A DNA stretch of 64,000 nt from Clostridium thermobutyricum. GTDB lineage: Bacteria; Bacillota; Clostridia; Ch29. How positions within the stretch are numbered: position 1 is the first letter of the stretch; each line of letters starts with the position of its first letter. The stretch is taken from contig JAENYX010000003.1 of the NCBI GenBank assembly GCA_016841565.1, positions 14,030-78,029 on the forward strand, given 5' to 3'. Below the pieces are notes generated by a model. The model searched no databases and was not told where the DNA came from. It saw nothing but the letters and a program-made list of their open reading frames with translations. Made by a program: the position numbers and the translations under genes. Positions 1 to 64,000 of the stretch are shown here, one piece after another.

Positions 1-235
1 AAACCTGCGAGTCGGTTACCCCGGCTTTATCTATGTAGCTAAACAGCAGTTTTCTAAAGGAAGGTTTCTTATTGCTTTTAACGAAGCCTTCTATTTCTTT
101 TCGTTCAATATCTTCATATACAACTGCTCCTGAAACTGTCTTTTTAAAAAAATGCTCCTCGCAAGTAAGTTTAGGAGAAGCAAGGTGCTTATCCACATAT
201 TCCTGCAATTCGAAAAAAAACTCTTTTGGAAGCAT
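1..235 (-). CDS. hypothetical protein, N-terminal part only (MLPKEFFFELQEYVDKHLASPK...SFRKLLFSYIDKAGVTDSQV); the gene continues past the window start
   Basis: ATG at 235-233 on the minus strand, with an AAGGGGG RBS 8 nt upstream. The frame is open to the window edge. It is absent from the ORF track only because it runs off the edge. Confidence 0.4.
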   Translation of the reverse strand, partial: MLPKEFFFELQEYVDKHLASPKLTCEEHFFKKTVSGAVVYEDIERKEIEGFVKSNKKPSFRKLLFSYIDKAGVTDSQV

Positions 236-337
236 TTAGACATACCCCCTTTATGTAAATGTCGCTGTTCAGGCGACCATATATAGTCCCATTATTATTA
301 CAATTGTATCATAATTAAAAGTGAAAGGATGATACAA

Positions 338-922
338 ATGGGTTCCAATCTAACAGAAATCGTTTTTCTTCTGGATAGGAGCGGTTCAATGGGGGGACTT
401 GAAAGTGATACAATAGGAGGTTTCAATGCATTTATTGAAAAACAAAGACAGATGGACGGCAGAATAATCGTCACCACTGCTCTCTTTGACCACGAATATG
501 AGCTGCTGTGGAACGGCATCAGTGCGGAGAATGCAAGGCTCACTGATAAGGAGTACTATGTAAGGGGGGCTACAGCACTCCTTGACGCGGTTGGAAAAAC
601 CATACTTGATGTGGGAAGAAGGCTTTCGGCTTTGCCGGAGGAGGAACGACCCGACAAAGTAATATTCGTAATAACAACGGATGGAATGGAGAATGCGAGC
701 AGAGAGTTTACACATAAGAAAGTAAAGGAGTTATTAAAGCATCAACAGGAGAGATATAACTGGGAGTTCATATTTCTTGGCGCAAATATTGACGCCGTAA
801 AGGAAGCGGGTAACATAGGCATAAGAAGGGGAGATGCATTTGATTTTCGGGCATCCCCAAAGGGTGTTGCAGCGATGTTTTGTGTGGTCTGTGAAGAGGT
901 AACCAAAAAAAGATATAAATAG
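338..922 (+). CDS. von Willebrand factor type A (vWA) domain protein
   Basis: Read from the translation: a MIDAS-like DxSxS motif (LLDRSGSMGG) and a later TTDGxxN motif. ATG 338 has an AAAGGA RBS 8 nt upstream; the ATG at 329 abuts the RBS and is less likely. Confidence 0.65.
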   Translation: MGSNLTEIVFLLDRSGSMGGLESDTIGGFNAFIEKQRQMDGRIIVTTALFDHEYELLWNGISAENARLTDKEYYVRGATALLDAVGKTILDVGRRLSALPEEERPDKVIFVITTDGMENASREFTHKKVKELLKHQQERYNWEFIFLGANIDAVKEAGNIGIRRGDAFDFRASPKGVAAMFCVVCEEVTKKRYK

Positions 923-1445
923 CAGCTAATACAGAAATTATTTTTCCAATCAACGTTTGAAGACTGACCTAACCGCTCAACCCCTTAAAAATACTGCCAG
1001 TAACCGAGCAGGATATCAGTGACGCCTAACCCGGATTATAGACTTAGTCGCTGATAAATGAACACGTTGACAAGGCGTGTTTATTATATTCGGTTGATGA
1101 GTGGCATAAGCCGCTTTGCCGGAGACCCGTTTGGGCTGATTTTACGAGCTTTTTCCAACCAGCAAAAACCACAAGTCCCGGTGACTGTCCGACTTGTACC
1201 GGAATTACCGGCCGGTTTACAGTGGAGACGCAGTTATTCCGCCGTAAAATCCAGAAGCACATGCTAATTTCTAGATATATTTAGAGGAAAGTATAAAGAA
1301 ATATAGAATTCTAAAATGTTGAGAAGGTTATGACCGCTTGCTACAGCGACGGCATTTGTCCCGTGATATTCAGTTTGCAAAGAAGCGGCAAAGAATAATC
1401 CGAAATACCATTAACCCCAAACGATGGAGAAAGGGACGCAGTATT

Positions 1446-2699
1446 ATGAAACGACTCATATTTCATGTTGATGTAAACAGCGCCTACCTTTCCTGGGAGG
1501 CGGCAAGGCGCGTTGCCGAAGGTCACGAGGATATCCGGCTAATCCCCTCTGCCATTGGCGGCGACAAAGAGAAGCGAACAGGTGTCATTCTGGCAAAGTC
1601 CATTCCGGCGAAGAAATTCGGAATCAGGACCGGCGAACCGGTTGCAATGGCCCTGCGGAAATGCCCCAATCTTTTTCTTGCCAAGCCGGATTTCCGCTTA
1701 TATGAGAAAAGCTCCCAAGCCTTCATGAATGTTTGCCGGAAATATGCGCCGGTTGTCGAGAAGTATTCCATCGACGAGTGCTTTCTGGACATGAGCGGCA
1801 CGGGACAGATCTATCCCGACCCTGTTTTAATTGCCGAGAGAATAAAAGGTGAAATCCGCGATACATTGAACTTTACGGTTAACATCGGTATTGGTCCGAA
1901 TAAGCTGCTTGCTAAGATGGCAAGCGACTTCGAAAAGCCCGATAAAATACATACTCTGTTTTCCGGGGAAGTTGAAGCCAAGCTCTGGCCGCTACCTGTC
2001 CGGGAGCTGTTCACCGTGGGGCAGGCGACAGCCGAGCGTCTGAAGAAAGCATGTATCTGCACCATAGAAGACTTGGCAAAGACGGAGCTGCAAAGAGTGC
2101 AATCGTTAGTCGGTGTGAAGCTCGGAAGGCAGATACATGATTATGCTAACGGGATTGACCACTCTCCCGTTTTGTCCCAGGCGGAGGACGCAAAGGGGTA
2201 TAGCAACTCAACAACACTGGAAGAAGACGTCAAGACAACCGAAGAGGCATACAGGATTCTTCTTGCTTTAGCCGATAGCGTGGCATCGCGGATGAGGGCT
2301 GATGGGGCTAAAGCTTTCTGCATTTCTGTTACCATTCGGGGCAATGACTTCAAGAACAAATCCCGTCAAAAGAAATTGAGTGGGCCGACTGATATAACCT
2401 CGGAGATTTATGATGTCTCAAAAAAACTTTTCTCGGAGCTTTGGGACAGGCGGACACCACTACGGCTGCTCGGCATCTCTCTTTCCCATCTCACCCGGGA
2501 TGGATACGTGCAGCAGTCCCTCTTCCCCGATGAGGAGAAGGAACGGGAAAAGAAGCTGGATAAAGCGATTGACAGCATCCGCAGTAAGTTTGGATCCGAA
2601 ACCATTGTGCGTGGCTCTGTATTTCAATCGGGAACGGATGTCGGCAGAAAGTATAAAGCGCAGATGGAAAGCATAAAAGACAAAAACAACATGAGGTGA
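1446..2699 (+). CDS. Y-family DNA polymerase (DinB/UmuC/PolY-like translesion polymerase)
   Basis: N-terminus MKRLIFHVDVNSAYLSWEA...IDECFLDMSG carries the Y-family catalytic motifs (DxD...SIDE). ATG 1446 follows a GGAGAAAGGGA RBS; the TTG at 1338 in the track is an upstream extension. Confidence 0.85.
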   Translation: MKRLIFHVDVNSAYLSWEAARRVAEGHEDIRLIPSAIGGDKEKRTGVILAKSIPAKKFGIRTGEPVAMALRKCPNLFLAKPDFRLYEKSSQAFMNVCRKYAPVVEKYSIDECFLDMSGTGQIYPDPVLIAERIKGEIRDTLNFTVNIGIGPNKLLAKMASDFEKPDKIHTLFSGEVEAKLWPLPVRELFTVGQATAERLKKACICTIEDLAKTELQRVQSLVGVKLGRQIHDYANGIDHSPVLSQAEDAKGYSNSTTLEEDVKTTEEAYRILLALADSVASRMRADGAKAFCISVTIRGNDFKNKSRQKKLSGPTDITSEIYDVSKKLFSELWDRRTPLRLLGISLSHLTRDGYVQQSLFPDEEKEREKKLDKAIDSIRSKFGSETIVRGSVFQSGTDVGRKYKAQMESIKDKNNMR

Positions 2700-2703
2700 T
2701 ACT

Positions 2704-3345
2704 TTGTATTTTGAATACGGAACCGAGGCAACCGAAAGCTTAAAAAAGAGGGACAGGCTTCTTGGCGAGGCCATAAATAAAATCGGGCATATCAATCGGG
2801 AGGTCGACAGTGATTTGTTCTCCTCGGTTGTGCATCATATCATCAGCCAGCAGATTTCATCCACTGCGCAGGCAACGGTTTGGAAACGTGTGTCGGATAA
2901 GCTTGGGGCGGTAAAGGCAGACACGGTTTGTCTCTGCTCCCGTGAGGAATTGCAAAGCTGCGGCATGACTTTTAAGAAAGCTGATTACATTAAAGAATTC
3001 GCAGCAAAAGTAAAGAGCGGGCAATTTGATATTGAATCCCTCTACGACATGTCGGACGAGGATGTCATCCGGGAGTTGTCGTCACTAAACGGTATTGGCG
3101 TATGGACTGCAGAAATGATAATGACTTTCTGCATGCAGCGGCCTGACATCGTGAGCTATGGCGATCTTGCAATCCATCGTGGAATGCGGATGCTGTACCA
3201 TCATCGTAAAATTGATAAAAAACTCTTCGCCAAATATGCCCGGCGGTATTCGCCCTATGGTACGGTTGCAAGCCTGTATCTTTGGGCTATCGCGGGCGGT
3301 GCAATTCCCGAAATGCGGGATTATGCACCAAAGAAGCAGAAATAA
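2704..3345 (+). CDS. DNA-3-methyladenine glycosylase II family protein (HhH-GPD, AlkA-like)
   Basis: Helix-hairpin-helix signature LNGIGVWTAEMIM and the conserved C-terminal region of small AlkA/Mag-like glycosylases. It starts 5 nt after the polymerase stop (TTG start, GAGGTGA RBS), so it is probably co-transcribed. Confidence 0.7.
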   Translation: MYFEYGTEATESLKKRDRLLGEAINKIGHINREVDSDLFSSVVHHIISQQISSTAQATVWKRVSDKLGAVKADTVCLCSREELQSCGMTFKKADYIKEFAAKVKSGQFDIESLYDMSDEDVIRELSSLNGIGVWTAEMIMTFCMQRPDIVSYGDLAIHRGMRMLYHHRKIDKKLFAKYARRYSPYGTVASLYLWAIAGGAIPEMRDYAPKKQK

Positions 3346-3588
3346 CAACGTGGCGTAAGCGGCAGCGTTAATGAAAGGCAGCAAAGAAAAAAGCAGAGTC
3401 AACGCACTGGAACGCTTATTTAAGCTGGAAAGGCTTAAGTTCAAGCTGCGGGAGCAGTTGAGAAGTGTCTCACGACTTTTGTTTTTGGAGTAAAAGGAAG
3501 GGTTGCTTTCTTGGTGTGTTTTAAGAGAATATTCGGTCTTCCCATGATTGAAAAGCAGAAAAGCGATATTGAGGTTTGATGATAGGTT

Positions 3589-4512
3589 TTACAATATTAT
3601 TCTTAGTAATAAAGTCACTGTAATTAAAGAAAACAGCGTAGTGACAGACACAATGACTGCTGCATAATCTTTATCCTTATCAAAACTTTCTGCCAGTATG
3701 GAAGTCATAGCGGCGGATGGCATGGCCGTCATGATCACAACTGAATTTATAGCTTTGGATACTTCTCCTGTCAGCAATGAGAGCATATAAACAATGAAAG
3801 GTATAACGATTAATTTGGTAGTTACGCCATAATATATCGTCCAATCTTTTATGTAATTTTTCATTTTTACATCTGAGAGTATAACGCCGATAATGATCAT
3901 TGATAACGGACCGGTGATATTTCCGATACTTCTTATGCTGGATAACATCGCACCCGGTAATTGAATATCATAAATCATGATGATGATGCCTGCACAAACT
4001 GCTAGAATAGACGGATTCAGAAGGACTTTTTTCAATTCTGCCTTTAATTCTTTTTTTTCAAAATTGCCTCTATACAAAAAAATTCCGTATGTCCAGACAA
4101 ATATGACGAAAAACATGTTGAATATCGACCCATATACAATACCCTCAGCACCATATATGGAATTCAGTATGGGGAACCCCACATAACCTGTATTGGTAAA
4201 CACATTGGCAAAATGCAGTATTGTTTTTTTATCATTTTTTACTGGCAGGAGAAGAAGGTATGAAACAATGATCACTATTATGTAAGCTGCAATGCTATAA
4301 AAAAATGTTTTCATAACATTAGATTTTATAGCATCATCATAAGTAAAGATAAAAGAAGAAAGAATCAGAAAAGGCAGTGCAATCCGTATAAGAATGTCTA
4401 TTAATCCTTTATTTATTTGTGCAGTGATGATTTTTTTCCGGGCACCATATACTCCTACCAGTATAATGATAAATAATGAGACAATACTTTCGATTATAAC
4501 TGAAAGTCCCAT
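3589..4512 (-). CDS. AEC (auxin efflux carrier) family transporter / malate-permease-like membrane protein
   Basis: About 10 predicted TM helices across 307 aa, with sequence character typical of AEC-family permeases. Confidence 0.75.
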   Translation of the reverse strand: MGLSVIIESIVSLFIIILVGVYGARKKIITAQINKGLIDILIRIALPFLILSSFIFTYDDAIKSNVMKTFFYSIAAYIIVIIVSYLLLLPVKNDKKTILHFANVFTNTGYVGFPILNSIYGAEGIVYGSIFNMFFVIFVWTYGIFLYRGNFEKKELKAELKKVLLNPSILAVCAGIIIMIYDIQLPGAMLSSIRSIGNITGPLSMIIIGVILSDVKMKNYIKDWTIYYGVTTKLIVIPFIVYMLSLLTGEVSKAINSVVIMTAMPSAAMTSILAESFDKDKDYAAVIVSVTTLFSLITVTLLLRIIL

Positions 4513-4962
4513 AAGGCCACCTCCTCTTAATTATATATAACGCATTTAAAACCTTACATTTCCTAGTGTGTCAAATTCTTCGGGCTTGGCCCTCTTAAAC
4601 GACAGATAAAGGAATGTAATACTATTAGTACGTTGTATATAGATACTACCAGTTTTATGCCGGGATTGTTTTAATTGTTACGAGATTGAGAAAGGTGATG
4701 GGGCAGAAGATGTGTTCTACAAATAGCGACGATTGTTTAAATTATGTCATTAACAGCAAGGGCTTGGGCGGGGGTAGGCAACACAGATTATTAGCATGTC
4801 GAATATACATGAATATTGTAAAAATAAAGGGGTTTATGTGGTTTTGTAGAAATATAAATAATAACCGGCACGAATAAATACACACGAAAAAGAGACAGGC
4901 GTTAGATTTTTTATAAGTAATCTACCGGTAAACGATACAATGTAATGGGGAGGTAATTGGGC

Positions 4963-6930
4963 ATGTCCAAAATAGTATTAATTGCAACCAGCGAAAAAAT
5001 GGCCCAATACGGATATGAAATTAAGAATAAACTACATAACCCGGATGAATTTGAAATATTGGTAGGTTCTATGGACAAAGCTGTTGCTATTGCACGAAGC
5101 CTGAAGGTTTCCGAAGTTGATGTCATAATTTCCAGGGGCACGACCGCAAATATGATTGCCAAAGCTAAAATTGGCATACCTATCATTGAAATACCGGTTT
5201 CGGATGAGGAGATAGTGCGCGTAATTAATGCTGCAAAGGAAATAACCGGCAAAGACAAACCGGTTGTCGGATATATTGGTTTTAATAGAACATATGAAGA
5301 TGTCAGAGTATTTCTGGAGGCTATAGATATAAAAATCCACAAATACGAGGTGCGCAGTGAAAGAGAGATCAGGGAAACCCTGAAGAGGATAAAAAATAGT
5401 GTTGATGTTATAATCGGAGGGTCTTCAACATATACTGCCGCCGGGGAAATGGGATTGAAATGCATTCTTTTGGAAACGTCCCAGGTTTCAATAAATAATA
5501 CATTGAAAAATGCAAGAGAGCTGCAAAGGGCAATAAAGCATGAAAAAAAAGAATTAGCCGAAAAGAATATCATTATTAATTCCGTAAGAGACATTATTAT
5601 AAGCGTAGATGCCGCAGGTAATATTGTAATGTTTAATACCTCGGCGGAAAACGCCACCGGCTATAAAGCAAAAGATGTGTTATCAAAATGCACCTATAAA
5701 ATTTTCGACTTCATAGACAAAGATATCATCGACCTGGCGTTATCTGATGATGACAGTATTTCAGGCAGAATTGTAGAGCTGAATGGTAAAAAGTTTGCAA
5801 TGAATCTATACCCTATTACTACAAAAAAGGATAAATTCGGGGTTGTAATTACCATGCAGGGAGTTGAAGAATTACAAAGCATTGAAGCGACTGTAAGAAA
5901 GGGCCTTTACCCGAAGGGGAATACTGCAAAATATAATTTTAAGGATATTCTTGGCCAATCAAAAGAAATCAAAGAAACCATACAGATAGGCAAGAGCTTT
6001 GCCAATATGAAGTCCAATGTGCTTATTATTGGAGAAACAGGTACAGGCAAAGAGTTATTTGCCCAAAGTATTCACAATGCGAGCGAAAGAAGAAACGGTC
6101 CCTTTATCGCGGTAAACTGCGGGGCAATCCCAAAGGAACTTATGGAGAGTGAACTGTTCGGCTACGTTGAAGGCTCATTTTCGGGGGCCAGAAAAGGAGG
6201 GAAAATAGGGCTTTTCGAACTGGCTCACAATGGCACTATTTTTTTGGACGAGATATCGGAATTGGACAATAGTGGCCAGGTAAGGCTTTTGAGGGTTATA
6301 CAGGAAAGTCAGGTAAGACGTATCGGCGGTGCTTCCGTAATTCCCATTAATGTAAGGATTATTGCGGCTTCCAATACCAACCTGAATAAAATGGTGAAAA
6401 CAAATGCTTTCAGAAAGGACCTGTTTTACAGGCTGAATGTTTTGATACTCAATATTCCTGCTTTGAGAAACAGGAACGGGGATATATCATACTTAACCGA
6501 ATGTTTCATAGACAAATATAACAAGGTATTTAATAAGAAATTCAAGATGCTGCCCGAAGCCCTGGACGAAATGGAGAAGTTTGCCTGGGACGGCAATGTA
6601 AGGCAACTGGAAAACTTTTGCGAGAGGATTGTTGCTATTACAAATAAAGACTTGATAGACAGAGCTACCATAAGAAGGCAAATTCATGACAGTTTCTATT
6701 TTCTTGAGGATTCAGGCAGCGATGGCTTAACCATGGAATCATATGGAGAAACCGTTCGCAATGAAAATGCAAATCAGAAAATTCTACTGGGCGGTAAAAC
6801 AATCTGCTGCAGTGATATAGCAAATCTTTTAAAAACGTATAATGGCAATAAAAGCAGGGTGGCAAAAGAGCTGCAAATAAGCAGAACCACACTGCTAAAA
6901 TACATTAAACTACTAAATCTTGATGCATAG
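4963..6930 (+). CDS. sigma-54-dependent transcriptional activator with a PrpR-type N-terminal sensor domain, a PAS domain, an AAA+ sigma-54 interaction domain and a C-terminal HTH
   Basis: The N-terminal ~190 aa resemble the propionate-regulator (PrpR_N) fold (ISRGTTANMIAK...IIGGSSTYTAAGEMGL). The AAA+ domain has GETGTGKE (Walker A) and the GAFTGA-like loop ESELFGYVEGSFSGA. ATG 4963 follows a GGGGAGG RBS. Confidence 0.85.
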   Translation: MSKIVLIATSEKMAQYGYEIKNKLHNPDEFEILVGSMDKAVAIARSLKVSEVDVIISRGTTANMIAKAKIGIPIIEIPVSDEEIVRVINAAKEITGKDKPVVGYIGFNRTYEDVRVFLEAIDIKIHKYEVRSEREIRETLKRIKNSVDVIIGGSSTYTAAGEMGLKCILLETSQVSINNTLKNARELQRAIKHEKKELAEKNIIINSVRDIIISVDAAGNIVMFNTSAENATGYKAKDVLSKCTYKIFDFIDKDIIDLALSDDDSISGRIVELNGKKFAMNLYPITTKKDKFGVVITMQGVEELQSIEATVRKGLYPKGNTAKYNFKDILGQSKEIKETIQIGKSFANMKSNVLIIGETGTGKELFAQSIHNASERRNGPFIAVNCGAIPKELMESELFGYVEGSFSGARKGGKIGLFELAHNGTIFLDEISELDNSGQVRLLRVIQESQVRRIGGASVIPINVRIIAASNTNLNKMVKTNAFRKDLFYRLNVLILNIPALRNRNGDISYLTECFIDKYNKVFNKKFKMLPEALDEMEKFAWDGNVRQLENFCERIVAITNKDLIDRATIRRQIHDSFYFLEDSGSDGLTMESYGETVRNENANQKILLGGKTICCSDIANLLKTYNGNKSRVAKELQISRTTLLKYIKLLNLDA

Positions 6931-7229
6931 AAAGCATTGATATATTGTGAAACATATAGGCTTAACGGTTTGAGCATAACTTATTAAGGAGTGGAACTAA
7001 TATCTACTCTTTTTTATATTCTTGTTTTTGCCTATGACGACAAAAAAAACGGCCAGGCAATGTACAAAAAAATATACATGGTTGTACATGTTGTCCAAAT
7101 AGGTGAACATGTCAATGTATATAGCTTTAGTATTAGATAACCCCGGAAAAATATCAGTATAAAGCTCTCCCTGAGATGGCAAGGGCCGGCAACCGGTAAA
7201 TATATTTACCCGGGACACCATGAAGACAT

Positions 7230-7245
7230 TGGTATCGTTATTGCA
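7230..7245 (+). promoter_or_regulatory. candidate sigma-54 (-24/-12) promoter: TGGTAT-N5-TTGCA
   Basis: GG (7231-7232) and GC (7243-7244) sit at the canonical 11-nt offset, ~110 nt upstream of the first operon gene (7355) and directly downstream of a sigma-54 activator gene. A near-palindrome CCGGTAAATATATTTACCCGG lies at 7193-7213. Confidence 0.55.
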
Positions 7246-7354
7246 TATTAAAGAAATGACATGACGGTTAAGCACACAATTCATTAGTTGGATATAGTTG
7301 GCCGGCCATGGACTATCAAGAATATAAGTTTAGTGAAAAAGGAGTGTTGATGGC

Positions 7355-8236
7355 ATGAAAATTGGCTTCATCGGACTAGGCCAGATGGGAAAGCATATGG
7401 CAATGAATATGATTAAGAGCAAAGCAGAGATTGTTGTAAATGATGTTAGAACAGACAGTTTCGCAGAGTTTGAAAAAGCAGGAGCCAAAGCGACCTCCAG
7501 CCTTAGGGAGGTTGCCGGGAATGAACTAATTTTTCTCAGCCTGCCCAACAGCCAGATTGTAGAAAAAGTGGTACTGGGCAAAGATGGGATAATAAATGAT
7601 TTGAAAAAAGGGCAGACCGTTGTGGACCTAAGTACCATTACATACAACACCACAACAGAAATTGCCGACAGGCTGCGTGCGGTAGGGGTTGATTTTATGG
7701 ATGCACCGGTATCCGGCATGGAAGCAAGGGCAGCAGACGGAACCCTTACGGTAATGTGCGGCGGCAAAAAAGAAGTATTTGAAAGAGTAAAGCCGTTTCT
7801 GGAGTATATAGGCAACAAAATACTCTATATGGGAGAAAACGGCAGCGGACAATTGACCAAATTAATCAATCAGTTATTATTCGACATAAATGTAGCAGCC
7901 CTTGCCGAAATTTTACCGATGTCGGTTAAAATGGGGCTTGACCCGGGCAAAATTGAACAGGTGGTTAACAGTGGAACGGGCAGGAGTTATGCTTCGGAGT
8001 TCTTCATACCGCGTATTAAAAAGGGAGATTTTACCCAGGGTTATTCAATGAATAACGCATACAAGGATTTGGTGAGTGCTGCGGAACTATCTGCAAAGCA
8101 CGGTATTCCGATGCCGGTGCTGCATGCAGCGACAGTCACCTATCAGATGGCTCTTTTAAAAGGATACGGAGACAAAGATAAGGGAGCAATGATTAGGGTT
8201 TTTGAAGATTTGCTGGATGCTTCCTTTAGAAGCTAA
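7355..8236 (+). CDS. NAD(P)-dependent 3-hydroxyacid dehydrogenase, HIBADH family (tartronate-semialdehyde reductase / 3-hydroxyisobutyrate dehydrogenase-like)
   Basis: N-terminal Rossmann motif MKIGFIGLGQMGKHMA and a 6-phosphogluconate-dehydrogenase-like NAD-binding fold. AAAGGAG RBS. Confidence 0.8.
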   Translation: MKIGFIGLGQMGKHMAMNMIKSKAEIVVNDVRTDSFAEFEKAGAKATSSLREVAGNELIFLSLPNSQIVEKVVLGKDGIINDLKKGQTVVDLSTITYNTTTEIADRLRAVGVDFMDAPVSGMEARAADGTLTVMCGGKKEVFERVKPFLEYIGNKILYMGENGSGQLTKLINQLLFDINVAALAEILPMSVKMGLDPGKIEQVVNSGTGRSYASEFFIPRIKKGDFTQGYSMNNAYKDLVSAAELSAKHGIPMPVLHAATVTYQMALLKGYGDKDKGAMIRVFEDLLDASFRS

Positions 8237-8272
8237 AACAAATACGCAGAGATTGGATGGAGGGCTGTCAAA

Positions 8273-9922
8273 GTGACTAACAGTAAGACAGAAATGATTA
8301 CCGAAGCTTATTACATGGGGTTAATGAGTGCGGTGGGTTATCGCAAAAAGGATTTACAGAAACCAATTATAGGAGTGGTCAATTCCTGGAATGATATTAA
8401 TCCTGGTCATAAGCCGCTTGCCCAGTTGGCAGGCTATGTAAAAGAAGGAATTTGGGCAAATGGAGGTACCCCCGCCGAGTTTGTTGTCCCCGCTCCCTGT
8501 GATGGAATTGCCCAGGGCGAAGGTATGCACTATATACTGCCCCAGAGAGATTTGATTGCCGTATCGATTGAAGCAATGGTAAAGTCCAACGGGTTTGACG
8601 GGCTGGTTTTTCTAGGTTCGTGCGATAAAATCATCCCCGGCATGTTAATGGCAGCAGCCCGGCTCAATCTGCCGTCTATTTTCCTGACGGCCGGTACAAT
8701 GCTTCCTTACAAAGAGCGCAATAAGGAGTACGTCACATGCGACCTTAAAGAGGCAATAGGCAAGCGCAATAATGAGGAGATTGACGAAAATACATTCGAA
8801 CACTGGAAAAAGTATATGTGTTTCTCGGAAGGAACATGCTCCATGTATGGTACGGCGAATACCATGGGGGCATTTCTGGAGGCCACGGGGGTTGCACCTT
8901 TTGGGACATCAACAATGCTGTTTTGTGAAGCCGACAAGGTGAGACAGGCACGGGAAACGGGGGAACGCATAGTTGACCTTGTCCGGGAAGGAAGGGTGTT
9001 TTCCGATTTCCTCAATGATGCTTCTCTAAAAAATGGGATTCGCCTTATATCTGCCACAGGCGGTTCAACAAACGCTGTATTACATATTATGGCACTTTCC
9101 CAGGCAATGAAGTCCAAATTAACTCTAAAAGAGTTTGATGAAATCCAGGCATCGGTTCCGGTTATTGCTAAATTCAAACCGTCATCGGATTATAATATCA
9201 GTGACTATCATCAGGCCGGCGGGGTGCCTGCTGTCCTGCATACAATCAGGGAATTCCTTAATACCGATACCACCCTTGTTACCGGCGGAAACCTCGGATC
9301 ATATCTGGATAATTATAAGTATACGATAGACAGAAACGTGATCAGCTCTATTGAGAATGCATACGAAGAAAACGGCTGTTTTTCAATCCTATATGGGAAT
9401 CTGGCACCGAATGGAGCGGTTGTAAAGAAAAGTGGGGTAGCCGTTGAGATGCGCCGGCATGTAGGACCCGCCGTTGTCTTTGATTCAGAGGAAGAGGTTC
9501 GCGAGTATCTCCTGAAAAAAACGGTTGAACCGGGTTCGGTTCTTGTAATCCGGTATGAAGGACCCAAGGGCGGGCCAGGCATGAGGGAATTGTCAATTCC
9601 AGCCGCTATGCTAGTAGGTATGGGACTGCATAAGTCTGTTGCGATGATTACGGATGGGCGTTTTTCCGGAGCTACAAGGGGTCCCTGTGTTGGACATATT
9701 GCGCCGGAAGCGTGGGAGGGAGGTCCGATTGCCGTTGTCAAGAATGGTGATCTGATTGAAATAGATTTGGAAAACAAAAAACTGGAACTGAAAGTTCCGG
9801 CGGGCGAAATCGAGGAGCGGAAAAAAGGGATTATAAAACCCGAAAGACATTACCCGGGTATCCTTTCTACATACCAGCAAGGAGTAAAGGGAGCTGATAA
9901 AGGAGCCCCGTGGTTTTACTAA
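8273..9922 (+). CDS. IlvD/EDD family dehydratase (dihydroxy-acid / sugar-acid dehydratase)
   Basis: Fe-S cluster motif [10 protein letters not shown]...[14 protein letters not shown] and the C-terminal [19 protein letters not shown] signature of the family. GTG start with a GGATGGAGGG RBS. Confidence 0.85.
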
Positions 9923-10093
9923 ACAACAGAGAATTCAACTGTTGCATTCCGATAATAGACCAAATACAGATAGCTTAGGGTGCAGACTTTAGGCTTAAGG
10001 GGGTGAAAAAAGGGCTTTGAAGGTATAATAATTGGCTGTATTGCGAAGGTTCTCGGTTTAAGGACTTCTACTAAAATAAGAGGAGGTTTACAA

Positions 10094-11071
10094 ATGAAAA
10101 TTAAAGGTATTAAGACATCTTGTATTCTGGCGTTGGTTGCGGTTCTGGTTATTTCAATTGTTGGCTGTTCCCAGCCGGCGAATAACGCAGGTGCGCCCCG
10201 TACCAATTTTTCTGTAATGAGTGCCGCACCCGGAGGTAACTGGTATAATATGTCGGGAGGACTGGCCAGTCTGCTGACTGAAAAGATTGAAGGGGTTACC
10301 TTTTCCTTAGAAGCAACAGGCGGTTCGGTGGAAAATGCCCGTCGCTTAATAGCCAACGAATCGGATTTAGCTCCGATATACTCATCACACCTGTACGAAG
10401 CTTGCAAAGGCGGCGTGGGCGTGTCGGAAGGCCTGCCGTCCAGTGATGCTCCAACCGTATTGTGTCAGATATACGATAGTTCACACTATTTTGTGACATT
10501 AAAAGGGTCGGGTATTACATGTATGCAGGACCTGCAAGGGAAAACCGTGGCAGTGGGACCGGCGGGCTCGGGTACCACTGATAACTCCCTCCGCGTGCTG
10601 GACGTACTGGGTATTGAAGTGAATGAAGTTGAATGTTCCTATGGCGATGCTGCCAGGCAGCTTCAGGACGGTAAAATTGATGCCCTGGGTCAGGGAGGAC
10701 ATCCTGCAAGCGGAATAATGGAATTGGCTGCAACTCAGGATATTTTGATCATTCCTTTCAGCGACGAAGAGCTGGACCAGATTGTAGAGTTAGCTCCTTA
10801 CTTCTTTAAAGGGGAAATTCCTGCCGATACGTATAACGGCCAGGACCAAGCTGTTCCCGTGTTCTGCCTAAACGTTTACCTGGCTGCTCATAAGGATATG
10901 CCGGAAGACGTTGTTTATAGTATTCTGGAAGTACTGTTCAGTGAAGATGGTCAAGAATACTTATCCGCAGTTCATCCTCAGTGGGCAAACGTAAAGGACA
11001 ATCCGGAAGCGGTAAAAGCGCTGGAGGTACCGTACCATCCCGGAGCAGCAAAATACTGGGCAGAACATTAA
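10094..11071 (+). CDS. TAXI-family TRAP transporter solute-binding lipoprotein (copy 1)
   Basis: Lipoprotein signal ending at the lipobox IVGCS, then the TAXI (immunogenic-protein-like) SBP fold. It is followed by a fused TRAP permease. Confidence 0.8.
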   Translation: MKIKGIKTSCILALVAVLVISIVGCSQPANNAGAPRTNFSVMSAAPGGNWYNMSGGLASLLTEKIEGVTFSLEATGGSVENARRLIANESDLAPIYSSHLYEACKGGVGVSEGLPSSDAPTVLCQIYDSSHYFVTLKGSGITCMQDLQGKTVAVGPAGSGTTDNSLRVLDVLGIEVNEVECSYGDAARQLQDGKIDALGQGGHPASGIMELAATQDILIIPFSDEELDQIVELAPYFFKGEIPADTYNGQDQAVPVFCLNVYLAAHKDMPEDVVYSILEVLFSEDGQEYLSAVHPQWANVKDNPEAVKALEVPYHPGAAKYWAEH

Positions 11072-11149
11072 GACTAATATTCACTTGTGTGGTTCCGGGG
11101 AGAGCTGTCGGCTTTTCCCCGGGTACCATTATACTGAGGAGGTAAAAAA

Positions 11150-13021
11150 GTGCGAAAGCTTGATAAGAGACTGGAAATAATCGTATCAATACTAGCTTCT
11201 GCCTTCGCCCTGTTCTACTTGTATACTTCCGGTTTTGGTATATTCTCCACCCAAACCAACCGGGGAGTTTTTATATTGTTTACTTTCGTTCTTTGCACAA
11301 TACTATACCCGACATATAAAAAGTCTCCATACAATAAGACTTTATATGCATTTGATATAGTTGTTGTTATACTGGCATCATGCTCAATTATTTACTGGAT
11401 GCTGGAGTATGCGGATTATGCCCGCTATCGTGTCGGCCTGCCAAACCAATGGGATACGTTTTGGGGTATAATTTTAATCTTAGTCAGTCTGGAGATAACT
11501 AGAAGGGTTATGGGCATTGTACTGCCCATTTTGGGAGCTTTATTCGTGGCTCAATTGTTTATCGGTCCCTATCTCCCAGGTATATTTGCCCATAGGGGTA
11601 TGAGTTTGCTTAGAATTGTAGAATTCCTTTTCTCAAATACAGAAGGAATTTTCGGCACAATAGCCTCGGTATTTGCCACCTACATCATGCCCTTTCTCAT
11701 ATTTGGTGCATTTCTGCAGAAATCCGGCGGAGGGGACTTTTTTATGGATTTCTCCAAGGCCGCTGCCGGGCGTATATCCGGAGGGCCAGCCCTGATAGCT
11801 ATAATCGGAAGTTCTATTTTTGGCAGTATCTCAGGCAGCGCTGTTGCCAATGTGGTGGCTACCGGCACTTTCACCATACCCATGATGAAAAAGGTTGGGT
11901 ACAAGTCGGAATTTGCCGGTGCGGTTGAGGCGTCGGCATCCACCGGAGGGCAGTTTATGCCGCCTATTATGGGAGCAGCAGCTTTTATTCTTGCTACTTT
12001 TACTGAAACGCCCTATGCCACCATAGTCATTATGGCAGTGGTCCCGGCTGTTCTTTATTACTTGTCAGTTTTACTTTCGGTGTATTTCAGGGCCCGTAAG
12101 AATAATATTTATGGTTTAAATCCCGAGGAAATTCCCAAGATTACAGATGTTCTTAAAAAAGGATGGTATTTTGGATTTACGCTGGCCTTGGCGGTAGTTC
12201 TGATTGTAGCCGGCTTCTCACCGCCGCGTGTTGCGTTTTGGTGCACGATAATAGTAATAGCCTTTAGTATGATTGACAGGTCAAACAGGTTCACCTTTAC
12301 AAAGCTTTTTAACACATTGGAAGCAGCAGGGAAAAGTGCTTTAACTGTGGGTGCAACAGCAGGGACTCTTGGCCTTATCATGGGGGGGATAACCCTGGCA
12401 GGATTAGGCGCAAAGTTTTCTCATGCCCTTATTTCTTTGGCCGGTGGAAACATATTTCTGACAATTGTATTGATAAGTTTTATAGCAGTGATTGTAGGAA
12501 TGGGGCTGCCGACAACGGCTTCATATATTGTCATGTCTATTCTTGCCGCTCCTTCGTTAATACAGTTGGGGGTACCGGCAGTTCAGGCACATATGCTTTG
12601 CTTCTGGCTGTCGGTGGTTTCAAATGTTACACCCCCTGTTTGCATTGCTGCATATGCGGCGGCAAGCATATCGGGCGGTGATCCCATGAAAACGGGAATG
12701 CACGCCTGTACACTATCGCTGTTTATATTCCTGATGCCCTTCGCATTTGTTTATTCTCCGCAAATAATGCTGATTGGGCAACTTCCGGATATACTTATTG
12801 TTATTGCATGCTTTACTCTTGCAGCATTTTCAATCTCAGCAATGACTCAGGGATGGTTCATAAAAAACCTTTCAGGTATGGAAAGAATCATCTTTGGAGC
12901 AGCTTCCATTTTATTGATATATCCAAACAGGATTATGGATGTTATAGGAATTCTCATCTTTGTCCTGATGGTATTTACACTCTATAAACAAGCCGGAAAA
13001 ATCCGGCGTATGGCAGTCTAA
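11150..13021 (+). CDS. TRAP transporter fused 4TM/12TM permease (TAXI-associated, copy 1)
   Basis: 623 aa polytopic membrane protein. It is a paralog of the 31432 and 53690 genes; all three share the motif GTFTIPxMKKxGYxxxFAGAVEAxxSxGGQ. GTG start with a GGAGG RBS. Confidence 0.85.
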   Translation: MRKLDKRLEIIVSILASAFALFYLYTSGFGIFSTQTNRGVFILFTFVLCTILYPTYKKSPYNKTLYAFDIVVVILASCSIIYWMLEYADYARYRVGLPNQWDTFWGIILILVSLEITRRVMGIVLPILGALFVAQLFIGPYLPGIFAHRGMSLLRIVEFLFSNTEGIFGTIASVFATYIMPFLIFGAFLQKSGGGDFFMDFSKAAAGRISGGPALIAIIGSSIFGSISGSAVANVVATGTFTIPMMKKVGYKSEFAGAVEASASTGGQFMPPIMGAAAFILATFTETPYATIVIMAVVPAVLYYLSVLLSVYFRARKNNIYGLNPEEIPKITDVLKKGWYFGFTLALAVVLIVAGFSPPRVAFWCTIIVIAFSMIDRSNRFTFTKLFNTLEAAGKSALTVGATAGTLGLIMGGITLAGLGAKFSHALISLAGGNIFLTIVLISFIAVIVGMGLPTTASYIVMSILAAPSLIQLGVPAVQAHMLCFWLSVVSNVTPPVCIAAYAAASISGGDPMKTGMHACTLSLFIFLMPFAFVYSPQIMLIGQLPDILIVIACFTLAAFSISAMTQGWFIKNLSGMERIIFGAASILLIYPNRIMDVIGILIFVLMVFTLYKQAGKIRRMAV

Positions 13022-13036
13022 AGGGGGCGAAATTGC

Positions 13037-13435
13037 ATGATAAAGGGATTAGGCCACATTGGCATAGCTGTTGAGGATATTGAAAGTATGGTAAAAGCAA
13101 TTTCTAAAGCTATGAATATTGCTGCTCCTGATATTATAGACAACAGCAAGATGAAGACAAAATTTGCGGTGATAGAGTCAAACGGTATTGGTATTGAAAT
13201 CCTGCAGCCATACGGAGAAACGGGTATGCTGCCAGACTATGTCAAAAAAAATGGCAGCGGGATACACCATATATGCTTGTTGACGGATAGCATTAAGGAC
13301 GATATGGAAGCACTGAAGGCCTCGGGGTTTAATTTCCGGCAGCAAAAGCCATCCATAGGGGTCAGAGGAAAGCTAAGAGCCACAACTACAGACGATGCGC
13401 TGTGCGGCATTCCTTTTGAACTATCTGAACCATAA
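13037..13435 (+). CDS. VOC (glyoxalase/bleomycin-resistance/dioxygenase) family protein, methylmalonyl-CoA-epimerase-like
   Basis: 132 aa with GHIGIAVEDIE and later HHICL metal-ligand motifs typical of VOC-fold proteins. Confidence 0.6.
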   Translation: MIKGLGHIGIAVEDIESMVKAISKAMNIAAPDIIDNSKMKTKFAVIESNGIGIEILQPYGETGMLPDYVKKNGSGIHHICLLTDSIKDDMEALKASGFNFRQQKPSIGVRGKLRATTTDDALCGIPFELSEP

Positions 13436-13496
13436 TAGGTTTTTGCAGGGCTAGAATGTAGAAATAATATTAGATAGTTATAAAGGAGAGATCATT

Positions 13497-15371
13497 ATGA
13501 AAGGTGTTTGGAACAAAATGCTTCGGGTTGACCTTACCAATAGAAAGGTCAGCGTACAGGTATTACCTGAAAAGGTCCTGGAAAACTTTATAGGAGGAGC
13601 GGGGCTGGGAGCATGGGTACTTTGGAATGAGGTTCCGTCAGAAGTAAAAGCATTGAGCCCGGAAAACCGCATAGTTTTTGCCACCGGACCGTTTCAGGGC
13701 AACCGTCAGACGGGTTCGGCCAAATGGACCATTGTATCCAAGTCACCCGCATTTGAGGCCAATGCCACGTCCTGTGTTACCTGGAAATGGGGCATTGAGT
13801 TGAAAAAGACCGGTTACGATGCTCTGGTGGTGCATGGTAAGGCGGATGCTCCCGTGTATATAAAAATTGACGATGGTGAGGTTACAGTATGTGATGCCGG
13901 GAACCTTTGGGGAAAAGATGGTTACTCAACGGAGGACTCTATCCAGGATGAGATTGGCAAGGACTTTGCCGTATCGTGTATTGGCCCGGCAGGAGAGCAG
14001 TTGGCTAAGTACGCATGCATAATAACGGGGAAATGTTCATTCGCCGGCAGGGGAGGGCTTGGAGCCGTTATGGGGTCCAAAAACCTGAAGGCGGTAGCGG
14101 TCCGCGGCTCAAAAACGGTAGAGTACGCTAACCCGGAGCAGGTGAAGGCGTTAAATAAAAAAGTTAACCGTTTGGTATTGGAAACCGACCAGGCAAAACC
14201 CTACGAGCAGCGTTCAAGGGACCACGGAACCTCGAGGGCAACTCTAAGACATGCAAGGGTGGGAAACCTGCCCGTTAAAAACTGGCAGCTGGATACATAC
14301 GAAGGATACGAAAAACTGGGGGCACCATGTTATGCCCAAACCCTGAATGTCAAACCCCATCCCTGTCCAAGCTGTACCCTTGCATGCAAGAACTATGTAA
14401 ATGTCCCGGAAGGCCCCTATTCATTTGAAGGCGAAGGGCCTGAGTACGAGTCCTATGCCATGATGGGCCATAACCTAATGATTACCGACTTAGAAGCAGT
14501 GGCCTATGCCGGGCACATGGCCAATATTTACGGGATGGACACCATATCCCTGGGGGCGTGCCTGGCGTGGGCGTATGAATCCTTTGAAAAAGGCGTGCTG
14601 ACCAGGGAGGATACATACGGACTGGAACTGACGTGGGGTAATGCCGATGCCATGGTTAAGCTGACGGAAAAGATATTGAAAAGGGAAGAGGGACTGGGTT
14701 ACATATTAGGAGAAGGCCTTATGGAAGCCGTCCGGCATTATGGTAAGGGGTCGGAGGCCTGGGCAGTATTTTGCAATGGACTGGAAATGCCTGCCCATGA
14801 CCCAAGGTCCGCCTTTGTGGCAGGGCTGTCCTATCTTACGGGGGCGTCCTGCGGGGGCAACCATGAGAAGGGAAACCCCCAGCATATATTTGTGGCCAAT
14901 ATGCGGCTACCTGAATTTGGCATAGGGGATCAGATAGAGGATGAAGAGCGGCATTCGTGGGAGAATGCGTCAAAGTATACAGTTACATTCCAGCATTATG
15001 CAAATATCATTGATTCTATGGTGCACTGCAAATTCGTGGATAGGTCCGGTTATACCATGACCCACATGCTTGACACGTATAATGCTATTACCGGCTTAAA
15101 CTGGGACTTCGAAGACTTGTTAAGGGCAGGAGAACGGATATTTACCCTTCAGCGTCTTCTGCAGCTGCGTTACGGTAGGACAATAGAACACAATAAATCA
15201 TTTCCGCAGCGTATTATGGAGCCCAAACCGGACGGATATGTGGCGGGGGTTGTACCGGAGGGCATTTTGGATGCGGTGGATGACTATTACAGGTACAGAG
15301 GCTGGGATGAAAACGGGGTACCAACCCAAGGCAAAATCAGGGAAATGGGCCTGGAGGAATTTATTAAGTAA
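13497..15371 (+). CDS. tungsten-containing aldehyde:ferredoxin oxidoreductase (AOR family)
   Basis: From my recollection of Pyrococcus AOR the alignment runs end to end (N-terminal ...RVDLT...GGAGLGAW..., AGRGGLGAVMGSKNLKAV, and the [4Fe-4S] Cys cluster CPSCTLACKNY). 624 aa, the family-typical length. Confidence 0.85.
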   Translation: MKGVWNKMLRVDLTNRKVSVQVLPEKVLENFIGGAGLGAWVLWNEVPSEVKALSPENRIVFATGPFQGNRQTGSAKWTIVSKSPAFEANATSCVTWKWGIELKKTGYDALVVHGKADAPVYIKIDDGEVTVCDAGNLWGKDGYSTEDSIQDEIGKDFAVSCIGPAGEQLAKYACIITGKCSFAGRGGLGAVMGSKNLKAVAVRGSKTVEYANPEQVKALNKKVNRLVLETDQAKPYEQRSRDHGTSRATLRHARVGNLPVKNWQLDTYEGYEKLGAPCYAQTLNVKPHPCPSCTLACKNYVNVPEGPYSFEGEGPEYESYAMMGHNLMITDLEAVAYAGHMANIYGMDTISLGACLAWAYESFEKGVLTREDTYGLELTWGNADAMVKLTEKILKREEGLGYILGEGLMEAVRHYGKGSEAWAVFCNGLEMPAHDPRSAFVAGLSYLTGASCGGNHEKGNPQHIFVANMRLPEFGIGDQIEDEERHSWENASKYTVTFQHYANIIDSMVHCKFVDRSGYTMTHMLDTYNAITGLNWDFEDLLRAGERIFTLQRLLQLRYGRTIEHNKSFPQRIMEPKPDGYVAGVVPEGILDAVDDYYRYRGWDENGVPTQGKIREMGLEEFIK

Positions 15372-15415
15372 TTCACTAAATTAAGCTTTGGATATGAGGG
15401 AGGGGAGGATGTACC

Positions 15416-15679
15416 ATGAACAGGGTAAAAGTAAAGACCTTTGGTTTTCCCGAGATCGCTGAGACTATGGGTGGTACCAGCGTAGAAATATATATTGAAG
15501 GTAATACTTTCGGAGCCTTGCTGGATGCAATCGAGGGAAAATACGGGGAGGACGCAAGAAAAGCTCTTTTAGTCCAGGTAATGAAAAACGGTAAGGAATG
15601 GATTGACAAAGAAGACATGACCATTGCCGTTGAAGATGGCGACACCTTCTCTTTCTTTACAATGATTGGTGGAGGGTGA
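15416..15679 (+). CDS. MoaD/ThiS-family sulfur-carrier-like protein (C-terminal GG)
   Basis: 87 aa ending ...FFTMIGGG, the beta-grasp C-terminal Gly-Gly signature. It lies immediately downstream of the AOR gene, mirroring the AOR plus MoaD-like (cmo) pairing known from archaeal aor loci. Confidence 0.6.
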   Translation: MNRVKVKTFGFPEIAETMGGTSVEIYIEGNTFGALLDAIEGKYGEDARKALLVQVMKNGKEWIDKEDMTIAVEDGDTFSFFTMIGGG

Positions 15680-15755
15680 TAAGCCGGACAGGACGGTATG
15701 GGAAGGATCTATCCTGGGTCCATAATAAAGAACTTTGTTGAGAGGTATACCATTG

Positions 15756-16919
15756 ATGAAGAATAATCGTTGGCTTTTGTTTTGTATTGCTACCAGTTTT
15801 TTCTGGTTTTCTCTGTATGGTTATGTTCCTATGCTGTCACCCTATTCTGAATCCATAGGTGCCAGTCATAAAATGGTTGGGCTAATACTGGGAGCCTATG
15901 GGTTTAGTCAGATAATATTTAGGATCCCTATAGGTATTTGGTCTGACAGAATATGCAGAAGAAAGCCTTTTATGATAGCCGGTCTGATTATTTCGGTAAT
16001 AAGCGGTCTGGGTATTTGGGCTTTCCCCAGTCCATGGCCCATTTTATACTTTCGGTTTTTAGCCGGAATCACAGCTGCCACATGGGCTATTGTAATTGTT
16101 TTGTTTACTGGGTATTTCCCGGAACATGAAACCTCCAAGGCGGTTGGCATAATTAATTCGTTCTATGCATCGGGGCAGGTTGCGGCCATGCTTCTTTGCG
16201 GAATTGCTGCCGAGTATTTTGGGTTAAGAGCACCTTTTCTGATTGCTTCTGCAGGAGCTTTGACCGGACTGATGCTGGCTGTAGGAATAAAGGAGAAGAG
16301 CGCAGTCAGAAGTCAACCAATAAAAATGTCGGAACTATTTGAAGTAGTGAAGGACAAGGATTTTATTTTTGTTTCAATACTTGCAATTCTGGCTCAGTTG
16401 ATTATTTATGCTACGGTATACGGTTTTACTCCGGTCTATGCCGCTGCCATCGGTGCTGCAAACTATCAATTAAGTTTGTTGACTGTTATTTCGATTATAC
16501 CGATGATTGTAGTCCCTTTATTTAGCGGTTCTTCTTTGTTTAAAAAGTACAGTGAAAGAATAATTATTGCAGCCGGTTTTTTCGTTGCCGCAATTTCTTG
16601 CGCATTAATGCCGCTTATCGGGAGCATTGCTTTATTATACATAACCCAGGCGGGTATCGGTTTGGGAAGGGGAGTGGTTTTCCCACTTCTTATGGCATTA
16701 AGTATCAGAAAAGTCCAACCGAATAAACGGGCTACGACTATGGGGGTTTTCCAGGCACTCTACGGGCTGGGCATGTCCATGGGCCCTGTTATTGTTGGCT
16801 GGTTAAGTGACATTGCGGGACTTGCCTGGGGATTTTGGGCAATATCCTGCTTCGCTGGTGTTGGCGGCTTATTAGCCTTGCGTTACATGAAAAACGAGAA
16901 TCTATCAAAAAACTTCTAG
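15756..16919 (+). CDS. MFS transporter
   Basis: 12-TM profile with the MFS loop motif GIWSDRICRRKPF between TM2 and TM3. ATG 15756 follows GAGG; the TTG at 15735 in the track is an extension. Confidence 0.8.
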   Translation: MKNNRWLLFCIATSFFWFSLYGYVPMLSPYSESIGASHKMVGLILGAYGFSQIIFRIPIGIWSDRICRRKPFMIAGLIISVISGLGIWAFPSPWPILYFRFLAGITAATWAIVIVLFTGYFPEHETSKAVGIINSFYASGQVAAMLLCGIAAEYFGLRAPFLIASAGALTGLMLAVGIKEKSAVRSQPIKMSELFEVVKDKDFIFVSILAILAQLIIYATVYGFTPVYAAAIGAANYQLSLLTVISIIPMIVVPLFSGSSLFKKYSERIIIAAGFFVAAISCALMPLIGSIALLYITQAGIGLGRGVVFPLLMALSIRKVQPNKRATTMGVFQALYGLGMSMGPVIVGWLSDIAGLAWGFWAISCFAGVGGLLALRYMKNENLSKNF

Positions 16920-16924
16920 GAAAA

Positions 16925-16949
16925 CTGCCCCCGGTTATAACCGGAGGCA
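16925..16949 (-). terminator. rho-independent terminator of the DUF2935 gene (hairpin CCGGTTATAACCGG core plus run of T on the minus strand)
   Basis: On the minus strand the sequence reads TGCCTCCGGTTATAACCGGGGGCAG followed by TTTT, immediately after the stop at 16989. Confidence 0.55.
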
Positions 16950-16988
16950 CAAAAAATAGCAGGTAACAGCAGGGCAGGAAACACCAAA

Positions 16989-17918
16989 TCAAATTATATA
17001 AGGGTAGTAGGGTGTATTTGGCGGAGGTGCCGGAGCTTTGCCGGATATCCTGTTCATTACATCAACAAAATACTGAGCTTCCCTGGCAATATGGTCCGCC
17101 AGCAGAGGCCATGCATTAACCCTTCCCGTGGGCACGGCACATTTATGGAGGGCATCGTTTACAAAGAACGAAAAATCACGGAATTCGGCGGCCAGCATGG
17201 AACTCTCATTTACCAGTTCGTCATATCCGGTGCCGGTGTTCTCCACTTCCTGGGCTCTTTCAATGTTGGCAAACATCAATCTTTCAAACTCCTCTGCCTG
17301 CAGCCTTATATCCTCCTGGATTACCGGCCTGGTCACAAGAGTGACGTGCCGGGCATGTTCTCCATGGATTCTAGAGAAAAACATGATGTTTTCAACGGCA
17401 CTGGTGAAGAGTGTATTGCCCCTCAGCATGGGAAGGATTCGCCTCGGAACCGTAATAGCTCTTTTTGTACCGTCGGGTATACCCAGAACAGCCCTTGTCG
17501 GAGTGGGCTCTCCCCTGGAATAGCGTAACTGCCCAATGAAATAGTCGGTCTCTCTTATCAAATGGTCTGCCAGTTCAGGGTCTATCAGTGACAGTATATT
17601 GCAGGCTGCGATCTCTCTGTTCAAGTAGCTTTTGAAGTTTCTGGCGGGGATTACTACATTCAGTGTCTGCCCGGTGAGGCTGAAAAGCATCTGGCTTGAT
17701 GAGGTTTCCGGTACCGGGAAAATGTATGCGTTATAGAATTTTTCCACCTCAACCTCGTACCGGTCTATTGAACGGAAGGCCCTTTCATTTCCAGGGTCCA
17801 CCGCCTGCCTGTGGAATTTGAGGTGTTCAAATACTATCCTGCCCCAAAATTTCATTTCATCAAGAGCACCCAGCAATAAATCGTACTTTATATCTTCTTT
17901 GCGAAAATACATAAACAT
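16989..17918 (-). CDS. DUF2935-family protein (function unknown)
   Basis: 309 aa. The family assignment is my recollection of Clostridial DUF2935 proteins with an internally duplicated helical fold. AAAGGGGAG RBS before ATG 17918. A pseudogene copy of its 3' end occurs at 29.6 kb. Confidence 0.5.
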   Translation of the reverse strand: MFMYFRKEDIKYDLLLGALDEMKFWGRIVFEHLKFHRQAVDPGNERAFRSIDRYEVEVEKFYNAYIFPVPETSSSQMLFSLTGQTLNVVIPARNFKSYLNREIAACNILSLIDPELADHLIRETDYFIGQLRYSRGEPTPTRAVLGIPDGTKRAITVPRRILPMLRGNTLFTSAVENIMFFSRIHGEHARHVTLVTRPVIQEDIRLQAEEFERLMFANIERAQEVENTGTGYDELVNESSMLAAEFRDFSFFVNDALHKCAVPTGRVNAWPLLADHIAREAQYFVDVMNRISGKAPAPPPNTPYYPYII

Positions 17919-18156
17919 CTCCCCTTTTATAATCTACTGTCATATTATTCAATGGGATTGCTGTTGGCGATATTAAAAATAAGCAGCCCATTGTGCAATG
18001 AAGCATAAATAGTGTATTAGCGGTTGCCTGCATCCCGGTAATTCCGGCAATAGGGCCAGTATTCAAGCACCGCAGACAATTGGAGCACAAAGAGTCTGTT
18101 GACCGGATAGGCCATATGCTATGTATAAAGGGCGGCAGATCATTACCGGTATAGTT

Positions 18157-18194
18157 CTTCCATGCTAATATCATGTATAATATTAGCATGGAAG
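18157..18194. promoter_or_regulatory. 15-bp-arm inverted repeat CTTCCATGCTAATAT-N8-ATATTAGCATGGAAG, ~60 bp upstream of the MBL hydrolase gene
   Basis: Perfect arms read directly from the sequence. It overlaps a TGTATAATAT -10-like element, so it is a candidate operator. Confidence 0.4.
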
Positions 18195-18252
18195 AGGAAT
18201 TTTGGATTCAAATCATTAATAATATAAAGATAGCAGGGCGGGAGGGTAAAAA

Positions 18253-19026
18253 ATGAAAATACACGTGCTGGTTGACAATCACGCTTCAAGGGATTTTTCT
18301 GCCGAATGGGGATTGTCGCTTTTTATTGAGAGCAGTAAGAACCTGTTGTTTGATTTTGGAAGCAGCGATCTATATATCAAAAATGCGGCCAAGCTGGGAA
18401 TTGACATCATGTCGGCGGACTGCTTTGTGTTAAGCCACGGGCACTGGGATCATGGAAACGGGCTGGAGCATATATCAGGGAAAAGGCTTATATGCCACCC
18501 CGAAGCGTTCATTAAGAGATACAGGAAGGATGGCGGTTATATAGGGCTGACTTTTGGTATTGAAGAGGCAAAAAGGAAATTTGAACTGGAATTGGCCCGC
18601 GAACCGTACATGATTGATGAGAACATAATATTCCTTGGCCAGATACCCAGCGTGGTGGATTTTGAGTCGAAAAGTACCAATTTTGTTAAGGAAGACGGCA
18701 GCATGGACCTTGTTATGGATGATTCGGCCCTTGTATTTAAAACCGGGGAAGGCCTTGTTATCATAAGCGGATGTGCCCATTCGGGCATATGCAACACTGT
18801 TGAATATGCAAAACAGGTAAGCGGCATTGACAGGGTTTTTGCGGTACTGGGAGGGTTTCATCTTAAAGGCGGTGACCGACTAACCGAAAGGACCATTGAC
18901 TATTTGATGAAATCAAATATAGAAAGTATAAGAACCAGTCACTGCACTCAGTTCGATGCCCTGGTGCAGTTTGCCAATGCTTTCGGCAGCAAGCCGTTTG
19001 CCTCGGGTATGACAATAGAGCTGTAA
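18253..19026 (+). CDS. MBL-fold metallo-hydrolase
   Basis: HxHxDH motif (SHGHWDHGNGL) plus downstream His/Asp ligands (GCAHSGICN). Confidence 0.75.
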   Translation: MKIHVLVDNHASRDFSAEWGLSLFIESSKNLLFDFGSSDLYIKNAAKLGIDIMSADCFVLSHGHWDHGNGLEHISGKRLICHPEAFIKRYRKDGGYIGLTFGIEEAKRKFELELAREPYMIDENIIFLGQIPSVVDFESKSTNFVKEDGSMDLVMDDSALVFKTGEGLVIISGCAHSGICNTVEYAKQVSGIDRVFAVLGGFHLKGGDRLTERTIDYLMKSNIESIRTSHCTQFDALVQFANAFGSKPFASGMTIEL

Positions 19027-19074
19027 AGTGAGGAAATATATAATTGATTCAAGGACAGCTGCAAGACTTCATTA

Positions 19075-19104
19075 TTGCATTTCCGTAATATGTAAATATA
19101 TAAT
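19075..19104 (+). promoter_or_regulatory. candidate sigma-A promoter of tnaA (TTGCAT-N18-TATAAT)
   Basis: -35 at 19075-19080 and -10 at 19099-19104, about 100 nt upstream of the tnaA start. Confidence 0.4.
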
Positions 19105-19135
19105 ATAGTTAGTCCTGATTATTGAGACATTCGGG

Positions 19136-19186
19136 TGGCTCCCATCCGGGCACCGCCGGGGTGGGAGCCAAGCAGCCAAATTTTTT
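19136..19186 (+). promoter_or_regulatory. GC-rich leader hairpin (TGGCTCCCA...TGGGAGCCA with an internal CCGG/CCGG stem) followed by TTTTTT in the tnaA 5' UTR; attenuator/terminator-like
   Basis: 9-bp outer stem at 19136-19144 / 19162-19170 with a structured 17-nt loop, then a T6 run at 19181-19186, 18 nt before the tnaA ATG. Confidence 0.4.
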
Positions 19187-19204
19187 AATAATAGGGGGGT
19201 AATT

Positions 19205-20578
19205 ATGAGAAAAGCAGAGCCGTTCAAGATTAAGATGGTGGAGTCAATCAACCTGATTCCGAGGGAGGAAAGGGAAAAAGCCCTAGTAAGGGCGGGGTAC
19301 AATGTATTCTCGCTGAGGGCGGAAGAAATCTACATCGACCTTCTTACCGACAGCGGAACCGGTGCAATGAGCGACAGGCAGTGGGCCGGTATGATGATGG
19401 GGGACGAGACCTATGCCGGCAGCAGGAGTTTTTTTAAACTGGAGCAGTCGGCAAAGGACATCTTCGGCTACAAGTATATAGTCCCTGCACACCAGGGCAG
19501 GGGCGCCGAGCAGGTCCTGTTCCCCACACTTGTTAAAAAGGGACAGGATGTGCTGGGGAACATGCATTTTGATACCACTATGGCGCATATAGAGCTAAGC
19601 GGCGGCAGAGCTGTAAACCTGGTGCACGAGAGGGCCTATGATACGCAGACACCGCATTCTTTCAAGGGGGATGTTGACCTTGAAAAGCTGGAGGGCTACA
19701 TTAAGGAAAGAGGCGTGGAAAACATAGCCTTCATGATTATCACCATTACCTGCAACAGTGCCGGAGGGCAGCCGGTAAGCATGGCCAACATCAAGGCCAC
19801 CAGCGAGATATGTAAAAAGTACGGGATAAAGGTATTCCTGGATGCCGCAAGGTATGCAGAGAACGCTTATTTCATCAAGACAAGGGAAGCGGGCTACCAT
19901 GATAAGCCCATACGGGAGATCGTTCGGGAAATGTTCTCCTATGCCGAGGGCTTTACTATGAGCGCCAAGAAGGACGGTCTTGTAAACATAGGCGGGCTTA
20001 TAGGAATTAAGGATGATGAGGATATATATCTGGCCTGCAGGTCTATGGTGGTACCCTTTGAAGGCTTCCCCACCTACGGCGGCTTATCGGGCAGAGACCT
20101 GGAAGCTCTTGCGGTAGGGCTGAAGGAAGGCGTTGAGGAATCATACCTTGAATACAGGATTGGCCAGGTTGCATACCTGGGGCAGAGGCTTATCGAGGGC
20201 GGCGTCCCCATCCAAACGCCCACCGGAGGCCATGCGGTATTTGTGGATGCAAAGAAGATGCTACCTCACATCCCATACCACCAGTTTCCGGCGGCGGCCC
20301 TTGCCAACGCTCTATACCTGGAAGCGGGGGTAAGGGGAGTGGAGATAGGCTCATTCCTGCTGGGCAGGGACGCCGAAACCGGCCAGCAGCTTGAATCGCC
20401 GATGGAGCTTCTGAGGCTCACCATACCCCGCAGGGTGTATACCGACAGGCACATGGACTATATTGCCGATGCGCTTATTGCGATTAATAAGAGGGCCGAC
20501 GCCATAAAGGGTGTTGAAGTGGTATATGAGCCAAAGGTGCTGAGGCACTTTACTGCAAAACTAAAGCCAGCGGAATAA
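19205..20578 (+). CDS. tnaA: tryptophanase (tryptophan indole-lyase; beta-eliminating lyase family, closely related to tyrosine phenol-lyase)
   Basis: Full-length colinearity with my recollection of E. coli TnaA, including the PLP-lysine region [12 protein letters not shown] and the C-terminus [14 protein letters not shown]. Tyrosine phenol-lyase cannot be fully excluded without a tree. Confidence 0.8.
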
Positions 20579-20586
20579 ATGTAAGG

Positions 20587-20636
20587 GAGCATCGCAGGAC
20601 CGGTTGAACTGGGGCGGTGCTCTTTTCTTATTTTGT
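20587..20636 (+). terminator. rho-independent terminator of tnaA
   Basis: Stem GAGCATCGC / GCGGTGCTC (one G-U pair) with a 17-nt loop, followed by TTTTCTTATTTTG. Confidence 0.55.
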
Positions 20637-20663
20637 TTTGCATGCAAGCAAATGGAGCAAGCA

Positions 20664-20710
20664 CTAAACACAAATGAACACGTCGATATGACGTGTTCAT
20701 TTGTGTTTAG
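20664..20710. repeat. 47-bp perfect palindrome (21-bp arms CTAAACACAAATGAACACGTC / GACGTGTTCATTTGTGTTTAG, 5-nt spacer)
   Basis: Exact reverse complementarity verified base by base. It lies between the tnaA terminator and the GntR-family gene. Confidence 0.9.
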
Positions 20711-20782
20711 CAGTGAAGCTGCGGCAAGCAAAAAAGAGTGGAAATATGAAAAATTATGTAGTATAATGTAGTCAAATACAAT

Positions 20783-20816
20783 TGCATACAAGGTGCATAC
20801 ATATTGTATACAATAT
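20783..20816. promoter_or_regulatory. candidate FadR-type operator: two direct TGCATACA copies plus the 16-bp perfect palindrome ATATTGTATACAATAT, just upstream of the regulator start; a TATAAT box at 20762-20767
   Basis: The palindrome at 20801-20816 fits the GntR/FadR-type TnGT-N-ACnA operator logic and overlaps the regulator's own 5' region, which suggests autoregulation. Confidence 0.5.
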
Positions 20817-20835
20817 ATTTGGAGGAAGTGTTGAA

Positions 20836-21486
20836 ATGCCTGTAAAAGCTACGTTATCCGAGAAGGTTTACCAAAAGCTTAAAGGAGATATTATTAAAGG
20901 GAAATATGAGCAGGGAAGAGAGCTTACCGAAGTTTTTCTGGCCGATTTATACAACGTCAGCAGAACGCCTGTGAGAGAAGCTTTAAGAAGACTAGAGAAA
21001 GAAACAATCGTAAGGATAATACCTCACAAGGGAGCGCTGGTGGTGAAGCCTTCCATCAAAGACACAATTGAGATAAACGACTTAAGAGAGGTTCTTGAAG
21101 GTTTGGCGGCAAGGCTGGCTGCCAGGTGGGCGGTAGTAGAAGAGTTTGAAATGCTCAGGTCCAGGTTCCCTGACAAAGCCGGCAAACTGAGTGAAGACCA
21201 GTATATGGAAACATATAATTTGGGGATAAAGCTGCATGACCTGATTCTAAAACATTCGAGGAATGGCAGATTGAAAGTCATGATTAATAATATTCAGAAT
21301 CAGGTTGGCATCATAATGCAGATAAATGCCGATATACCTGGAAGATACGATGAGGCTTACAAGGAGCACCTGGAAGTTCTTGATGCCATAATTCGCCGGG
21401 ATGAGGAGCATGCGGAAAGAGCAATGAGAAAACACATAAAGAATGTCTCTCATAGTATGGTTGAGTACTATGGCGGCGGGTTCTAA
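20836..21486 (+). CDS. GntR-family transcriptional regulator (FadR/FCD subfamily)
   Basis: N-terminal winged HTH (LYNVSRTPVREALRRLEKE) and a C-terminal all-helical FCD-like domain. ATG 20836 is preceded by GGAGGAAG. Confidence 0.8.
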   Translation: MPVKATLSEKVYQKLKGDIIKGKYEQGRELTEVFLADLYNVSRTPVREALRRLEKETIVRIIPHKGALVVKPSIKDTIEINDLREVLEGLAARLAARWAVVEEFEMLRSRFPDKAGKLSEDQYMETYNLGIKLHDLILKHSRNGRLKVMINNIQNQVGIIMQINADIPGRYDEAYKEHLEVLDAIIRRDEEHAERAMRKHIKNVSHSMVEYYGGGF

Positions 21487-21579
21487 AAATTTTATCCGCA
21501 TACTTTAGCAATTTAAAGAGCAGATGAGTACCGGCCGTATTATACATTGAGTTTATCTGAATCAGAAAGGGTGGTAATC

Positions 21580-22767
21580 ATGGACAGGGAAGGGTTTTGG
21601 CTTAGCAACTACAATGAAATGGAAGAAGTAAAAAATGATTTAAAGAAGATGAAGAAAAGAATTAAAATTTACGACACTACCTTGCGGGATGGAGAGCAAA
21701 GTGTAGGCGTAAGCTTGGATGCAGAAGAAAAGCTTACGATTGCAAAAGAATTGGCCGGCGCCGGCGTAGACAGAATCGAAGCCGGATTCCCCGCCAGTAA
21801 CCAGGAAGACAAAATCGCCATGGCAAATATTGTTGCTCAGGTTACCGGCTCGGAAATATGGGGATTTGGACGCTGTAATGTAAATGATGTCAAGATCAAC
21901 ATCGAAACCGGAATAAAGCATATGGTATGTGAGATTTTAACCAGTCCTCAAAAAATGAAAGCCTGGGATCTGACTGAGGATGTTGTGCTTAAGAGGGTAA
22001 GGGATGCAATAAGCTATGCAAAGCAGGAAAACATTTATACAGCCTTCTTTGCCGTTGATGCAACCAGGTCAAACCCCGAATTTCTAAAAAAGGTCTACCA
22101 GACCGCAGTAAAGGAGTGCGGGGCGGATGAGATTGTTGTAGTAGATACACTGGGCGTAGCTTCGCCGGAGGCTATGGGGTATATGACAAAGCTTGTCAAG
22201 TCATGGGTCGATGTTCCCGTTGCTGTACACTGCCATAATGACTTCGGCCTTTCACTGGCCTGCACATTGGCCGCCCTGAAGGAAGGCGCCGATTCGGCGC
22301 ATGTAACGGTAAACGGCCTGGGAGAAAAGACAGGGAATACCGATTTGGCCGAGCTGGCAATTGCATTGAACGGTCTCTATGGGATTGAAACAAATATCAA
22401 GCTGGACAAGCTACTGGGGCTGAGCAAGCTGGTGGAAAAATTCAGCAAGATACCCGTATCTCCAATGCGTCCGGTTGTGGGCGACAAAGTATTTACCCGT
22501 GAAAGCGGTTTGGTAATTGCACAAATGCTGGCTTACCCGCCGTCTGTGGAAGGCTATGCACCGGAGGTTGTAGGACGCAAAAGGGAAGTTGCACTGGGTA
22601 AGAAGAGCGGAAAAAAATCCATCGAGTATGCCCTGGAACAGCTGAAAATGGAAGTACCTGAGGAAAAGATAGATTTGCTTCTTGACAGGGTTAAAACAGC
22701 GGGCATTAACCAAAAGGGACAGGTAAGCATGGAAGAGTTCAAAGAAATTGTATTACAGAATAAATAA
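21580..22767 (+). CDS. HMGL-like / 2-isopropylmalate synthase-homocitrate synthase family (DRE-TIM metallolyase) enzyme lacking the LeuA regulatory domain
   Basis: Signature IYDTTLRDGEQSVGV and HCHNDFGL metal-binding motifs. About 395 aa, with no C-terminal LeuA-dimer domain. ATG 21580 follows AAGGGTGGT. Confidence 0.75.
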   Translation: MDREGFWLSNYNEMEEVKNDLKKMKKRIKIYDTTLRDGEQSVGVSLDAEEKLTIAKELAGAGVDRIEAGFPASNQEDKIAMANIVAQVTGSEIWGFGRCNVNDVKINIETGIKHMVCEILTSPQKMKAWDLTEDVVLKRVRDAISYAKQENIYTAFFAVDATRSNPEFLKKVYQTAVKECGADEIVVVDTLGVASPEAMGYMTKLVKSWVDVPVAVHCHNDFGLSLACTLAALKEGADSAHVTVNGLGEKTGNTDLAELAIALNGLYGIETNIKLDKLLGLSKLVEKFSKIPVSPMRPVVGDKVFTRESGLVIAQMLAYPPSVEGYAPEVVGRKREVALGKKSGKKSIEYALEQLKMEVPEEKIDLLLDRVKTAGINQKGQVSMEEFKEIVLQNK

Positions 22768-22791
22768 CCTTAGTACAATCCGTTTAAAAAT

Positions 22792-22812
22792 CAATAATGA
22801 TAATCCAATTAT
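22792..22812. promoter_or_regulatory. palindrome AATGATAAT-cca-ATTATCATT upstream of tctC
   Basis: 9-bp perfect arms, 35 bp before the tctC start. Candidate operator. Confidence 0.35.
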
Positions 22813-22845
22813 CATTTTGATTATAAAAAAAAGGAGGTTTAAATC

Positions 22846-23823
22846 ATGAAAAAAGCCCTATCCTTAATGCTGGTAGTGGTTATGGCAGCGGCAATGCTGG
22901 TAGGTTGTTCGAGTGGTGGCAAGGAAGAAGCCCAATATCCAACAGAAACCATAACACTCTTGGTTCCTTTCTCAGCCGGAGGAGGAGCCGACCTGATGGC
23001 AAGAGCTTTGCAGCCTGCTCTGCAGGAAGCTTTAGGTGTATCAGTAGTTGTAGAAAACAAGACCGGAGCCAATGGCGGTATAGCAATGGCAGAATTGGCA
23101 AAGGCGAAGGCAGATGGATACACAATAATCCTTACTTCAACAGGTCCTTCAACAATCGGCCCGAATATTTCCGACATGGGTTACACCAATGAAAGCTTCG
23201 CACCAATCGCACAGTTAACCGACCTTCCGACCGGTTTGGCCGTACATAAGAGTAGCGGCATTACAAACCTGGATGAATTCTTCGCAGCAGCTGAGAAGAA
23301 GAGCGGTGCAATGACCTATGGTTCATCAGGCGCCGGGTCCACTCATAACCTTGCAGTTGAAGGCTTACTGCTTAGTATGGACAAAGTGGGACTGCTTACC
23401 CACGTATCCTTCGAAGGCGGTTCTCAGGCGGTTACTGCTCTGCTTGGGCAACAGGCGGATGCTTCGGCCAATATCCTGACAGAGCTCCTGCCATATGCCG
23501 AAACCGACTTCAACATTATCGGAATTGCATCGGGAGAAAGGTCATCAATCGACCCGGATATACCGACTTTCAAAGAGCAGGGATATGATACCGAACAATC
23601 CACATGGTACGGAATAGCAGCTCCTGCCGGAACTCCGGAAGAGGTTATCGCTTTGCTTGATACTACTATCAAGAATGCGCTTGAAGATCCTGAAATGATA
23701 GAAACCTTCGAAGTCAACCTGAAGACTCCAATACAGTATATGGATCATACTGCATTTGCGCAGAAATGGAATAATGCATACGAAAACAATGCAGAACTGG
23801 TGGAAGTACTTGGATTGAAATAG
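22846..23823 (+). CDS. tctC: tripartite tricarboxylate transporter substrate-binding protein (TctC/Bug family), lipoprotein
   Basis: Lipobox LVGCSSG and the Bug-family fold, followed by tctB and tctA. Confidence 0.8.
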   Translation: MKKALSLMLVVVMAAAMLVGCSSGGKEEAQYPTETITLLVPFSAGGGADLMARALQPALQEALGVSVVVENKTGANGGIAMAELAKAKADGYTIILTSTGPSTIGPNISDMGYTNESFAPIAQLTDLPTGLAVHKSSGITNLDEFFAAAEKKSGAMTYGSSGAGSTHNLAVEGLLLSMDKVGLLTHVSFEGGSQAVTALLGQQADASANILTELLPYAETDFNIIGIASGERSSIDPDIPTFKEQGYDTEQSTWYGIAAPAGTPEEVIALLDTTIKNALEDPEMIETFEVNLKTPIQYMDHTAFAQKWNNAYENNAELVEVLGLK

Positions 23824-23883
23824 CTGAATATTCCTATTGAAGGCCATACGGCCTTCAATAGGCCTTTATAAGGAGGTGACAGA

Positions 23884-24327
23884 ATGAAGAGTATAGGCGT
23901 TAACAGCATAATCGGTATTATCTTTATAGTTTTCAGCCTTTTCTGGAATACATTGATTGACAAACTACCCCAGGGTACAAAGCTGGCAGCCTATGGGCCA
24001 GGATTCTTTCCCAGGTTGGTTGCAGGGGGAATCATTGTCGTTTCAGTTTTATTGGTTATACAGGATTTGGTTAATAAGAATAAAAAGATCAAGTTCGAAT
24101 ATGAAAAAACCGATATCCTGAAAGTTATCGGCCTGATAGCAGTGATAATAGTATATCTTCTGGTCATGCCGACTTTTGGGTATGTAATCTCTACAATAGC
24201 CGCACTTGGTATCACACTGTGGTTATTTGGATTAAGAGATATAAAGACTTTCATTCTGGTATCCGTACTTTTTCCGATACTGTCAAACATACTGTTCCAG
24301 ACGGTATTGAAAGTAGGATTACCTTAA
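23884..24327 (+). CDS. tctB: tripartite tricarboxylate transporter small membrane subunit TctB
   Basis: 147 aa with 4 TM helices, located between tctC and tctA. Confidence 0.6.
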   Translation: MKSIGVNSIIGIIFIVFSLFWNTLIDKLPQGTKLAAYGPGFFPRLVAGGIIVVSVLLVIQDLVNKNKKIKFEYEKTDILKVIGLIAVIIVYLLVMPTFGYVISTIAALGITLWLFGLRDIKTFILVSVLFPILSNILFQTVLKVGLP

Positions 24328-24343
24328 ACAGGGAGGTGTTAAT

Positions 24344-25837
24344 ATGGGCTTGGTATTTGAGTATCTGACAATTACAAATATTCTTTTAAGTGCCATGGGT
24401 GCAATTGTTGGAATTGTATTTGGAGCAATCCCCGGGCTTACTGCAACTATGGGTGTTGCACTATTCCTTCCATTTACATTCAACCTTGATATTGTTCCTT
24501 CAATGGCGCTTTTGCTTGGAATATACGTTGGCGGTATTTATGGCGGGTCAATATCTGCAGTTCTTATAAAAACTCCGGGTACACCTTCTTCGGCGGCAAC
24601 GGTACTGGATGGTTACCCTCTGAATGAGAAAGGAAAAGCGTTTGATGCACTTTCTATGGCAACGGTTGCATCTTTCATAGCGGGAATCATCAGTTCAATT
24701 CTGCTTATACTGATATCTCCGCAGCTGGCCAAGCTTGCATTGAAGTTCGGGCCTGCAGAATACTTTGCGGTAGGACTGTTCGGGCTTAGTATGGTTGCCA
24801 GCTTATCGGCCAACAACTTCCTTAAAGGGATTCTTGCCGCACTTACAGGAGTATTGCTTTCATCCATTGGAATTGACGCCATAACTGGAACAATGAGGTT
24901 CACCTTTGGCAGTGTCAATATGGCAGGGGGACTGGACCTTATATCCTCTCTTATAGGACTCTTTGCAGTATCCCAGGTATTGGAAAAACTGGAGGGCATG
25001 ACAAAGGAAAGAGCCTTGGGGAACATAAAGAAGGTAACCGGCAAATTTGTAAGATTTGCTACTTTAAAGGAAAATGCGTTTAACATCCTGAGATCATCCA
25101 TAATTGGAACCTTTGTAGGTATAGTGCCTGCCACCGGTTCATCCATAGGGTCCTGGTTAAGCTACAATGAGGCAAAAAGGGTCTCCAAGCATCCAGAAGA
25201 ATTCGGACAGGGATCATTTGAGGGTATTGCTGCCTCCGAGGCCGGAAACAACGGGGTAACGGGAGGAGCATTGGTACCCTTGCTGACACTTGGAGTGCCG
25301 GGCGATGTCGTAACGGCAATTATGCTGGGAGCGCTTATGATACAGGGCCTGACCCCCGGACCCATGCTGTTCAAGGATCATCCTGACGTTGTTACAAGTA
25401 TCTATGTCATGCTTATTCTTGGCAATATATTCATGCTTCTGTGGGGATTGCTGGGAATCAACGTATTCGTAAAAGTACTGAAGGTACCTACAAACATACT
25501 GATGCCGTTGGTTCTGATGCTTTGCTTTGTAGGAGCATACGCAATAAACAACAATATATTTGACCTGAAGGTTGCGTTGGTATTGGGGATTATAGGGTAC
25601 CTGTTCAATAAGGTGGGTATTCCCACACCTCCCATGCTTCTTGGAATAATCCTGGGGCCCATTATCGAATTCAACTTCAGAAGGGCAATGACAATATCGC
25701 AAAACGACCTCTCAACGTTTATAACCAGGCCTATAAGCCTGACATTCTTATTAATCTCGATATTCTCTTTCGCATGGCCTGAGGTTTCTGCCTATATAAA
25801 AAATAAAAGGAAAATGAGAGGAAGTATTCAACAATGA
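24344..25837 (+). CDS. tctA: tripartite tricarboxylate transporter large permease TctA
   Basis: 497 aa polytopic permease with the internal duplicated motif typical of TctA. Confidence 0.85.
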   Translation: MGLVFEYLTITNILLSAMGAIVGIVFGAIPGLTATMGVALFLPFTFNLDIVPSMALLLGIYVGGIYGGSISAVLIKTPGTPSSAATVLDGYPLNEKGKAFDALSMATVASFIAGIISSILLILISPQLAKLALKFGPAEYFAVGLFGLSMVASLSANNFLKGILAALTGVLLSSIGIDAITGTMRFTFGSVNMAGGLDLISSLIGLFAVSQVLEKLEGMTKERALGNIKKVTGKFVRFATLKENAFNILRSSIIGTFVGIVPATGSSIGSWLSYNEAKRVSKHPEEFGQGSFEGIAASEAGNNGVTGGALVPLLTLGVPGDVVTAIMLGALMIQGLTPGPMLFKDHPDVVTSIYVMLILGNIFMLLWGLLGINVFVKVLKVPTNILMPLVLMLCFVGAYAINNNIFDLKVALVLGIIGYLFNKVGIPTPPMLLGIILGPIIEFNFRRAMTISQNDLSTFITRPISLTFLLISIFSFAWPEVSAYIKNKRKMRGSIQQ

Positions 25838-26748
25838 CAAATATAATAGTCACTACTCCTTCATTCTGCAAATATGTAAAGGAACCCGGTGCCCGGTTGA
25901 ATGAGAATCAGATAGGAATTATATACGATTACGGATTAAAGGAATTTGAGGGCTTTGAGTATGAAAAGAAAGAGTCCATAGAGGCAATCATCGTGGGTCT
26001 GGAAAAAATAGACAAGGCTGTGCTCGACCACCTGCCCAATGTAAAAGTGATAGTAAAGCACGGGGCCGGGATAGACAACATAGACCTGGAGCTTGCAAAG
26101 CAAAAGAGTATCAATGTATACAACGTACCCGGAGCAAACAGGGAATCAGTAGCCGACGCAGCTTTTGCGTTGATGCTGAATATCTCAAGGATGGTTTGCC
26201 TGGCCGATAAATCGGTCAGAGAGGGGAAATGGATAAGATACTACGGAGTCGAGCTTGGAGGAAAAACGCTGTCCATTATAGGCTTTGGAGCCATTGGTAA
26301 ATCGGTTGCCAGAAGAGCAATGGGATTTGGGATGAAGATTCTTGCCTATGATGTCTATCCAAGCGAGATGGAAGGGGTTGAACTGGTGGATTTGGATTAT
26401 GCAATTGAGAACGGCGATTATATCTCACTGCATACTCCGCTGCTGGATTCTACCTACCATATGATAAACAGCGAAAAAATAGGTAAAATGAAGAGCAATG
26501 CCTTTGTGATCAATACTGCCAGGGGCGGATTGATTGACGAGGAAGCGTTGATAGAAGCCCTCAAAAATAAGAAAATTGCCGGGGCAGCCATTGATGTCCA
26601 TGAGAATGAACCAAATGTAAACCCTGGTTTTTTTGATCTAGACAATGTTGTTGTAACACCGCATCTTGCCGGTTTTACCCAGGAAGCTGCAAACAAAATC
26701 TCCTATGCATGCGCGGATTATATAATTAAGGACCTGAAAAAACAATAA
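25834..26748 (+). CDS. D-isomer-specific 2-hydroxyacid dehydrogenase (glyoxylate/hydroxypyruvate reductase or PGDH-like)
   Basis: NAD-binding motif GFGAIGKSVARRA and the catalytic R/E/H triad region (...TARGGLIDE...TPHLAG). It overlaps the tctA stop by 4 nt. Confidence 0.85.
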   Translation: MTNIIVTTPSFCKYVKEPGARLNENQIGIIYDYGLKEFEGFEYEKKESIEAIIVGLEKIDKAVLDHLPNVKVIVKHGAGIDNIDLELAKQKSINVYNVPGANRESVADAAFALMLNISRMVCLADKSVREGKWIRYYGVELGGKTLSIIGFGAIGKSVARRAMGFGMKILAYDVYPSEMEGVELVDLDYAIENGDYISLHTPLLDSTYHMINSEKIGKMKSNAFVINTARGGLIDEEALIEALKNKKIAGAAIDVHENEPNVNPGFFDLDNVVVTPHLAGFTQEAANKISYACADYIIKDLKKQ

Positions 26749-26764
26749 AGGTGATGACACTTAA

Positions 26765-27844
26765 ATGATTATAATGAAAGAGGAACAGGAACAGTTCATG
26801 CAAGAGATGTTCATGAAGGTAGGAGTATCCAGTGAGGATGCCCGGATAACCGCCCAGTCTCTGACACTGGCAGACTTGAGAGGAGTTAACTCACATGGAA
26901 TCCTGAGGCTCCCTATATATGTCCAAAGACTTAAAAGAGGCCTTATGGCAAACAAACCTGATATCAGGATAGAGAAGGAAGACATGACAACCGCTGTTAT
27001 GGATGGCGGTAATTATATTGCACAGGTTACAGGCAGAATTGCCATGAGAAAGGCCATCGAAAAGGCATCCGAGAATACGCTTGGTATGGTTCTTGTAAAG
27101 AACTCAAATCATTTTGGAGCTGCAGCCGAGTATTCAATTATGGCGGCTAAAGAGGGCATGATCGGCATAGCGGCAAGCAATACGGTGCCTCTGATGCCGC
27201 CGCCCGGAGGAAAGGATAAGGTGGTGGGGAACAACCCGCTTGCAGTATCTTTCCCCGGTGGCAGGTACGGCATTGTATCGGTTGATATGGCAATGAGCAG
27301 TGTTGCCCAAGGCAAAATAAGGAATGCCGAATTGAACAACAGGGAAGTCCCTTTGGGCTGGGGAATTGACAAGGAAGGAAAGGACACCACCAATCCCAGG
27401 GATATATTGGATGGAGGATTTTTGCTGCCAACGGGAGGGCCAAAGGGATATGGCCTTGCCATAGCCATTGAAATTCTTGCGGCAGCACTGAGCAACTCTC
27501 CTGTCAGCAAGGAGGTCAAATCTATTTACCAACTTGAGGAGAAGCTTGGCATAAGCCATATGTTCCTGGTTATAAACGCCAAAGCATTGATAGACCAGCA
27601 GGATTACAACAACAGGGTGGAGACACTTCTTGATATAATTAAAAACTGTCCTGCCGCATACGGGATAGAGGAGATATATTTCCCGGGTGAAATTGAGGAC
27701 AATATTATGAAGGACAGGCTGGCCAACGGTATGGTAATAACCCGGGAAATGGAGCTGGAACTGGACAAGCTGGCGGATGAGCTGAATGTCAAACGCATAA
27801 AGAGCTTTCTCAAAAACCGACAATTGAGGGAGGGTCTTGTATGA
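26765..27844 (+). CDS. Ldh2/MDH2-family oxidoreductase (malate / L-sulfolactate / ureidoglycolate dehydrogenase-like)
   Basis: Family motifs SHGILRLP and NHFGAAA...GNNP. Confidence 0.75.
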   Translation: MIIMKEEQEQFMQEMFMKVGVSSEDARITAQSLTLADLRGVNSHGILRLPIYVQRLKRGLMANKPDIRIEKEDMTTAVMDGGNYIAQVTGRIAMRKAIEKASENTLGMVLVKNSNHFGAAAEYSIMAAKEGMIGIAASNTVPLMPPPGGKDKVVGNNPLAVSFPGGRYGIVSVDMAMSSVAQGKIRNAELNNREVPLGWGIDKEGKDTTNPRDILDGGFLLPTGGPKGYGLAIAIEILAAALSNSPVSKEVKSIYQLEEKLGISHMFLVINAKALIDQQDYNNRVETLLDIIKNCPAAYGIEEIYFPGEIEDNIMKDRLANGMVITREMELELDKLADELNVKRIKSFLKNRQLREGLV

Positions 27845-28389
27845 TAAAGGAGTTTGAAGGAATTCTCCCCGACCTGGATGAAAAAACGTATATAGCCGAA
27901 GGAGGACAGGTGGTAGGTGCCGTGAAAATGAAGGAGTTCAGCAGCATATGGCACAATACCGTTGTCAGAGGCGACGTAAACAGGATTGAGATAGGAAGGT
28001 ATAGTAATATTCAGGATAACAGCGTGGTTCACGTTGCGGATGATAATCCTACCATAGTAGGGGATTATGTGACTGTAGGCCATGGGGCGGTATTGCATGG
28101 CTGTGTAGTGGAAGGGCATTGCCTGATAGGTATGGGAGCCGTTGTGCTTAACGGAGCTGTGATTGGCAAGGGAAGCATAGTTGCGGCAGGAGCGGTGGTA
28201 AGAGAAGGACTAGTAGTACCTCCGTATTCATTGGTTGCAGGAGTGCCGGCCAAGGTTGTAAAGACTTTGCCGGAAAAGCTGGACAATATTCATGCCCAGG
28301 CCGTAAAGTATAAAACCCTTTGGACTAAAAGATATAAGGTAATGCCTGACTGCGGAGGAGAGGTATACGGCGGGGAAAAGATAGTCTGA
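27841..28389 (+). CDS. gamma-carbonic-anhydrase / hexapeptide-repeat family protein (PaaY/CaiE-like)
   Basis: Left-handed beta-helix hexapeptide repeats and a His triad region (HVADDNPTIVGDYVTVGHGAVLHGC). Confidence 0.75.
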   Translation: MIKEFEGILPDLDEKTYIAEGGQVVGAVKMKEFSSIWHNTVVRGDVNRIEIGRYSNIQDNSVVHVADDNPTIVGDYVTVGHGAVLHGCVVEGHCLIGMGAVVLNGAVIGKGSIVAAGAVVREGLVVPPYSLVAGVPAKVVKTLPEKLDNIHAQAVKYKTLWTKRYKVMPDCGGEVYGGEKIV

Positions 28390-28454
28390 TTTCAGCCGCA
28401 GGGTATAATGCTCATGGATTTGGACTATATATGCTGATAAAGTGAGGCGATGGT

Positions 28455-29225
28455 ATGAAGCTTAAGGAAAAGGTATCCATAATAACAGGGGCAGGCGGAG
28501 GTCTCGGGCTTGTATTTTGCAGGAGTTTCCTTCGGGAGGGCGCCATTGTTATCATGACGGATGTATCTGAGGATTACCTGAGCAATGGAGCTTCTGAGCT
28601 TGGAGAGTATAAAGACAGGATTCGCACAAAAATACTTGATGTAACCGACAGGGACCAGGTGCAAAGGGTAATGAAGGAAGTATATGATGAGTATGGACGT
28701 ATCGATGTGCTGGTAAATAATGCAGGCGGCGGATTACACGCTCCCAAGGAACTGGACAGTATAAAGGAGGAGCATTGGAATCTTGTTGTGGATGTAAATC
28801 TGAAGGGCACATTCCTATGCTGCCAGGCTGCAATAGAATATATGAAAAAAAACAAATCGGGCAGGATAATAAATATGTCTTCGATAGGCGGAAAGACGGC
28901 GAGTATAGTTTCAAATGTTGCATATGCCGCAGCAAAAGGCGGGATAAACTCAATGACCAGAAGACTTGCCCTGGAAGCGGGGGCCTGGGGCATCAATGTT
29001 AACGCTATTGCACCGGGAACGGTTTTAAGCGGTCAAAGAATGATTGATGTATGGAATGAGTTGGATGAATACCAGAAGAAGACAATCCTGGATGCCATAC
29101 CCCTGGGAAGGCTGTCCACAGCCCAGGAGCAGGCAGATGTAATAGTGTTCCTGGCCGAAGAGGCATCACGGTATATAACAGGAGCAATTATAGATGTAAA
29201 CGGCGGAAGGTTTATGGCCGGATAA
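28455..29225 (+). CDS. SDR-family oxidoreductase
   Basis: TGAGGGLG cofactor motif, NNAG, and the S...YxxxK catalytic triad (SSIGG...YAAAKGG). Confidence 0.85.
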   Translation: MKLKEKVSIITGAGGGLGLVFCRSFLREGAIVIMTDVSEDYLSNGASELGEYKDRIRTKILDVTDRDQVQRVMKEVYDEYGRIDVLVNNAGGGLHAPKELDSIKEEHWNLVVDVNLKGTFLCCQAAIEYMKKNKSGRIINMSSIGGKTASIVSNVAYAAAKGGINSMTRRLALEAGAWGINVNAIAPGTVLSGQRMIDVWNELDEYQKKTILDAIPLGRLSTAQEQADVIVFLAEEASRYITGAIIDVNGGRFMAG

Positions 29226-29600
29226 ATAAAAAGTTTTTTTGAAATGCAGCCCCTTTGGCTGCCATTATACTGCCGGATCTGCCCTTTTGGATGCAACACC
29301 CGGGTGCGGATTTGGCAGTTTTTTGCTGTCCATTTTCCGAGTCGGCAAGTGTAACCTCTCATAATACCGGGATACCGCTTGTACGAATACCGGCTCCGGC
29401 CCTTCTGTATTTACCTGGCAATGTAGAAAAGGAAGGCCGTTAAAAAGAAGCAAAGTGCAAGCTTAGCCATGCCTTGGTTGAAAAAAAGAGTGAATCTGGA
29501 AGAATGTGCACTGATACAGGAGAATTACCGGGAGCCCGGATTATAGGCTTACTGTCTGAAAAAAACACGTCAAAGGACGTATTTTTTTCAGCAATAAAAG

Positions 29601-29718
29601 CTGCCTCCGGTTAAAACCGGGGGCATAAGCATCAAGCAGGGTGAAAGCTTGGCGGAAAATCTTAAGGATCAAATGATATAAGGGTAATATGGTGTATCCG
29701 GCGGGGGAGACGGGGCTT
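29601..29718 (-). pseudogene. 3'-terminal remnant of a DUF2935 paralog: 19 residual codons (SGKAPSPPPDTPYYPYISFDP*) plus its hairpin terminator
   Basis: About 120 nt similar to 16925-17045. The minus-strand translation matches the C-terminus ISGKAPAPPPNTPYYPYII* of the intact DUF2935 gene. No upstream coding sequence remains. Confidence 0.5.
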
Positions 29719-29817
29719 TGCCGGATACACAAAGGAGGGTACGCCGGCCGGTGTACCCTCCCCTGGTATCATAGAAACAATACTACGCTTGCAAGCTGCA
29801 GGCTAAGCTCTGCTTAA

Positions 29818-29922
29818 TTACTTACAACCCGAAGCTCCGGCTGCAAAGAAGATAATGATAATAACCAGGAGCAAAAACAATACATCGTCACCGCAGCCAA
29901 AGAAATCTCCCAACCCGGACAC
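29818..29922 (-). CDS. small hydrophobic peptide (34 aa, MSGLGDFFGCGDDVLFLLLVIIIIFFAAGASGCK), resembles YjcZ-like sporulation peptides
   Basis: GTG start preceded by a GGAGGTG RBS at 7-nt spacing. Gly-rich N-terminus and a single hydrophobic helix. Below the 60-aa cutoff of the ORF track. Confidence 0.3.
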   Translation of the reverse strand: MSGLGDFFGCGDDVLFLLLVIIIIFFAAGASGCK

Positions 29923-30342
29923 TCGGTCCACCTCCTATACAAGCCATTGTTTTGGCAAGAAGTATATTGCAGAAAAAACCATTCATAGTCATTTTTCTAA
30001 TATTAAGATATTAAAGGCGCGAGGTTTTGGTTAATACAATTTTTTGATGTTTATGATTAAGCAGGTGGTGGGGAGAAAGGAGCAGCCGCCGTTAGGACGT
30101 AGTCATTTACTTATCGGAACGGTCATGGCATATCTGTCTGTTTTGGACGGATTTATGGGTTATTATAATGGATTTATGCTGTTTTTCCATTTTTATATCC
30201 GGAATTGCATTAATTTGTTGGAAAATATTAGGAGGAAACCCCCGGGGAATAGCAAATTTATTCAATATTATATTTAATAATACATACCTGATGTCTGGCA
30301 TACAGCTGATATGTAATAACAAAAAAACGGGGAGGGAGTTTA

Positions 30343-31356
30343 ATGAAAAAGAACTTTATGCTGATTACCGCTTTGCTTGCTGCGCTTTCAATGCTTTTTC
30401 CGGCAGGCTGTTCGGCACCGACCGATACTTCGGAGGAAACACCGGCTGAAGCTGCGGGGGATGAAAGGCTGTTTATTACCATAGGGACAGGTACGACCGG
30501 CGGTTCGTATTACCCGCTGGGCGGGGCAATGGCAAAGATTTGGACCGATAATATACCAAATGTCCATGCCACCGTTCAATCCACCGGCGGCACCAATCAG
30601 AACATCCAGTTGATGGAGGATAAGCAGGCCGAGGTAGGTTTTACCGATACCAAATACGTGCTGGCCTATGAAGGCAAGGATGTTTGGGAAGGTCGGCCCC
30701 AGACGTGGCTAAGGGGTCTGGTACCCCTTTACCCCGAGCCCACAAATATTCTTGTGGCCAAGGGTTCCGGGATAAAAACCCTTGAGGACTTCAGAGGCAA
30801 GCGCGTCTCCATCGGAGCAGTCGGAAGCGGTACCGAAAGTACATCAAGGGAGTTGTTCCAGGTTCTTGGGATGGATGTGGACAAGGACATCAAAGCCTTT
30901 ATGCTGGGGACCGGTGATACGGCCAAGGCGTTCCAGGACAGGCAGATTGATGCGGCTATACTAGTGGGGTCTTTGGGTATGTCCTCCATAGTAGAGCTGA
31001 CATCTTTAAATCTTGTGGATTATCTGGACCTGCCGGATGAGGTGTTCGAAAAAATACAAGAGGTGAATAATACATGGGTCAAGTTTACCATTCCCGCCGA
31101 CTATTACCTCAATCAGCCCAATCCGGTGAAAACCTATTCGGCATTCAACATAATATCAGTTCATGAGGACCTTCCGGAAGCTATCGCCTACCAAATGACA
31201 AAGGCCCTTTTTGAGCACAAAGTGGATCTTCTTGCGGTACGGCAGACCATGGAGAATATGACGCTGGAGAACGTGGAAAAGATTACAATACCAATACACC
31301 CCGGCGCCGTTAGGTATTATAAGGAAGTGGGCGCAAAACTGCCGGCCGGGTACTGA
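30343..31356 (+). CDS. TAXI-family TRAP transporter solute-binding lipoprotein (copy 2)
   Basis: Lipobox FPAGCSA. Paralog of the 10094 and 52152 genes, with the shared motif TGxTxGxYYPxGGA. Confidence 0.8.
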   Translation: MKKNFMLITALLAALSMLFPAGCSAPTDTSEETPAEAAGDERLFITIGTGTTGGSYYPLGGAMAKIWTDNIPNVHATVQSTGGTNQNIQLMEDKQAEVGFTDTKYVLAYEGKDVWEGRPQTWLRGLVPLYPEPTNILVAKGSGIKTLEDFRGKRVSIGAVGSGTESTSRELFQVLGMDVDKDIKAFMLGTGDTAKAFQDRQIDAAILVGSLGMSSIVELTSLNLVDYLDLPDEVFEKIQEVNNTWVKFTIPADYYLNQPNPVKTYSAFNIISVHEDLPEAIAYQMTKALFEHKVDLLAVRQTMENMTLENVEKITIPIHPGAVRYYKEVGAKLPAGY

Positions 31357-31431
31357 TACAACAAATATCCGGGAAATGCACGACTGTGCATTTCCCGGGA
31401 AACAACACCGATTGAGATAGGGGTTGAAAAT

Positions 31432-33402
31432 ATGGCTGTCGACAGCAGCATGCAGGATTATGACATGGAAAAAACAAAGGCGGAAGAGCTGGTCAAAAAA
31501 TACGATACCGAGTGGCGCTTCCGTACGGTTCTGCCGGACTGGCAGGGCAAGCTGACTGCCGCCTGGCTGATTGCAATGTCTTTGTTCCAGCTTTACACCT
31601 CAACCATAGGGCTGATGACCACAAATATACAGCGTACCTACCACCTGGGGTTCGCTATGTTTGTAATATTCCTGATTTATCCTTTCGGAAAGAATTCTCC
31701 AACCGGGCGTTTTTCGGTTCCTGATATGGCTCTGGCCGTAGCCAGTATATTCACAAATGGTTATCTGATAGTCAATTTCAACAGGATAGTGGAGCGGGGG
31801 GCTAAGGTAACCCATCTGGAACTGGTTCTGGGTGTGATAGCCATCCTGCTGGTGCTGGAAGCGGGCAGAAGGGTTCTGGGGTACGGGCTGCCTGTTCTTG
31901 CCGGTTTTTTTTTACTGTACTGCTATTTTGGAAGGTATGCTCCGGGGCTGTTCATACACAGGGGTTTTACAATAGAGAGGATAGTGCAGCATATGTACCT
32001 GGTTCCCGAGGGCATTTACGGGGTAGCCCTTGGGGTATCGGCAACCTTTGTATTCTTATTCATCCTCTTTGGTGCGTTTCTAAATGAGTCGGGGGGAGCC
32101 CGGTTTTTCAACGACTTTGCACTGGCCATGGCCGGGAGGATGGCGGGGGGGCCGGCCAAGGTGGCTATATTTGCAAGCGGCCTTCTTGGGACCATAAACG
32201 GCAGCTCCATAGCAAATACTGCAACCACCGGCGCCTTTACAATTCCGTTAATGAAAAAGGTGGGTTACAAGCCGCATTTCGCAGGGGCCGTTGAGGCTTC
32301 GTCATCAACGGGGGGACAGATAATGCCGCCGGTAATGGGGGCTGCCGCGTTTATAATGGCAGAGTTTCTGGGGGTTTCGTACATATCAATAATTAAAGCG
32401 GCTGCCATACCGGCCGTGCTGTATTATTACGGAGTATTTATAAGTGTCCATCTTGTGGCCCGGAAAGAGGGGCTCAAGGGATTGCCCAGGGAGCTGCTGC
32501 CCGACCTTCGGAAGGTCATGCTGACAAAAGGGCATCTGCTTTTACCCCTTGCCGTTGTGATATATCTGCTGATTTCGGGCAGGACACCGGTATTTGCTGC
32601 TTTCTGGGGCACACTCAGCGTTATTGCCGTCAGCTATTTGCGCAGGGAAACAAGAATGAGCCCTGGAAAAATACTGGCCGCACTCCAGCTGGGCGCCAGA
32701 TCGGCACTTGGAGTGGCTATTGCCTGCGCCGTTGTGGGATTTGTAATAGGGACTTCCTCGCTGACAGGGCTCGGGCTTAGCATTTCCAACAACCTGATAG
32801 AACTGGCCGGCGGGAACCTGCTGCTGACCCTTGTATTGGCCATGGTGGGGTCACTTATACTGGGTATGGGTCTGCCCACCACCGCAAACTATATAGTCAC
32901 TTCCACCATAGTGGCTCCGGCGCTGGTAAAGTTAGGCGTTCTGCCTATAGCGGCTCATTTATTTGTATTCTATTTCGGGATTATGGCAGACGTCACACCG
33001 CCGGTATGTCTTGCAGCCTTTACCGGGGCGGGTATTGCGGGGGCCAGCCCAAGCAGGACGGGGCTTACCGCCACAAAGCTTGCAATTGCGGCCTTTATCC
33101 TGCCGTATATGTTCGTTTATTCGCCGCAGCTGCTGCTGCATGAAGTCACATTGTCGGGGATAGTGCAGATACTGATAACCTCGGTAACAGGGATGACATG
33201 CATAGCGGGCTCAACTATGAATTACCTGATAATAGGGAACAATGCAGCTGAGAGGGTGCTGCTGCTGACAGGCGGCCTTTTGATGATAAAGCCGGGGACC
33301 TATACAGATCTGGCAGGCATGGGGATTGCAGGGTGTGTTGTTCTGGCCCAGTATTTCAGAAGGAAACGGCTGCAGGGGAGAGTCTCGGGTAAGGCGGATT
33401 GA
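31432..33402 (+). CDS. TRAP transporter fused permease (copy 2)
   Basis: 656 aa, paralog of the 11150 and 53690 genes. Confidence 0.85.
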   Translation: MAVDSSMQDYDMEKTKAEELVKKYDTEWRFRTVLPDWQGKLTAAWLIAMSLFQLYTSTIGLMTTNIQRTYHLGFAMFVIFLIYPFGKNSPTGRFSVPDMALAVASIFTNGYLIVNFNRIVERGAKVTHLELVLGVIAILLVLEAGRRVLGYGLPVLAGFFLLYCYFGRYAPGLFIHRGFTIERIVQHMYLVPEGIYGVALGVSATFVFLFILFGAFLNESGGARFFNDFALAMAGRMAGGPAKVAIFASGLLGTINGSSIANTATTGAFTIPLMKKVGYKPHFAGAVEASSSTGGQIMPPVMGAAAFIMAEFLGVSYISIIKAAAIPAVLYYYGVFISVHLVARKEGLKGLPRELLPDLRKVMLTKGHLLLPLAVVIYLLISGRTPVFAAFWGTLSVIAVSYLRRETRMSPGKILAALQLGARSALGVAIACAVVGFVIGTSSLTGLGLSISNNLIELAGGNLLLTLVLAMVGSLILGMGLPTTANYIVTSTIVAPALVKLGVLPIAAHLFVFYFGIMADVTPPVCLAAFTGAGIAGASPSRTGLTATKLAIAAFILPYMFVYSPQLLLHEVTLSGIVQILITSVTGMTCIAGSTMNYLIIGNNAAERVLLLTGGLLMIKPGTYTDLAGMGIAGCVVLAQYFRRKRLQGRVSGKAD

Positions 33403-33445
33403 GGATGTTCCGGCGATGGTAATGGCTGATGTTAGAGGAACAGAG
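33375..33445 (+). repeat. direct repeat A (3' end of the TRAP permease gene plus ~45 nt downstream); its partner lies at 37603-37672
   Basis: About 42 of 49 identical in the core GGATTG.GGAT.TTCCGGCGATGGTAATGGCTG.TGT.AG, with homology extending upstream across an indel. Confidence 0.7.
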
Positions 33446-33562
33446 TGTGCATGCTGTACTCCTTATATCAGTTGGCATGATTACTTCCGGAATGTATTAA
33501 TCTTTTGGAAAATGCATAACATAGAAAAGCAGTAGAAAAATCTTATAAATACAGGTGGTAGC

Positions 33563-35092
33563 ATGCTATTTAGGAGACATAAGGACAAGGAGACAGGCAA
33601 AGGAAAACAGCGGACCGGCATTTCCAAATACAAGCTGAGCGACTCACTGGATGCGAATGTACAGCTGTTTCAGCAGATATTCAATGATGATGATACGTTT
33701 AAAGTAAGGTACTTTGAAAATCAGCAGCATCCGCAGGTGAGGTGCTGCGTTTTATTTATTGAATGTATGGCCGATAATGAAATCATTAATGAGAATATAA
33801 TACAACCCATTGTTCAGAATACCATGCTCGAAAACTCCGGCGATATCCTGAGCAGTTTGCAGAACCAGGTGATTGTTTCGAATCACGTAGCAAAGACAAC
33901 AGATATTGATAAGCTTTCGGCCGCAATAATTCGTGGTGATACGGTGCTTTTCCTGGACGGTTGGCCGGTTGGGCTGATGATATGCTCAAAGGGATGGGCA
34001 TCCAGACCAATAAAAGAACCCCAGGGTGAAAGGGTTGCCAGTGGGCCAAGGGAAGGCTTTACAGAGTCCATTATGGTCAATCTCACCATGGTAAGAAGAA
34101 AGCTGGAAACACCCGATCTGAAAATGAAGATTATGACAATTGGGGTACAAACCAATACAAAAGTATGTGTTTGCTATGTGGAAGGCATTGTGCACCGGAG
34201 GATACTGGACGAAGTGTACAAAAGGCTGAAAGGCATTAATATAGACGGCATTCTGGATGCCGCGTATATTAATGAGATCATAAAGGATTCCCCGTTTTCG
34301 CCATTTAACACAATAGGAAACACCGAGAGGCCTGATATAGTGGCCGCAAAGCTGTTAGAAGGGCATATAGCCGTAGTTGTTGACGGCACACCCGTTGTTT
34401 TAACAATACCCTTATTATTTGTGGAAAATTTCCAATCCAATGAGGATTATTATGTTAATTTTTATTTTGCCACAACCAACAGACTATTAAGGGTAATGGG
34501 CTTTATTATTACAATTAGCGTCCCTGCAGTTTATACGGCTTTGGTGACATTTCACCAGGAGGCCATACCGACACCTTTGCTGTTAAGCATTTCCGCGGCA
34601 AGGCAGGGAGTACCTTTTCCTACCATTGTTGAAGTCATATTGCTTTTACTTATCTTTGAAATATTGAGAGAAACGGGATTACGAATGCCATACTTTGTAG
34701 GGCAGACATTAAGCATAATCGGAGCTATTGTATTAGGAACGGCATCGGTGGAAGCAAAGCTGGTAAGTGCCCCTATAGTTATAGTAGTTTCAATTACAGC
34801 TATTACCGGTCTTATGATACCGGGGATAAAAGTTGCAGCAATTTTTTTAAGGTTTATCTTTTTGTTTTTATCGGCCTTTATCGGATTATATGGTTATATA
34901 TTTGGAGTTATGGGTTTCTTGGTTTATTTGTGCCAATTGCGGTCGTTCGGAGTACCCTACATGCTGACATTGACCACTCTTGACCCAGGTGAATTAAAGG
35001 ATACGGCAGTAAGAGCACCATGGTGGTATATGAAGCTCAGACCCAAACTCATTTCAGCCAACAGGGTAAGGCAGGCAAACGGAGGCAAATAA
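33563..35092 (+). CDS. spore germination protein, GerA/GerKA family (A subunit)
   Basis: 509 aa with a soluble N-domain then 5-6 TM helices, and the GerAA-family region EGHIAVVVDGTPVVLTIP. Confidence 0.85.
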   Translation: MLFRRHKDKETGKGKQRTGISKYKLSDSLDANVQLFQQIFNDDDTFKVRYFENQQHPQVRCCVLFIECMADNEIINENIIQPIVQNTMLENSGDILSSLQNQVIVSNHVAKTTDIDKLSAAIIRGDTVLFLDGWPVGLMICSKGWASRPIKEPQGERVASGPREGFTESIMVNLTMVRRKLETPDLKMKIMTIGVQTNTKVCVCYVEGIVHRRILDEVYKRLKGINIDGILDAAYINEIIKDSPFSPFNTIGNTERPDIVAAKLLEGHIAVVVDGTPVVLTIPLLFVENFQSNEDYYVNFYFATTNRLLRVMGFIITISVPAVYTALVTFHQEAIPTPLLLSISAARQGVPFPTIVEVILLLLIFEILRETGLRMPYFVGQTLSIIGAIVLGTASVEAKLVSAPIVIVVSITAITGLMIPGIKVAAIFLRFIFLFLSAFIGLYGYIFGVMGFLVYLCQLRSFGVPYMLTLTTLDPGELKDTAVRAPWWYMKLRPKLISANRVRQANGGK

Positions 35093-35094
35093 CA

Positions 35095-36246
35095 ATGAGA
35101 AGAAAAGTATTTATTCCTATGCTGTTGATGATAAATATGACAATATTGACAGGATGCTGGAGCTACAGAGAGATTGACAGACTTTCAATTGTAGCAGGTG
35201 CGGCAGTTGACAAGGGTGAAGATGGAAAGTGCATTTTTACATTTGAAATTATAGATTTGCAGGAAGGCGGAAGAGATACAAATATTAAATCAAGACTATT
35301 GGAATCAGAAGGGTACACCATATTTGATGCAGTCAGAAATTCGCTGAAATTCACTGCCCCAAGGCCGTATTTCGGCCATATGGAGGTTGTTATCATAAGC
35401 CAGGAAATAGCAAGGGATGGGGTGATTGAAATTCTTGATTTTTTGAACCGCGACGCTGAGCCAAGGCTTACTGTAGATCTTTTGCTTTCCAAAGAGCAGA
35501 CTGCAAAGGAAATATTGAAAGCACAGAGTACTACAACTGATATACGTTCTTTTGAAATTTACGAAATGCTGGATGTCCAGAAACATTTGTCAAAATCACC
35601 CAAAGTTGAAGTTTACCAGTTCATTAATGAACTGCCATGCGAGGGATCCTCACCGTTTCTGCCTGCTATACGGATAACAGAAACGGCCGGTATAAAAACG
35701 ACAGAACTGTCGGGAACCGCAGTATTCAAGGAGGATAAGCTTATAGGATTTCTTGATGAAGAGGAGACCAAATATTTTTTATTTACAAAAGATAATATAA
35801 AGGGCGGCCTGCTTGCTTTAGAAAACCTTCCAAGCGCGAACAATGTAAATATATCCTTTGAGATATTCCATAACAAAACAGAGATAAAACCCGTGTATTC
35901 CAATGGAGAATTATCAATAAATATTGAGACAAAAACACAAATTACACTTGCTGAACAGGGTACCGAGTTGAACTTTACAAATGAAAGAGGAAGGTTAACC
36001 CTGAAGAAAGAAATGGAAGAGTTTCTTAAAGCAAATATACAAAAAGTGATTCAAAGGGTGCAGAAGGATTTTGCCGTTGACATTTTTGGATTTGGGAGTA
36101 TTGTAAACGCAGAGATGCCGACCCTATGGAAAGAGATAGGTCGTGACTGGAACGATATCTTTGCAGATTTGGATGTCAATGTGAATACAATTATAGAAAT
36201 CAGGGGCTCCGGGTTGTTATCCGACCCAATTAAGGTAGGGATGTAG
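35095..36246 (+). CDS. spore germination lipoprotein, Ger(x)C family (C subunit)
   Basis: Lipobox ILTGCWS, then GerAC-family architecture. ATG 35095 is preceded by GGAGG and overlaps the A-subunit stop region. Confidence 0.75.
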   Translation: MRRKVFIPMLLMINMTILTGCWSYREIDRLSIVAGAAVDKGEDGKCIFTFEIIDLQEGGRDTNIKSRLLESEGYTIFDAVRNSLKFTAPRPYFGHMEVVIISQEIARDGVIEILDFLNRDAEPRLTVDLLLSKEQTAKEILKAQSTTTDIRSFEIYEMLDVQKHLSKSPKVEVYQFINELPCEGSSPFLPAIRITETAGIKTTELSGTAVFKEDKLIGFLDEEETKYFLFTKDNIKGGLLALENLPSANNVNISFEIFHNKTEIKPVYSNGELSINIETKTQITLAEQGTELNFTNERGRLTLKKEMEEFLKANIQKVIQRVQKDFAVDIFGFGSIVNAEMPTLWKEIGRDWNDIFADLDVNVNTIIEIRGSGLLSDPIKVGM

Positions 36247-36252
36247 TTCATC

Positions 36253-36474
36253 ATGTTATTGGTAATGATTACTTTTGTCGGTGTATTATTTATATTGACA
36301 GACCTTATCCCTGTTTATCAAAACAAGCGGTGGAAGCTGTTCTGGGTATATTCTGCCATCATGGCCTTTGTATATGTACTGACTATATTCATCACAATGG
36401 GCATAAAACTGCCCAGCCCGGCTGTTCCATTGAGAAACTTAATAACGGAAATATTCGGAATATACCCGGAATGA
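36253..36474 (+). CDS. small two-TM membrane protein inside the germinant-receptor operon (possible D subunit)
   Basis: 73 aa with two hydrophobic helices, located between the C and B subunit genes. Confidence 0.4.
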   Translation: MLLVMITFVGVLFILTDLIPVYQNKRWKLFWVYSAIMAFVYVLTIFITMGIKLPSPAVPLRNLITEIFGIYPE

Positions 36475-36510
36475 TGGTATGACTATAAATGATACTGAAA
36501 GAGGAAAGCC

Positions 36511-37596
36511 ATGGAAAGCGAGATAATTACAAAAAAGCAGTGTATTGCAATAATGGTTGCATTTTTACTGGGCAGTTCTCTTGTATTAGGAGCCGGTGGT
36601 GAGGCTAGAAGAGATGCCTGGATGGCGGTTTTAGCTGCAATGGTTATGTCATTACCTGTATTTTTTGTTTATGCAAGGCTGGTCTCGCTTTTTCCCGGTA
36701 AGGGTCTTTACGAAATATTGCCTGTTGTTTTTGGGAGTACCATTGGCAAGCTGGTGGTACTGATGTACATATGGTATGCATTCCATTTAGGGGCTCTGGT
36801 AATCAGGAACTTTTCGGAGTTTATTATGATAGTTTCATTACCTGATACACCCCAGTACGCCGTTGCAATTTTCATGACAGTTTTAGGCATCTGGGCAGTA
36901 AAGGCGGGGATTGAAGTAATTGGACGGTGGTCTGCGATGATGCTTCCGGTTATAATTATGGCCATTTTATTATTATCCCTATTGTTGATTCCTAGCATGG
37001 AATTGAAAAATATTAAACCTGTCTTAAGCGAAGGCATCATGCCTGTAATGATGGCTGCTTTTTCTACATTTTCCTTTCCCTTTGCCGAGATGGTGTTATT
37101 CACAGTGATATTCGGAAATCTAAAAAGCAACATTAGTGCGTATAAAATATATTACTGGAGCTTATTTATCGGAGGAACGATTATTTTATGGGTTACGGTG
37201 AGAAACCTTCTTGTTTTGGGTGCAGCAAATGTCTTTATCATGTATTTCCCGTCCTATGTCTCGGTACGGCTTATCAATATAGGTAATTTCCTGCAAAGAA
37301 TTGAGGTATTGGTGGTACTTGTTTTTATGTTGAGCGGCTTTGTAAAAGTATGCATATGCCTGCTGGCTGCCGGAAGAGGAATAGCAAAAGTATTGAACTT
37401 CAACGATTATCGCGGGATTGTTGCTCCGGTGGGATTGCTGATGATGATATTTTCGCTAATCGTTTACAGCAATACCAAAGAAATGTTCGAATGGGCAAGC
37501 AGAATTTATCCATTCTATGCAATACCCTTTGAAGTTATCCTCCCCCTGACCATTTGGATTGCCGCGGAAATCAAGGTTGGTTTGGTGAAAAATTAG
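36511..37596 (+). CDS. spore germination protein, GerAB/GerKB family (B subunit, APC-superfamily permease)
   Basis: 361 aa with ~10 TM helices and a GerAB-like N-terminus (ITKKQCIAIMVAFLLGSSL). Confidence 0.8.
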   Translation: MESEIITKKQCIAIMVAFLLGSSLVLGAGGEARRDAWMAVLAAMVMSLPVFFVYARLVSLFPGKGLYEILPVVFGSTIGKLVVLMYIWYAFHLGALVIRNFSEFIMIVSLPDTPQYAVAIFMTVLGIWAVKAGIEVIGRWSAMMLPVIIMAILLLSLLLIPSMELKNIKPVLSEGIMPVMMAAFSTFSFPFAEMVLFTVIFGNLKSNISAYKIYYWSLFIGGTIILWVTVRNLLVLGAANVFIMYFPSYVSVRLINIGNFLQRIEVLVVLVFMLSGFVKVCICLLAAGRGIAKVLNFNDYRGIVAPVGLLMMIFSLIVYSNTKEMFEWASRIYPFYAIPFEVILPLTIWIAAEIKVGLVKN

Positions 37597-37602
37597 ATGG
37601 TG

Positions 37603-37672
37603 GGCAGACTTCCGGGAGAACGGCCGGATTGCGGATATTCCGGCGATGGTAATGGCTGCTGTCAGGTGGAAA
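37603..37672 (+). repeat. direct repeat B (degenerate copy of the TRAP-permease 3' end) immediately after gerKB
   Basis: See repeat A. Confidence 0.7.
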
Positions 37673-37853
37673 TTAGACGTGTGATTTTTCACAAAGTGGG
37701 GGCAGGTGTATTGGCACCGGCAAAGGGTTTTTTGGAGTTATGTAGAAGTGGTTAGATAGTTTATACGGCAAGAAGGGAAGAATTCCGGTTTTCATTAAAC
37801 CGGCAGAGGGGATAATAACCGGCAGGCATCTATTTTGACCGAGGGGGGTCCTT

Positions 37854-39575
37854 ATGTCAGAGCTGTTGGGGAAGCACTATGTAGAGCAGTTGAAAACGGC
37901 TTTTGAAGCCGCATATAGTGGGATTGTGCTGGTGGATACAAGAATAAGCATTGTGGCATTGAACCCGGCGGCTGAAAGAATATTGGGCGTCAAACGGGGT
38001 GAAGCCGTAGGGAAATCTTTTATGGACCTGGTTCCCGAAAGCGGTTTTCCCGAAGTGTTGGAACAAAAAAGGAGTCAGGCGGGCTGCAGCCTGAAGATTA
38101 GGGAAAAGGTTTATCTCAGCAACAGAAGCCCTGTTATTGTTAGCGGCCAATTGGTGGGTGCAGTGGCGGTTATGCAGGATATGACCGAATTAAACCAATG
38201 CAGGATTCAACTGGAAGAAACCAGAACGCTCAAAAACGTTCTGGAGGCTATATTGAATTCGGCTTACGAAGGGGTTGTCGTTGTTGATGAGAACGGAATT
38301 ATTACCATGTTTAACGATGCGTACTGCAGATTTCTCAATGTTAAGCAAGAGGACGTAGTTGGGAAGCACGTGACCGATGCCATAGAAAATACCCGCATGC
38401 ATGTGGTGCTGAAAACCGGAAAGGCTGAGATCCGCCATATACAGCGTATCCATGGCCATGATATGATATGTGACAGGATACCTATAAAGGAAGACGGGAA
38501 GATAACCGGCGCCGTAGGAAAGGTTTTGTTCAGGGATGTTTCGGAGGTGGACGAGCTGCTGAAACAAACCGAACATTTAAAAGAACAGTTGGAATACTAT
38601 AAAAACGAACTAGCAAAGGAACGGAAAACTAAGTATTCCCTTGATAACATAATCGGTCAGAGCCGGGTGATAGCTGTCTTGAAGGAGCTGGCGGGAAAAT
38701 GCGCCAAGAGTTCATCTACCGTTCTGATACGCGGAGAAAGCGGGACCGGCAAGGAGTTGCTGGCCCGTGCCATTCACAACCTTAGCCCAAGAAGAAATAA
38801 CCCGCTTATAAAGGTGAACTGTGCTGCCGTGCCCGAAAACCTGTTGGAGTCAGAGCTTTTCGGGTATGAGGAGGGTGCATTTACCGGTGCCAAAAAAGGT
38901 GGGAAGCTTGGGAAGTTCGAACAGGCCCGGGGCGGCACCATTTTTCTCGATGAAATAGGGGACATGCCGGTCAAGATGCAGGCCAAGCTATTACGGGTAC
39001 TGCAGGAGAAGGAAATCGAAAGGCTGGGCAGCACCGGAACCGTCAAGGTGGATGTAAGGGTGATAGCAGCCACCAACAGGAACCTGGAGGAATTGATTGC
39101 CGAGGGGAGATTTAGAGAGGATCTGTTTTACAGGCTGAACGTAATAAGCCTTGAGATGCCTTCGCTAAGAAGCAGGAAGGAAGATATTCATCTCCTGGTA
39201 GATTTCCTGGTTCAGAAGCTGTGCAAAAATATGGGTATCGGCAGAAAAGCCATCAGCCCGGCGGCCTATGACATTTTGTTCCGCTATTCCTGGCCGGGTA
39301 ATGTGAGAGAGCTGGAAAACGTGCTTGAAAGGGCGCTGAATGTGATTGACAATGATACAATCAATCCTGAGCATCTGCCCTATTACATCCGTCAGCCTAA
39401 GGATTTGTTGAAGGACGGTGAATTTCACCTGAAATCCATAGTCGAGGATACCGAAAAGGAGGTAATGAGAAGGGCATTCAGTGTCGCCGGAGGTAATGCT
39501 TTAGAAGCGGCCAAGCTGCTTGGGATTAGCAAATCGACCTATTATGAGAAGGCTGCCAAATACGGGTTACAGTGA
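37854..39575 (+). CDS. sigma-54-dependent transcriptional activator with tandem PAS domains
   Basis: Two PAS folds, an AAA+ domain with GESGTGKE and ESELFGYEEGAFTGA, and a C-terminal Fis-type HTH. Confidence 0.85.
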   Translation: MSELLGKHYVEQLKTAFEAAYSGIVLVDTRISIVALNPAAERILGVKRGEAVGKSFMDLVPESGFPEVLEQKRSQAGCSLKIREKVYLSNRSPVIVSGQLVGAVAVMQDMTELNQCRIQLEETRTLKNVLEAILNSAYEGVVVVDENGIITMFNDAYCRFLNVKQEDVVGKHVTDAIENTRMHVVLKTGKAEIRHIQRIHGHDMICDRIPIKEDGKITGAVGKVLFRDVSEVDELLKQTEHLKEQLEYYKNELAKERKTKYSLDNIIGQSRVIAVLKELAGKCAKSSSTVLIRGESGTGKELLARAIHNLSPRRNNPLIKVNCAAVPENLLESELFGYEEGAFTGAKKGGKLGKFEQARGGTIFLDEIGDMPVKMQAKLLRVLQEKEIERLGSTGTVKVDVRVIAATNRNLEELIAEGRFREDLFYRLNVISLEMPSLRSRKEDIHLLVDFLVQKLCKNMGIGRKAISPAAYDILFRYSWPGNVRELENVLERALNVIDNDTINPEHLPYYIRQPKDLLKDGEFHLKSIVEDTEKEVMRRAFSVAGGNALEAAKLLGISKSTYYEKAAKYGLQ

Positions 39576-39610
39576 TTCCGGAAATTCGGAAAACAGTCCG
39601 GATTTCCGGA

Positions 39611-39638
39611 CTGTTGCACGATACAGTCTGTGCAACAG
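39611..39638. promoter_or_regulatory. candidate enhancer (UAS) for the PAS sigma-54 activator: CTGTTGCAC-N10-GTGCAACAG
   Basis: Perfect 9-bp inverted repeat centred ~108 bp upstream of the -24 element at 39733. The TGT-N-ACA / TGCAC-N-GTGCA style is typical of bEBP sites. Confidence 0.45.
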
Positions 39639-39707
39639 CAAGATGAGCTTGATGGTTGATTTACATTACGGTGATTCCGAAAATCTGGAATAGCATTAAC
39701 CAAAAAG

Positions 39708-39728
39708 ACCGGCAAAGCCGGTTTTTTT
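39708..39728 (+). terminator. rho-independent terminator (ACCGGC-aaa-GCCGGT plus T7) ending the regulator transcript
   Basis: Short GC stem directly followed by TTTTTTT, 4 nt before the sigma-54 promoter. Confidence 0.6.
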
Positions 39729-39731
39729 GGT

Positions 39732-39746
39732 TGGCATCAAAATTGC
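39732..39746 (+). promoter_or_regulatory. sigma-54 promoter TGGCAT-N5-TTGCT
   Basis: Canonical GG/GC spacing, ~140 nt upstream of the thiolase start. Confidence 0.7.
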
Positions 39747-39886
39747 TCATATATGAGAAAAGGAGATAAGCGTTGTGCCGGTTAGCTGTCGGCAGTCGGG
39801 AGTTGGCAGCCGGTAACCGGCAGCTATATTCTTCAGAATGGACATGATTTGTGGAGTAAAGAAAATTATGGAGGGAGGAAAACATT

Positions 39887-41065
39887 ATGACAGAGGTCGT
39901 TATTGTCAGCGCCGTAAGAACACCTATAGGAACTTTTGGCGGAAGCTTTAAGGATGTTTCTGCAATCAGGCTTGGTGTAGCTGCTGTCAAAGAAGCTATG
40001 GTACGAGCAAATGTAAAACCTGAAATGATTGAAGAAGTAATATTCGGAAATGTGCTTCAGGCGGGTCTTGGCCAAAATGTAGCACGGCAAGTAGCAATCG
40101 GGGCAGGAATTCCTGTAGAAGTGCCATCAATGACTATTAATAAGGTTTGCGGCTCAGGCTTGAAAACAGTTAGCCTGGCTGCTCAGGCAATTATGCTGGG
40201 AGAAGCGGATGTGGCCATTGCCGGCGGTACGGAAAATATGAGCATGTCACCATATATCGTACCTAAAGCGAGATGGGGACACAGGATGGGAGACGGAACA
40301 ATAGTTGACTACATGGTTCAGGATGGTTTGACGGATATTTTCAACAACTATCACATGGGGATTACTGCCGAGAATATTGCAGAGAGGTGGAACATTACAA
40401 GACAGGAACAGGATGAATTCGCCCTGGAAAGCCAGTTAAGGGCAGAGAAAGCAATAAAGGGCGGAAGATTTAAAGATGAGATAGTACCTGTTGAAATTCC
40501 CCAGAGAAAAGGCGACCCAATAGTTGTAGATACCGATGAACACCCTCGCTTTGGTTCTGCCATAGAAGGTTTATCAAAGCTAAAGCCTGCTTTTAAGAAG
40601 GATGGAACAGTAACAGCGGGTAATGCATCAGGAATAAATGATGGAGCCGCAGCGCTTGTTTTAATGTCAAAGGAAAAAGCTGAAAGACTGGGATTAAAAC
40701 CATTGGCCACCATAGTATCCTTTGCATCAGCCGGAGTGGATCCCCGGATTATGGGATATGGTCCTGTTCCTGCATCAAAAAAGGCATTAACCAAAGCTAA
40801 AATGACCATTAAAGACATAGACCTGGTTGAAGCAAATGAAGCCTTTGCGGCACAATCCCTGGCGGTAGCAAGAGACTTGGGACTGGATGCTGAGAAGACA
40901 AATGTGAATGGCGGAGCTATTGCCCTGGGCCACCCTATTGGATGTTCGGGAGCAAGAATTCTTATTACATTGATTCATGAAATGGTAAAAAGGGATAAGA
41001 AAACCGGCCTCGCGACTCTTTGTATTGGCGGAGGGCAAGGTACTTCGGTAATTGTTAAGAGATAA
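39887..41065 (+). CDS. acetyl-CoA C-acetyltransferase (thiolase II)
   Basis: N-terminus [12 protein letters not shown], active-site region NKVCGSGL and the C-terminal GGGQG motifs. 392 aa. Confidence 0.9.
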
Positions 41066-41086
41066 ACAGCAAAGGAGGTATGTAAG

Positions 41087-41740
41087 GTGAATAAGTTAAT
41101 TGCTATCGACCATGCGGTTAGTATGATCCATGATGGTATGACAATTATGGTCGGCGGTTTCCTGGGATGCAAGAACCCTTTCAGAATAGTTGACGCATTA
41201 GTGGAAAAAGGTGTTAAGGACATAACGCTTATTGCAAATGATACTGCCTTTCCTGAAGTTGGAATTGGAAAACTTATTGTAAATAAGCAGGTAAAAAGAT
41301 TGATAGCATCACATATTGGGACTAACAAAGAATCCGGAGCGCAGATGAATGCCGGGGAGCTTGAGGTTGAACTGGTGCCTCAGGGAACATTGGCAGAGAG
41401 GATTAGGGCAGCCGGTGCCGGCCTGGGAGGGATACTCACTCCAACAGGCCTGGGAACAATAGTAGAGGAAGGCAAAACGGTAATAACTGTAGATGGAAAT
41501 GATTACTTGCTGGAGAAACCTTTAAAAGCTGATGTTGCACTTATTACCGGAGCAAAGGTTGATAGGAAAGGCAACATCAGATACAGGAAGTCAGCAAGGA
41601 ATTTCAATCCATTGATGGCTGCGGCTGCTGATTTGGTAATTGTTGAAGCGGATGAGATAGTTGAAGTAGGGGAGATTGATCCGGACGACGTCATGACTCC
41701 AGGACTATTTGTGGATTACATAGTGGGAGGTAATGAGTGA
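41087..41740 (+). CDS. scoA: 3-oxoacid (acetoacetate) CoA-transferase subunit A
   Basis: CoA-transferase family I alpha-subunit motifs (MVGGF...GQGTLAE). GTG start with an AAAGGAGG RBS. Confidence 0.85.
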
Positions 41741-42399
41741 TGGATAAAAACATGCAAAAAGAATTCATTGCAAAAAGGGTAGCCAAAGAATTGAGGGATG
41801 GAGATGTTGTAAACCTTGGGATAGGTCTGCCTACCCTGGTGGCTAATTATCTGCCCGAAGATATTGAAATCACCCTGCAGTCGGAAAATGGCTTTGTTGG
41901 AACGGGTCCTGCTCCCGAAGAAGGAAAAGAAGATCCCGATTTGGTCAATGCAGGGGGCCAATATGTAACTATAAACCCCGGAGGGGCATTTTTCAATAGC
42001 GCGGATTCCTTTTTGATAATAAGAGGGGGCCACGTTGATATAACAGTACTTGGTGCTCTGGAGGTAGACGAAAAGGGTAATCTTGCAAACTGGATGGTGC
42101 CTGGCAAAATGGTTCCGGGAATGGGTGGGGCGATGGACCTGGTCACAGGTGCCAGGAAAGTAATTATCGCTATGAATCATACCGCAAAGGGCAACCACAA
42201 GATACTTAAGGAGTGCCAGCTGCCTCTGACAGCTGTGAACGTTGTAGACCTTATAGTAACAGAGATGGGAGTAATGGAAGTAACGGAAAAGGGGCTTGTT
42301 CTAAAAGAAATAAATCCGGAGTTTACAATACAAGAGGTTCAGAATGCAACAGATGCAACACTGATTATACCCGAGGATTTAAAGCAAATGGAAATCTAG
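41737..42399 (+). CDS. scoB: 3-oxoacid (acetoacetate) CoA-transferase subunit B
   Basis: Beta-subunit with the conserved glutamate-containing SENG motif (LQSENGFVG). It overlaps the scoA stop. Confidence 0.85.
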
Positions 42400-42458
42400 A
42401 ACAGTCACCGGAGGAGTAACAGAGCAGCCATAGGAAATATAAAAGGAGGCAAGCGCAA

Positions 42459-43220
42459 ATGCTGGAAAACAAAGTATGCATTGTAACAGGGGCGGCCAGC
42501 GGCATAGGGTTAGCCATATCGGAAGCTTTTGCAAAGGACGCTGCCAAGGTTGTCATGGCAGATATAAACAAAGAAAAGCTAAAGCTTGAGGCAGGCAGAT
42601 TAGGCGCAGATTTCTTTGAAGCGGATTTAAGCAAAAAGCAGGGTTGTAAGGGTTTGGTTGATTTTACTCTGGGCAAATTCTCAAAAGCGGATGTTCTTGT
42701 AAATGTTGCCGGTATTCAAACGGTGGCCCCCATTGACGAATTCCCCGAGGATAAATGGGATTTCATGATTTCTTTAATGCTGACAGCTCCGTTCTTATTG
42801 ACCAAATACGTCTGGCCTTCAATGAAAAATCAGAACTGGGGAAGAATAATCAACCTGAATTCCATCCACGGACTGGTGGCATCTGAATTCAAAGCGGCCT
42901 ACGTCTCGGCTAAACATGGTCTGGGAGGATTAACGAAAACTGCTGCTTTAGAAGGAGGGAAATATGGAATAACTGTAAACTCAATTTGTCCGGCATATGT
43001 TAAAACACCTTTGGTTGACAACCAGGTAGACGCACAGGCAAAATCACACGGAATATCAAGAGATGAGGTTGTTGGAGAGATAATGCTGCAAAAGGCAGCT
43101 GTAAAGAAATTAATAGAACCTTCGACTATTGGAGAAGTAGCTATGTTCCTATGCTCTGATGCAGGAGCTCATATTACAGGATCCATGATGACGATAGATG
43201 GAGGTTGGACAGCCGGTTAA
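42459..43220 (+). CDS. 3-hydroxybutyrate dehydrogenase (SDR)
   Basis: TGAASGIG, NVAGIQ and YVSAKHG motifs, and a C-terminus ...ITGSMMTIDGGWTAG like characterised BdhA proteins. It sits in a sco operon. Confidence 0.8.
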   Translation: MLENKVCIVTGAASGIGLAISEAFAKDAAKVVMADINKEKLKLEAGRLGADFFEADLSKKQGCKGLVDFTLGKFSKADVLVNVAGIQTVAPIDEFPEDKWDFMISLMLTAPFLLTKYVWPSMKNQNWGRIINLNSIHGLVASEFKAAYVSAKHGLGGLTKTAALEGGKYGITVNSICPAYVKTPLVDNQVDAQAKSHGISRDEVVGEIMLQKAAVKKLIEPSTIGEVAMFLCSDAGAHITGSMMTIDGGWTAG

Positions 43221-43251
43221 ACAAATGTAAAAAATGATGGGAGGTTGGATT

Positions 43252-44565
43252 ATGTTAGGTATTATCTTGGGATTGGCATTACTTATGTTCCTGGCTTACA
43301 GAGGTTATTCTATAATTTGGGTAGCTCCGGTTACAGCAGGCGTAGTTGCTTTAATGGGGGGACTTCCACTACTTGAGGCTTATAAAGAGACCTACATGAC
43401 GGGATTTGTAGGATTTACAAAGTCATGGTTCCCTGTATTCATGCTGGGAGCAATATTTGGACACTTAATGGATTATACCGGCGCGGCAAAATCAATTGCT
43501 CTATGGTTAACTAAAATGTTTGGAGCAAAGAGAGCCATCCTTGGCGTAATAATTGGCTGCGCAGTTTTGACCTATGGCGGAATAAGCTTGTTTGTAGTTG
43601 TATTTGCTATGTATCCCATAGCGCTGGCACTATATAGAGAAGCTAATATTTCAAGAAAGCTTATACCCGGAGCAATAGCCCTTGGTTCCTTTACCTTTAC
43701 CATGACTGCAATACCCGGTACGCCTCAAATACAAAACTTAATTCCAATGGATTATTTCCATACAACTCCTGCCGCAGCTCCCATAATGGGTATGGTATCG
43801 GCGGTACTAATGATGGGACTGGGTTATGCTTATCTTGTGTGGAAAGAGAGAAAGCTCACTGCCAGAGGCGAAGTATTTACTGAGCCTAAAAAGAAGGCAA
43901 ACAACGGAGCAGAATCAGAGGTGGCAGCTACAACTGCAACCGCAGAATACATACCAAATCCATTGATATCGGTTTTACCTTTGATTTCGGTAATATTAAC
44001 ATTAAACTTTTTAGGCTGGGATATAGTCCTTGCTTTGATATCCGGCATAGTATTGTCAATGCTGACTAATATGAAGCTGTATCAGGGATTTACAAAAACC
44101 GTCAGTGCCGGAGCGACCGGGTCCATAATTGCAATTATTAACACAAGCGCCGCAGTTGGATTCGGTACTATCGTAAGAGCGGTTCCGGGGTTCAAAACAT
44201 TGACAGACGCAGTTATGAACATGAAAGGAAGCCCGCTTATATCTGAAGGAGTGGCAGTTAATATACTGGCCGGTGCAACAGGCTCGGCCTCGGGCGGTAT
44301 GGGTATAGCACTGGCAGCTTTAGGAGACAAGTATTATCAAATAGCATTGCAAACAGGTATCAGTCCCGAGGCCTTCCACCGGGTAGCATCCCTGGCATCC
44401 GGAGGTCTTGATACGCTTCCTCATAATGGAGCCGTGTTAACCCTGCTGGCAATTACGGGTATGACACATAAGGATTCTTATATTGACATATGTTTAACCT
44501 CTTTGATATTACCAATAGTTTCTACTATACCGGCAATAATATTGGGAAGCCTGGGAATATACTAG
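43252..44565 (+). CDS. GntP-family permease, probable 3-hydroxybutyrate/short-chain hydroxy-acid:H+ symporter
   Basis: About 12 TM helices. It is positioned like B. subtilis yxjC in the yxjC-scoA-scoB-bdh operon. ATG 43252 follows GGGAGG. Confidence 0.55.
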   Translation: MLGIILGLALLMFLAYRGYSIIWVAPVTAGVVALMGGLPLLEAYKETYMTGFVGFTKSWFPVFMLGAIFGHLMDYTGAAKSIALWLTKMFGAKRAILGVIIGCAVLTYGGISLFVVVFAMYPIALALYREANISRKLIPGAIALGSFTFTMTAIPGTPQIQNLIPMDYFHTTPAAAPIMGMVSAVLMMGLGYAYLVWKERKLTARGEVFTEPKKKANNGAESEVAATTATAEYIPNPLISVLPLISVILTLNFLGWDIVLALISGIVLSMLTNMKLYQGFTKTVSAGATGSIIAIINTSAAVGFGTIVRAVPGFKTLTDAVMNMKGSPLISEGVAVNILAGATGSASGGMGIALAALGDKYYQIALQTGISPEAFHRVASLASGGLDTLPHNGAVLTLLAITGMTHKDSYIDICLTSLILPIVSTIPAIILGSLGIY

Positions 44566-44642
44566 AAGTTAGTAAATGATACATAGCCTCCACCTGATAT
44601 CAACTTTGGGCGGAGGCTATTAATTCAAGGGAGGTCAATGTA

Positions 44643-45587
44643 ATGATATTGGAGGAGATCAAAAAGATCGGTGTGGCGGGAGCGGGTACCATGGGCTCGG
44701 GTATAGCCCTGATATTTGCGCTGAAAGGGTATGAAGTGGCCGTAACAGATGTTTCACAGGAATACCTGGATAATGCCGGAAGGATTATACAAATAAATAA
44801 CAGCAGCTTAATTGAAGAAAAAATAATAACGGAGCAAGAAGCCAAAGCTGCAATAGAAAGAATATCCTTTACAATAGATAAAAAAGCATTTTGTGACGCC
44901 GATGTAATAATTGAAGCCATCATAGAAAAAATGGGTATTAAACAGGACTTCTGGGAAGAAATTGAGAGTATGGTCAGAGAGGATGCTATACTTGCCACCA
45001 ATACGTCGGGACTTAGCATTACAGAAATATGCCGGAAGGTAAAGCAAAAAGGCAGATTTGCAGGGATGCACTGGTGGAACCCGCCGCATATTATACCTTT
45101 GATAGAGCTTATAAAAGGGGATGAAACAGCGGACGAGACCATAAAGGTATTAGCCGAATTGGTTGACAGGATTGGCAAGAAGTCGGTTGTAGTTCTAAAG
45201 GATGTTAATGGATTTATAGGCAACAGGATACAATTTGCAGTGTTCAGAGAAGCGCTGAAGATTGTGGAAGATGGAATAGCTACGGCCCAAGATGTTGATA
45301 AGGCAATGAAATATGGACCCGGATTCAGGTATCCTGTATTAGGACCCTTTGAAACAGCAGATCTGGGCGGGCTTGATACATTCTATTATATTTCTTCCTA
45401 TTTGTTTAATGAGCTAAGCAGTGCAAAGGAACCAACCCTGCTTCTGCAAGGATTAATGGAAAATAAGAACTTAGGGGTAAAGACGGGCAAAGGTTTCTAT
45501 GATTACTCCGGCCGAAAAGGCGAAGAAGCAATGAAACGGAGAGACAGAAACTTCTTCAAGATGTTAAAGCATATTCACAACGCTTAA
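44643..45587 (+). CDS. 3-hydroxyacyl-CoA / 3-hydroxybutyryl-CoA dehydrogenase
   Basis: N-terminal GVAGAGTMGSGIA Rossmann motif and the 3HCDH C-terminal domain. Confidence 0.85.
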   Translation: MILEEIKKIGVAGAGTMGSGIALIFALKGYEVAVTDVSQEYLDNAGRIIQINNSSLIEEKIITEQEAKAAIERISFTIDKKAFCDADVIIEAIIEKMGIKQDFWEEIESMVREDAILATNTSGLSITEICRKVKQKGRFAGMHWWNPPHIIPLIELIKGDETADETIKVLAELVDRIGKKSVVVLKDVNGFIGNRIQFAVFREALKIVEDGIATAQDVDKAMKYGPGFRYPVLGPFETADLGGLDTFYYISSYLFNELSSAKEPTLLLQGLMENKNLGVKTGKGFYDYSGRKGEEAMKRRDRNFFKMLKHIHNA

Positions 45588-45606
45588 TATGGATAAACAG
45601 TCTATG

Positions 45607-46248
45607 CTATATATTCTCAATTGCTATTGCCCGTACCGGCGAGCCGTCGGCATCCTTGTTCTTCATTGGCATTACACATAGAATAAAAGACCGGCCGCTT
45701 ACGGCATCCAGATTAGTCAGGTTCTCAATTATCAAGATGTTGCCGGCCATCAGTATTTTATGAACGTCAAATGTGGCTGAGTTCATAGGGTCAATTGAAA
45801 TGGCGTCGATTCCGACGCCCTTCAGATTGAACCCGGTAAGCCTTTGGGCTGCTTCTTTACTCAAAGAAGGAAAATCTTCAAAATACTTTTTATCTCCCCA
45901 GTATTTACTCCATCCTGTTTTTATTATAATGAACTCAGCATTCTTAATCATTTCCTCATGGGGTTTAAGGCTGTCGGCATCTATTAAGCCCTTCCTGACA
46001 TTTGAAAAGTCAAGGATTGCAGCGTTTCCGATGAAGTGTTCCACATCAAGATTGTCAAGATAAGGCCCGCTGCTTAGCATATGCGCAGGTGCATCCATAT
46101 GGGTGCCGGTATGGGAGTACATGATTATCTTTGTCTCCCGGAAGCCGTCCCTTTCAAAGGTGTTTGCTCTTTCAAAAGCCGGCGGCTCTGTTCCCGGATA
46201 AACCGGCATGCCGGTATGAATTGTATGCGTCAGGTCAATAACTCTCAT
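45607..46248 (-). CDS. cyclase-family protein (kynurenine-formamidase/arylformamidase-like)
   Basis: HxGTHxDxPxH metal motif (HTGTHMDAPAH). GGAGGG RBS upstream on the minus strand. Confidence 0.75.
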   Translation of the reverse strand: MRVIDLTHTIHTGMPVYPGTEPPAFERANTFERDGFRETKIIMYSHTGTHMDAPAHMLSSGPYLDNLDVEHFIGNAAILDFSNVRKGLIDADSLKPHEEMIKNAEFIIIKTGWSKYWGDKKYFEDFPSLSKEAAQRLTGFNLKGVGIDAISIDPMNSATFDVHKILMAGNILIIENLTNLDAVSGRSFILCVMPMKNKDADGSPVRAIAIENI

Positions 46249-46456
46249 GTTAGCCCTCCTAAGATAATTATATAATGTAAAAAAGTCGCTGTCGGTGCGA
46301 CTCTTCCAAAGTTAAAGTTGTTTGTTAACCACCATAAATATATCATATTTAAACCGGTTGTCAACAGGCCCATACCGCCAATGGACTGAACCCGATTCCG
46401 GCCCGTTTTTTGGATGATTGGGGGCTGACCGGGCTTAATATCAAAGCGGAATTGTT

Positions 46457-47886
46457 GACAAAGCCTGGAGGTACCTCAGCATGTAAAACAATCGGTAATA
46501 GACTTTGCCAATGCAGGAAAAGAGATAACAATACCGAAGAAAGAAATAGAGTACTATGGTACCACCATAGCAGGGTACATGGTAATGGACCCCGATACCG
46601 GGGCCGCCGGCTACCTGATATCAGGAGGTACGGCCGGTGGCAAGACAAGTCTTCTCCAGCTTATCGGTCAGAAACTCAAAGACACAACCCTGTCAGCAGT
46701 TGTGTTTTTAGTTGAAGCCCGTTGTAGATTATACGTGCCCGGCCAAGACGATATATATTATGAGGCGGTATCGGAAGGCTTTGTAAGAGGCTACATTGGT
46801 GGTTTTGCAGGTGCCGTTAAAGCGGAATGGAACAATATAAAAGACTTACCCAAAATGGTTAAAGCAGCTTTAAAATTTGCAGGGGATTATATCACCAAAG
46901 ACGAGTTCAGGGATAAAGTAAAGGATGATTTGGAAAACCTTGTAAAAATGCTCCCTGAAGTCTGGAGTAAAATAGATGAAATAACGCAGAGCATATATGA
47001 ATATTATCTGAATGAAGTGGAAGACGTAGCATATGGGGCTTTGGGCCTGGCAAGAGCCGACAGGTATTTTCAAGAATTTGCAATATGCTATTCAGGTGGT
47101 AAAATTGCCGGATTTATAACCGTAACAGTGGCAGGGGCCATAATCGGAGCAAAGGTAGTAGCAATAATAAAGGATTTTATAATGGCCAGCAAGCTGGGAG
47201 TAATATTTAAAATCCTGCAGGTAGCCAAAGGAAGTGCCATTAAATACGTAGTCGATGTATTCAATAAGGCAAGCTCAAGTGTAAAGAGTGTATTCTTTAA
47301 CGTACTAGATAAAATTAAGGCTGAAATAAATGATGCATCCCTGCTAAGGTTGGTTCCCAAGTATTTCAGTGAAGGTATGGACGAAATAGAGGATACAATA
47401 AGACGGTACGGGGATGAGGCTGCGGAAAAAATAGCGGAAAGTATAATATATATAAAGCAACTAATAGGTAATCTTAACATAAAAAATGCAATAGAGAAAT
47501 CAGCGGATGATGCTAACGATTGGTGGAGAATCATGCAGGGATATGACAAACCCCCATATAAACCAGGAACCAGGGTAATTGAATTCGAACTTGAAAATAA
47601 TCATACTTTTGTCAGAGTATATGATGATATAAATTCTTCGATGAAAGGACAATGGATTATGAAAGAGGAGGATATTCTTGGGTTGTCTCCGGCTCAGATT
47701 AGGCAGAAGTTTGCTTTGCCTGCGGAGCCAAAATATATAGTAGATGTTGAATTAGATGCAGGAACTAACTTGAGGTGTGGTATAGCCAATGGGGTCGAAG
47801 ATTGGGGAGTACAAGGAGGAGGAGTACAGTTTGATTTAATGGGACAATTTGTTAATGGATTTAAAAACCCAAGACCACTTAATTAA
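46457..47886 (+). CDS. putative polymorphic-toxin-like protein; the reading frame is open upstream of the first ATG (46573) with no start or RBS, so it is possibly a 5'-truncated orphan toxin module. Distinct ~110-aa C-terminal domain (…KYIVDVELDAGTNLRCGIANGVEDWGVQGGGVQFDL…) of unknown activity.
   Basis: Lower GC than flanking DNA. The frame continues 39 codons upstream of the first Met with a protein-like sequence (VIDFANAGKEITIPKKEIEYYG...DPDTGAAGYLISGG). It is followed 14 nt later by a small AT-rich gene, and its 3' end is duplicated downstream. Confidence 0.4.
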
Positions 47887-47895
47887 AAGGGAGGG
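47857..47895 (+). repeat. cassette-junction repeat, copy 1 (toxin 3' end plus immunity RBS): GGATTTAAAAACCCAAGACCACTTAATTAAAAGGGAGGG
   Basis: 35 of 39 identical to 48461-48499. Confidence 0.8.
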
Positions 47896-47900
47896 ATCAT

Positions 47901-48260
47901 ATGAAAAACGAGATTGTTTTCAAATATAATAAAAATATATTAATCATTAATGATAAACAACTTGAATTTGAATATGAAATAGAAGATATTAAAGAAGTTA
48001 ATGGCATACTTGCTGTTCTTTTAGGCGTATCTGCTAAATCATATAGTATAGACAATTTGTATGGAGTAAATTCAAAAGGAGAAATTATTTGGCGTGTACA
48101 AAGTGTAAATGAAATATATCCAAGCATTATTAGCTCTCCCTATGTTGCTTTAAAAATTGCTCCTTCAGGGGATATAGCAGTTACTAATTTTGCTGGTGTA
48201 CGTTATTTTGTAAATCCTAAAGACGGTAGTATTACAGGTAAAGAAGTAATAGGTTGGTGA
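47901..48260 (+). CDS. small protein, candidate cognate immunity protein
   Basis: 119 aa and very AT-rich (~30% GC). Strong GGGAGGG RBS 5 nt upstream, beginning 14 nt after the toxin-like gene. Confidence 0.4.
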   Translation: MKNEIVFKYNKNILIINDKQLEFEYEIEDIKEVNGILAVLLGVSAKSYSIDNLYGVNSKGEIIWRVQSVNEIYPSIISSPYVALKIAPSGDIAVTNFAGVRYFVNPKDGSITGKEVIGW

Positions 48261-48371
48261 CTGAAGGTAGAGGACGGGGAAGAGATACTGGCAGGAGTAT
48301 ATGATTCAAAGCAAGTGAAGTTTGTACCACCAACAGCGGGATAGGCTATTAATCCGGATACGGTATATGAC

Positions 48372-48415
48372 GAAGAATAGAACTGAGGGATTACTTTCTC
48401 TTGGTTCTATTCTTC
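48372..48415 (+). terminator. hairpin GAAGAATAGAAC-N20-GTTCTATTCTTC downstream of the immunity-like gene
   Basis: 12-bp perfect stem. Confidence 0.4.
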
Positions 48416-48458
48416 ATATAAAGCAATCGGAAGAACCGTCCCTTGCTTTGAAGTATTA

Positions 48459-64000: not shown

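Follow-up and report, generated by a model that had tools for sequence, protein, structure and literature searches.

In E. coli, the gcl-hyi-glxR-glxK, garD and garPLRK genes use a HIBADH-family tartronate-semialdehyde reductase that makes D-glycerate, which a kinase then phosphorylates. In archaea, oxidation of glyceraldehyde by enzymes of the aldehyde:ferredoxin oxidoreductase (AOR) type is established. Zhang et al. reportedly described, in 2016, the catabolism of L-threonate and D-erythronate via LtnD-OtnI-OtnK-OtnC. A Ltn3D variant of threonate catabolism is on record (PMC12994016), as is background on the archaeal AOR-type reaction (PMC2063504). Control of aor genes by sigma-54 and an enhancer-binding protein (EBP; AorR) has been published for Clostridia as a predicted regulon (C. 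ljungdahlii, C. autoethanogenum and relatives), with aor alone as the target, for reducing acetate to acetaldehyde, and with a Clostridiales -24/-12 consensus of TTGGCATN5TTGCT (PMC6615313). The Aromatoleum aromaticum aorABCDE genes include the MoaD-like aorD and aorE right beside AOR, with a presumed part in W-cofactor maturation (PMC6365974). IlvD/EDD enzymes convert threonate to 4-hydroxy-2-oxobutanoate in vitro (PMC10079672); the dihydroxy-acid dehydratase (DHAD) of S. solfataricus dehydrates glycerate weakly and is used in the synthetic ‘minimal glycolysis’, and a specific glycerate dehydratase is not known to occur naturally (PMC6982167).

Here we describe nine co-directional plus-strand genes (4957-16919) in a 64-kb stretch of DNA (the window), which we read, with a probability of roughly 55%, as an operon, induced by its substrate, through which an anaerobic Clostridia host that forms spores would break down a small (C3-C4) polyhydroxy carboxylic acid. 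All ORFs were confirmed in place by an ORF check of the window, their families were assigned by Pfam and NCBIfam profile matches to the nine ORFs, and gene content and tight spacing were as a preliminary description had claimed. Beyond a 424-nt regulatory region, the intergenic gaps measure 36, 171, 78, 15, 61, 44 and 55 nt, and a terminator scan found no convincing internal terminator within the gene cluster. The spacing of only 15 nt from the TRAP permease gene to the VOC gene is suggestive of co-transcription, and we infer that the whole cluster may be co-transcribed, as a real operon that is probably switched by sigma-54; a sigma-70-like match in the 171-nt gap between the ilvD-like and TAXI genes counts against this reading. 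A GC-rich hairpin (16926..16949), which separates the MFS gene from a convergent DUF2935 gene, is the probable end of the unit; as its T-run is on the side of the minus strand, plus-strand termination at this hairpin is a presumption. L002, the sole syntenic contig, keeps the nine-gene order of the window up to the contig end, which falls before the position of the MFS gene, with proteins 78-93% identical.

The first gene (4957..6930, plus strand; likely start ATG at 4963) encodes a sigma-54 enhancer-binding activator with PrpR_N, PAS, Sigma54_activat (AAA+) and HTH_8 (Fis-type HTH) domains (Pfam; E-values of 1e-36 for PrpR_N and 1e-66 for Sigma54_activat). It shares the order PrpR_N, (PAS), AAA+, HTH_8, and the presumption of a small organic acid as ligand, with PrpR, the activator of propionate catabolism, and with PrdR; unlike these, it is below every NCBIfam equivalog cut-off, far so for both models (PrdR 373 against 795, PrpR 335 against 499), and its targets have no relation to the methylcitrate cycle or proline reductase. 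Its Walker A motif reads GETGTGK and its sigma-54 contact loop GSFSGA, not GAFTGA, a departure that weighs against our reading. Downstream of the activator gene, and some 110 nt before the first structural gene, the motif scan found a -24/-12 element, TTGGTATCGTTATTGCA (7229..7245, plus strand), which departs from the Clostridiales consensus (PMC6615313) at two positions, the last base and a C to T at -24, the latter again a point against. The pattern TTGGYAYN5TTGCW has only two matches in the 64 kb, where 0.17 would be expected, with both copies intergenic and just downstream of sigma-54 activator genes, which upholds the earlier proposal of a PrpR_N-type activator beside a plausible sigma-54 promoter. 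The third activator gene of the window is followed by CTTGGCACATTAATTGCG, and in all a -24/-12 element follows three of three EBP genes. The element is kept in the orthologous loci L002 and L089, which adds little because the intergenic regions are 87-90% identical overall. Repeated TGWACA half-sites (7060..7110, plus strand), a short motif read by eye from the sequence and the L002/L089 alignments, lie 120-170 nt upstream of the -24 element and may be activator sites. As in the AorR system, an EBP gene adjoins a TTGG-N-TTGC promoter that would drive a single-subunit AOR gene in Clostridia, whereas the window AOR is the seventh gene, in a putative operon that also encodes an importer, a dehydrogenase and a dehydratase, its activator has the PrpR_N sensor and the altered loop, and the AOR is of a different clade (PMC6615313). 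Sigma-54 control of aor and MoaD-like neighbours are already published and are therefore not the unusual part of the cluster.

The first structural gene (7355..8236, plus strand) encodes a beta-hydroxyacid dehydrogenase of the HIBADH family (NAD_binding_2 / NAD_binding_11; Pfam, NCBIfam), which by profile scores is closest to tartronate-semialdehyde reductase (TSR; GarR/GlxR) models (GarR PRK11559 244 against a cut-off of 397, TSR 222/341, HIBADH 194/292, L-threonate DH 193/350) and has 3cky (2-hydroxymethylglutarate DH) and 1vpd (TSR) as its best solved relatives. The next gene (8273..9922, plus strand) encodes a DHAD-like dehydratase of the IlvD/EDD family (ILVD_EDD_N + ILV_EDD_C; Pfam, NCBIfam), just under both DHAD cut-offs (609 against 644 bits and 592 against 618), with intact catalytic motifs (PCDG, SCDK, GTCS and GRFSG, invariant in the clade alignment A3). 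Because both proteins fall under every NCBIfam equivalog cut-off, no specific activity is transferable by homology. A HIBADH gene directly upstream of an IlvD-like gene is widespread (37 loci, 27 non-redundant groups at 95% identity), often accompanied by a DUF6282 gene, TAXI-TRAP (7/27 groups) or Tct transporters (5/27). Across 84 loci of the IlvD clade the commonest neighbours have catabolic roles, among them a DHDPS-type aldolase, a GarD/UxaA-like dehydratase, a LarA-like racemase, a Hyi/OtnI-like TIM barrel, Ldh_2, 2-Hacid_dh, an HpcH aldolase and lactonases, and the identified neighbour families (top clusters only) include no ilv/leu biosynthesis gene; the dehydratase thus appears to belong to a clade found in catabolic contexts.

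These neighbourhoods bear on a possible but doubtful C3 route, in which the HIBADH-family enzyme would be a GarR/GlxR-type TSR and the IlvD-like enzyme a D-glycerate dehydratase, so that glycerate would reach pyruvate unphosphorylated; VOC and AOR would feed it by reducing imported tartronate to tartronate semialdehyde or, alternatively, VOC would be a non-homologous hydroxypyruvate/tartronate-semialdehyde isomerase. It fits GarR and TSR as top NCBIfam models and 1vpd as a near-top solved relative, the pair alone would complete the path to pyruvate, as suits the 21 of 27 groups without AOR, and VOC chemistry (alpha-proton or enediol transfer) is suited to a 2-hydroxy-3-oxo acid. The HIBADH-family reductase and, in related loci, Hyi-like TIM barrel, 2-Hacid_dh, HpcH-aldolase and GarD-like neighbours recall the E. 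coli glyoxylate and galactarate genes; unlike there, a DHAD-like dehydratase stands in place of the kinase, the window has no carboligase or aldolase, and the HIBADH protein is below the GarR/GlxR cut-offs. Some LarA homologs racemise glycerate (PMC11770544). Against the route, neither enzyme reaches any equivalog cut-off, a natural specific glycerate dehydratase is without precedent (PMC6982167), AOR would have to run reductively against an unfavourable potential, tartronate is a rare compound whose conversion to pyruvate costs four electrons, and Hyi-like plus HIBADH genes are equally the signature of L-threonate catabolism (LtnD-OtnI).

We regard as quite unlikely that the dehydratase is a true dihydroxy-acid dehydratase for a branched-chain hydroxy acid (2,3-dihydroxyisovalerate, or a 3-hydroxyisobutyrate- or pantoate-related compound), with 2-oxoisovalerate as the product and HIBADH and AOR oxidising a methyl-branched hydroxy acid via its semialdehyde. 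Such a substrate stays in consideration because the protein is very DHAD-like (its best models and solved relatives are DHADs, its scores are barely under cut-off, and public sources call clade members ‘dihydroxy-acid dehydratase’) and because a biosynthetic-type threonine dehydratase adjoins the pair in L001; PanB-like genes following VOC-AOR-MoaD in 6 loci of the AOR clade, and a VOC protein nearest to methylmalonyl-CoA epimerase models, are also in its favour. The IlvD-clade contexts are nevertheless of acid-sugar or organic-acid type, no ilvB, ilvC or leu gene is among the recurrent families identified at the 84 loci, and no coherent route joins all four enzymes for such substrates.

Very improbable, and already disfavoured, is a bacterial version of the non-phosphorylative Entner-Doudoroff branch of archaea, in which a sugar acid is dehydrated and cleaved to pyruvate and glyceraldehyde and the aldehyde is AOR-oxidised. 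The preliminary description had drawn this analogy, which accords with the established archaeal AOR-type glyceraldehyde oxidation and with DHDPS-family aldolases in some IlvD-clade loci without HIBADH. Shared with that branch and with ‘minimal glycolysis’ are an IlvD/EDD dehydratase for non-phosphorylated hydroxy acids and aldehyde oxidation without substrate-level phosphorylation (PMC6982167). The analogy is loose because an aldolase is absent: the window cluster and L002 have no 2-keto-3-deoxy-acid or other aldolase, sugar/lactone dehydrogenase or glycerate kinase, the dehydratase resembles DHADs and not the sugar-acid (gluconate/xylonate) type, the HIBADH enzyme has no role in the scheme, the importer takes a carboxylate, and the host is a bacterial mesophile with TRAP uptake and a VOC protein.

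Downstream of the pair lie a TAXI-family TRAP solute-binding lipoprotein gene (10094..11071, plus strand; TIGR02122, 225 bits against a cut-off of 84; lipobox IVGC, read from sequence), relatives of which (46-49% identical) adjoin HIBADH-IlvD pairs in L091 and L126, and a fused (DctQM-type) TRAP permease gene (11150..13021, plus strand; TIGR02123, 634 bits against 321). At the far end, 55 nt past the MoaD-like gene and on the same strand, is an MFS transporter gene (MFS_1; 15735..16919, plus strand; likely start ATG at 15756) with generic MFS matches only, whose operon membership and role are uncertain.

The seventh gene (13497..15371, plus strand; AFOR_N + AFOR_C; Pfam, alignment) encodes a single-subunit AOR of the W/Mo-bis-pterin and 4Fe-4S type that can be aligned over its full length with P. 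furiosus AOR (PfAOR, 1aor), with Cys290/293/297/511 matching the PfAOR cluster ligands; identity to solved AORs, judged by eye from the alignment, is only 34-38%. By comparison using PMC12096430, T245, E318, H434 (where PfAOR has Tyr) and H456 occupy the second shell, and the protein falls in an uncharacterised clade with this Tyr-to-His change (56 loci, alignment A1). AOR is followed by an Fe-ADH gene in 10/56 of these loci, and 14/56 have a HIBADH gene in the vicinity, which fits a two-step alcohol-to-aldehyde-to-acid conversion. Ahead of AOR is a small VOC-fold metalloenzyme gene (Glyoxalase_4, glyoxalase I / methylmalonyl-CoA epimerase-like; 13037..13435, plus strand; Pfam, NCBIfam), with candidate metal ligands H7, E54, H77-78 and E128 read from sequence; among 15 same-clade loci in this VOC cluster, a relative sits no more than about 0.5 kb upstream of AOR in 8 and, with both sides counted, no more than about 1.4 kb away in 12. 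Behind AOR is a MoaD/ThiS-like small protein gene (15416..15679, plus strand; weak ThiS match, 23.5 against 22.5 bits; MoaD_arch 32.5 against a cut-off of 49.5) whose product ends in GG. Small GG-ending ORFs follow AOR in both AOR lineages found beside the pair, and 11 loci of the window clade have a ThiF-like E1 gene close by. As in aorABCDE, the MoaD-like gene is encoded directly with AOR; AOR_Aa, however, works with NAD and includes Fe-S and FAD subunits (PMC6365974), whereas genes for partner subunits are missing beside the window AOR, which is why ferredoxin is presumed to be its partner.

Two separable modules are fused in the cluster. One, HIBADH-IlvD-TAXI-TRAP, and the other, VOC-AOR-MoaD, are each found far more often apart, and the second is usually linked to Liv-type ABC transporters. 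In this respect the preliminary description needs correction. The modules are fused in the window and one near-identical metagenome contig, and L001 has both within about 7 kb. An AOR adjoins the pair in 6/27 groups (window/L002, L088, L127, L139, L155), and these AORs are drawn from two lineages 29-33% identical to each other, the second, unrelated one occurring in at least four other non-redundant loci. AOR is missing from 21/27 pair groups, and the pair from most loci of the window AOR clade, so the fusion could be opportunistic: two independent modules, a complete hydroxy-acid module and a general aldehyde-detoxifying or acid-reducing VOC-AOR-MoaD(-MFS) module, would have one promoter between them through chance gene order, with no common intermediate. 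The generally broad substrate ranges of AORs (PMC12096430) and the sigma-70-like match ahead of the TAXI gene agree with this, as does L089, in which an activator-HIBADH-IlvD unit 90-94% identical to that of the window (its IlvD grouping at ≥95% with that of L002) continues with Dak2 and DctP genes. We consider it unlikely because the pair recurs beside AOR and a MoaD-like gene of two unrelated lineages (six non-redundant groups and L001), and the short TRAP permease-VOC gap also speaks against it. This recurrence backs the dehydratase-AOR link suggested earlier, and the aldehyde step is therefore probably part of the pathway.

In the operon that we favour, the PrpR_N-PAS activator would bind the acid or its metabolite and, from the TGWACA repeats, turn on sigma-54 RNA polymerase at 7229-7245; the TAXI lipoprotein and fused permease would take up the acid. 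The DHAD-like enzyme would dehydrate a 2,3-dihydroxy acid, leaving a 2-oxo acid, the HIBADH-family enzyme would interconvert hydroxymethyl and aldehyde (‘semialdehyde’) with NAD(P), and AOR would interconvert semialdehyde and carboxylate with ferredoxin; the MoaD-like protein would serve pterin cofactor maturation, and VOC may, at a guess, be an epimerase, isomerase or tautomerase acting on the aldehyde. As the preliminary description acknowledged for substrate and route, we infer each reaction, its direction and its substrate. The favoured oxidative route would run from a C4 aldonate (threonate/erythronate) via 4-hydroxy-2-oxobutanoate and 2,4-dioxobutanoate to oxaloacetate, or through oxidation to tartrate first and dehydration second, yielding NAD(P)H and reduced ferredoxin; against it, pair-only loci would be left with an unprocessed aldehyde. 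A close alternative is the C3 sequence tartronate, tartronate semialdehyde, glycerate and pyruvate, with AOR reductive and a glycerate-dehydrating IlvD-like enzyme.

The C4 route resembles L-threonate/D-erythronate catabolism in a HIBADH-family dehydrogenase for a C4 acid sugar, Hyi-like isomerase neighbours in related loci and the DUF1537-type kinase of L001, and differs in that the window has neither kinase nor decarboxylase. The gene families are ordinary, and what recurs is a combination without a described pathway; if the C4 reading is true, dehydratase and AOR would form a non-phosphorylative, ferredoxin-linked C4-acid route not previously described.

An ORF listing and profile searches bore out the gene list of the preliminary description, with nine genes following one another on the + strand: the activator (PrpR_N, PAS, sigma-54 AAA+ and HTH_8 domains; 4957-6930), a HIBADH-family dehydrogenase (7355-8236), an IlvD/EDD dehydratase (8273-9922), a TAXI binding protein whose lipoprotein signal ends in IVGC (10094-11071), a fused TRAP permease (11150-13021), a VOC protein of 132 residues (13037-13435), an aldehyde:ferredoxin oxidoreductase (AOR) of 624 residues (13497-15371), a ThiS/MoaD-like protein of 87 residues with a GG C-terminus (15416-15679) and an MFS transporter (15735-16919). 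The gaps 3' of the regulatory region measure 36, 171, 78, 15, 61, 44 and 55 nt, a good ribosome-binding site was seen at every start examined, and a consensus scan gave no convincing terminator inside the cluster. Between the MFS gene and a convergent DUF2935 gene lies a GC-rich hairpin of 10 bp (16926-16949). The 171 nt that separate the dehydratase gene from the TAXI gene contain a sigma-70-like match (10003-10032; GTGAAA-18 nt-AATAAT; 9/12), with a TATAAT hexamer at 10025-10030 inside the same region; judged by its sequence, the match could be a promoter within the cluster that serves its transporter/VOC/AOR half.

The first gene encodes a sigma-54 enhancer-binding protein (EBP), with matches to Sigma54_activat (PF00158, 1e-66) and HTH_8 (8e-6) and a Walker A motif GETGTGK. 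Its scores against the PrpR equivalog models are below cut-off (TIGR02329, 335 vs 499; PRK15424, 320 vs 703), and what its sequence has in common with PrpR is just the type of N-terminal domain. In this activator (6145-6162, residues 397-411) and in its orthologs at L002 (a near-identical metagenome contig) and L089 (a related locus), the near-universal GAFTGA motif for sigma-54 contact is replaced by GSFSGA, while the window's two other EBPs keep GAFTGA; as amino acid exchanges these changes appear conservative. Of the 424 nt that separate the activator gene from the first structural gene, positions 7229-7245 read TTGGTATCGTTATTGCA, with GG at -24 and GC at -12 correctly spaced; the element lies between the EBP gene and its putative target. 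It departs at two positions from the Clostridiales sigma-54 consensus TTGGCATN5TTGCT (PMC6615313), with T where C is usual at -24, and this T and the GSFSGA loop may be co-adapted.

The degenerate pattern TTGGYAYN5TTGCW was matched 2 times in the 64 kb against 0.17 expected, the second match (39731) falling just 3' of the sigma-54 activator gene at 37854-39575 and 5' of a co-directional operon. After the third activator gene (50646-51998) comes CTTGGCACATTAATTGCG. A -24/-12 element thus stands downstream of 3/3 activator genes in the window, and no other indirect argument for a functional site at 7229 is as strong. L002 and L089 also keep the site, an observation that adds little because the intergenic regions of these loci are 87-90% identical overall. 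Judged by their sequence, the TGWACA repeats found 120-170 nt 5' of the -24 element are candidate activator sites. Two blocks (7163-7203 and 7265-7293) hardly vary between the window, L002 and L089. One holds the palindrome GCCGGCAACCGGT immediately 5' of the -24 element and the other lies in the leader; they might represent an IHF-like site or an attenuator, and an Rfam search of the window, these blocks included, returned no riboswitch or other RNA family.

The AOR has AFOR_N and AFOR_C domains, aligns over its full length with the P. furiosus AOR (339 bits), and its cysteines C290, C293, C297 and C511 align with the 4Fe-4S ligands of that enzyme. Of the second-shell residues Thr243, Glu313, Tyr427 and His448 (PMC12096430), 3/4 are kept (Thr243 as T245, Glu313 as E318, His448 as H456), and Tyr427 is replaced by His434, which is invariant across 23 members of the clade of relatives of this AOR. 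The identical Tyr-to-His exchange occurs in the C. formicoaceticum AOR (AOR_Cf) and in WOR5/ASOR (PMC12096430). By its domains, four cysteines and second shell, the protein is predicted to belong to the aldehyde-oxidising AOR/WOR family. As no gene for an Fe-S or flavin subunit adjoins it in the window, a single-subunit, ferredoxin-linked AOR is expected.

Relatives of the AOR were collected by protein search, contig look-ups and an alignment-based genome scan, which together gave 56 loci whose AOR reaches 46% identity or more, and the neighbouring ORFs of these loci were clustered. A scan of genome contigs with the AOR protein alone gave no relatives, whereas the alignment-based rescan did; in GTDB representative genomes the latter gave no close ortholog, the best match being Anoxynatronum buryatiense at 63%. 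The neighbours most often recovered were Liv-type ABC transporters (37 loci) and a Peripla_BP_6 binding protein (27 loci), followed by a VOC protein (15 loci; at most about 0.5 kb upstream of the AOR in 8/15 and at most about 1.4 kb to either side in 12/15), a HIBADH-family gene (14 loci), a ThiS-like ORF of about 82 residues ending in GG just 3' of the AOR (at least 13 loci), PCC/DUF296 (12 loci), a ThiF-like E1 (11 loci), an Fe-alcohol dehydrogenase directly 3' of the AOR (10 loci), and isochorismatase-like, BKACE, PanB-like and PrpR_N activator genes (6 loci each).

L002, a JGI metagenome contig, is the one near-identical locus: its genes, from that of the activator through that of the MoaD-like protein, stand in the order of the window and encode proteins 78-93% identical to those of the window. 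In L001, whose AOR is 80% identical, a VOC-AOR-AOR-MoaD array stands with an ABC transporter, and HIBADH (61%) and IlvD (68%) genes lie about 7 kb beyond it. The HIBADH and IlvD genes of L001 (JGI 3300076002, 18360-20949) are each found as two ORFs, as are several of its ABC permease genes; these splits are probably sequencing frameshifts rather than pseudogenes. A. buryatiense, L003 and L085 combine PCC, an ABC transporter, VOC-AOR-MoaD and a PanB-like gene, with a PrpR_N activator near the module in A. buryatiense and L003. No dehydratase was found at these three loci, which makes VOC-AOR-MoaD a module in its own right. The PanB-like neighbours had suggested pantoate catabolism, which we rejected for the window since pantoate is not a 2,3-diol.

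The VOC protein matches Glyoxalase_4 (1e-15) and scores below cut-off against the methylmalonyl-CoA epimerase (MMCE) model (61.5 vs 115), in keeping with its weak similarity to glyoxalase I and methylmalonyl-CoA epimerase; a His/Glu/His/Glu pattern (H7/E54/H77-78/E128) at the expected places of its sequence is a candidate metal site. Given the chemistry of VOC relatives, and the cupin, 4-OT tautomerase, Hyi-like or LarA-like genes that hold comparable places in other loci, our guess is that it would act as an epimerase, isomerase or tautomerase on a semialdehyde. For the ThiS/MoaD-like protein, which ends in ...IGGG, the ThiS model is barely exceeded (23.5 vs 22.5) and MoaD_arch is not reached (32.5 vs 49.5). 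The binding protein and fused DctQM permease are above cut-off for the TAXI-TRAP models (TIGR02122, 225/84; TIGR02123, 634/321).

Both IlvD/EDD domains are present in the dehydratase, and PCDG, SCDK, GTCS and GRFSG, which we take to be the Fe-S and Mg ligand motifs of the superfamily, are invariant in the alignment of its clade. It falls just below the cut-offs of two dihydroxy-acid dehydratase (DHAD) models (TIGR00110, 592.2 vs 618.15; NF002068, 609.4 vs 644), and its closest solved relatives are DHADs. The best models for the HIBADH protein are those of tartronate-semialdehyde reductase (GarR/GlxR), at scores far below cut-off (244.5 vs 397 and 221.8 vs 340.75), and its closest solved relative is 2-hydroxymethylglutarate dehydrogenase; its sequence assigns it to the HIBADH family only.

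A protein search with the dehydratase returned very many matches at 70-76% identity that their sources name 'dihydroxy-acid dehydratase'. Look-ups and an alignment-based metagenome scan gave 82 further loci, for 84 loci of the clade. Among the recurrent neighbour families identified at these 84 loci (the top clusters), there were no genes of branched-chain amino acid biosynthesis, the sole exception being a threonine dehydratase in L001; these recurrent neighbours argue that the clade is catabolic despite its database name. That the 70-76% matches are housekeeping IlvD was accordingly rejected by gene context. In 37 loci, including the window, a HIBADH-family gene 50-94% identical to that of the window ends just 5' of the dehydratase gene. 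The 47 clade loci without it have LarA-like proteins, DHDPS-family aldolases, GarD/UxaA-like dehydratases, Tct transporters and LysR/GntR regulators.

Grouped at 95% IlvD identity, the 37 pair loci form 27 groups. Taxa that carry the pair include Tepidanaerobacteraceae and Dethiobacteria. The commonest third partner is DUF6282, an amidohydrolase-like HxH protein of about 293 residues (15/27 groups; L088, L091, L092, L117-L120, L125, L137-L139, L146, L150, L155, L165, L167 and others), which is absent from the window. TAXI with TRAP and a GntR regulator each occur in 7/27 groups, an AOR in 6/27 and TctC/TctA in 5/27; the TAXI and TRAP proteins of L091 and L126 are 46-49% and 54-58% identical to those of the window. 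Further Pfam-checked neighbours of the pair are a Hyi/OtnI-like TIM barrel with Ldh_2, 2-Hacid_dh and HpcH aldolase, and a ComB-like phosphatase, a GcvT-like protein and a beta-propeller lactonase. In L088, L127, L139 and L155 the AOR is of a different lineage (632-647 residues, 29-33% identical to the window AOR) and is accompanied by a polyferredoxin partner, a ThiS-like gene and a LarA-like gene; ThiS-like and polyferredoxin genes also stand at the contig end of L167.

L089 (ENA ERZ2647878, 1-10934), whose IlvD is at least 95% identical to that of L002, carries the same activator-HIBADH-IlvD unit, with a reductive-dehalogenase homolog before it; after it, where the window has TAXI-TRAP-VOC-AOR, come a Dak2 (DhaL-like) gene and a gene for a DctP-type TRAP binding protein. 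The cargo 3' of the pair is thus exchangeable between very close relatives.

The window operon joins a HIBADH-IlvD-TAXI-TRAP module to a VOC-AOR-MoaD module. Each module is usually found alone, which keeps alive the explanation that the two were fused by accident; the pair module does, however, stand beside an AOR and a MoaD-like gene from two unrelated AOR lineages, which we count as genuine evidence that an aldehyde is an intermediate or entry point in at least some organisms. We read the cluster as a hydroxy-acid catabolic operon and give this general scheme a probability of roughly 0.55. An Fe-ADH or HIBADH gene is frequent beside the window's AOR clade, and two-step oxidation by an alcohol dehydrogenase and an AOR is established in sulfate reducers; by analogy, the gene context would fit such a sequence of steps.

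Two routes employ every enzyme of the operon; we consider both possible but on balance improbable, to about the same degree, and the sequence data do not separate them. An oxidative C4 route would dehydrate threonate or erythronate to 4-hydroxy-2-oxobutanoate, which the HIBADH enzyme would oxidise to 2,4-dioxobutanoate and the AOR to oxaloacetate; alternatively, oxidation to tartrate would come first and dehydration second. Its substrates are common, it would run in the oxidative direction usual for AORs and gain reduced ferredoxin, and conversion of threonate to 4-hydroxy-2-oxobutanoate is within reach of IlvD/EDD enzymes (PMC10079672), but it accounts poorly for the pair-only loci. Those loci are more readily placed by a reductive C3 route in which the pair is self-sufficient: the AOR would reduce tartronate to tartronate semialdehyde, the HIBADH enzyme would reduce this to glycerate, and glycerate would be dehydrated to pyruvate. 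The GarR-like scores of the HIBADH protein and the Hyi-like, aldolase and GarD-like contexts agree with this C3 route, but it requires an unusual substrate and an AOR that acts reductively.

On a bolder reading, which we hold only tentatively and consider unlikely, the pair, together with an AOR taken independently out of two AOR lineages, would constitute an undescribed non-phosphorylative, ferredoxin-linked route by which anaerobes convert short acid sugars directly to central 2-oxo acids, either from threonate/erythronate to oxaloacetate or from tartronate semialdehyde via glycerate to pyruvate, using what would be the first dedicated glycerate dehydratase found in nature. On this reading, 2-substituted 3-oxo-acid semialdehydes would be the compounds for which the AOR clade with the Tyr-to-His exchange, along with its VOC partner, is specialised. 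Chemistry on DHPS or sulfolactate was also considered, prompted by a YihU-like match, ComB-like and TauE neighbours and the Tyr-to-His exchange as in the sulfonate-active WOR5, and was set aside as the evidence is thin, those neighbours occurring in few loci and not in the window. The likeness to the archaeal non-phosphorylative Entner-Doudoroff pathway drawn in the preliminary description did not hold, as neither a 2-keto-3-deoxy-acid aldolase nor a glycerate kinase was found in 4957-16919 or in L002.

The surrounding DNA, from a spore-former (GerA-type genes at 33563-37596), is rich in clusters for organic-acid uptake and catabolism, with three TAXI-TRAP systems, one Tct system and three sigma-54 activators. 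The second sigma-54 unit (37854-45587) opens with the gene for a 2xPAS activator, and downstream of a perfect TTGGCATCAAAATTGCT at 39731 it has genes for a thiolase, CoA-transferase A/B, an SDR, a GntP/CitMHS-like permease and a 3-hydroxyacyl-CoA dehydrogenase; it looks like an acetoacetate/3-hydroxybutyrate-type operon. In the third (48459-55642), CTTGGCACATTAATTGCG at 52096 and another TAXI-TRAP pair come after the genes for a response-regulator-type activator and for a sensor kinase whose SBP_bac_3 domain is extracellular. A cluster at 20782-29225 encodes GntR, an HMGL-like (homocitrate/isopropylmalate-synthase-like) protein, TctC/B/A, 2-Hacid_dh, Ldh_2, a hexapeptide transferase and an SDR; these families also flank HIBADH-IlvD pairs elsewhere, at just 30-43% identity, and for that reason we did not count the cluster in the system. 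The named relatives of a tryptophanase/tyrosine-phenol-lyase-type gene (19205-20578) are solely from uncultured Clostridia/Bacillota, and a 257-residue ORF adjoining it (18253-19026) has no Pfam match.

Much of this is familiar. An activator that drives a catabolic operon from a sigma-54 promoter is standard regulatory logic in Clostridia, AorR has already been predicted to place aor genes there under sigma-54/EBP control (PMC6615313), MoaD-like genes beside aor are known (PMC6365974), and TAXI-TRAP systems, HIBADH enzymes and IlvD/EDD dehydratases are well-known families; the cluster does not overturn current understanding. Literature searches returned no description of the cluster and nothing on the pair of HIBADH and DHAD-like genes, on the occurrence of this pair with AORs, on a VOC protein as partner of AORs or on DUF6282. 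The evidence points to a standard sigma-54 catabolic operon whose combination of enzymes suggests an unassigned route for a short acid sugar or hydroxy acid.

A large clade labelled 'dihydroxy-acid dehydratase' in public databases has a catabolic context and a conserved dehydrogenase partner; the label is an annotation error worth correcting, and the mislabelled clade is a pointer to an unassigned pathway of anaerobes. If the dehydratase were a good glycerate or threonate dehydratase, its activity would be useful to cell-free and synthetic pathways, which at present depend for these dehydrations solely on promiscuous enzymes of low activity (PMC6982167, PMC10079672). The cluster provides a defined physiological context, and hence candidate substrates, for one AOR/WOR branch among the many that are uncharacterised, and the constant VOC partner of this branch is a further lead for tungsten enzymology.

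Follow-up and report, generated by a model that had tools for sequence, protein, structure and literature searches.

The window, the whole 64-kb stretch of DNA analysed here, encodes the A (GerA), C (Spore_GerAC) and B (Spore_permease) subunits of a germinant receptor side by side, as expected of a GerA-family receptor operon. A TRAP permease gene precedes these genes, a sigma-54 activator gene follows them, and a direct repeat stands near both ends of the unit. The features referred to below are as follows.

30343..31356, + strand, TAXI-type TRAP solute-binding protein gene, lying upstream in this lineage (Pfam NMT1_3 1-289/289, E 6e-79)
31432..33402, + strand, fused 4TM/12TM TRAP permease gene (Pfam DctM, E 2e-96)
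33361..37662, + strand, ger module of 4.3 kb, the stretch common to lineage Y (92% identity)
33395..33435, + strand, left repeat copy (R1 core), containing the TRAP stop codon TGA at 33400-33402
33493..33562, + strand, conserved ger promoter and 5' leader (putative; 83% over 66 nt to L016:896-960)
33563..35092, + strand, gerA-family A subunit gene, gerKA (Pfam GerA, E 5e-165)
35095..36246, + strand, gerC-family lipoprotein subunit gene, gerKC (Pfam Spore_GerAC_N and Spore_GerAC, E 7e-42 and 6e-39)
36253..36474, + strand, 73-aa ORF between gerC and gerB (gene call in L003; no Pfam match)
36511..37596, + strand, gerB-family permease-like subunit gene, gerKB (Pfam Spore_permease, E 1e-50; stop codon 37594-37596)
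37625..37665, + strand, right repeat copy (R2 core), starting 29 nt past the gerB stop
37854..39575, + strand, PAS/sigma-54 activator gene, the downstream neighbour (Pfam)

The 383-aa gene model of gerC is the same as that called in L003, a contig matching the window, and in L017, and the 73-aa ORF is possibly, judged only by its position, a small D-type subunit. From the left repeat copy it is ~60 nt to the conserved ger promoter region and ~130 nt to gerA, both of which are downstream. This promoter region is nearly invariant between this lineage and a second one, termed lineage Y, and it contains at ~33495-33530 what we take, by eye and against the literature consensus, to be a candidate forespore (sigma-G type) motif, GTATTAAT-N-CATAACATA; the stretch GTATTAAT...CATAACATA is common to lineage Y and to L016, a more distant ger operon. 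Downstream, the sigma-54 activator belongs with the following thiolase/CoA-transferase operon and not with the TRAP or ger genes: relatives with other upstream genes keep the order activator-thiolase-CoA transferase-SDR-GntP-3HCDH, and a perfect sigma-54 promoter consensus is present at 39732-39747. No integrase, transposase, recombinase or reverse transcriptase (RT) family was matched among the 48 window ORFs scanned against Pfam, of which 8 were without a Pfam match and 4 (21547-25837) carried only precomputed assignments from L003.

Extent and copy number of the direct repeat

A repeat search of 33000-38200 returned one outstanding direct repeat, formed by 33395-33435 and 37625-37665, with 37 of 41 positions identical (90%). 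The 21-mer TTCCGGCGATGGTAATGGCTG is exact in both copies and, at ≤3 mismatches, occurs twice in the 64-kb window versus 0 times in 100 shuffles. A search with a profile of all known copies (nhmmer --max) found no third copy, either within the window or among 30 related loci, and no solo copy was seen in any of these loci. REP- or MITE-like elements have many dispersed copies; the sequence covered here, 64 kb plus the related loci, has the two copies and none elsewhere, so that the first-pass annotation's refuting observation, recurrence at many unrelated loci, was not made in it. Across 185,579 representative genomes (one per GTDB species) the exact 21-mer gave only two matches, within unrelated genes. 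Both fall inside unrelated coding sequence by translation, one of it parA-like by eye, and they were set aside as chance. A degenerate repeat pattern found 0 matches in metagenome and viral collections; as the pattern had been verified on the known copies, those collections are without these organisms.

The first-pass annotation had described a repeat of ~60 nt flanking the ger genes. Its 41-nt core is real, whereas the ~25 nt on its left are indistinguishable from chance. This left extension (33370-33394 against 37597-37624, with a 3-nt indel) is only ~55–60% identical by manual column count and was not significant in shuffle tests (p=0.19 in this genome and 0.98 in the second lineage), and the similarity over ~10 nt to the right of the core was likewise not significant. 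The statistically supported length of the repeat is ~41–44 nt, not ~60–70 nt.

The core is a GC-rich run of RRY triplets (GGY GAT GGT AAT GGC TGC TG). Differences between the two copies are A/C, G/A, A/C and T/C, and those between strains are mostly C/T or G/A. GC content is 0.55–0.59 in the repeat, 0.51–0.53 in the TRAP gene, 0.38–0.42 in the ger genes and 0.39 in the second lineage. In this respect the repeat is like the TRAP gene and unlike the ger genes, which would fit an origin in TRAP-type DNA. GC and GC3 were also considered as a sign of foreign origin and were not decisive, the ger genes lying ~1 SD below the window mean.

The ger block in a second chromosomal context

Lineage Y is represented by nine contigs, most of them short and some ending before the ger block; one, L021, spans the whole block. 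There, L021:9805-14099 corresponds to window 33361-37662 with 92.2% identity over 4303 nt (blastn), and both repeat copies are present. The block sits between pyrBI and an araC-type gene, the TRAP gene is absent, and the flanking genes (alaDH, pyrB and pyrI on one side; araC, DUF2000, SASP and clpB on the other) have nothing in common with the window. Homology in L018 and L019 begins at the same left boundary as in L021, and the lineage Y pyrI contigs that reach far enough all show pyrI, then the left repeat, then ger. The first-pass view of the ger genes as a discrete, cassette-like unit therefore holds: the block is bounded near both repeat copies and recurs at 92% in a different chromosomal context. 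Because both copies are present in the lineage Y block, where TRAP is absent, the repeat belongs to the ger module and, as judged from these alignments, travels with it and not with the TRAP gene. L016 (76% nucleotide identity) matches window 33493-37588 only; it has the same promoter and the repeat at neither end.

Relative to the block ends, the left copy lies 34 nt inside, which puts the left boundary ~30 nt beyond the significant part of the repeat, and the right copy lies at the end, within ~3 nt. To the left of the block, lineage Y carries a 154-nt GC-rich stretch that is unrelated to TRAP (tblastn and blastn negative) and folds with z-scores of +1.2 and +0.3; a search there for a TRAP or gerB pseudogene remnant found none. 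No integrase family was matched among the genes called on the 25-kb lineage Y contig.

An empty site, with TRAP followed directly by the activator or pyrI followed directly by araC, would show the direction and mechanism of the block's move; none was found among the relatives' loci examined. In the closest TRAP relatives (80% and 77%) other genes follow or the contig ends, and in the closest activator relatives (86% and 84%) other genes precede; the contigs L004 and L014, both from a single sample, share no overlap. Among the nine pyrI contigs, every one that extends past the intergenic region of pyrI is occupied by the ger block. Further searches returned only a 49% relative (GerB protein scan of metagenome contigs), no match to the ger block in plasmid and phage collections (blastn) and, in the literature, nothing relevant on ger operons flanked by direct repeats.

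Age of the duplication and variation between strains

Over the ~28 nt to the left of the core, orthologous copies differ at 8/28 and 8/30 positions and paralogous copies at 12/27 and 16/27, and the 3-nt indel and end motifs are copy-specific and common to both lineages. By these signatures in the sequence, the left and right copies are seen to have been distinct before the blocks of the two lineages diverged, and the duplication is old. The 38-nt core behaves differently, with 4/38 differences between the copies within a genome and 5–8/38 between orthologues; as copies within a genome are as close as, or closer than, orthologues, gene conversion or chance is needed to account for the core.

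Between strains, nothing in the region varies as much as the repeat core, whereas the promoter next to it hardly changes. In this species, 5 SNPs in 66 nt separate two strains, with 5 transitions in the right copy; lineage Y has three repeat alleles, one of them with a 6-nt deletion, whereas the sequence adjacent to the repeat is ~99% identical. Divergence between strains of this species is 4.1% inside the ger block versus 0.2–0.5% outside, with the step falling between 37656 and 37828, and a third strain displays mosaic exchange inside the block. This pattern suggests that the ger block has had a history separate from that of its flanks in this species. On the right, block and repeat core end within ~3 nt of each other, and the divergence step falls at the same place, which could hint at a mechanistic link between repeat and boundary; the probability of such a coincidence by chance was estimated at roughly 5–10%.

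The TRAP permease tail

The family-conserved part of the TRAP permease ends at RRKR (33358-33369), where the homology with lineage Y begins (33361), and the tail LQGRVSGKAD with its stop codon (33370-33402) lies inside the ger module. That homology between the lineages starts where TRAP conservation ends is more easily reconciled with a junction than with a tail native to the permease. C-termini of TRAP homologues vary after R/K-rich motifs (such as RRKR, RKKR or RRKK). A repeat-like tail was absent from the C-termini of the 30 closest TRAP homologues, a weak test given that the nearest has 80% amino acid identity, and the TRAP 3' flanks of two relatives had no similarity to the repeat (shuffle p 0.5–0.9). 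One of the 3' UTRs examined, that of L005, had seemed repeat-like by eye, a likeness that the shuffle tests rejected (p 0.5–0.9).

These results go against the proposal of the first-pass annotation that the repeat is host DNA from the 3' end of the TRAP gene, duplicated as a target when the ger cassette was inserted. Both copies occur in lineage Y between pyrBI and araC with no TRAP gene, and neither the tails of the 30 closest homologues nor the 3' flanks of the two relatives contain the repeat. Moreover, the left and right signatures are common to both lineages, which indicates that the two copies had diverged from each other by the time the block moved, a state that a recent target duplication would not produce. 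A TRAP-derived duplication of the repeat is unlikely.

Discussion

The reading that we favour, with modest confidence, is that the ger operon was relocated horizontally and that its flanks hold an internal duplication which is old and probably neutral. The two repeat copies are parts of the operon's own 4.3-kb block (33361-37662), which would have moved or been horizontally transferred as a whole between chromosomal contexts at least once, and which in this species lies between the TAXI-TRAP transporter operon and the sigma-54 activator operon. Its left junction falls directly after the conserved RRKR, such that the permease reads 10 codons into the block and stops at the TGA in the left repeat copy. 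As for its origin, the repeat may stem from a simple-sequence stretch, GC-rich and built of RRY triplets, that was duplicated long ago. It is apparently non-coding and unstructured, and it presumably mutates readily, by slippage, by transitions and perhaps now and then by gene conversion from one copy to the other. Apart from providing the stop codon of TRAP, it is probably functionless. We infer that the block arrived by illegitimate recombination after horizontal transfer and that the repeat is neutral.

A functional role for the repeat is the first thing to be weighed against neutrality. It may be a cis element used twice, either as a protein-binding site flanking the operon or as a 3'-end or stability element of the TRAP and ger RNAs, and it is true that both copies are kept in two lineages and several strains and that the right copy comes directly after a stop codon. 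We nevertheless regard this as very improbable. Rfam gave no match at the repeat in the region, the whole window or the lineage Y locus; single-copy folds on the + strand had z-scores of -0.95 to +0.5, which are not significant; the consensus fold of seven aligned copies reached only -3.1 kcal/mol with no useful covariation; and no U-tract follows either copy, as one would after an intrinsic terminator. The core varies most between strains beside an almost invariant promoter, and L016, the nearest relative without the repeat, keeps that same promoter. Taken with the hypervariable core, the lack of an Rfam match, fold or covariation speaks against the conserved 3'-end RNA element offered by the first-pass annotation, and an element shared by the two 3' ends is further disfavoured by the left copy lying upstream of the conserved ger promoter and, in lineage Y, at the 3' end of no gene. 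Even less credible, to the point of being nearly discounted, is that the repeat encodes a short Cys/Gly-rich peptide (~...DCGxSGDGNGCC), either added to the C-terminus of the upstream protein or made from a small ORF of its own. Most copies have an open + frame, the indels are 3 and 6 nt, the frame of the left copy is continuous with TRAP and that of the right copy is in phase after the gerB stop; however, the in-frame stops differ (in the left copy TGA after KAD; NG* versus GCC* versus read-through), the ORFs of 20, 23 and 52 aa have no consistent start or ribosome-binding site, most substitutions are non-synonymous, and a second frame is just as open, as is the minus strand, which is expected for RRY-triplet sequence.

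The remaining alternatives concern how the block came to be where it is. The TRAP context may be ancestral: the 3' end of the TRAP gene would have taken up ger, with ~40–65 nt of its tail and 3' UTR duplicated in the event, and lineage Y would later have received the block with both copies from a donor of this arrangement. The left copy does overlap the TRAP stop codon in frame with TRAP, the GC content of the repeat (0.55–0.59) resembles the TRAP gene and not the ger genes or lineage Y (0.39), the start of the tail, LQGRV, is faintly like two homologue tails (RRKKLQRR and RKKRLAGGV), and the repeat here may reach ~10 nt to the right of the shared block, an extension that is not significant. 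Set against this, the left copy in lineage Y adjoins the 154-nt GC-rich non-TRAP stretch, which points to a third donor context outside TRAP; the lineages become homologous exactly where conserved TRAP sequence stops, as at a junction; no TRAP relative has the sequence, weak as that test is with the nearest at 80% amino acid identity; and no recombinase or transposase that might duplicate 40+ nt was found among the ORFs scanned against Pfam. We know of no insertion mechanism that duplicates 40+ nt without a recombinase or transposase, and consider this account unlikely. A little harder still to accept is that the repeats act as att-like sites, or as terminal recognition sequences, of a non-autonomous ger cassette that is moved in trans by a recombinase encoded elsewhere, in the manner of a CIME, or exchanged between strains. 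Element-borne att copies replace the 3' ends of genes, as the left copy does here, and direct repeats of the attL/attR type are found at or near both ends of a block present in two contexts; on the right the block and the repeat end within ~3 nt of each other, strain divergence changes at that place (4% versus 0.5%), and there is mosaic exchange inside the block in the third strain. However, no integrase family was found in the scanned window ORFs or the 25-kb lineage Y contig genes, the two insertion sites are unrelated and so offer no common attB, and a circle with one repeat entering a naive site would split the repeat, yet both full copies are present in both contexts. In addition, ~30 nt separate the left boundary of the block from the significant core, the core is poorly conserved with no dyad symmetry or hairpin, and the 30 loci yielded no solo copy. 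In its more specific form, that the ger operon is a non-autonomous cassette delimited by direct repeats and moved or swapped in trans by a recombinase, the idea is quite improbable.

As in a horizontally acquired or relocated operon or 'genomic islet' without mobility genes, a self-contained ger operon with its own putative promoter occurs in different contexts, with a GC content of 0.41 compared to 0.50–0.52 in its neighbours and strain divergence far above that of its flanks; it differs in having an internal 41-nt direct repeat near both ends and one junction at which a neighbouring gene runs in frame into the block. Target-site duplications of transposons likewise place direct repeats around an inserted segment and are usually 2–15 bp, whereas the ger repeat is far longer, came along with the segment to an unrelated site instead of arising from the target, and is accompanied by no transposase among the ORFs scanned; the repeat search found no inverted repeats at the block ends. 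Integron cassettes (attC) are similar in that the repeat follows the stop of the last gene and a second copy stands ahead of the unit, but the ger repeat has no imperfect palindrome, no integrase was found among the ORFs scanned, and the unit comprises four genes under a putative promoter of their own. To our knowledge integrons are not typical of Firmicutes, and this reading was rejected for want of an integrase and a hairpin (+ strand z -0.95 to +0.5; consensus -3.1 kcal/mol). Also rejected were a template/variable repeat (TR/VR) pair of a diversity-generating retroelement, as no RT family was present in the ORFs scanned and the mismatches are not confined to adenines, and IS200/IS605-type ends, as there is no conserved hairpin. 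A CIME is a decayed integrative element that keeps attL and attR and has lost its integrase (PMC5704250). The ger block resembles one in holding cargo between direct repeats of a few tens of bases, in having no integrase inside it and in a left repeat that supplies the 3' end of the adjacent gene; it differs in that its two hosts have no common target gene (TRAP/activator versus pyrBI/araC), no solo att is seen, and the repeat is 90% identical and hypervariable, with full, copy-specific copies in both contexts. A precedent for an operon for a spore property moving between strains as a unit is the spoVA2mob operon, which is reported to be carried by a Tn1546-type transposon in Bacillus (PMC5133452). 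That element is a bona fide transposon; the ger block yielded neither a transposase nor transposon ends, and it carries a GerA-family receptor operon.

Germinant receptors decide which signals wake a spore, and the gain, exchange and diversification of ger operons shape the niche of a spore-former. In the case described here, a complete ger operon changed its chromosomal address between lineages, and within one species its alleles are ~ten times more divergent than their surroundings; together these observations point to germinant receptors being exchanged as units. If the repeats did mediate mobility, for which the case is weak, they would define a new kind of cassette, and spore-formers could exchange germinant specificities as cassettes. 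The locus also indicates that a neighbouring gene, in this instance the TRAP permease, can gain a C-terminal tail and stop codon from an arriving block. On present evidence, the flanking repeat is a useful marker of the ger unit rather than its engine.

The repeat and its gene neighbourhood

A repeat search across 33000-38200 identified a direct repeat at 33395-33435 and 37625-37665, in which 37 of 41 nt are identical, far above the short chance matches. The 21-mer TTCCGGCGATGGTAATGGCTG is present without mismatch in each copy; at up to three mismatches it occurs at only these two sites in the 64-kb window and in none of 100 shuffles, so that the repeat described in the first-pass annotation does exist. 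Its extent needed revision, as the additional leftward stretch of ~25 nt, reached across a 3-nt indel, was only ~55-60 % identical by our own column count on the alignment and showed no significant similarity in shuffle tests. This leaves a supported repeat of ~41-44 nt. The principal features are as follows.

31432-33402: fused TRAP permease, DctM-type (Pfam), adjoined by a TAXI-type binding protein gene (Pfam); its stop TGA, 33400-33402, lies inside the left repeat copy
33361-37662 (+): ger block, including genes with GerA, GerAC and Spore_permease matches (Pfam)
36253-36474: 73-aa ORF between gerC and gerB, no Pfam match; called as a gene in the related contig L003 and not in L017 or L021
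36511-37596: last ger gene, Spore_permease-type (Pfam); the right repeat copy starts 29 nt past its stop
Downstream of ger: PAS/sigma-54 activator gene, then thiolase gene (Pfam)

Judged by its position, the 73-aa ORF may encode a small receptor subunit of the D type. The surroundings of the operon are metabolic, with three TAXI-TRAP systems, three sigma-54 activators and TctABC. The TAXI-TRAP systems (10094-13021, 30343-33402 and 52137-55642) are paralogous, each pairing an NMT1_3 binding protein with a fused DctM permease, and the third has an additional DUF1850 gene. At 39732-39747, downstream of the PAS/sigma-54 activator and upstream of the thiolase operon, the sequence matches the sigma-54 promoter consensus perfectly (TGGCATCAAAATTGCT), and sites with one mismatch, at 52097-52112 and 7230-7245, precede the third TAXI-TRAP operon and a dehydrogenase gene behind a PrpR-type activator. 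The compositional outliers of the window are two low-GC ORFs without Pfam match at 46579-48260 (435 aa, GC 0.40; 119 aa, GC 0.29, GC3 0.13), possibly a small foreign insert.

One ger block in two chromosomal contexts

GerA proteins >90 % identical to that of the window were found on two groups of contigs. Lineage W comprises the window, L003 and L017, all three with the order TRAP-ger-activator. In lineage Y (L018-L029, from ENA, JGI and Logan samples) the ger operon lies behind alaDH (minus strand), pyrB and pyrI and ahead of an araC-type gene, DUF2000, a SASP gene and clpB, and every contig that reaches far enough contains the ger block. By blastn, L021:9805-14099 matched window 33361-37662 at 92.2 % over 4303 nt, with both repeat copies present and no other match to the window in the rest of the 21.5 kb fetched; in L018 and L019 the match starts at the identical left position, 33361.

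The left limit of the shared block lies within or just past the RRKR codons (33358-33369) of the TRAP permease, which encode its last family-conserved residues, and the 30 closest TRAP homologues with C-termini inspected have short, unrelated tails past comparable R/K-rich motifs. It follows that block DNA encodes the tail of the permease (its last ten residues, LQGRVSGKAD) together with the stop codon; the counterpart of this DNA in lineage Y lies in the pyrI-gerA intergenic region. No empty site, that is, a context without the ger block, was found in the relatives examined, and the nearest relatives of the TRAP and activator genes have different neighbours.

Directly left of the block in L021 lies a 154-nt patch (L021:9651-9804) with a GC content of 0.51 in a contig of 0.39, in which we found no ORF, Rfam match, significant fold or similarity to the window. 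This patch is probably donor DNA transferred together with the block. Directly past the pyrI stop (L021:9587-9605, with equivalent sites in L018-L029) lie tandem copies of a heptamer, ACGAGAC or ACGAGAT, numbering ~2 to 5 across nine lineage Y contigs.

Age of the duplication

Alignment of ten repeat copies from three W and three Y strains revealed left-specific and right-specific features common to both lineages, namely the sequence adjoining the core on its left side, the indel of 3 nt and the right end. In the ~28 nt left of the core, orthologous copies differ at 8/28 and 8/30 positions and paralogous copies at 12/27 and 16/27. The two copies had thus diverged from each other before the blocks of the two lineages split, and both were on the block when its context changed. 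They cannot therefore have been duplicated anew at each insertion, and the pattern also speaks against integration of a circle carrying one repeat. Within the 38-nt core, orthologous copies differ at 5-8 positions and paralogous copies at 4; copies within a genome are at least as close as orthologues, a pattern over few sites that would fit occasional gene conversion between them. A more distant ger operon on contig L016 (76 % nucleotide identity), flanked by lepB and spoIIIA, has only 33493-37588 in common with the window; the same putative promoter motif directly follows the lepB terminator there, and the repeat is absent from both ends.

Divergence between strains

The ger block has a history of its own within the species: in lineage W, divergence between the window and L003 changes sharply across it.

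Divergence between the window and L003
21436-29500: 0.19 %
29961-33360: 0.47 %
33361-33747: 0 %
33748-37596: 4.1 %
37597-37662 (right repeat): 7.6 %
37854-40492: 0.45 %

On the right, divergence drops between 37656 and 37828, at or just past the right repeat, and homology to lineage Y stops at 37662, where this drop also falls. That two boundaries coincide here is the chief argument that the repeat may have a mechanistic role; on the left, neither boundary matches the significant repeat core. Both W alleles of the block are about equally far from lineage Y. The third strain, L017, is window-like with an L003-type patch of 350 nt at 36121-36476, which spans the 3' end of gerC together with the 73-aa ORF. 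One species has a mosaic and two ger alleles ~4 % apart between flanks >99.5 % identical, which suggests recombination or diversifying selection acting on the receptor. GerA itself has 509 aa in the window, ending 2 nt ahead of gerC (35020-35095), and 511 aa in L003, overlapping the gerC start (L003:13619-13667), owing to substitutions near the stop. The intergenic region 29501-29960, which precedes the gene for the TAXI binding protein, forms another patch with sharp limits, hypervariable or replaced, with 14 % divergence from L003 (66 differences in 460 nt) in surroundings of 0.2-0.5 %.

Nature and origin of the repeat

The core consists of consecutive RRY triplets (GGY GAT GGT AAT GGC TGC TG) and is rich in GC, the repeat regions having a GC content of 0.55-0.59 vs 0.35 in the adjacent putative promoter, and it is the most variable spot of its neighbourhood. 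The right copy differs between the window and L003 at five positions in 66 nt, all transitions, and the left copy has three alleles in lineage Y, one with a 6-nt deletion, amid intergenic and promoter DNA that is ~99 % identical. Several short-read contigs terminate inside the repeat. A role as a functional cis element has a low probability, and the 3'-end RNA element that had been proposed was not borne out: the repeat had no Rfam match, single copies folded no more stably than shuffled sequence (z -0.95 to +0.5), a consensus fold computed from seven copies reached -3.1 kcal/mol and neither copy is followed by a U-tract. It is similarly improbable that the repeat encodes a small peptide. Several frames are open on both strands, as the RRY-triplet composition would lead one to expect, and the stops, starts and lengths of these ORFs are inconsistent between copies. 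At both copies (33370-33435 and 37597-37668) the plus frame keeps the phase of the gene upstream, reading ...LQGRVSGKAD* behind TRAP and MVGRLPGERPDCGYSGDGNGCCQ... behind the gerB stop, with indels of 3 and 6 nt between copies; this phasing is most likely a by-product of the same composition.

That the repeat arose as a duplication of the TRAP 3' end, with the W context ancestral, was suggested by the position of the left copy over the TRAP stop, and we consider it improbable. Both copies occur in lineage Y (L021) without TRAP, no TRAP remnant was found beside the block there, and the 3' flanks of the two closest readable TRAP relatives showed no similarity to the repeat (p 0.5-0.9), just as the homologue tails are unlike it. 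Of the original proposal of a ger insertion bracketed by duplicated TRAP sequence, the cassette-like unit stands, given its two contexts, and the TRAP derivation is not supported. The repeats might instead be the att-like termini of a cassette that is moved in trans, resembling a CIME (as defined in PMC5704250), but this too has a low probability. The coincidence at the right repeat speaks for it, and direct repeats at the ends are the one defining feature of att-flanked elements that the block was seen to share. Pfam scans covered 48 of the 52 window ORFs (8 of the 48 without a match at the thresholds used) and detected no integrase, transposase, recombinase or reverse-transcriptase family among them; the four others, at 21547-25837, are HMGL-like and TctC/B/A genes according to the matching contig L003. 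No match to the ger block was found in plasmid and phage collections. Occurrence at many unrelated loci, which would mark a generic repetitive element, was not seen: a profile search gave no further copy in the window or 30 fetched loci, the complete genome of the organism being outside this search, and the exact 21-mer was present in only 2 of 185,579 representative genomes, each time inside an unrelated coding sequence.

Interpretation

The best-supported reading of these comparisons is that a self-contained ger block was relocated or horizontally transferred at least once. On this reading it carries, upstream and downstream of the genes, copies of an unstable simple-sequence stretch that was duplicated within it long ago. 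In lineage W the block adjoins the TRAP permease gene at its end and supplies the tail and stop codon of that gene. The 154-nt GC-rich patch left of the block, being unrelated to TRAP, suggests a third context, not a TRAP one, as the source of the Y copy. The ger genes have a lower GC content (0.38-0.42) than their immediate W neighbours (0.48-0.53), yet lie only ~1 SD below the window mean, so composition does not indicate which way the block moved; as no empty site was found, its mechanism is inferred.

Islands are commonly flanked by direct repeats located at the 3' ends of genes, and the ger block resembles a small islet without mobility genes. Where defining features were tested, the repeat lacks those of a target-site duplication, a DGR pair or a structured RNA element, and the block those of an integron cassette. 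Spore-trait operons that move as units are already known, one being spoVA2mob on a Tn1546 transposon (PMC5133452). We regard the interest of the finding as modest, unless exchange turns out to be mediated by the repeats.

Follow-up and report, generated by a model that had tools for sequence, protein, structure and literature searches.

Closest Described Systems

The control of 3-hydroxybutyrate use by sigma-54 and a PAS-domain activator is already known from Pseudomonas (HbcR), as is the sigma-54 control of acetoacetate use from Escherichia coli (AtoC), and similar clostridial clusters have already been predicted. In Pseudomonas aeruginosa and Pseudomonas fluorescens, HbcR (PA2005) acts with RpoN in (R)-3-hydroxybutyrate catabolism, with (R)-3-hydroxybutyrate as inducer. 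In E. coli, the genes of acetoacetate catabolism are activated in a sigma-54-dependent manner by AtoSC, and atoDAEB encodes a thiolase and a transporter besides the AtoDA CoA-transferase. The Bacillus subtilis genes yxjC, scoA, scoB and yxjF (bdh) are listed together, in the SigE and CcpA-negative groups and not under sigma-54. Five clostridial sigma-54 regulons, XcgR, CrbR, AhcR, XcaA and YctR, have been predicted (Nie et al. 2019, PMC6615313); their activators adjoin sigma-54 promoters that serve genes for a CoA-transferase, a GntP-type permease, a thiolase or Hbd, and for XcgR, CrbR and YctR three palindromic sites lie upstream (PMC6615313).

We analyzed a 64-kb stretch of Clostridium thermobutyricum DNA (hereafter the window, meaning the whole stretch), for which an earlier note had described seven genes. 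All seven were present (37854-45587), as an activator gene and a six-gene operon whose genes are co-directional, with intergenic gaps of at most 77 nt.

37854..39575, plus strand: enhancer-binding protein (the activator), 573 aa, with PAS1, PAS2, sigma-54 AAA+ and Fis-type HTH domains
39887..41065, plus strand: acetoacetyl-CoA thiolase, 392 aa (Thiolase_N/C; TIGR01930, 516 bits; cut-off 240.55)
41087..41740, plus strand: CoA-transferase subunit A, AtoD/CtfA type (NF007394, acetate CoA-transferase alpha, 321.6 bits; cut-off 315)
41737..42399, plus strand: CoA-transferase subunit B (TIGR02428, 323 bits; cut-off 243.55)
42459..43220, plus strand: (R)-3-hydroxybutyrate dehydrogenase, SDR type (TIGR01963, 318.5 bits; cut-off 307)
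43234..44565, plus strand: permease, distant member of the GntP/ion-transporter superfamily, with a weak Pfam GntP match
44643..45587, plus strand: divergent 3-hydroxyacyl-CoA-dehydrogenase (3HCDH)-family enzyme, 314 aa (258 bits, below the Hbd cut-off of 408)

HbcR, compared here by its description, is an orphan PAS enhancer-binding protein that works with sigma-54 to switch on the genes for 3-hydroxybutyrate dehydrogenase and uptake, as we propose for the activator here; however, HbcR has one PAS domain (residues 17-123) and the activator here has two, the HbcR host is a proteobacterium, and the operon here adds a transferase, a thiolase and a second dehydrogenase. Subunit A is recognized by the AtoD equivalog model, but AtoC, a response regulator, receives its phosphate from AtoS, whereas the activator here carries PAS domains and has neither a receiver domain nor a kinase, scoring 354 bits against the AtoC model with its cut-off of 714. 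The ato operon also lacks the 3-hydroxybutyrate dehydrogenase that is present here, and its transporter is AtoE rather than a GntP-like permease. The operon here and the B. subtilis cluster each combine a permease of the GntP type with a two-subunit CoA-transferase and a 3-hydroxybutyrate dehydrogenase, but the B. subtilis cluster has no thiolase, 3HCDH-family gene or adjacent activator. The gene order, for which a parallel with yxjC-scoAB-bdh had been drawn earlier, differs; the contrast in control was fairly drawn, yet sigma-54/PAS control as something unusual for the pathway was overstated, in view of HbcR with RpoN and AtoC with sigma-54. The regulons of Nie et al. list no 3-hydroxybutyrate dehydrogenase cluster and were assigned to butyrate or butanol synthesis, and their site motifs (for example, TGTWCG-N5/6-CGWACA for XcgR and TGTA-N8/9-TACA for CrbR) differ from the boxes described below, with no TTCCGG or CCGGAA site in the supplement (PMC6615313).

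Gene Content and Predicted Pathway

In profile searches, the SDR enzyme, the two transferase subunits and, at the family level, the thiolase scored above the curated cut-offs, and together with their motifs these matches confirm the identities proposed earlier. The thiolase retains the Cys88, His348 and Cys379 motifs, and subunit B the SENG motif, in which the Glu at residue 50 is the catalytic one. All top PDB matches of the SDR enzyme were D-3-hydroxybutyrate dehydrogenases, and the Pseudomonas fragi enzyme motifs conserved in the 1WMB alignment are those which we take to hold the catalytic Ser/Tyr/Lys and the substrate-binding Gln/His/Lys/Gln. The permease had been called GntP-type, which holds at the superfamily level, as a distant member; its GntP match was weak (Pfam 27.2 bits, cut-off 22.5; TIGR00791 18 bits, cut-off 293), and it is 44-48% identical to the GntP-family permeases of every orthologous cluster. 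GntP is a family of uptake symporters, and the permease is presumed to import 3-hydroxybutyrate or acetoacetate.

The last gene had been taken for a 3-hydroxybutyryl-CoA dehydrogenase. Judged by its score and its 36-42% identity to canonical Hbd, it is instead a member of a divergent 314-aa 3HCDH subfamily, with the motifs HWWNPPHIIPLIE, GFIGNRIQF and GPGFRYPVLGPFET and a C-terminal extension. This subfamily is conserved (68-87% identity), and in Sedimentibacter, too, it is associated with this cassette.

On these matches, the locus is an ordinary, well-formed gene set for the import and catabolism of 3-hydroxybutyrate in a spore-forming anaerobe of the Bacillota. The acid would enter through the permease, and (R)-3-hydroxybutyrate would be oxidized to acetoacetate by the SDR dehydrogenase; the AtoDA-type transferase would then form acetoacetyl-CoA, and the thiolase would yield two acetyl-CoA. 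The (S)-enantiomer would most plausibly enter via the 314-aa enzyme, acting either on transferase-made (S)-3-hydroxybutyryl-CoA or directly on the free (S)-acid.

The Activator and Its Linkage to the Operon

The activator contains two PAS domains, Sigma54_activat, AAA_lid_14 and HTH_8 (Pfam), with the Walker A motif GESGTGK at residue 294 and an intact GAFTGA at residue 341. Its best-scoring curated activator model was that of PrdR, the proline reductase activator of Clostridioides and relatives, which has the same PAS-AAA+-HTH architecture; however, the score fell below the cut-off (526 bits against 795), the match covers residues 127-571 only, and PrdR serves another target operon. PAS2 is highly conserved across paralogues and resembles the non-sensing cytoplasmic PAS of CitA/DcuS, whereas PAS1 is variable. 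PAS1 contains no histidine, which argues against a His-ligated haem sensor of the FixL/EcDOS type. We suggest that 3-hydroxybutyrate or acetoacetate is probably sensed by PAS1 and that the signal is probably transmitted by PAS2.

Across lineages, the activator was linked to the permease, the CoA-transferase and the (R)-3-hydroxybutyrate dehydrogenase, usually also to the thiolase and the 3HCDH-family enzyme. In three related loci (L005-L007), the gene order is identical to that here; in L008 and L009, it runs permease, fused transferase, thiolase, flavodoxin-like protein, SDR and Hbd. Matching gene families were also observed in Desulfotomaculum copahuensis (without thiolase and 3HCDH), in Thermanaeromonas toyohensis and in the L017 MAG (without 3HCDH). 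Among these loci, the activator-operon link survives gene shuffling.

Promoter, Terminator and Candidate Enhancer Boxes

The spacer between the activator gene and the operon contains the following features.

39576..39591, no strand: candidate enhancer box 1, TTCCGGAAATTCGGAA, fitting the box pattern with no mismatch, directly 3' of the activator stop codon
39596..39611, no strand: candidate enhancer box 2, GTCCGGATTTCCGGAC, 20 bp from box 1
39611..39638, no strand: perfect 9-bp inverted repeat, CTGTTGCAC-N10-GTGCAACAG, centre 108.5 bp upstream of the -24 GG
39675..39690, no strand: candidate enhancer box 3, promoter-proximal, TTCCGAAAATCTGGAA, centre 50.5 bp upstream of the -24 GG
39698..39732, plus strand: intrinsic terminator of the activator gene, hairpin and U-run, core stem 39707-39722
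39732..39747, plus strand: sigma-54 promoter TGGCAT-N5-TTGCT (TGGCATCAAAATTGCT), GG at 39733-39734, GC at 39745-39746
39758..39886, plus strand: predicted 5' untranslated region (about 129 nt), containing a hairpin at 39776-39826 and the ribosome-binding site GGAGGGAGG

The promoter was correctly recognized in the earlier note, which ended it one base short (39746 instead of 39747). The pattern alone is not rare in the window (2 matches against 0.59 expected); however, the related loci that we examined carry an equivalent promoter between activator gene and operon, and shuffles of each spacer gave means of 0.000-0.006 matches. Such a promoter is conserved in L005, L008, L010, L011, L017, L010b and L018. 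The sigma-54 RNA polymerase would form a closed complex on this element, as its sequence and conservation suggest, and transcription is predicted to start near 39758. The terminator reported after the activator gene is indeed a strong hairpin with a U-run (-22.9 kcal/mol, z -7.1). A hairpin with a T-run lies at the equivalent place in L005 and L008, and in L010 and L017 the terminator hairpin comes after the activator gene and before the boxes. Because this strong terminator abuts the -24 element, the operon should not be expressed by read-through, and the activator gene would be transcribed separately.

Three conserved 16-bp palindromes of the type TTCCGGAA-TTCCGGAA lie in the spacer. Their layout, together with the promoter, is common to six operon lineages, including D. 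copahuensis and T. toyohensis, and to two paralogous activator units, and no shuffle of those spacers reached the observed box count (shuffle mean 0.002-0.011 boxes). Box 1 is at the matching position in L005, L008, L011 and L013; box 2 is the core of a 24-bp palindrome (39592-39615), and its spacing from box 1 is kept at 20-21 bp in six lineages. Box 3 is identical in sequence in L005, with equivalents 38.5-51.5 bp upstream of the GG in L008, L010 and L017. In T. toyohensis, the whole triad lies about 110 bp further upstream; thus, the geometry is not strictly fixed. The boxes accompany activators with the HTH motif [SG][KR][ST]x[FY]YxK (SKSTYYEK here, SKSTFYEK in orthologues), including that of the unrelated L027, and are absent at L012, L016 and L018, where the recognition helix differs; L015 has an activator with the same motif and no boxes in the fetched locus. 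The enhancer is therefore likely, on this comparative evidence, to consist of the three TTCCGGAA-type boxes. Activator dimers would bind two distal boxes, which at 20 bp apart lie on one face of the helix, and one proximal box about 50 bp upstream of -24. By analogy with the family, the dimers would assemble an active AAA+ ring whose GAFTGA contacts sigma-54, and the promoter would open.

The distance of box 3 from the promoter is unusually short. Nor are the outer half-sites TTCCG-N6-CGGAA confined to this regulon; they occur also with the unrelated activator of L027 and by chance in metagenomes.

Alternative Readings

We consider the locus best explained as a substrate-inducible, sigma-54-dependent operon for the uptake and catabolism of 3-hydroxybutyrate and acetoacetate, controlled by the neighbouring activator through a three-box enhancer (probability about 0.72). 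The sigma-54/enhancer-binding-protein unit proposed earlier is upheld by an activator-operon link and a promoter kept across distant Bacillota. The earlier observation largely holds, in that its terminator, promoter, repeat and seven genes are all there; comparison with related loci alters two points, the repeat as upstream activating sequence and the last gene as a canonical 3-hydroxybutyryl-CoA dehydrogenase. That note had placed the activator on the 9-bp repeat and suggested redox- or metabolite-gated use of 3-hydroxybutyrate, for example from PHB turnover during sporulation; a first rival reading accordingly combines the repeat as binding site, redox gating through the PAS domain and an operon serving that turnover. 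The repeat is as described, perfect and centred at a typical enhancer distance, and it occurs only once in the window (chance expectation 0.01 matches); a germinant-receptor operon lies just upstream, and the related yxjC-scoAB of B. subtilis is listed in the SigE sporulation regulon. However, the repeat overlaps the edge of box 2, is degraded in L005, the closest relative, and is absent in L008, L010, L011 and L017, whereas the TTCCGGAA boxes are retained; it is probably not functional as an enhancer. Redox gating is not supported, since PAS1 has no histidine for a His-ligated haem and PAS2 resembles a non-sensing PAS; nor is PHB turnover, since none of the 46 window ORFs with Pfam matches has a domain of a PHB synthase, depolymerase or phasin. 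This combination is very unlikely.

Sequence does not tell whether the pathway runs towards use or towards production. Every reaction is reversible, and the genes could form an electron sink in which acetyl-CoA yields acetoacetate and 3-hydroxybutyrate (or feeds butyrate) and the permease exports; comparable sigma-54-controlled clostridial clusters are annotated as butyrate/butanol synthesis, and MaoC, acyl-CoA dehydrogenase and ETF genes adjoin the cluster in relatives. We regard this as quite unlikely, since a ligand-sensing activator with a GntP-type permease would be the usual sign of substrate-induced catabolism, profile searches of the operon genes found no crotonase or butyryl-CoA dehydrogenase, and the characterized analogues HbcR and AtoC are both catabolic. 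A sigma-54-controlled catabolic operon whose physiological substrate or inducer is another short 3-hydroxy or 3-oxo acid, such as 3-hydroxyvalerate, or acetoacetate only, is unlikely: the SDR enzyme exceeds the 3-hydroxybutyrate dehydrogenase cut-off and, when aligned with the D-3-hydroxybutyrate dehydrogenase of P. fragi, shares its conserved active-site motifs. In favour of this reading are the distant GntP relationship of the permease, the divergence of the 314-aa dehydrogenase, and paralogous activators in D. copahuensis and Desulfofundulus, which have related boxes and control other SDR genes.

Leader and Other Sigma-54 Units

The hairpin in the 5' untranslated region is stable (z -3.3), and its region is deleted in L005; an Rfam search of the leader returned no family at the gathering score. 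The window contains no sigma-54 gene. It does contain two more sigma-54 activator/promoter units, and thus the organism evidently uses sigma-54.

Gene Content of the Unit and Its Activator

ORF calling recovered seven co-directional ORFs in this region, the activator gene first and six operon genes after it. The intergenic gaps within the operon are no longer than 77 nt, and no convincing terminator was observed on the + strand between the operon genes. The features of the unit are as follows:

37854-39575: activator, 573 aa, with two PAS domains, a sigma-54 AAA+ domain (PF00158, 247.5 bits), a lid and a Fis-type HTH (HTH_8, 29 bits)
39576-39591, 39596-39611 and 39675-39690: palindromic boxes 1, 2 and 3
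39611-39638: 9-bp inverted repeat
39698-39732: terminator hairpin followed by a U-run, -22.9 kcal/mol, z -7.1
39732-39747, + strand: sigma-54 promoter TGGCATCAAAATTGCT, 140 nt 5' of the ATG
39887-45587: six-gene operon, including an SDR gene (42459-43220), a permease gene (43234-44565) and the gene of a 314-aa 3HCDH-family enzyme (44643-45587)

The earlier note described a complete catabolic operon for 3-hydroxybutyrate and acetoacetate, and this was borne out for the thiolase, both CoA-transferase subunits and the SDR, each of which passed its curated model, but not in full for the permease, whose GntP match was weak, or for the last gene, which scored below the cut-off for canonical (S)-3-hydroxybutyryl-CoA dehydrogenase (Hbd). 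In particular, the thiolase passed TIGR01930 and carries the Cys88, His348 and Cys379 motifs. CoA-transferase subunit A scored 321.6 bits against NF007394 (AtoD-type; cut-off 315), and subunit B scored 323.2 bits against TIGR02428 (cut-off 243.55) and has the SENG motif at residue 49 with its glutamate; by both models and this motif, the two subunits are assigned to an AtoDA/ScoAB-type 3-oxoacid CoA-transferase. The SDR reached 318.5 bits against TIGR01963, the (R)-3-hydroxybutyrate dehydrogenase model (cut-off 307.05), and all of its top PDB matches were D-3-hydroxybutyrate dehydrogenases. In the alignment with 1WMB, the motifs that we take to hold the catalytic Ser/Tyr/Lys and the substrate Gln/His/Lys/Gln sites of the P. 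fragi enzyme were conserved; the SDR is accordingly classified as an (R)-3-hydroxybutyrate dehydrogenase by its score and by active-site motifs whose residue roles are presumed. The permease matched PF02447 with 27.2 bits (cut-off 22.5) and TIGR00791 with only 18.3 bits (cut-off 292.75), and its orthologues in related clusters also carry PF02447.

The activator has all the domain features of an enhancer-binding protein: a Sigma54_activat domain, a Walker A motif (GESGTGK, residue 294), a GAFTGA loop (residue 341) and a C-terminal Fis-type HTH. Its top curated match was the PrdR equivalog (NF041552), yet the score was 526 bits against a cut-off of 795 and covered residues 127-571 only. AtoC (NF008469) gave 353.7 bits against a cut-off of 714, and the protein has no Response_reg domain; NifA, NtrC and the other curated activator models were likewise scored below every cut-off. 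Thus, the activator is an enhancer-binding protein that belongs to no named equivalog group. PAS2 (residues about 122-222) hardly varies in any of the paralogues, regardless of their targets, and among solved structures it comes closest to the cytoplasmic PAS domains of CitA and DcuS, which bind no ligand. PAS1 (residues 11-113) is variable among paralogues and contains no histidine, which makes it the likelier ligand sensor of the two and an unlikely His-ligated haem sensor. The redox gating that had been suggested is unsupported, as neither the histidine-free PAS1 nor the CitA/DcuS-like PAS2 points to redox sensing.

Promoter, Terminator and Leader

We defined a sigma-54 promoter as GG and GC doublets ten bases apart in TGGCAC-N5-TTGCW, on the same strand as and upstream of the regulated gene. 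The element TGGCATCAAAATTGCT fits this definition, which confirms the sigma-54 promoter that the earlier note had placed between activator and operon. Equivalent promoters were found at the orthologous position in the loci of the 84% and 72% relatives, Desulfotomaculum copahuensis, Thermanaeromonas toyohensis and a Bacillota MAG (L017), as well as in the paralogous unit of D. copahuensis and in Sedimentibacter acidaminivorans. The elements 5' of the first operon gene in the orthologous spacers are TGGCACTAAAATTGCA, TGGCATTGAAATTGCA, TGGTACGTGCCTTGCT, TGGCACGGAAATTGCA and TGGCACGAACCTTGCT, and shuffled spacers gave a mean of 0.000-0.006 promoter matches each. A second match to the promoter pattern in the window (22997) lies within a TctC gene and was taken as chance, and a sigma-70-like match in the leader (39803-39830) is not kept in the 84% relative.

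The terminator proposed after the activator gene was also recovered. Its place varies: it follows box 3 and precedes the -24 element in the window and the two relatives closest to it, and it precedes the boxes, behind the activator gene, in D. copahuensis and L017. The T. toyohensis spacer yielded no terminator. A terminator thus separates the activator gene from the promoter in five lineages, which would fit insulation of the operon from read-through. Transcription is predicted to start near 39758, and the predicted 5' UTR of the operon contains a stable hairpin (39776-39826; whole leader -38.2 kcal/mol, z -3.3). The 84% relative has lost this segment, and Rfam returned nothing significant in the leader or spacer, the hairpin segment included.

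Conservation of the Regulator-Target Association

The exact activator protein was present only in NCBI and Logan assemblies, and its relatives at 86, 84, 77 and 72% identity were all metagenomic. The next relatives, at ~58% and below, came from MAGs and isolates, such as D. copahuensis and T. toyohensis (56-57%). Scanning the GTDB species genomes with the activator yielded distant activators only (40-45% identical) and no orthologue, which indicates that the organism has no close representative there.

We compared the gene orders of related contigs retrieved by exact protein look-up. The 84% relative has the same gene order as the window. In the 72% relative, the order is activator, permease, fused CoA-transferase, thiolase, flavodoxin-like protein, SDR and Hbd, and in D. 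copahuensis it is activator, fused transferase, permease and SDR. The T. toyohensis cluster contains permease, fused transferase, thiolase, SDR and Hbd genes; that of L017 contains fused transferase, thiolase and SDR genes together with a 465-aa ORF that has no Pfam annotation and is 44-58% identical to the cluster permeases. Despite changes in order and subunit fusion, the activator keeps company with the permease, CoA-transferase, SDR and usually the thiolase, which is good evidence for a regulator-target relationship. Relatives at ~52% identity (Natroniella, Pelotomaculum and Calderihabitans) adjoin different genes and are thus regarded as paralogues.

Conserved Boxes Rather than the 9-bp Repeat as the Likely Enhancer

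The enhancer had been placed at the 9-bp inverted repeat, and a perfect repeat CTGTTGCAC-N10-GTGCAACAG is indeed present (39611-39638), but in the 84% relative it has decayed, and the 72% relative has AT-rich sequence in its place. Within the spacer from activator to operon (39576-39886), a repeat finder recovered three related 14-16 bp palindromic units near 39577, 39597 and 39676, absent from the earlier note, and every orthologous spacer contains 16-bp palindromes of the type TTCCGGAAWTYCGGAA. TTCCGGAA-type boxes stand in threes in six operon lineages and two paralogous units, and the observed box number was reached by no shuffle in any orthologous spacer. Spacing is constant across the orthologous loci, with boxes 1 and 2 separated by 20-21 bp and box 3 lying 69-79 bp downstream of box 2; the centre of box 3 is 38.5-51.5 bp upstream of the -24 GG (160 bp in T. 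toyohensis). In a three-way alignment of the window with the 84% and 72% relatives, the islands of conservation coincide exactly with the three boxes, the T-run of the terminator and the -24/-12 element. A perfect 11+11 palindrome (39592-39615; AACAGTCCGGA/TCCGGACTGTT) has box 2 at its core, and its right arm extends into the left arm of the 9-bp repeat, so that the repeat may be partly a by-product of local palindromes. Elsewhere in the 64-kb window, box matches with at most two mismatches were found at 3305 (two) and 23625 (one), the latter inside a TctC gene and taken as chance.

Comparison of the DNA-binding helices showed that the repeated upstream palindromes co-vary with helix type. The recognition region [SG][KR][ST]x[FY]YxK is common to the activators with boxes, namely the six orthologues, the two paralogous activator-SDR units and an unrelated non-PAS activator locus (L027), and activators with the HTHs HRTSLYQK, SRAWLYQK or HRTALYKK lack boxes. 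One activator (L015) shares the HTH motif, yet its fetched locus has no boxes. Since the boxes are conserved where the repeat has decayed, and track the HTH type, we proposed that the boxes, rather than the 9-bp repeat, are likely the enhancer and the putative activator sites. What the earlier note observed holds for the most part. The outline of a sigma-54 promoter under a PAS-domain activator survived from its regulatory scheme, but the enhancer was probably misplaced and its redox component unsupported; its link to PHB turnover and sporulation was unsupported as well.

As an independent specificity test, we scanned metagenomes for the double-box pattern TTCCG-N6-CGGAA-N5-TCCG-N6-CGGA. The scan did not serve this purpose: nearly all of the 80 matches listed were unrelated or chance occurrences, including 20-bp tandem repeats. 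Among the matches listed, only L027 has an activator abutting boxes with a downstream sigma-54 promoter, and the operon there encodes an Opp-type ABC transporter. Its HTH is GKTQFYKK, and TTCCG-N6-CGGAA half-sites thus appear tied to this helix type in general. The L027 locus (1614-10667) comprises a 620-aa non-PAS activator gene, boxes TTCCGCAAAAACGGAA and GTCCGTAAAAACGGAA right behind the stop codon and the promoter TGGCATGGATGTTGCT, followed by the genes of the Opp-type ABC transporter and a PLP-dependent decarboxylase.

In D. copahuensis (L010, 14415-17188) and Desulfofundulus thermobenzoicus (L014, 8937-11703), a lone 259-aa SDR gene stands behind the gene of a paralogous PAS activator. 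The spacers of these units hold the related triad TTCCGGAGCACCGGAA, GTACGGAAATCCGGAA and GTACGGAATTCCGGAA and a sigma-54 promoter, and the units appear to be duplicates of a regulator-target module whose boxes have drifted slightly in sequence.

A Distinct 3HCDH-Family Enzyme in the Operon

The last operon gene had been read as 3-hydroxybutyryl-CoA dehydrogenase. The 314-aa enzyme scored 258.4 bits against the canonical Hbd model (NF004474; cut-off 408) and is 36-42% identical to canonical Hbd (41.5% to that of Clostridium butyricum), and for the Hbd proteins in the clusters of the 72% relative and T. toyohensis, identity to the C. butyricum enzyme is 56-62%. It contains the motifs HWWNPPHIIPLIE, GFIGNRIQF and GPGFRYPVLGPFET and a C-terminal extension. 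The motifs that presumably hold the catalytic Ser/His/Asn of C. butyricum Hbd are conserved, so that, with residue roles taken as such, membership in the 3HCDH family holds. The enzyme scored equally with FHMPC dehydrogenase, a free-acid-type member of the family, and its motifs seem to resemble those of the branch acting on free 3-hydroxy acids (L-carnitine dehydrogenase, lambda-crystallin). Its substrate may be a free (S)-3-hydroxy acid.

Proteins of the same subfamily are 68-87% identical in Sedimentibacter, Tissierella, Anaerosalibacter and others. Genes of this subfamily of 314-318 aa, distinct from Hbd, lie at 44643-45587 in the window, at 15755-16699 in the 84% relative (L005) and at 10001-10957 in S. 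acidaminivorans (L018), and they always adjoin genes for an SDR 3-hydroxybutyrate dehydrogenase, a two-subunit CoA-transferase and a permease. In S. acidaminivorans, the cassette consists of transferase A, transferase B, SDR, permease and the 314-aa enzyme, and stands behind the sigma-54 promoter TGGCATAGTATTTGCT and another activator, which is 43% identical, has a different HTH and is not accompanied by boxes. This arrangement indicates that sigma-54 control of the cassette recurs with different activators, and that the 314-aa enzyme is part of the pathway. The most economical role for the enzyme would be to bring in the (S)-enantiomer, as CoA ester or free acid. An (S)-3-hydroxybutyrate dehydrogenase of the 3HCDH family has reportedly been published from Desulfotomaculum ruminis; a literature search did not find it, and the PDB holds no entry of that name.

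Relation to Known Systems

Sigma-54 control of 3-hydroxybutyrate and acetoacetate use has precedents in HbcR, AtoC and clostridial predictions, and the unit is a new member of this well-known kind. The PAS-containing HbcR (PA2005) and RpoN are needed for growth of P. aeruginosa on (R)-3-hydroxybutyrate, to which HbcR responds, and the likeness to our activator lies at the level of domain architecture. AtoC and sigma-54 control acetoacetate catabolism in E. coli. Clostridial sigma-54 regulons with CoA-transferase, GntP-type permease, thiolase and hbd genes, several of them with three palindromic sites each, have been predicted (Nie et al., PMC6615313); however, their site motifs are unlike the boxes in the window, and no 3-hydroxybutyrate dehydrogenase cluster is listed. 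The gene order had been likened to that of B. subtilis under different control, and yxjC-scoAB-yxjF is listed there under SigE and CcpA. Our literature search found no paper pairing TTCCGGAA with sigma-54.

These findings carry sigma-54 control of ketone-body use beyond Proteobacteria into anaerobic spore-formers. The task appears to fall there to an activator that does not look orthologous, which suggests that the pathway was repeatedly brought under sigma-54 control. The enhancer model that follows from the conserved box triad is concrete and can be tested, the activator is a candidate for a switch by which anaerobes respond to 3-hydroxybutyrate, and the 314-aa subfamily is a modest starting point for the enzymology of (S)-enantiomer use. 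Current understanding is not overturned by any of this. A broader reading is tentative, at roughly one chance in four: the activators would form an undescribed PAS1-PAS2 family of anaerobic Bacillota with a fixed TTCCGGAA-type triad and direct sensing of 3-hydroxybutyrate, and both enantiomers would be degraded, the 314-aa enzyme being a free-acid (S)-3-hydroxybutyrate dehydrogenase beside the (R)-specific SDR. If this is true, a new enzyme subfamily and a portable 3-hydroxybutyrate sensor built on sigma-54 would follow.

Other Units in the Window

No sigma-54 domain was found among the ORFs of the window, which has a G+C content of 44.7%; its three activator genes imply that sigma-54 is present, and the two further sigma-54 units support its use in the organism. 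The second unit (4957-15371) has a PrpR_N-PAS-AAA+-HTH activator (4957-6930), TGTACA-type palindromes around 7060-7095 and the promoter TGGTATCGTTATTGCA (7230-7245), and its operon encodes a 3-hydroxyisobutyrate-dehydrogenase-like enzyme, a dihydroxy-acid dehydratase, two TAXI-TRAP proteins, a glyoxalase-fold protein and an aldehyde:ferredoxin oxidoreductase. In the third (48459-55642), the promoter TGGCACATTAATTGCG (52097-52112) stands behind two regulatory genes, one for a histidine kinase whose sensor domain is SBP_bac_3 (48459-50612) and one for an NtrC-type response-regulator activator (50646-51998), and ahead of TAXI-TRAP genes and a DUF1850 gene (52137-55642). Between this unit and the 3-hydroxybutyrate operon lie two ORFs (435 and 119 aa; 46579-48260) with no Pfam match. 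A GerA, GerC, GerB-type germinant receptor operon (33563-37596) lies directly 5' of the activator gene; no evidence tied it functionally to the 3-hydroxybutyrate unit, and the upstream neighbours differ in the relatives. At 20782-27844, a GntR/FCD regulator gene is followed by genes for an HMGL-like lyase/synthase, TctC, TctA, a D-2-hydroxyacid dehydrogenase and an Ldh_2-family dehydrogenase, which looks like a further organic-acid utilisation cluster. With genes for a GerA-type germinant receptor, for an aldehyde:ferredoxin oxidoreductase and for several TRAP and Tct transporters, the window fits an anaerobic spore-former living on organic acids.
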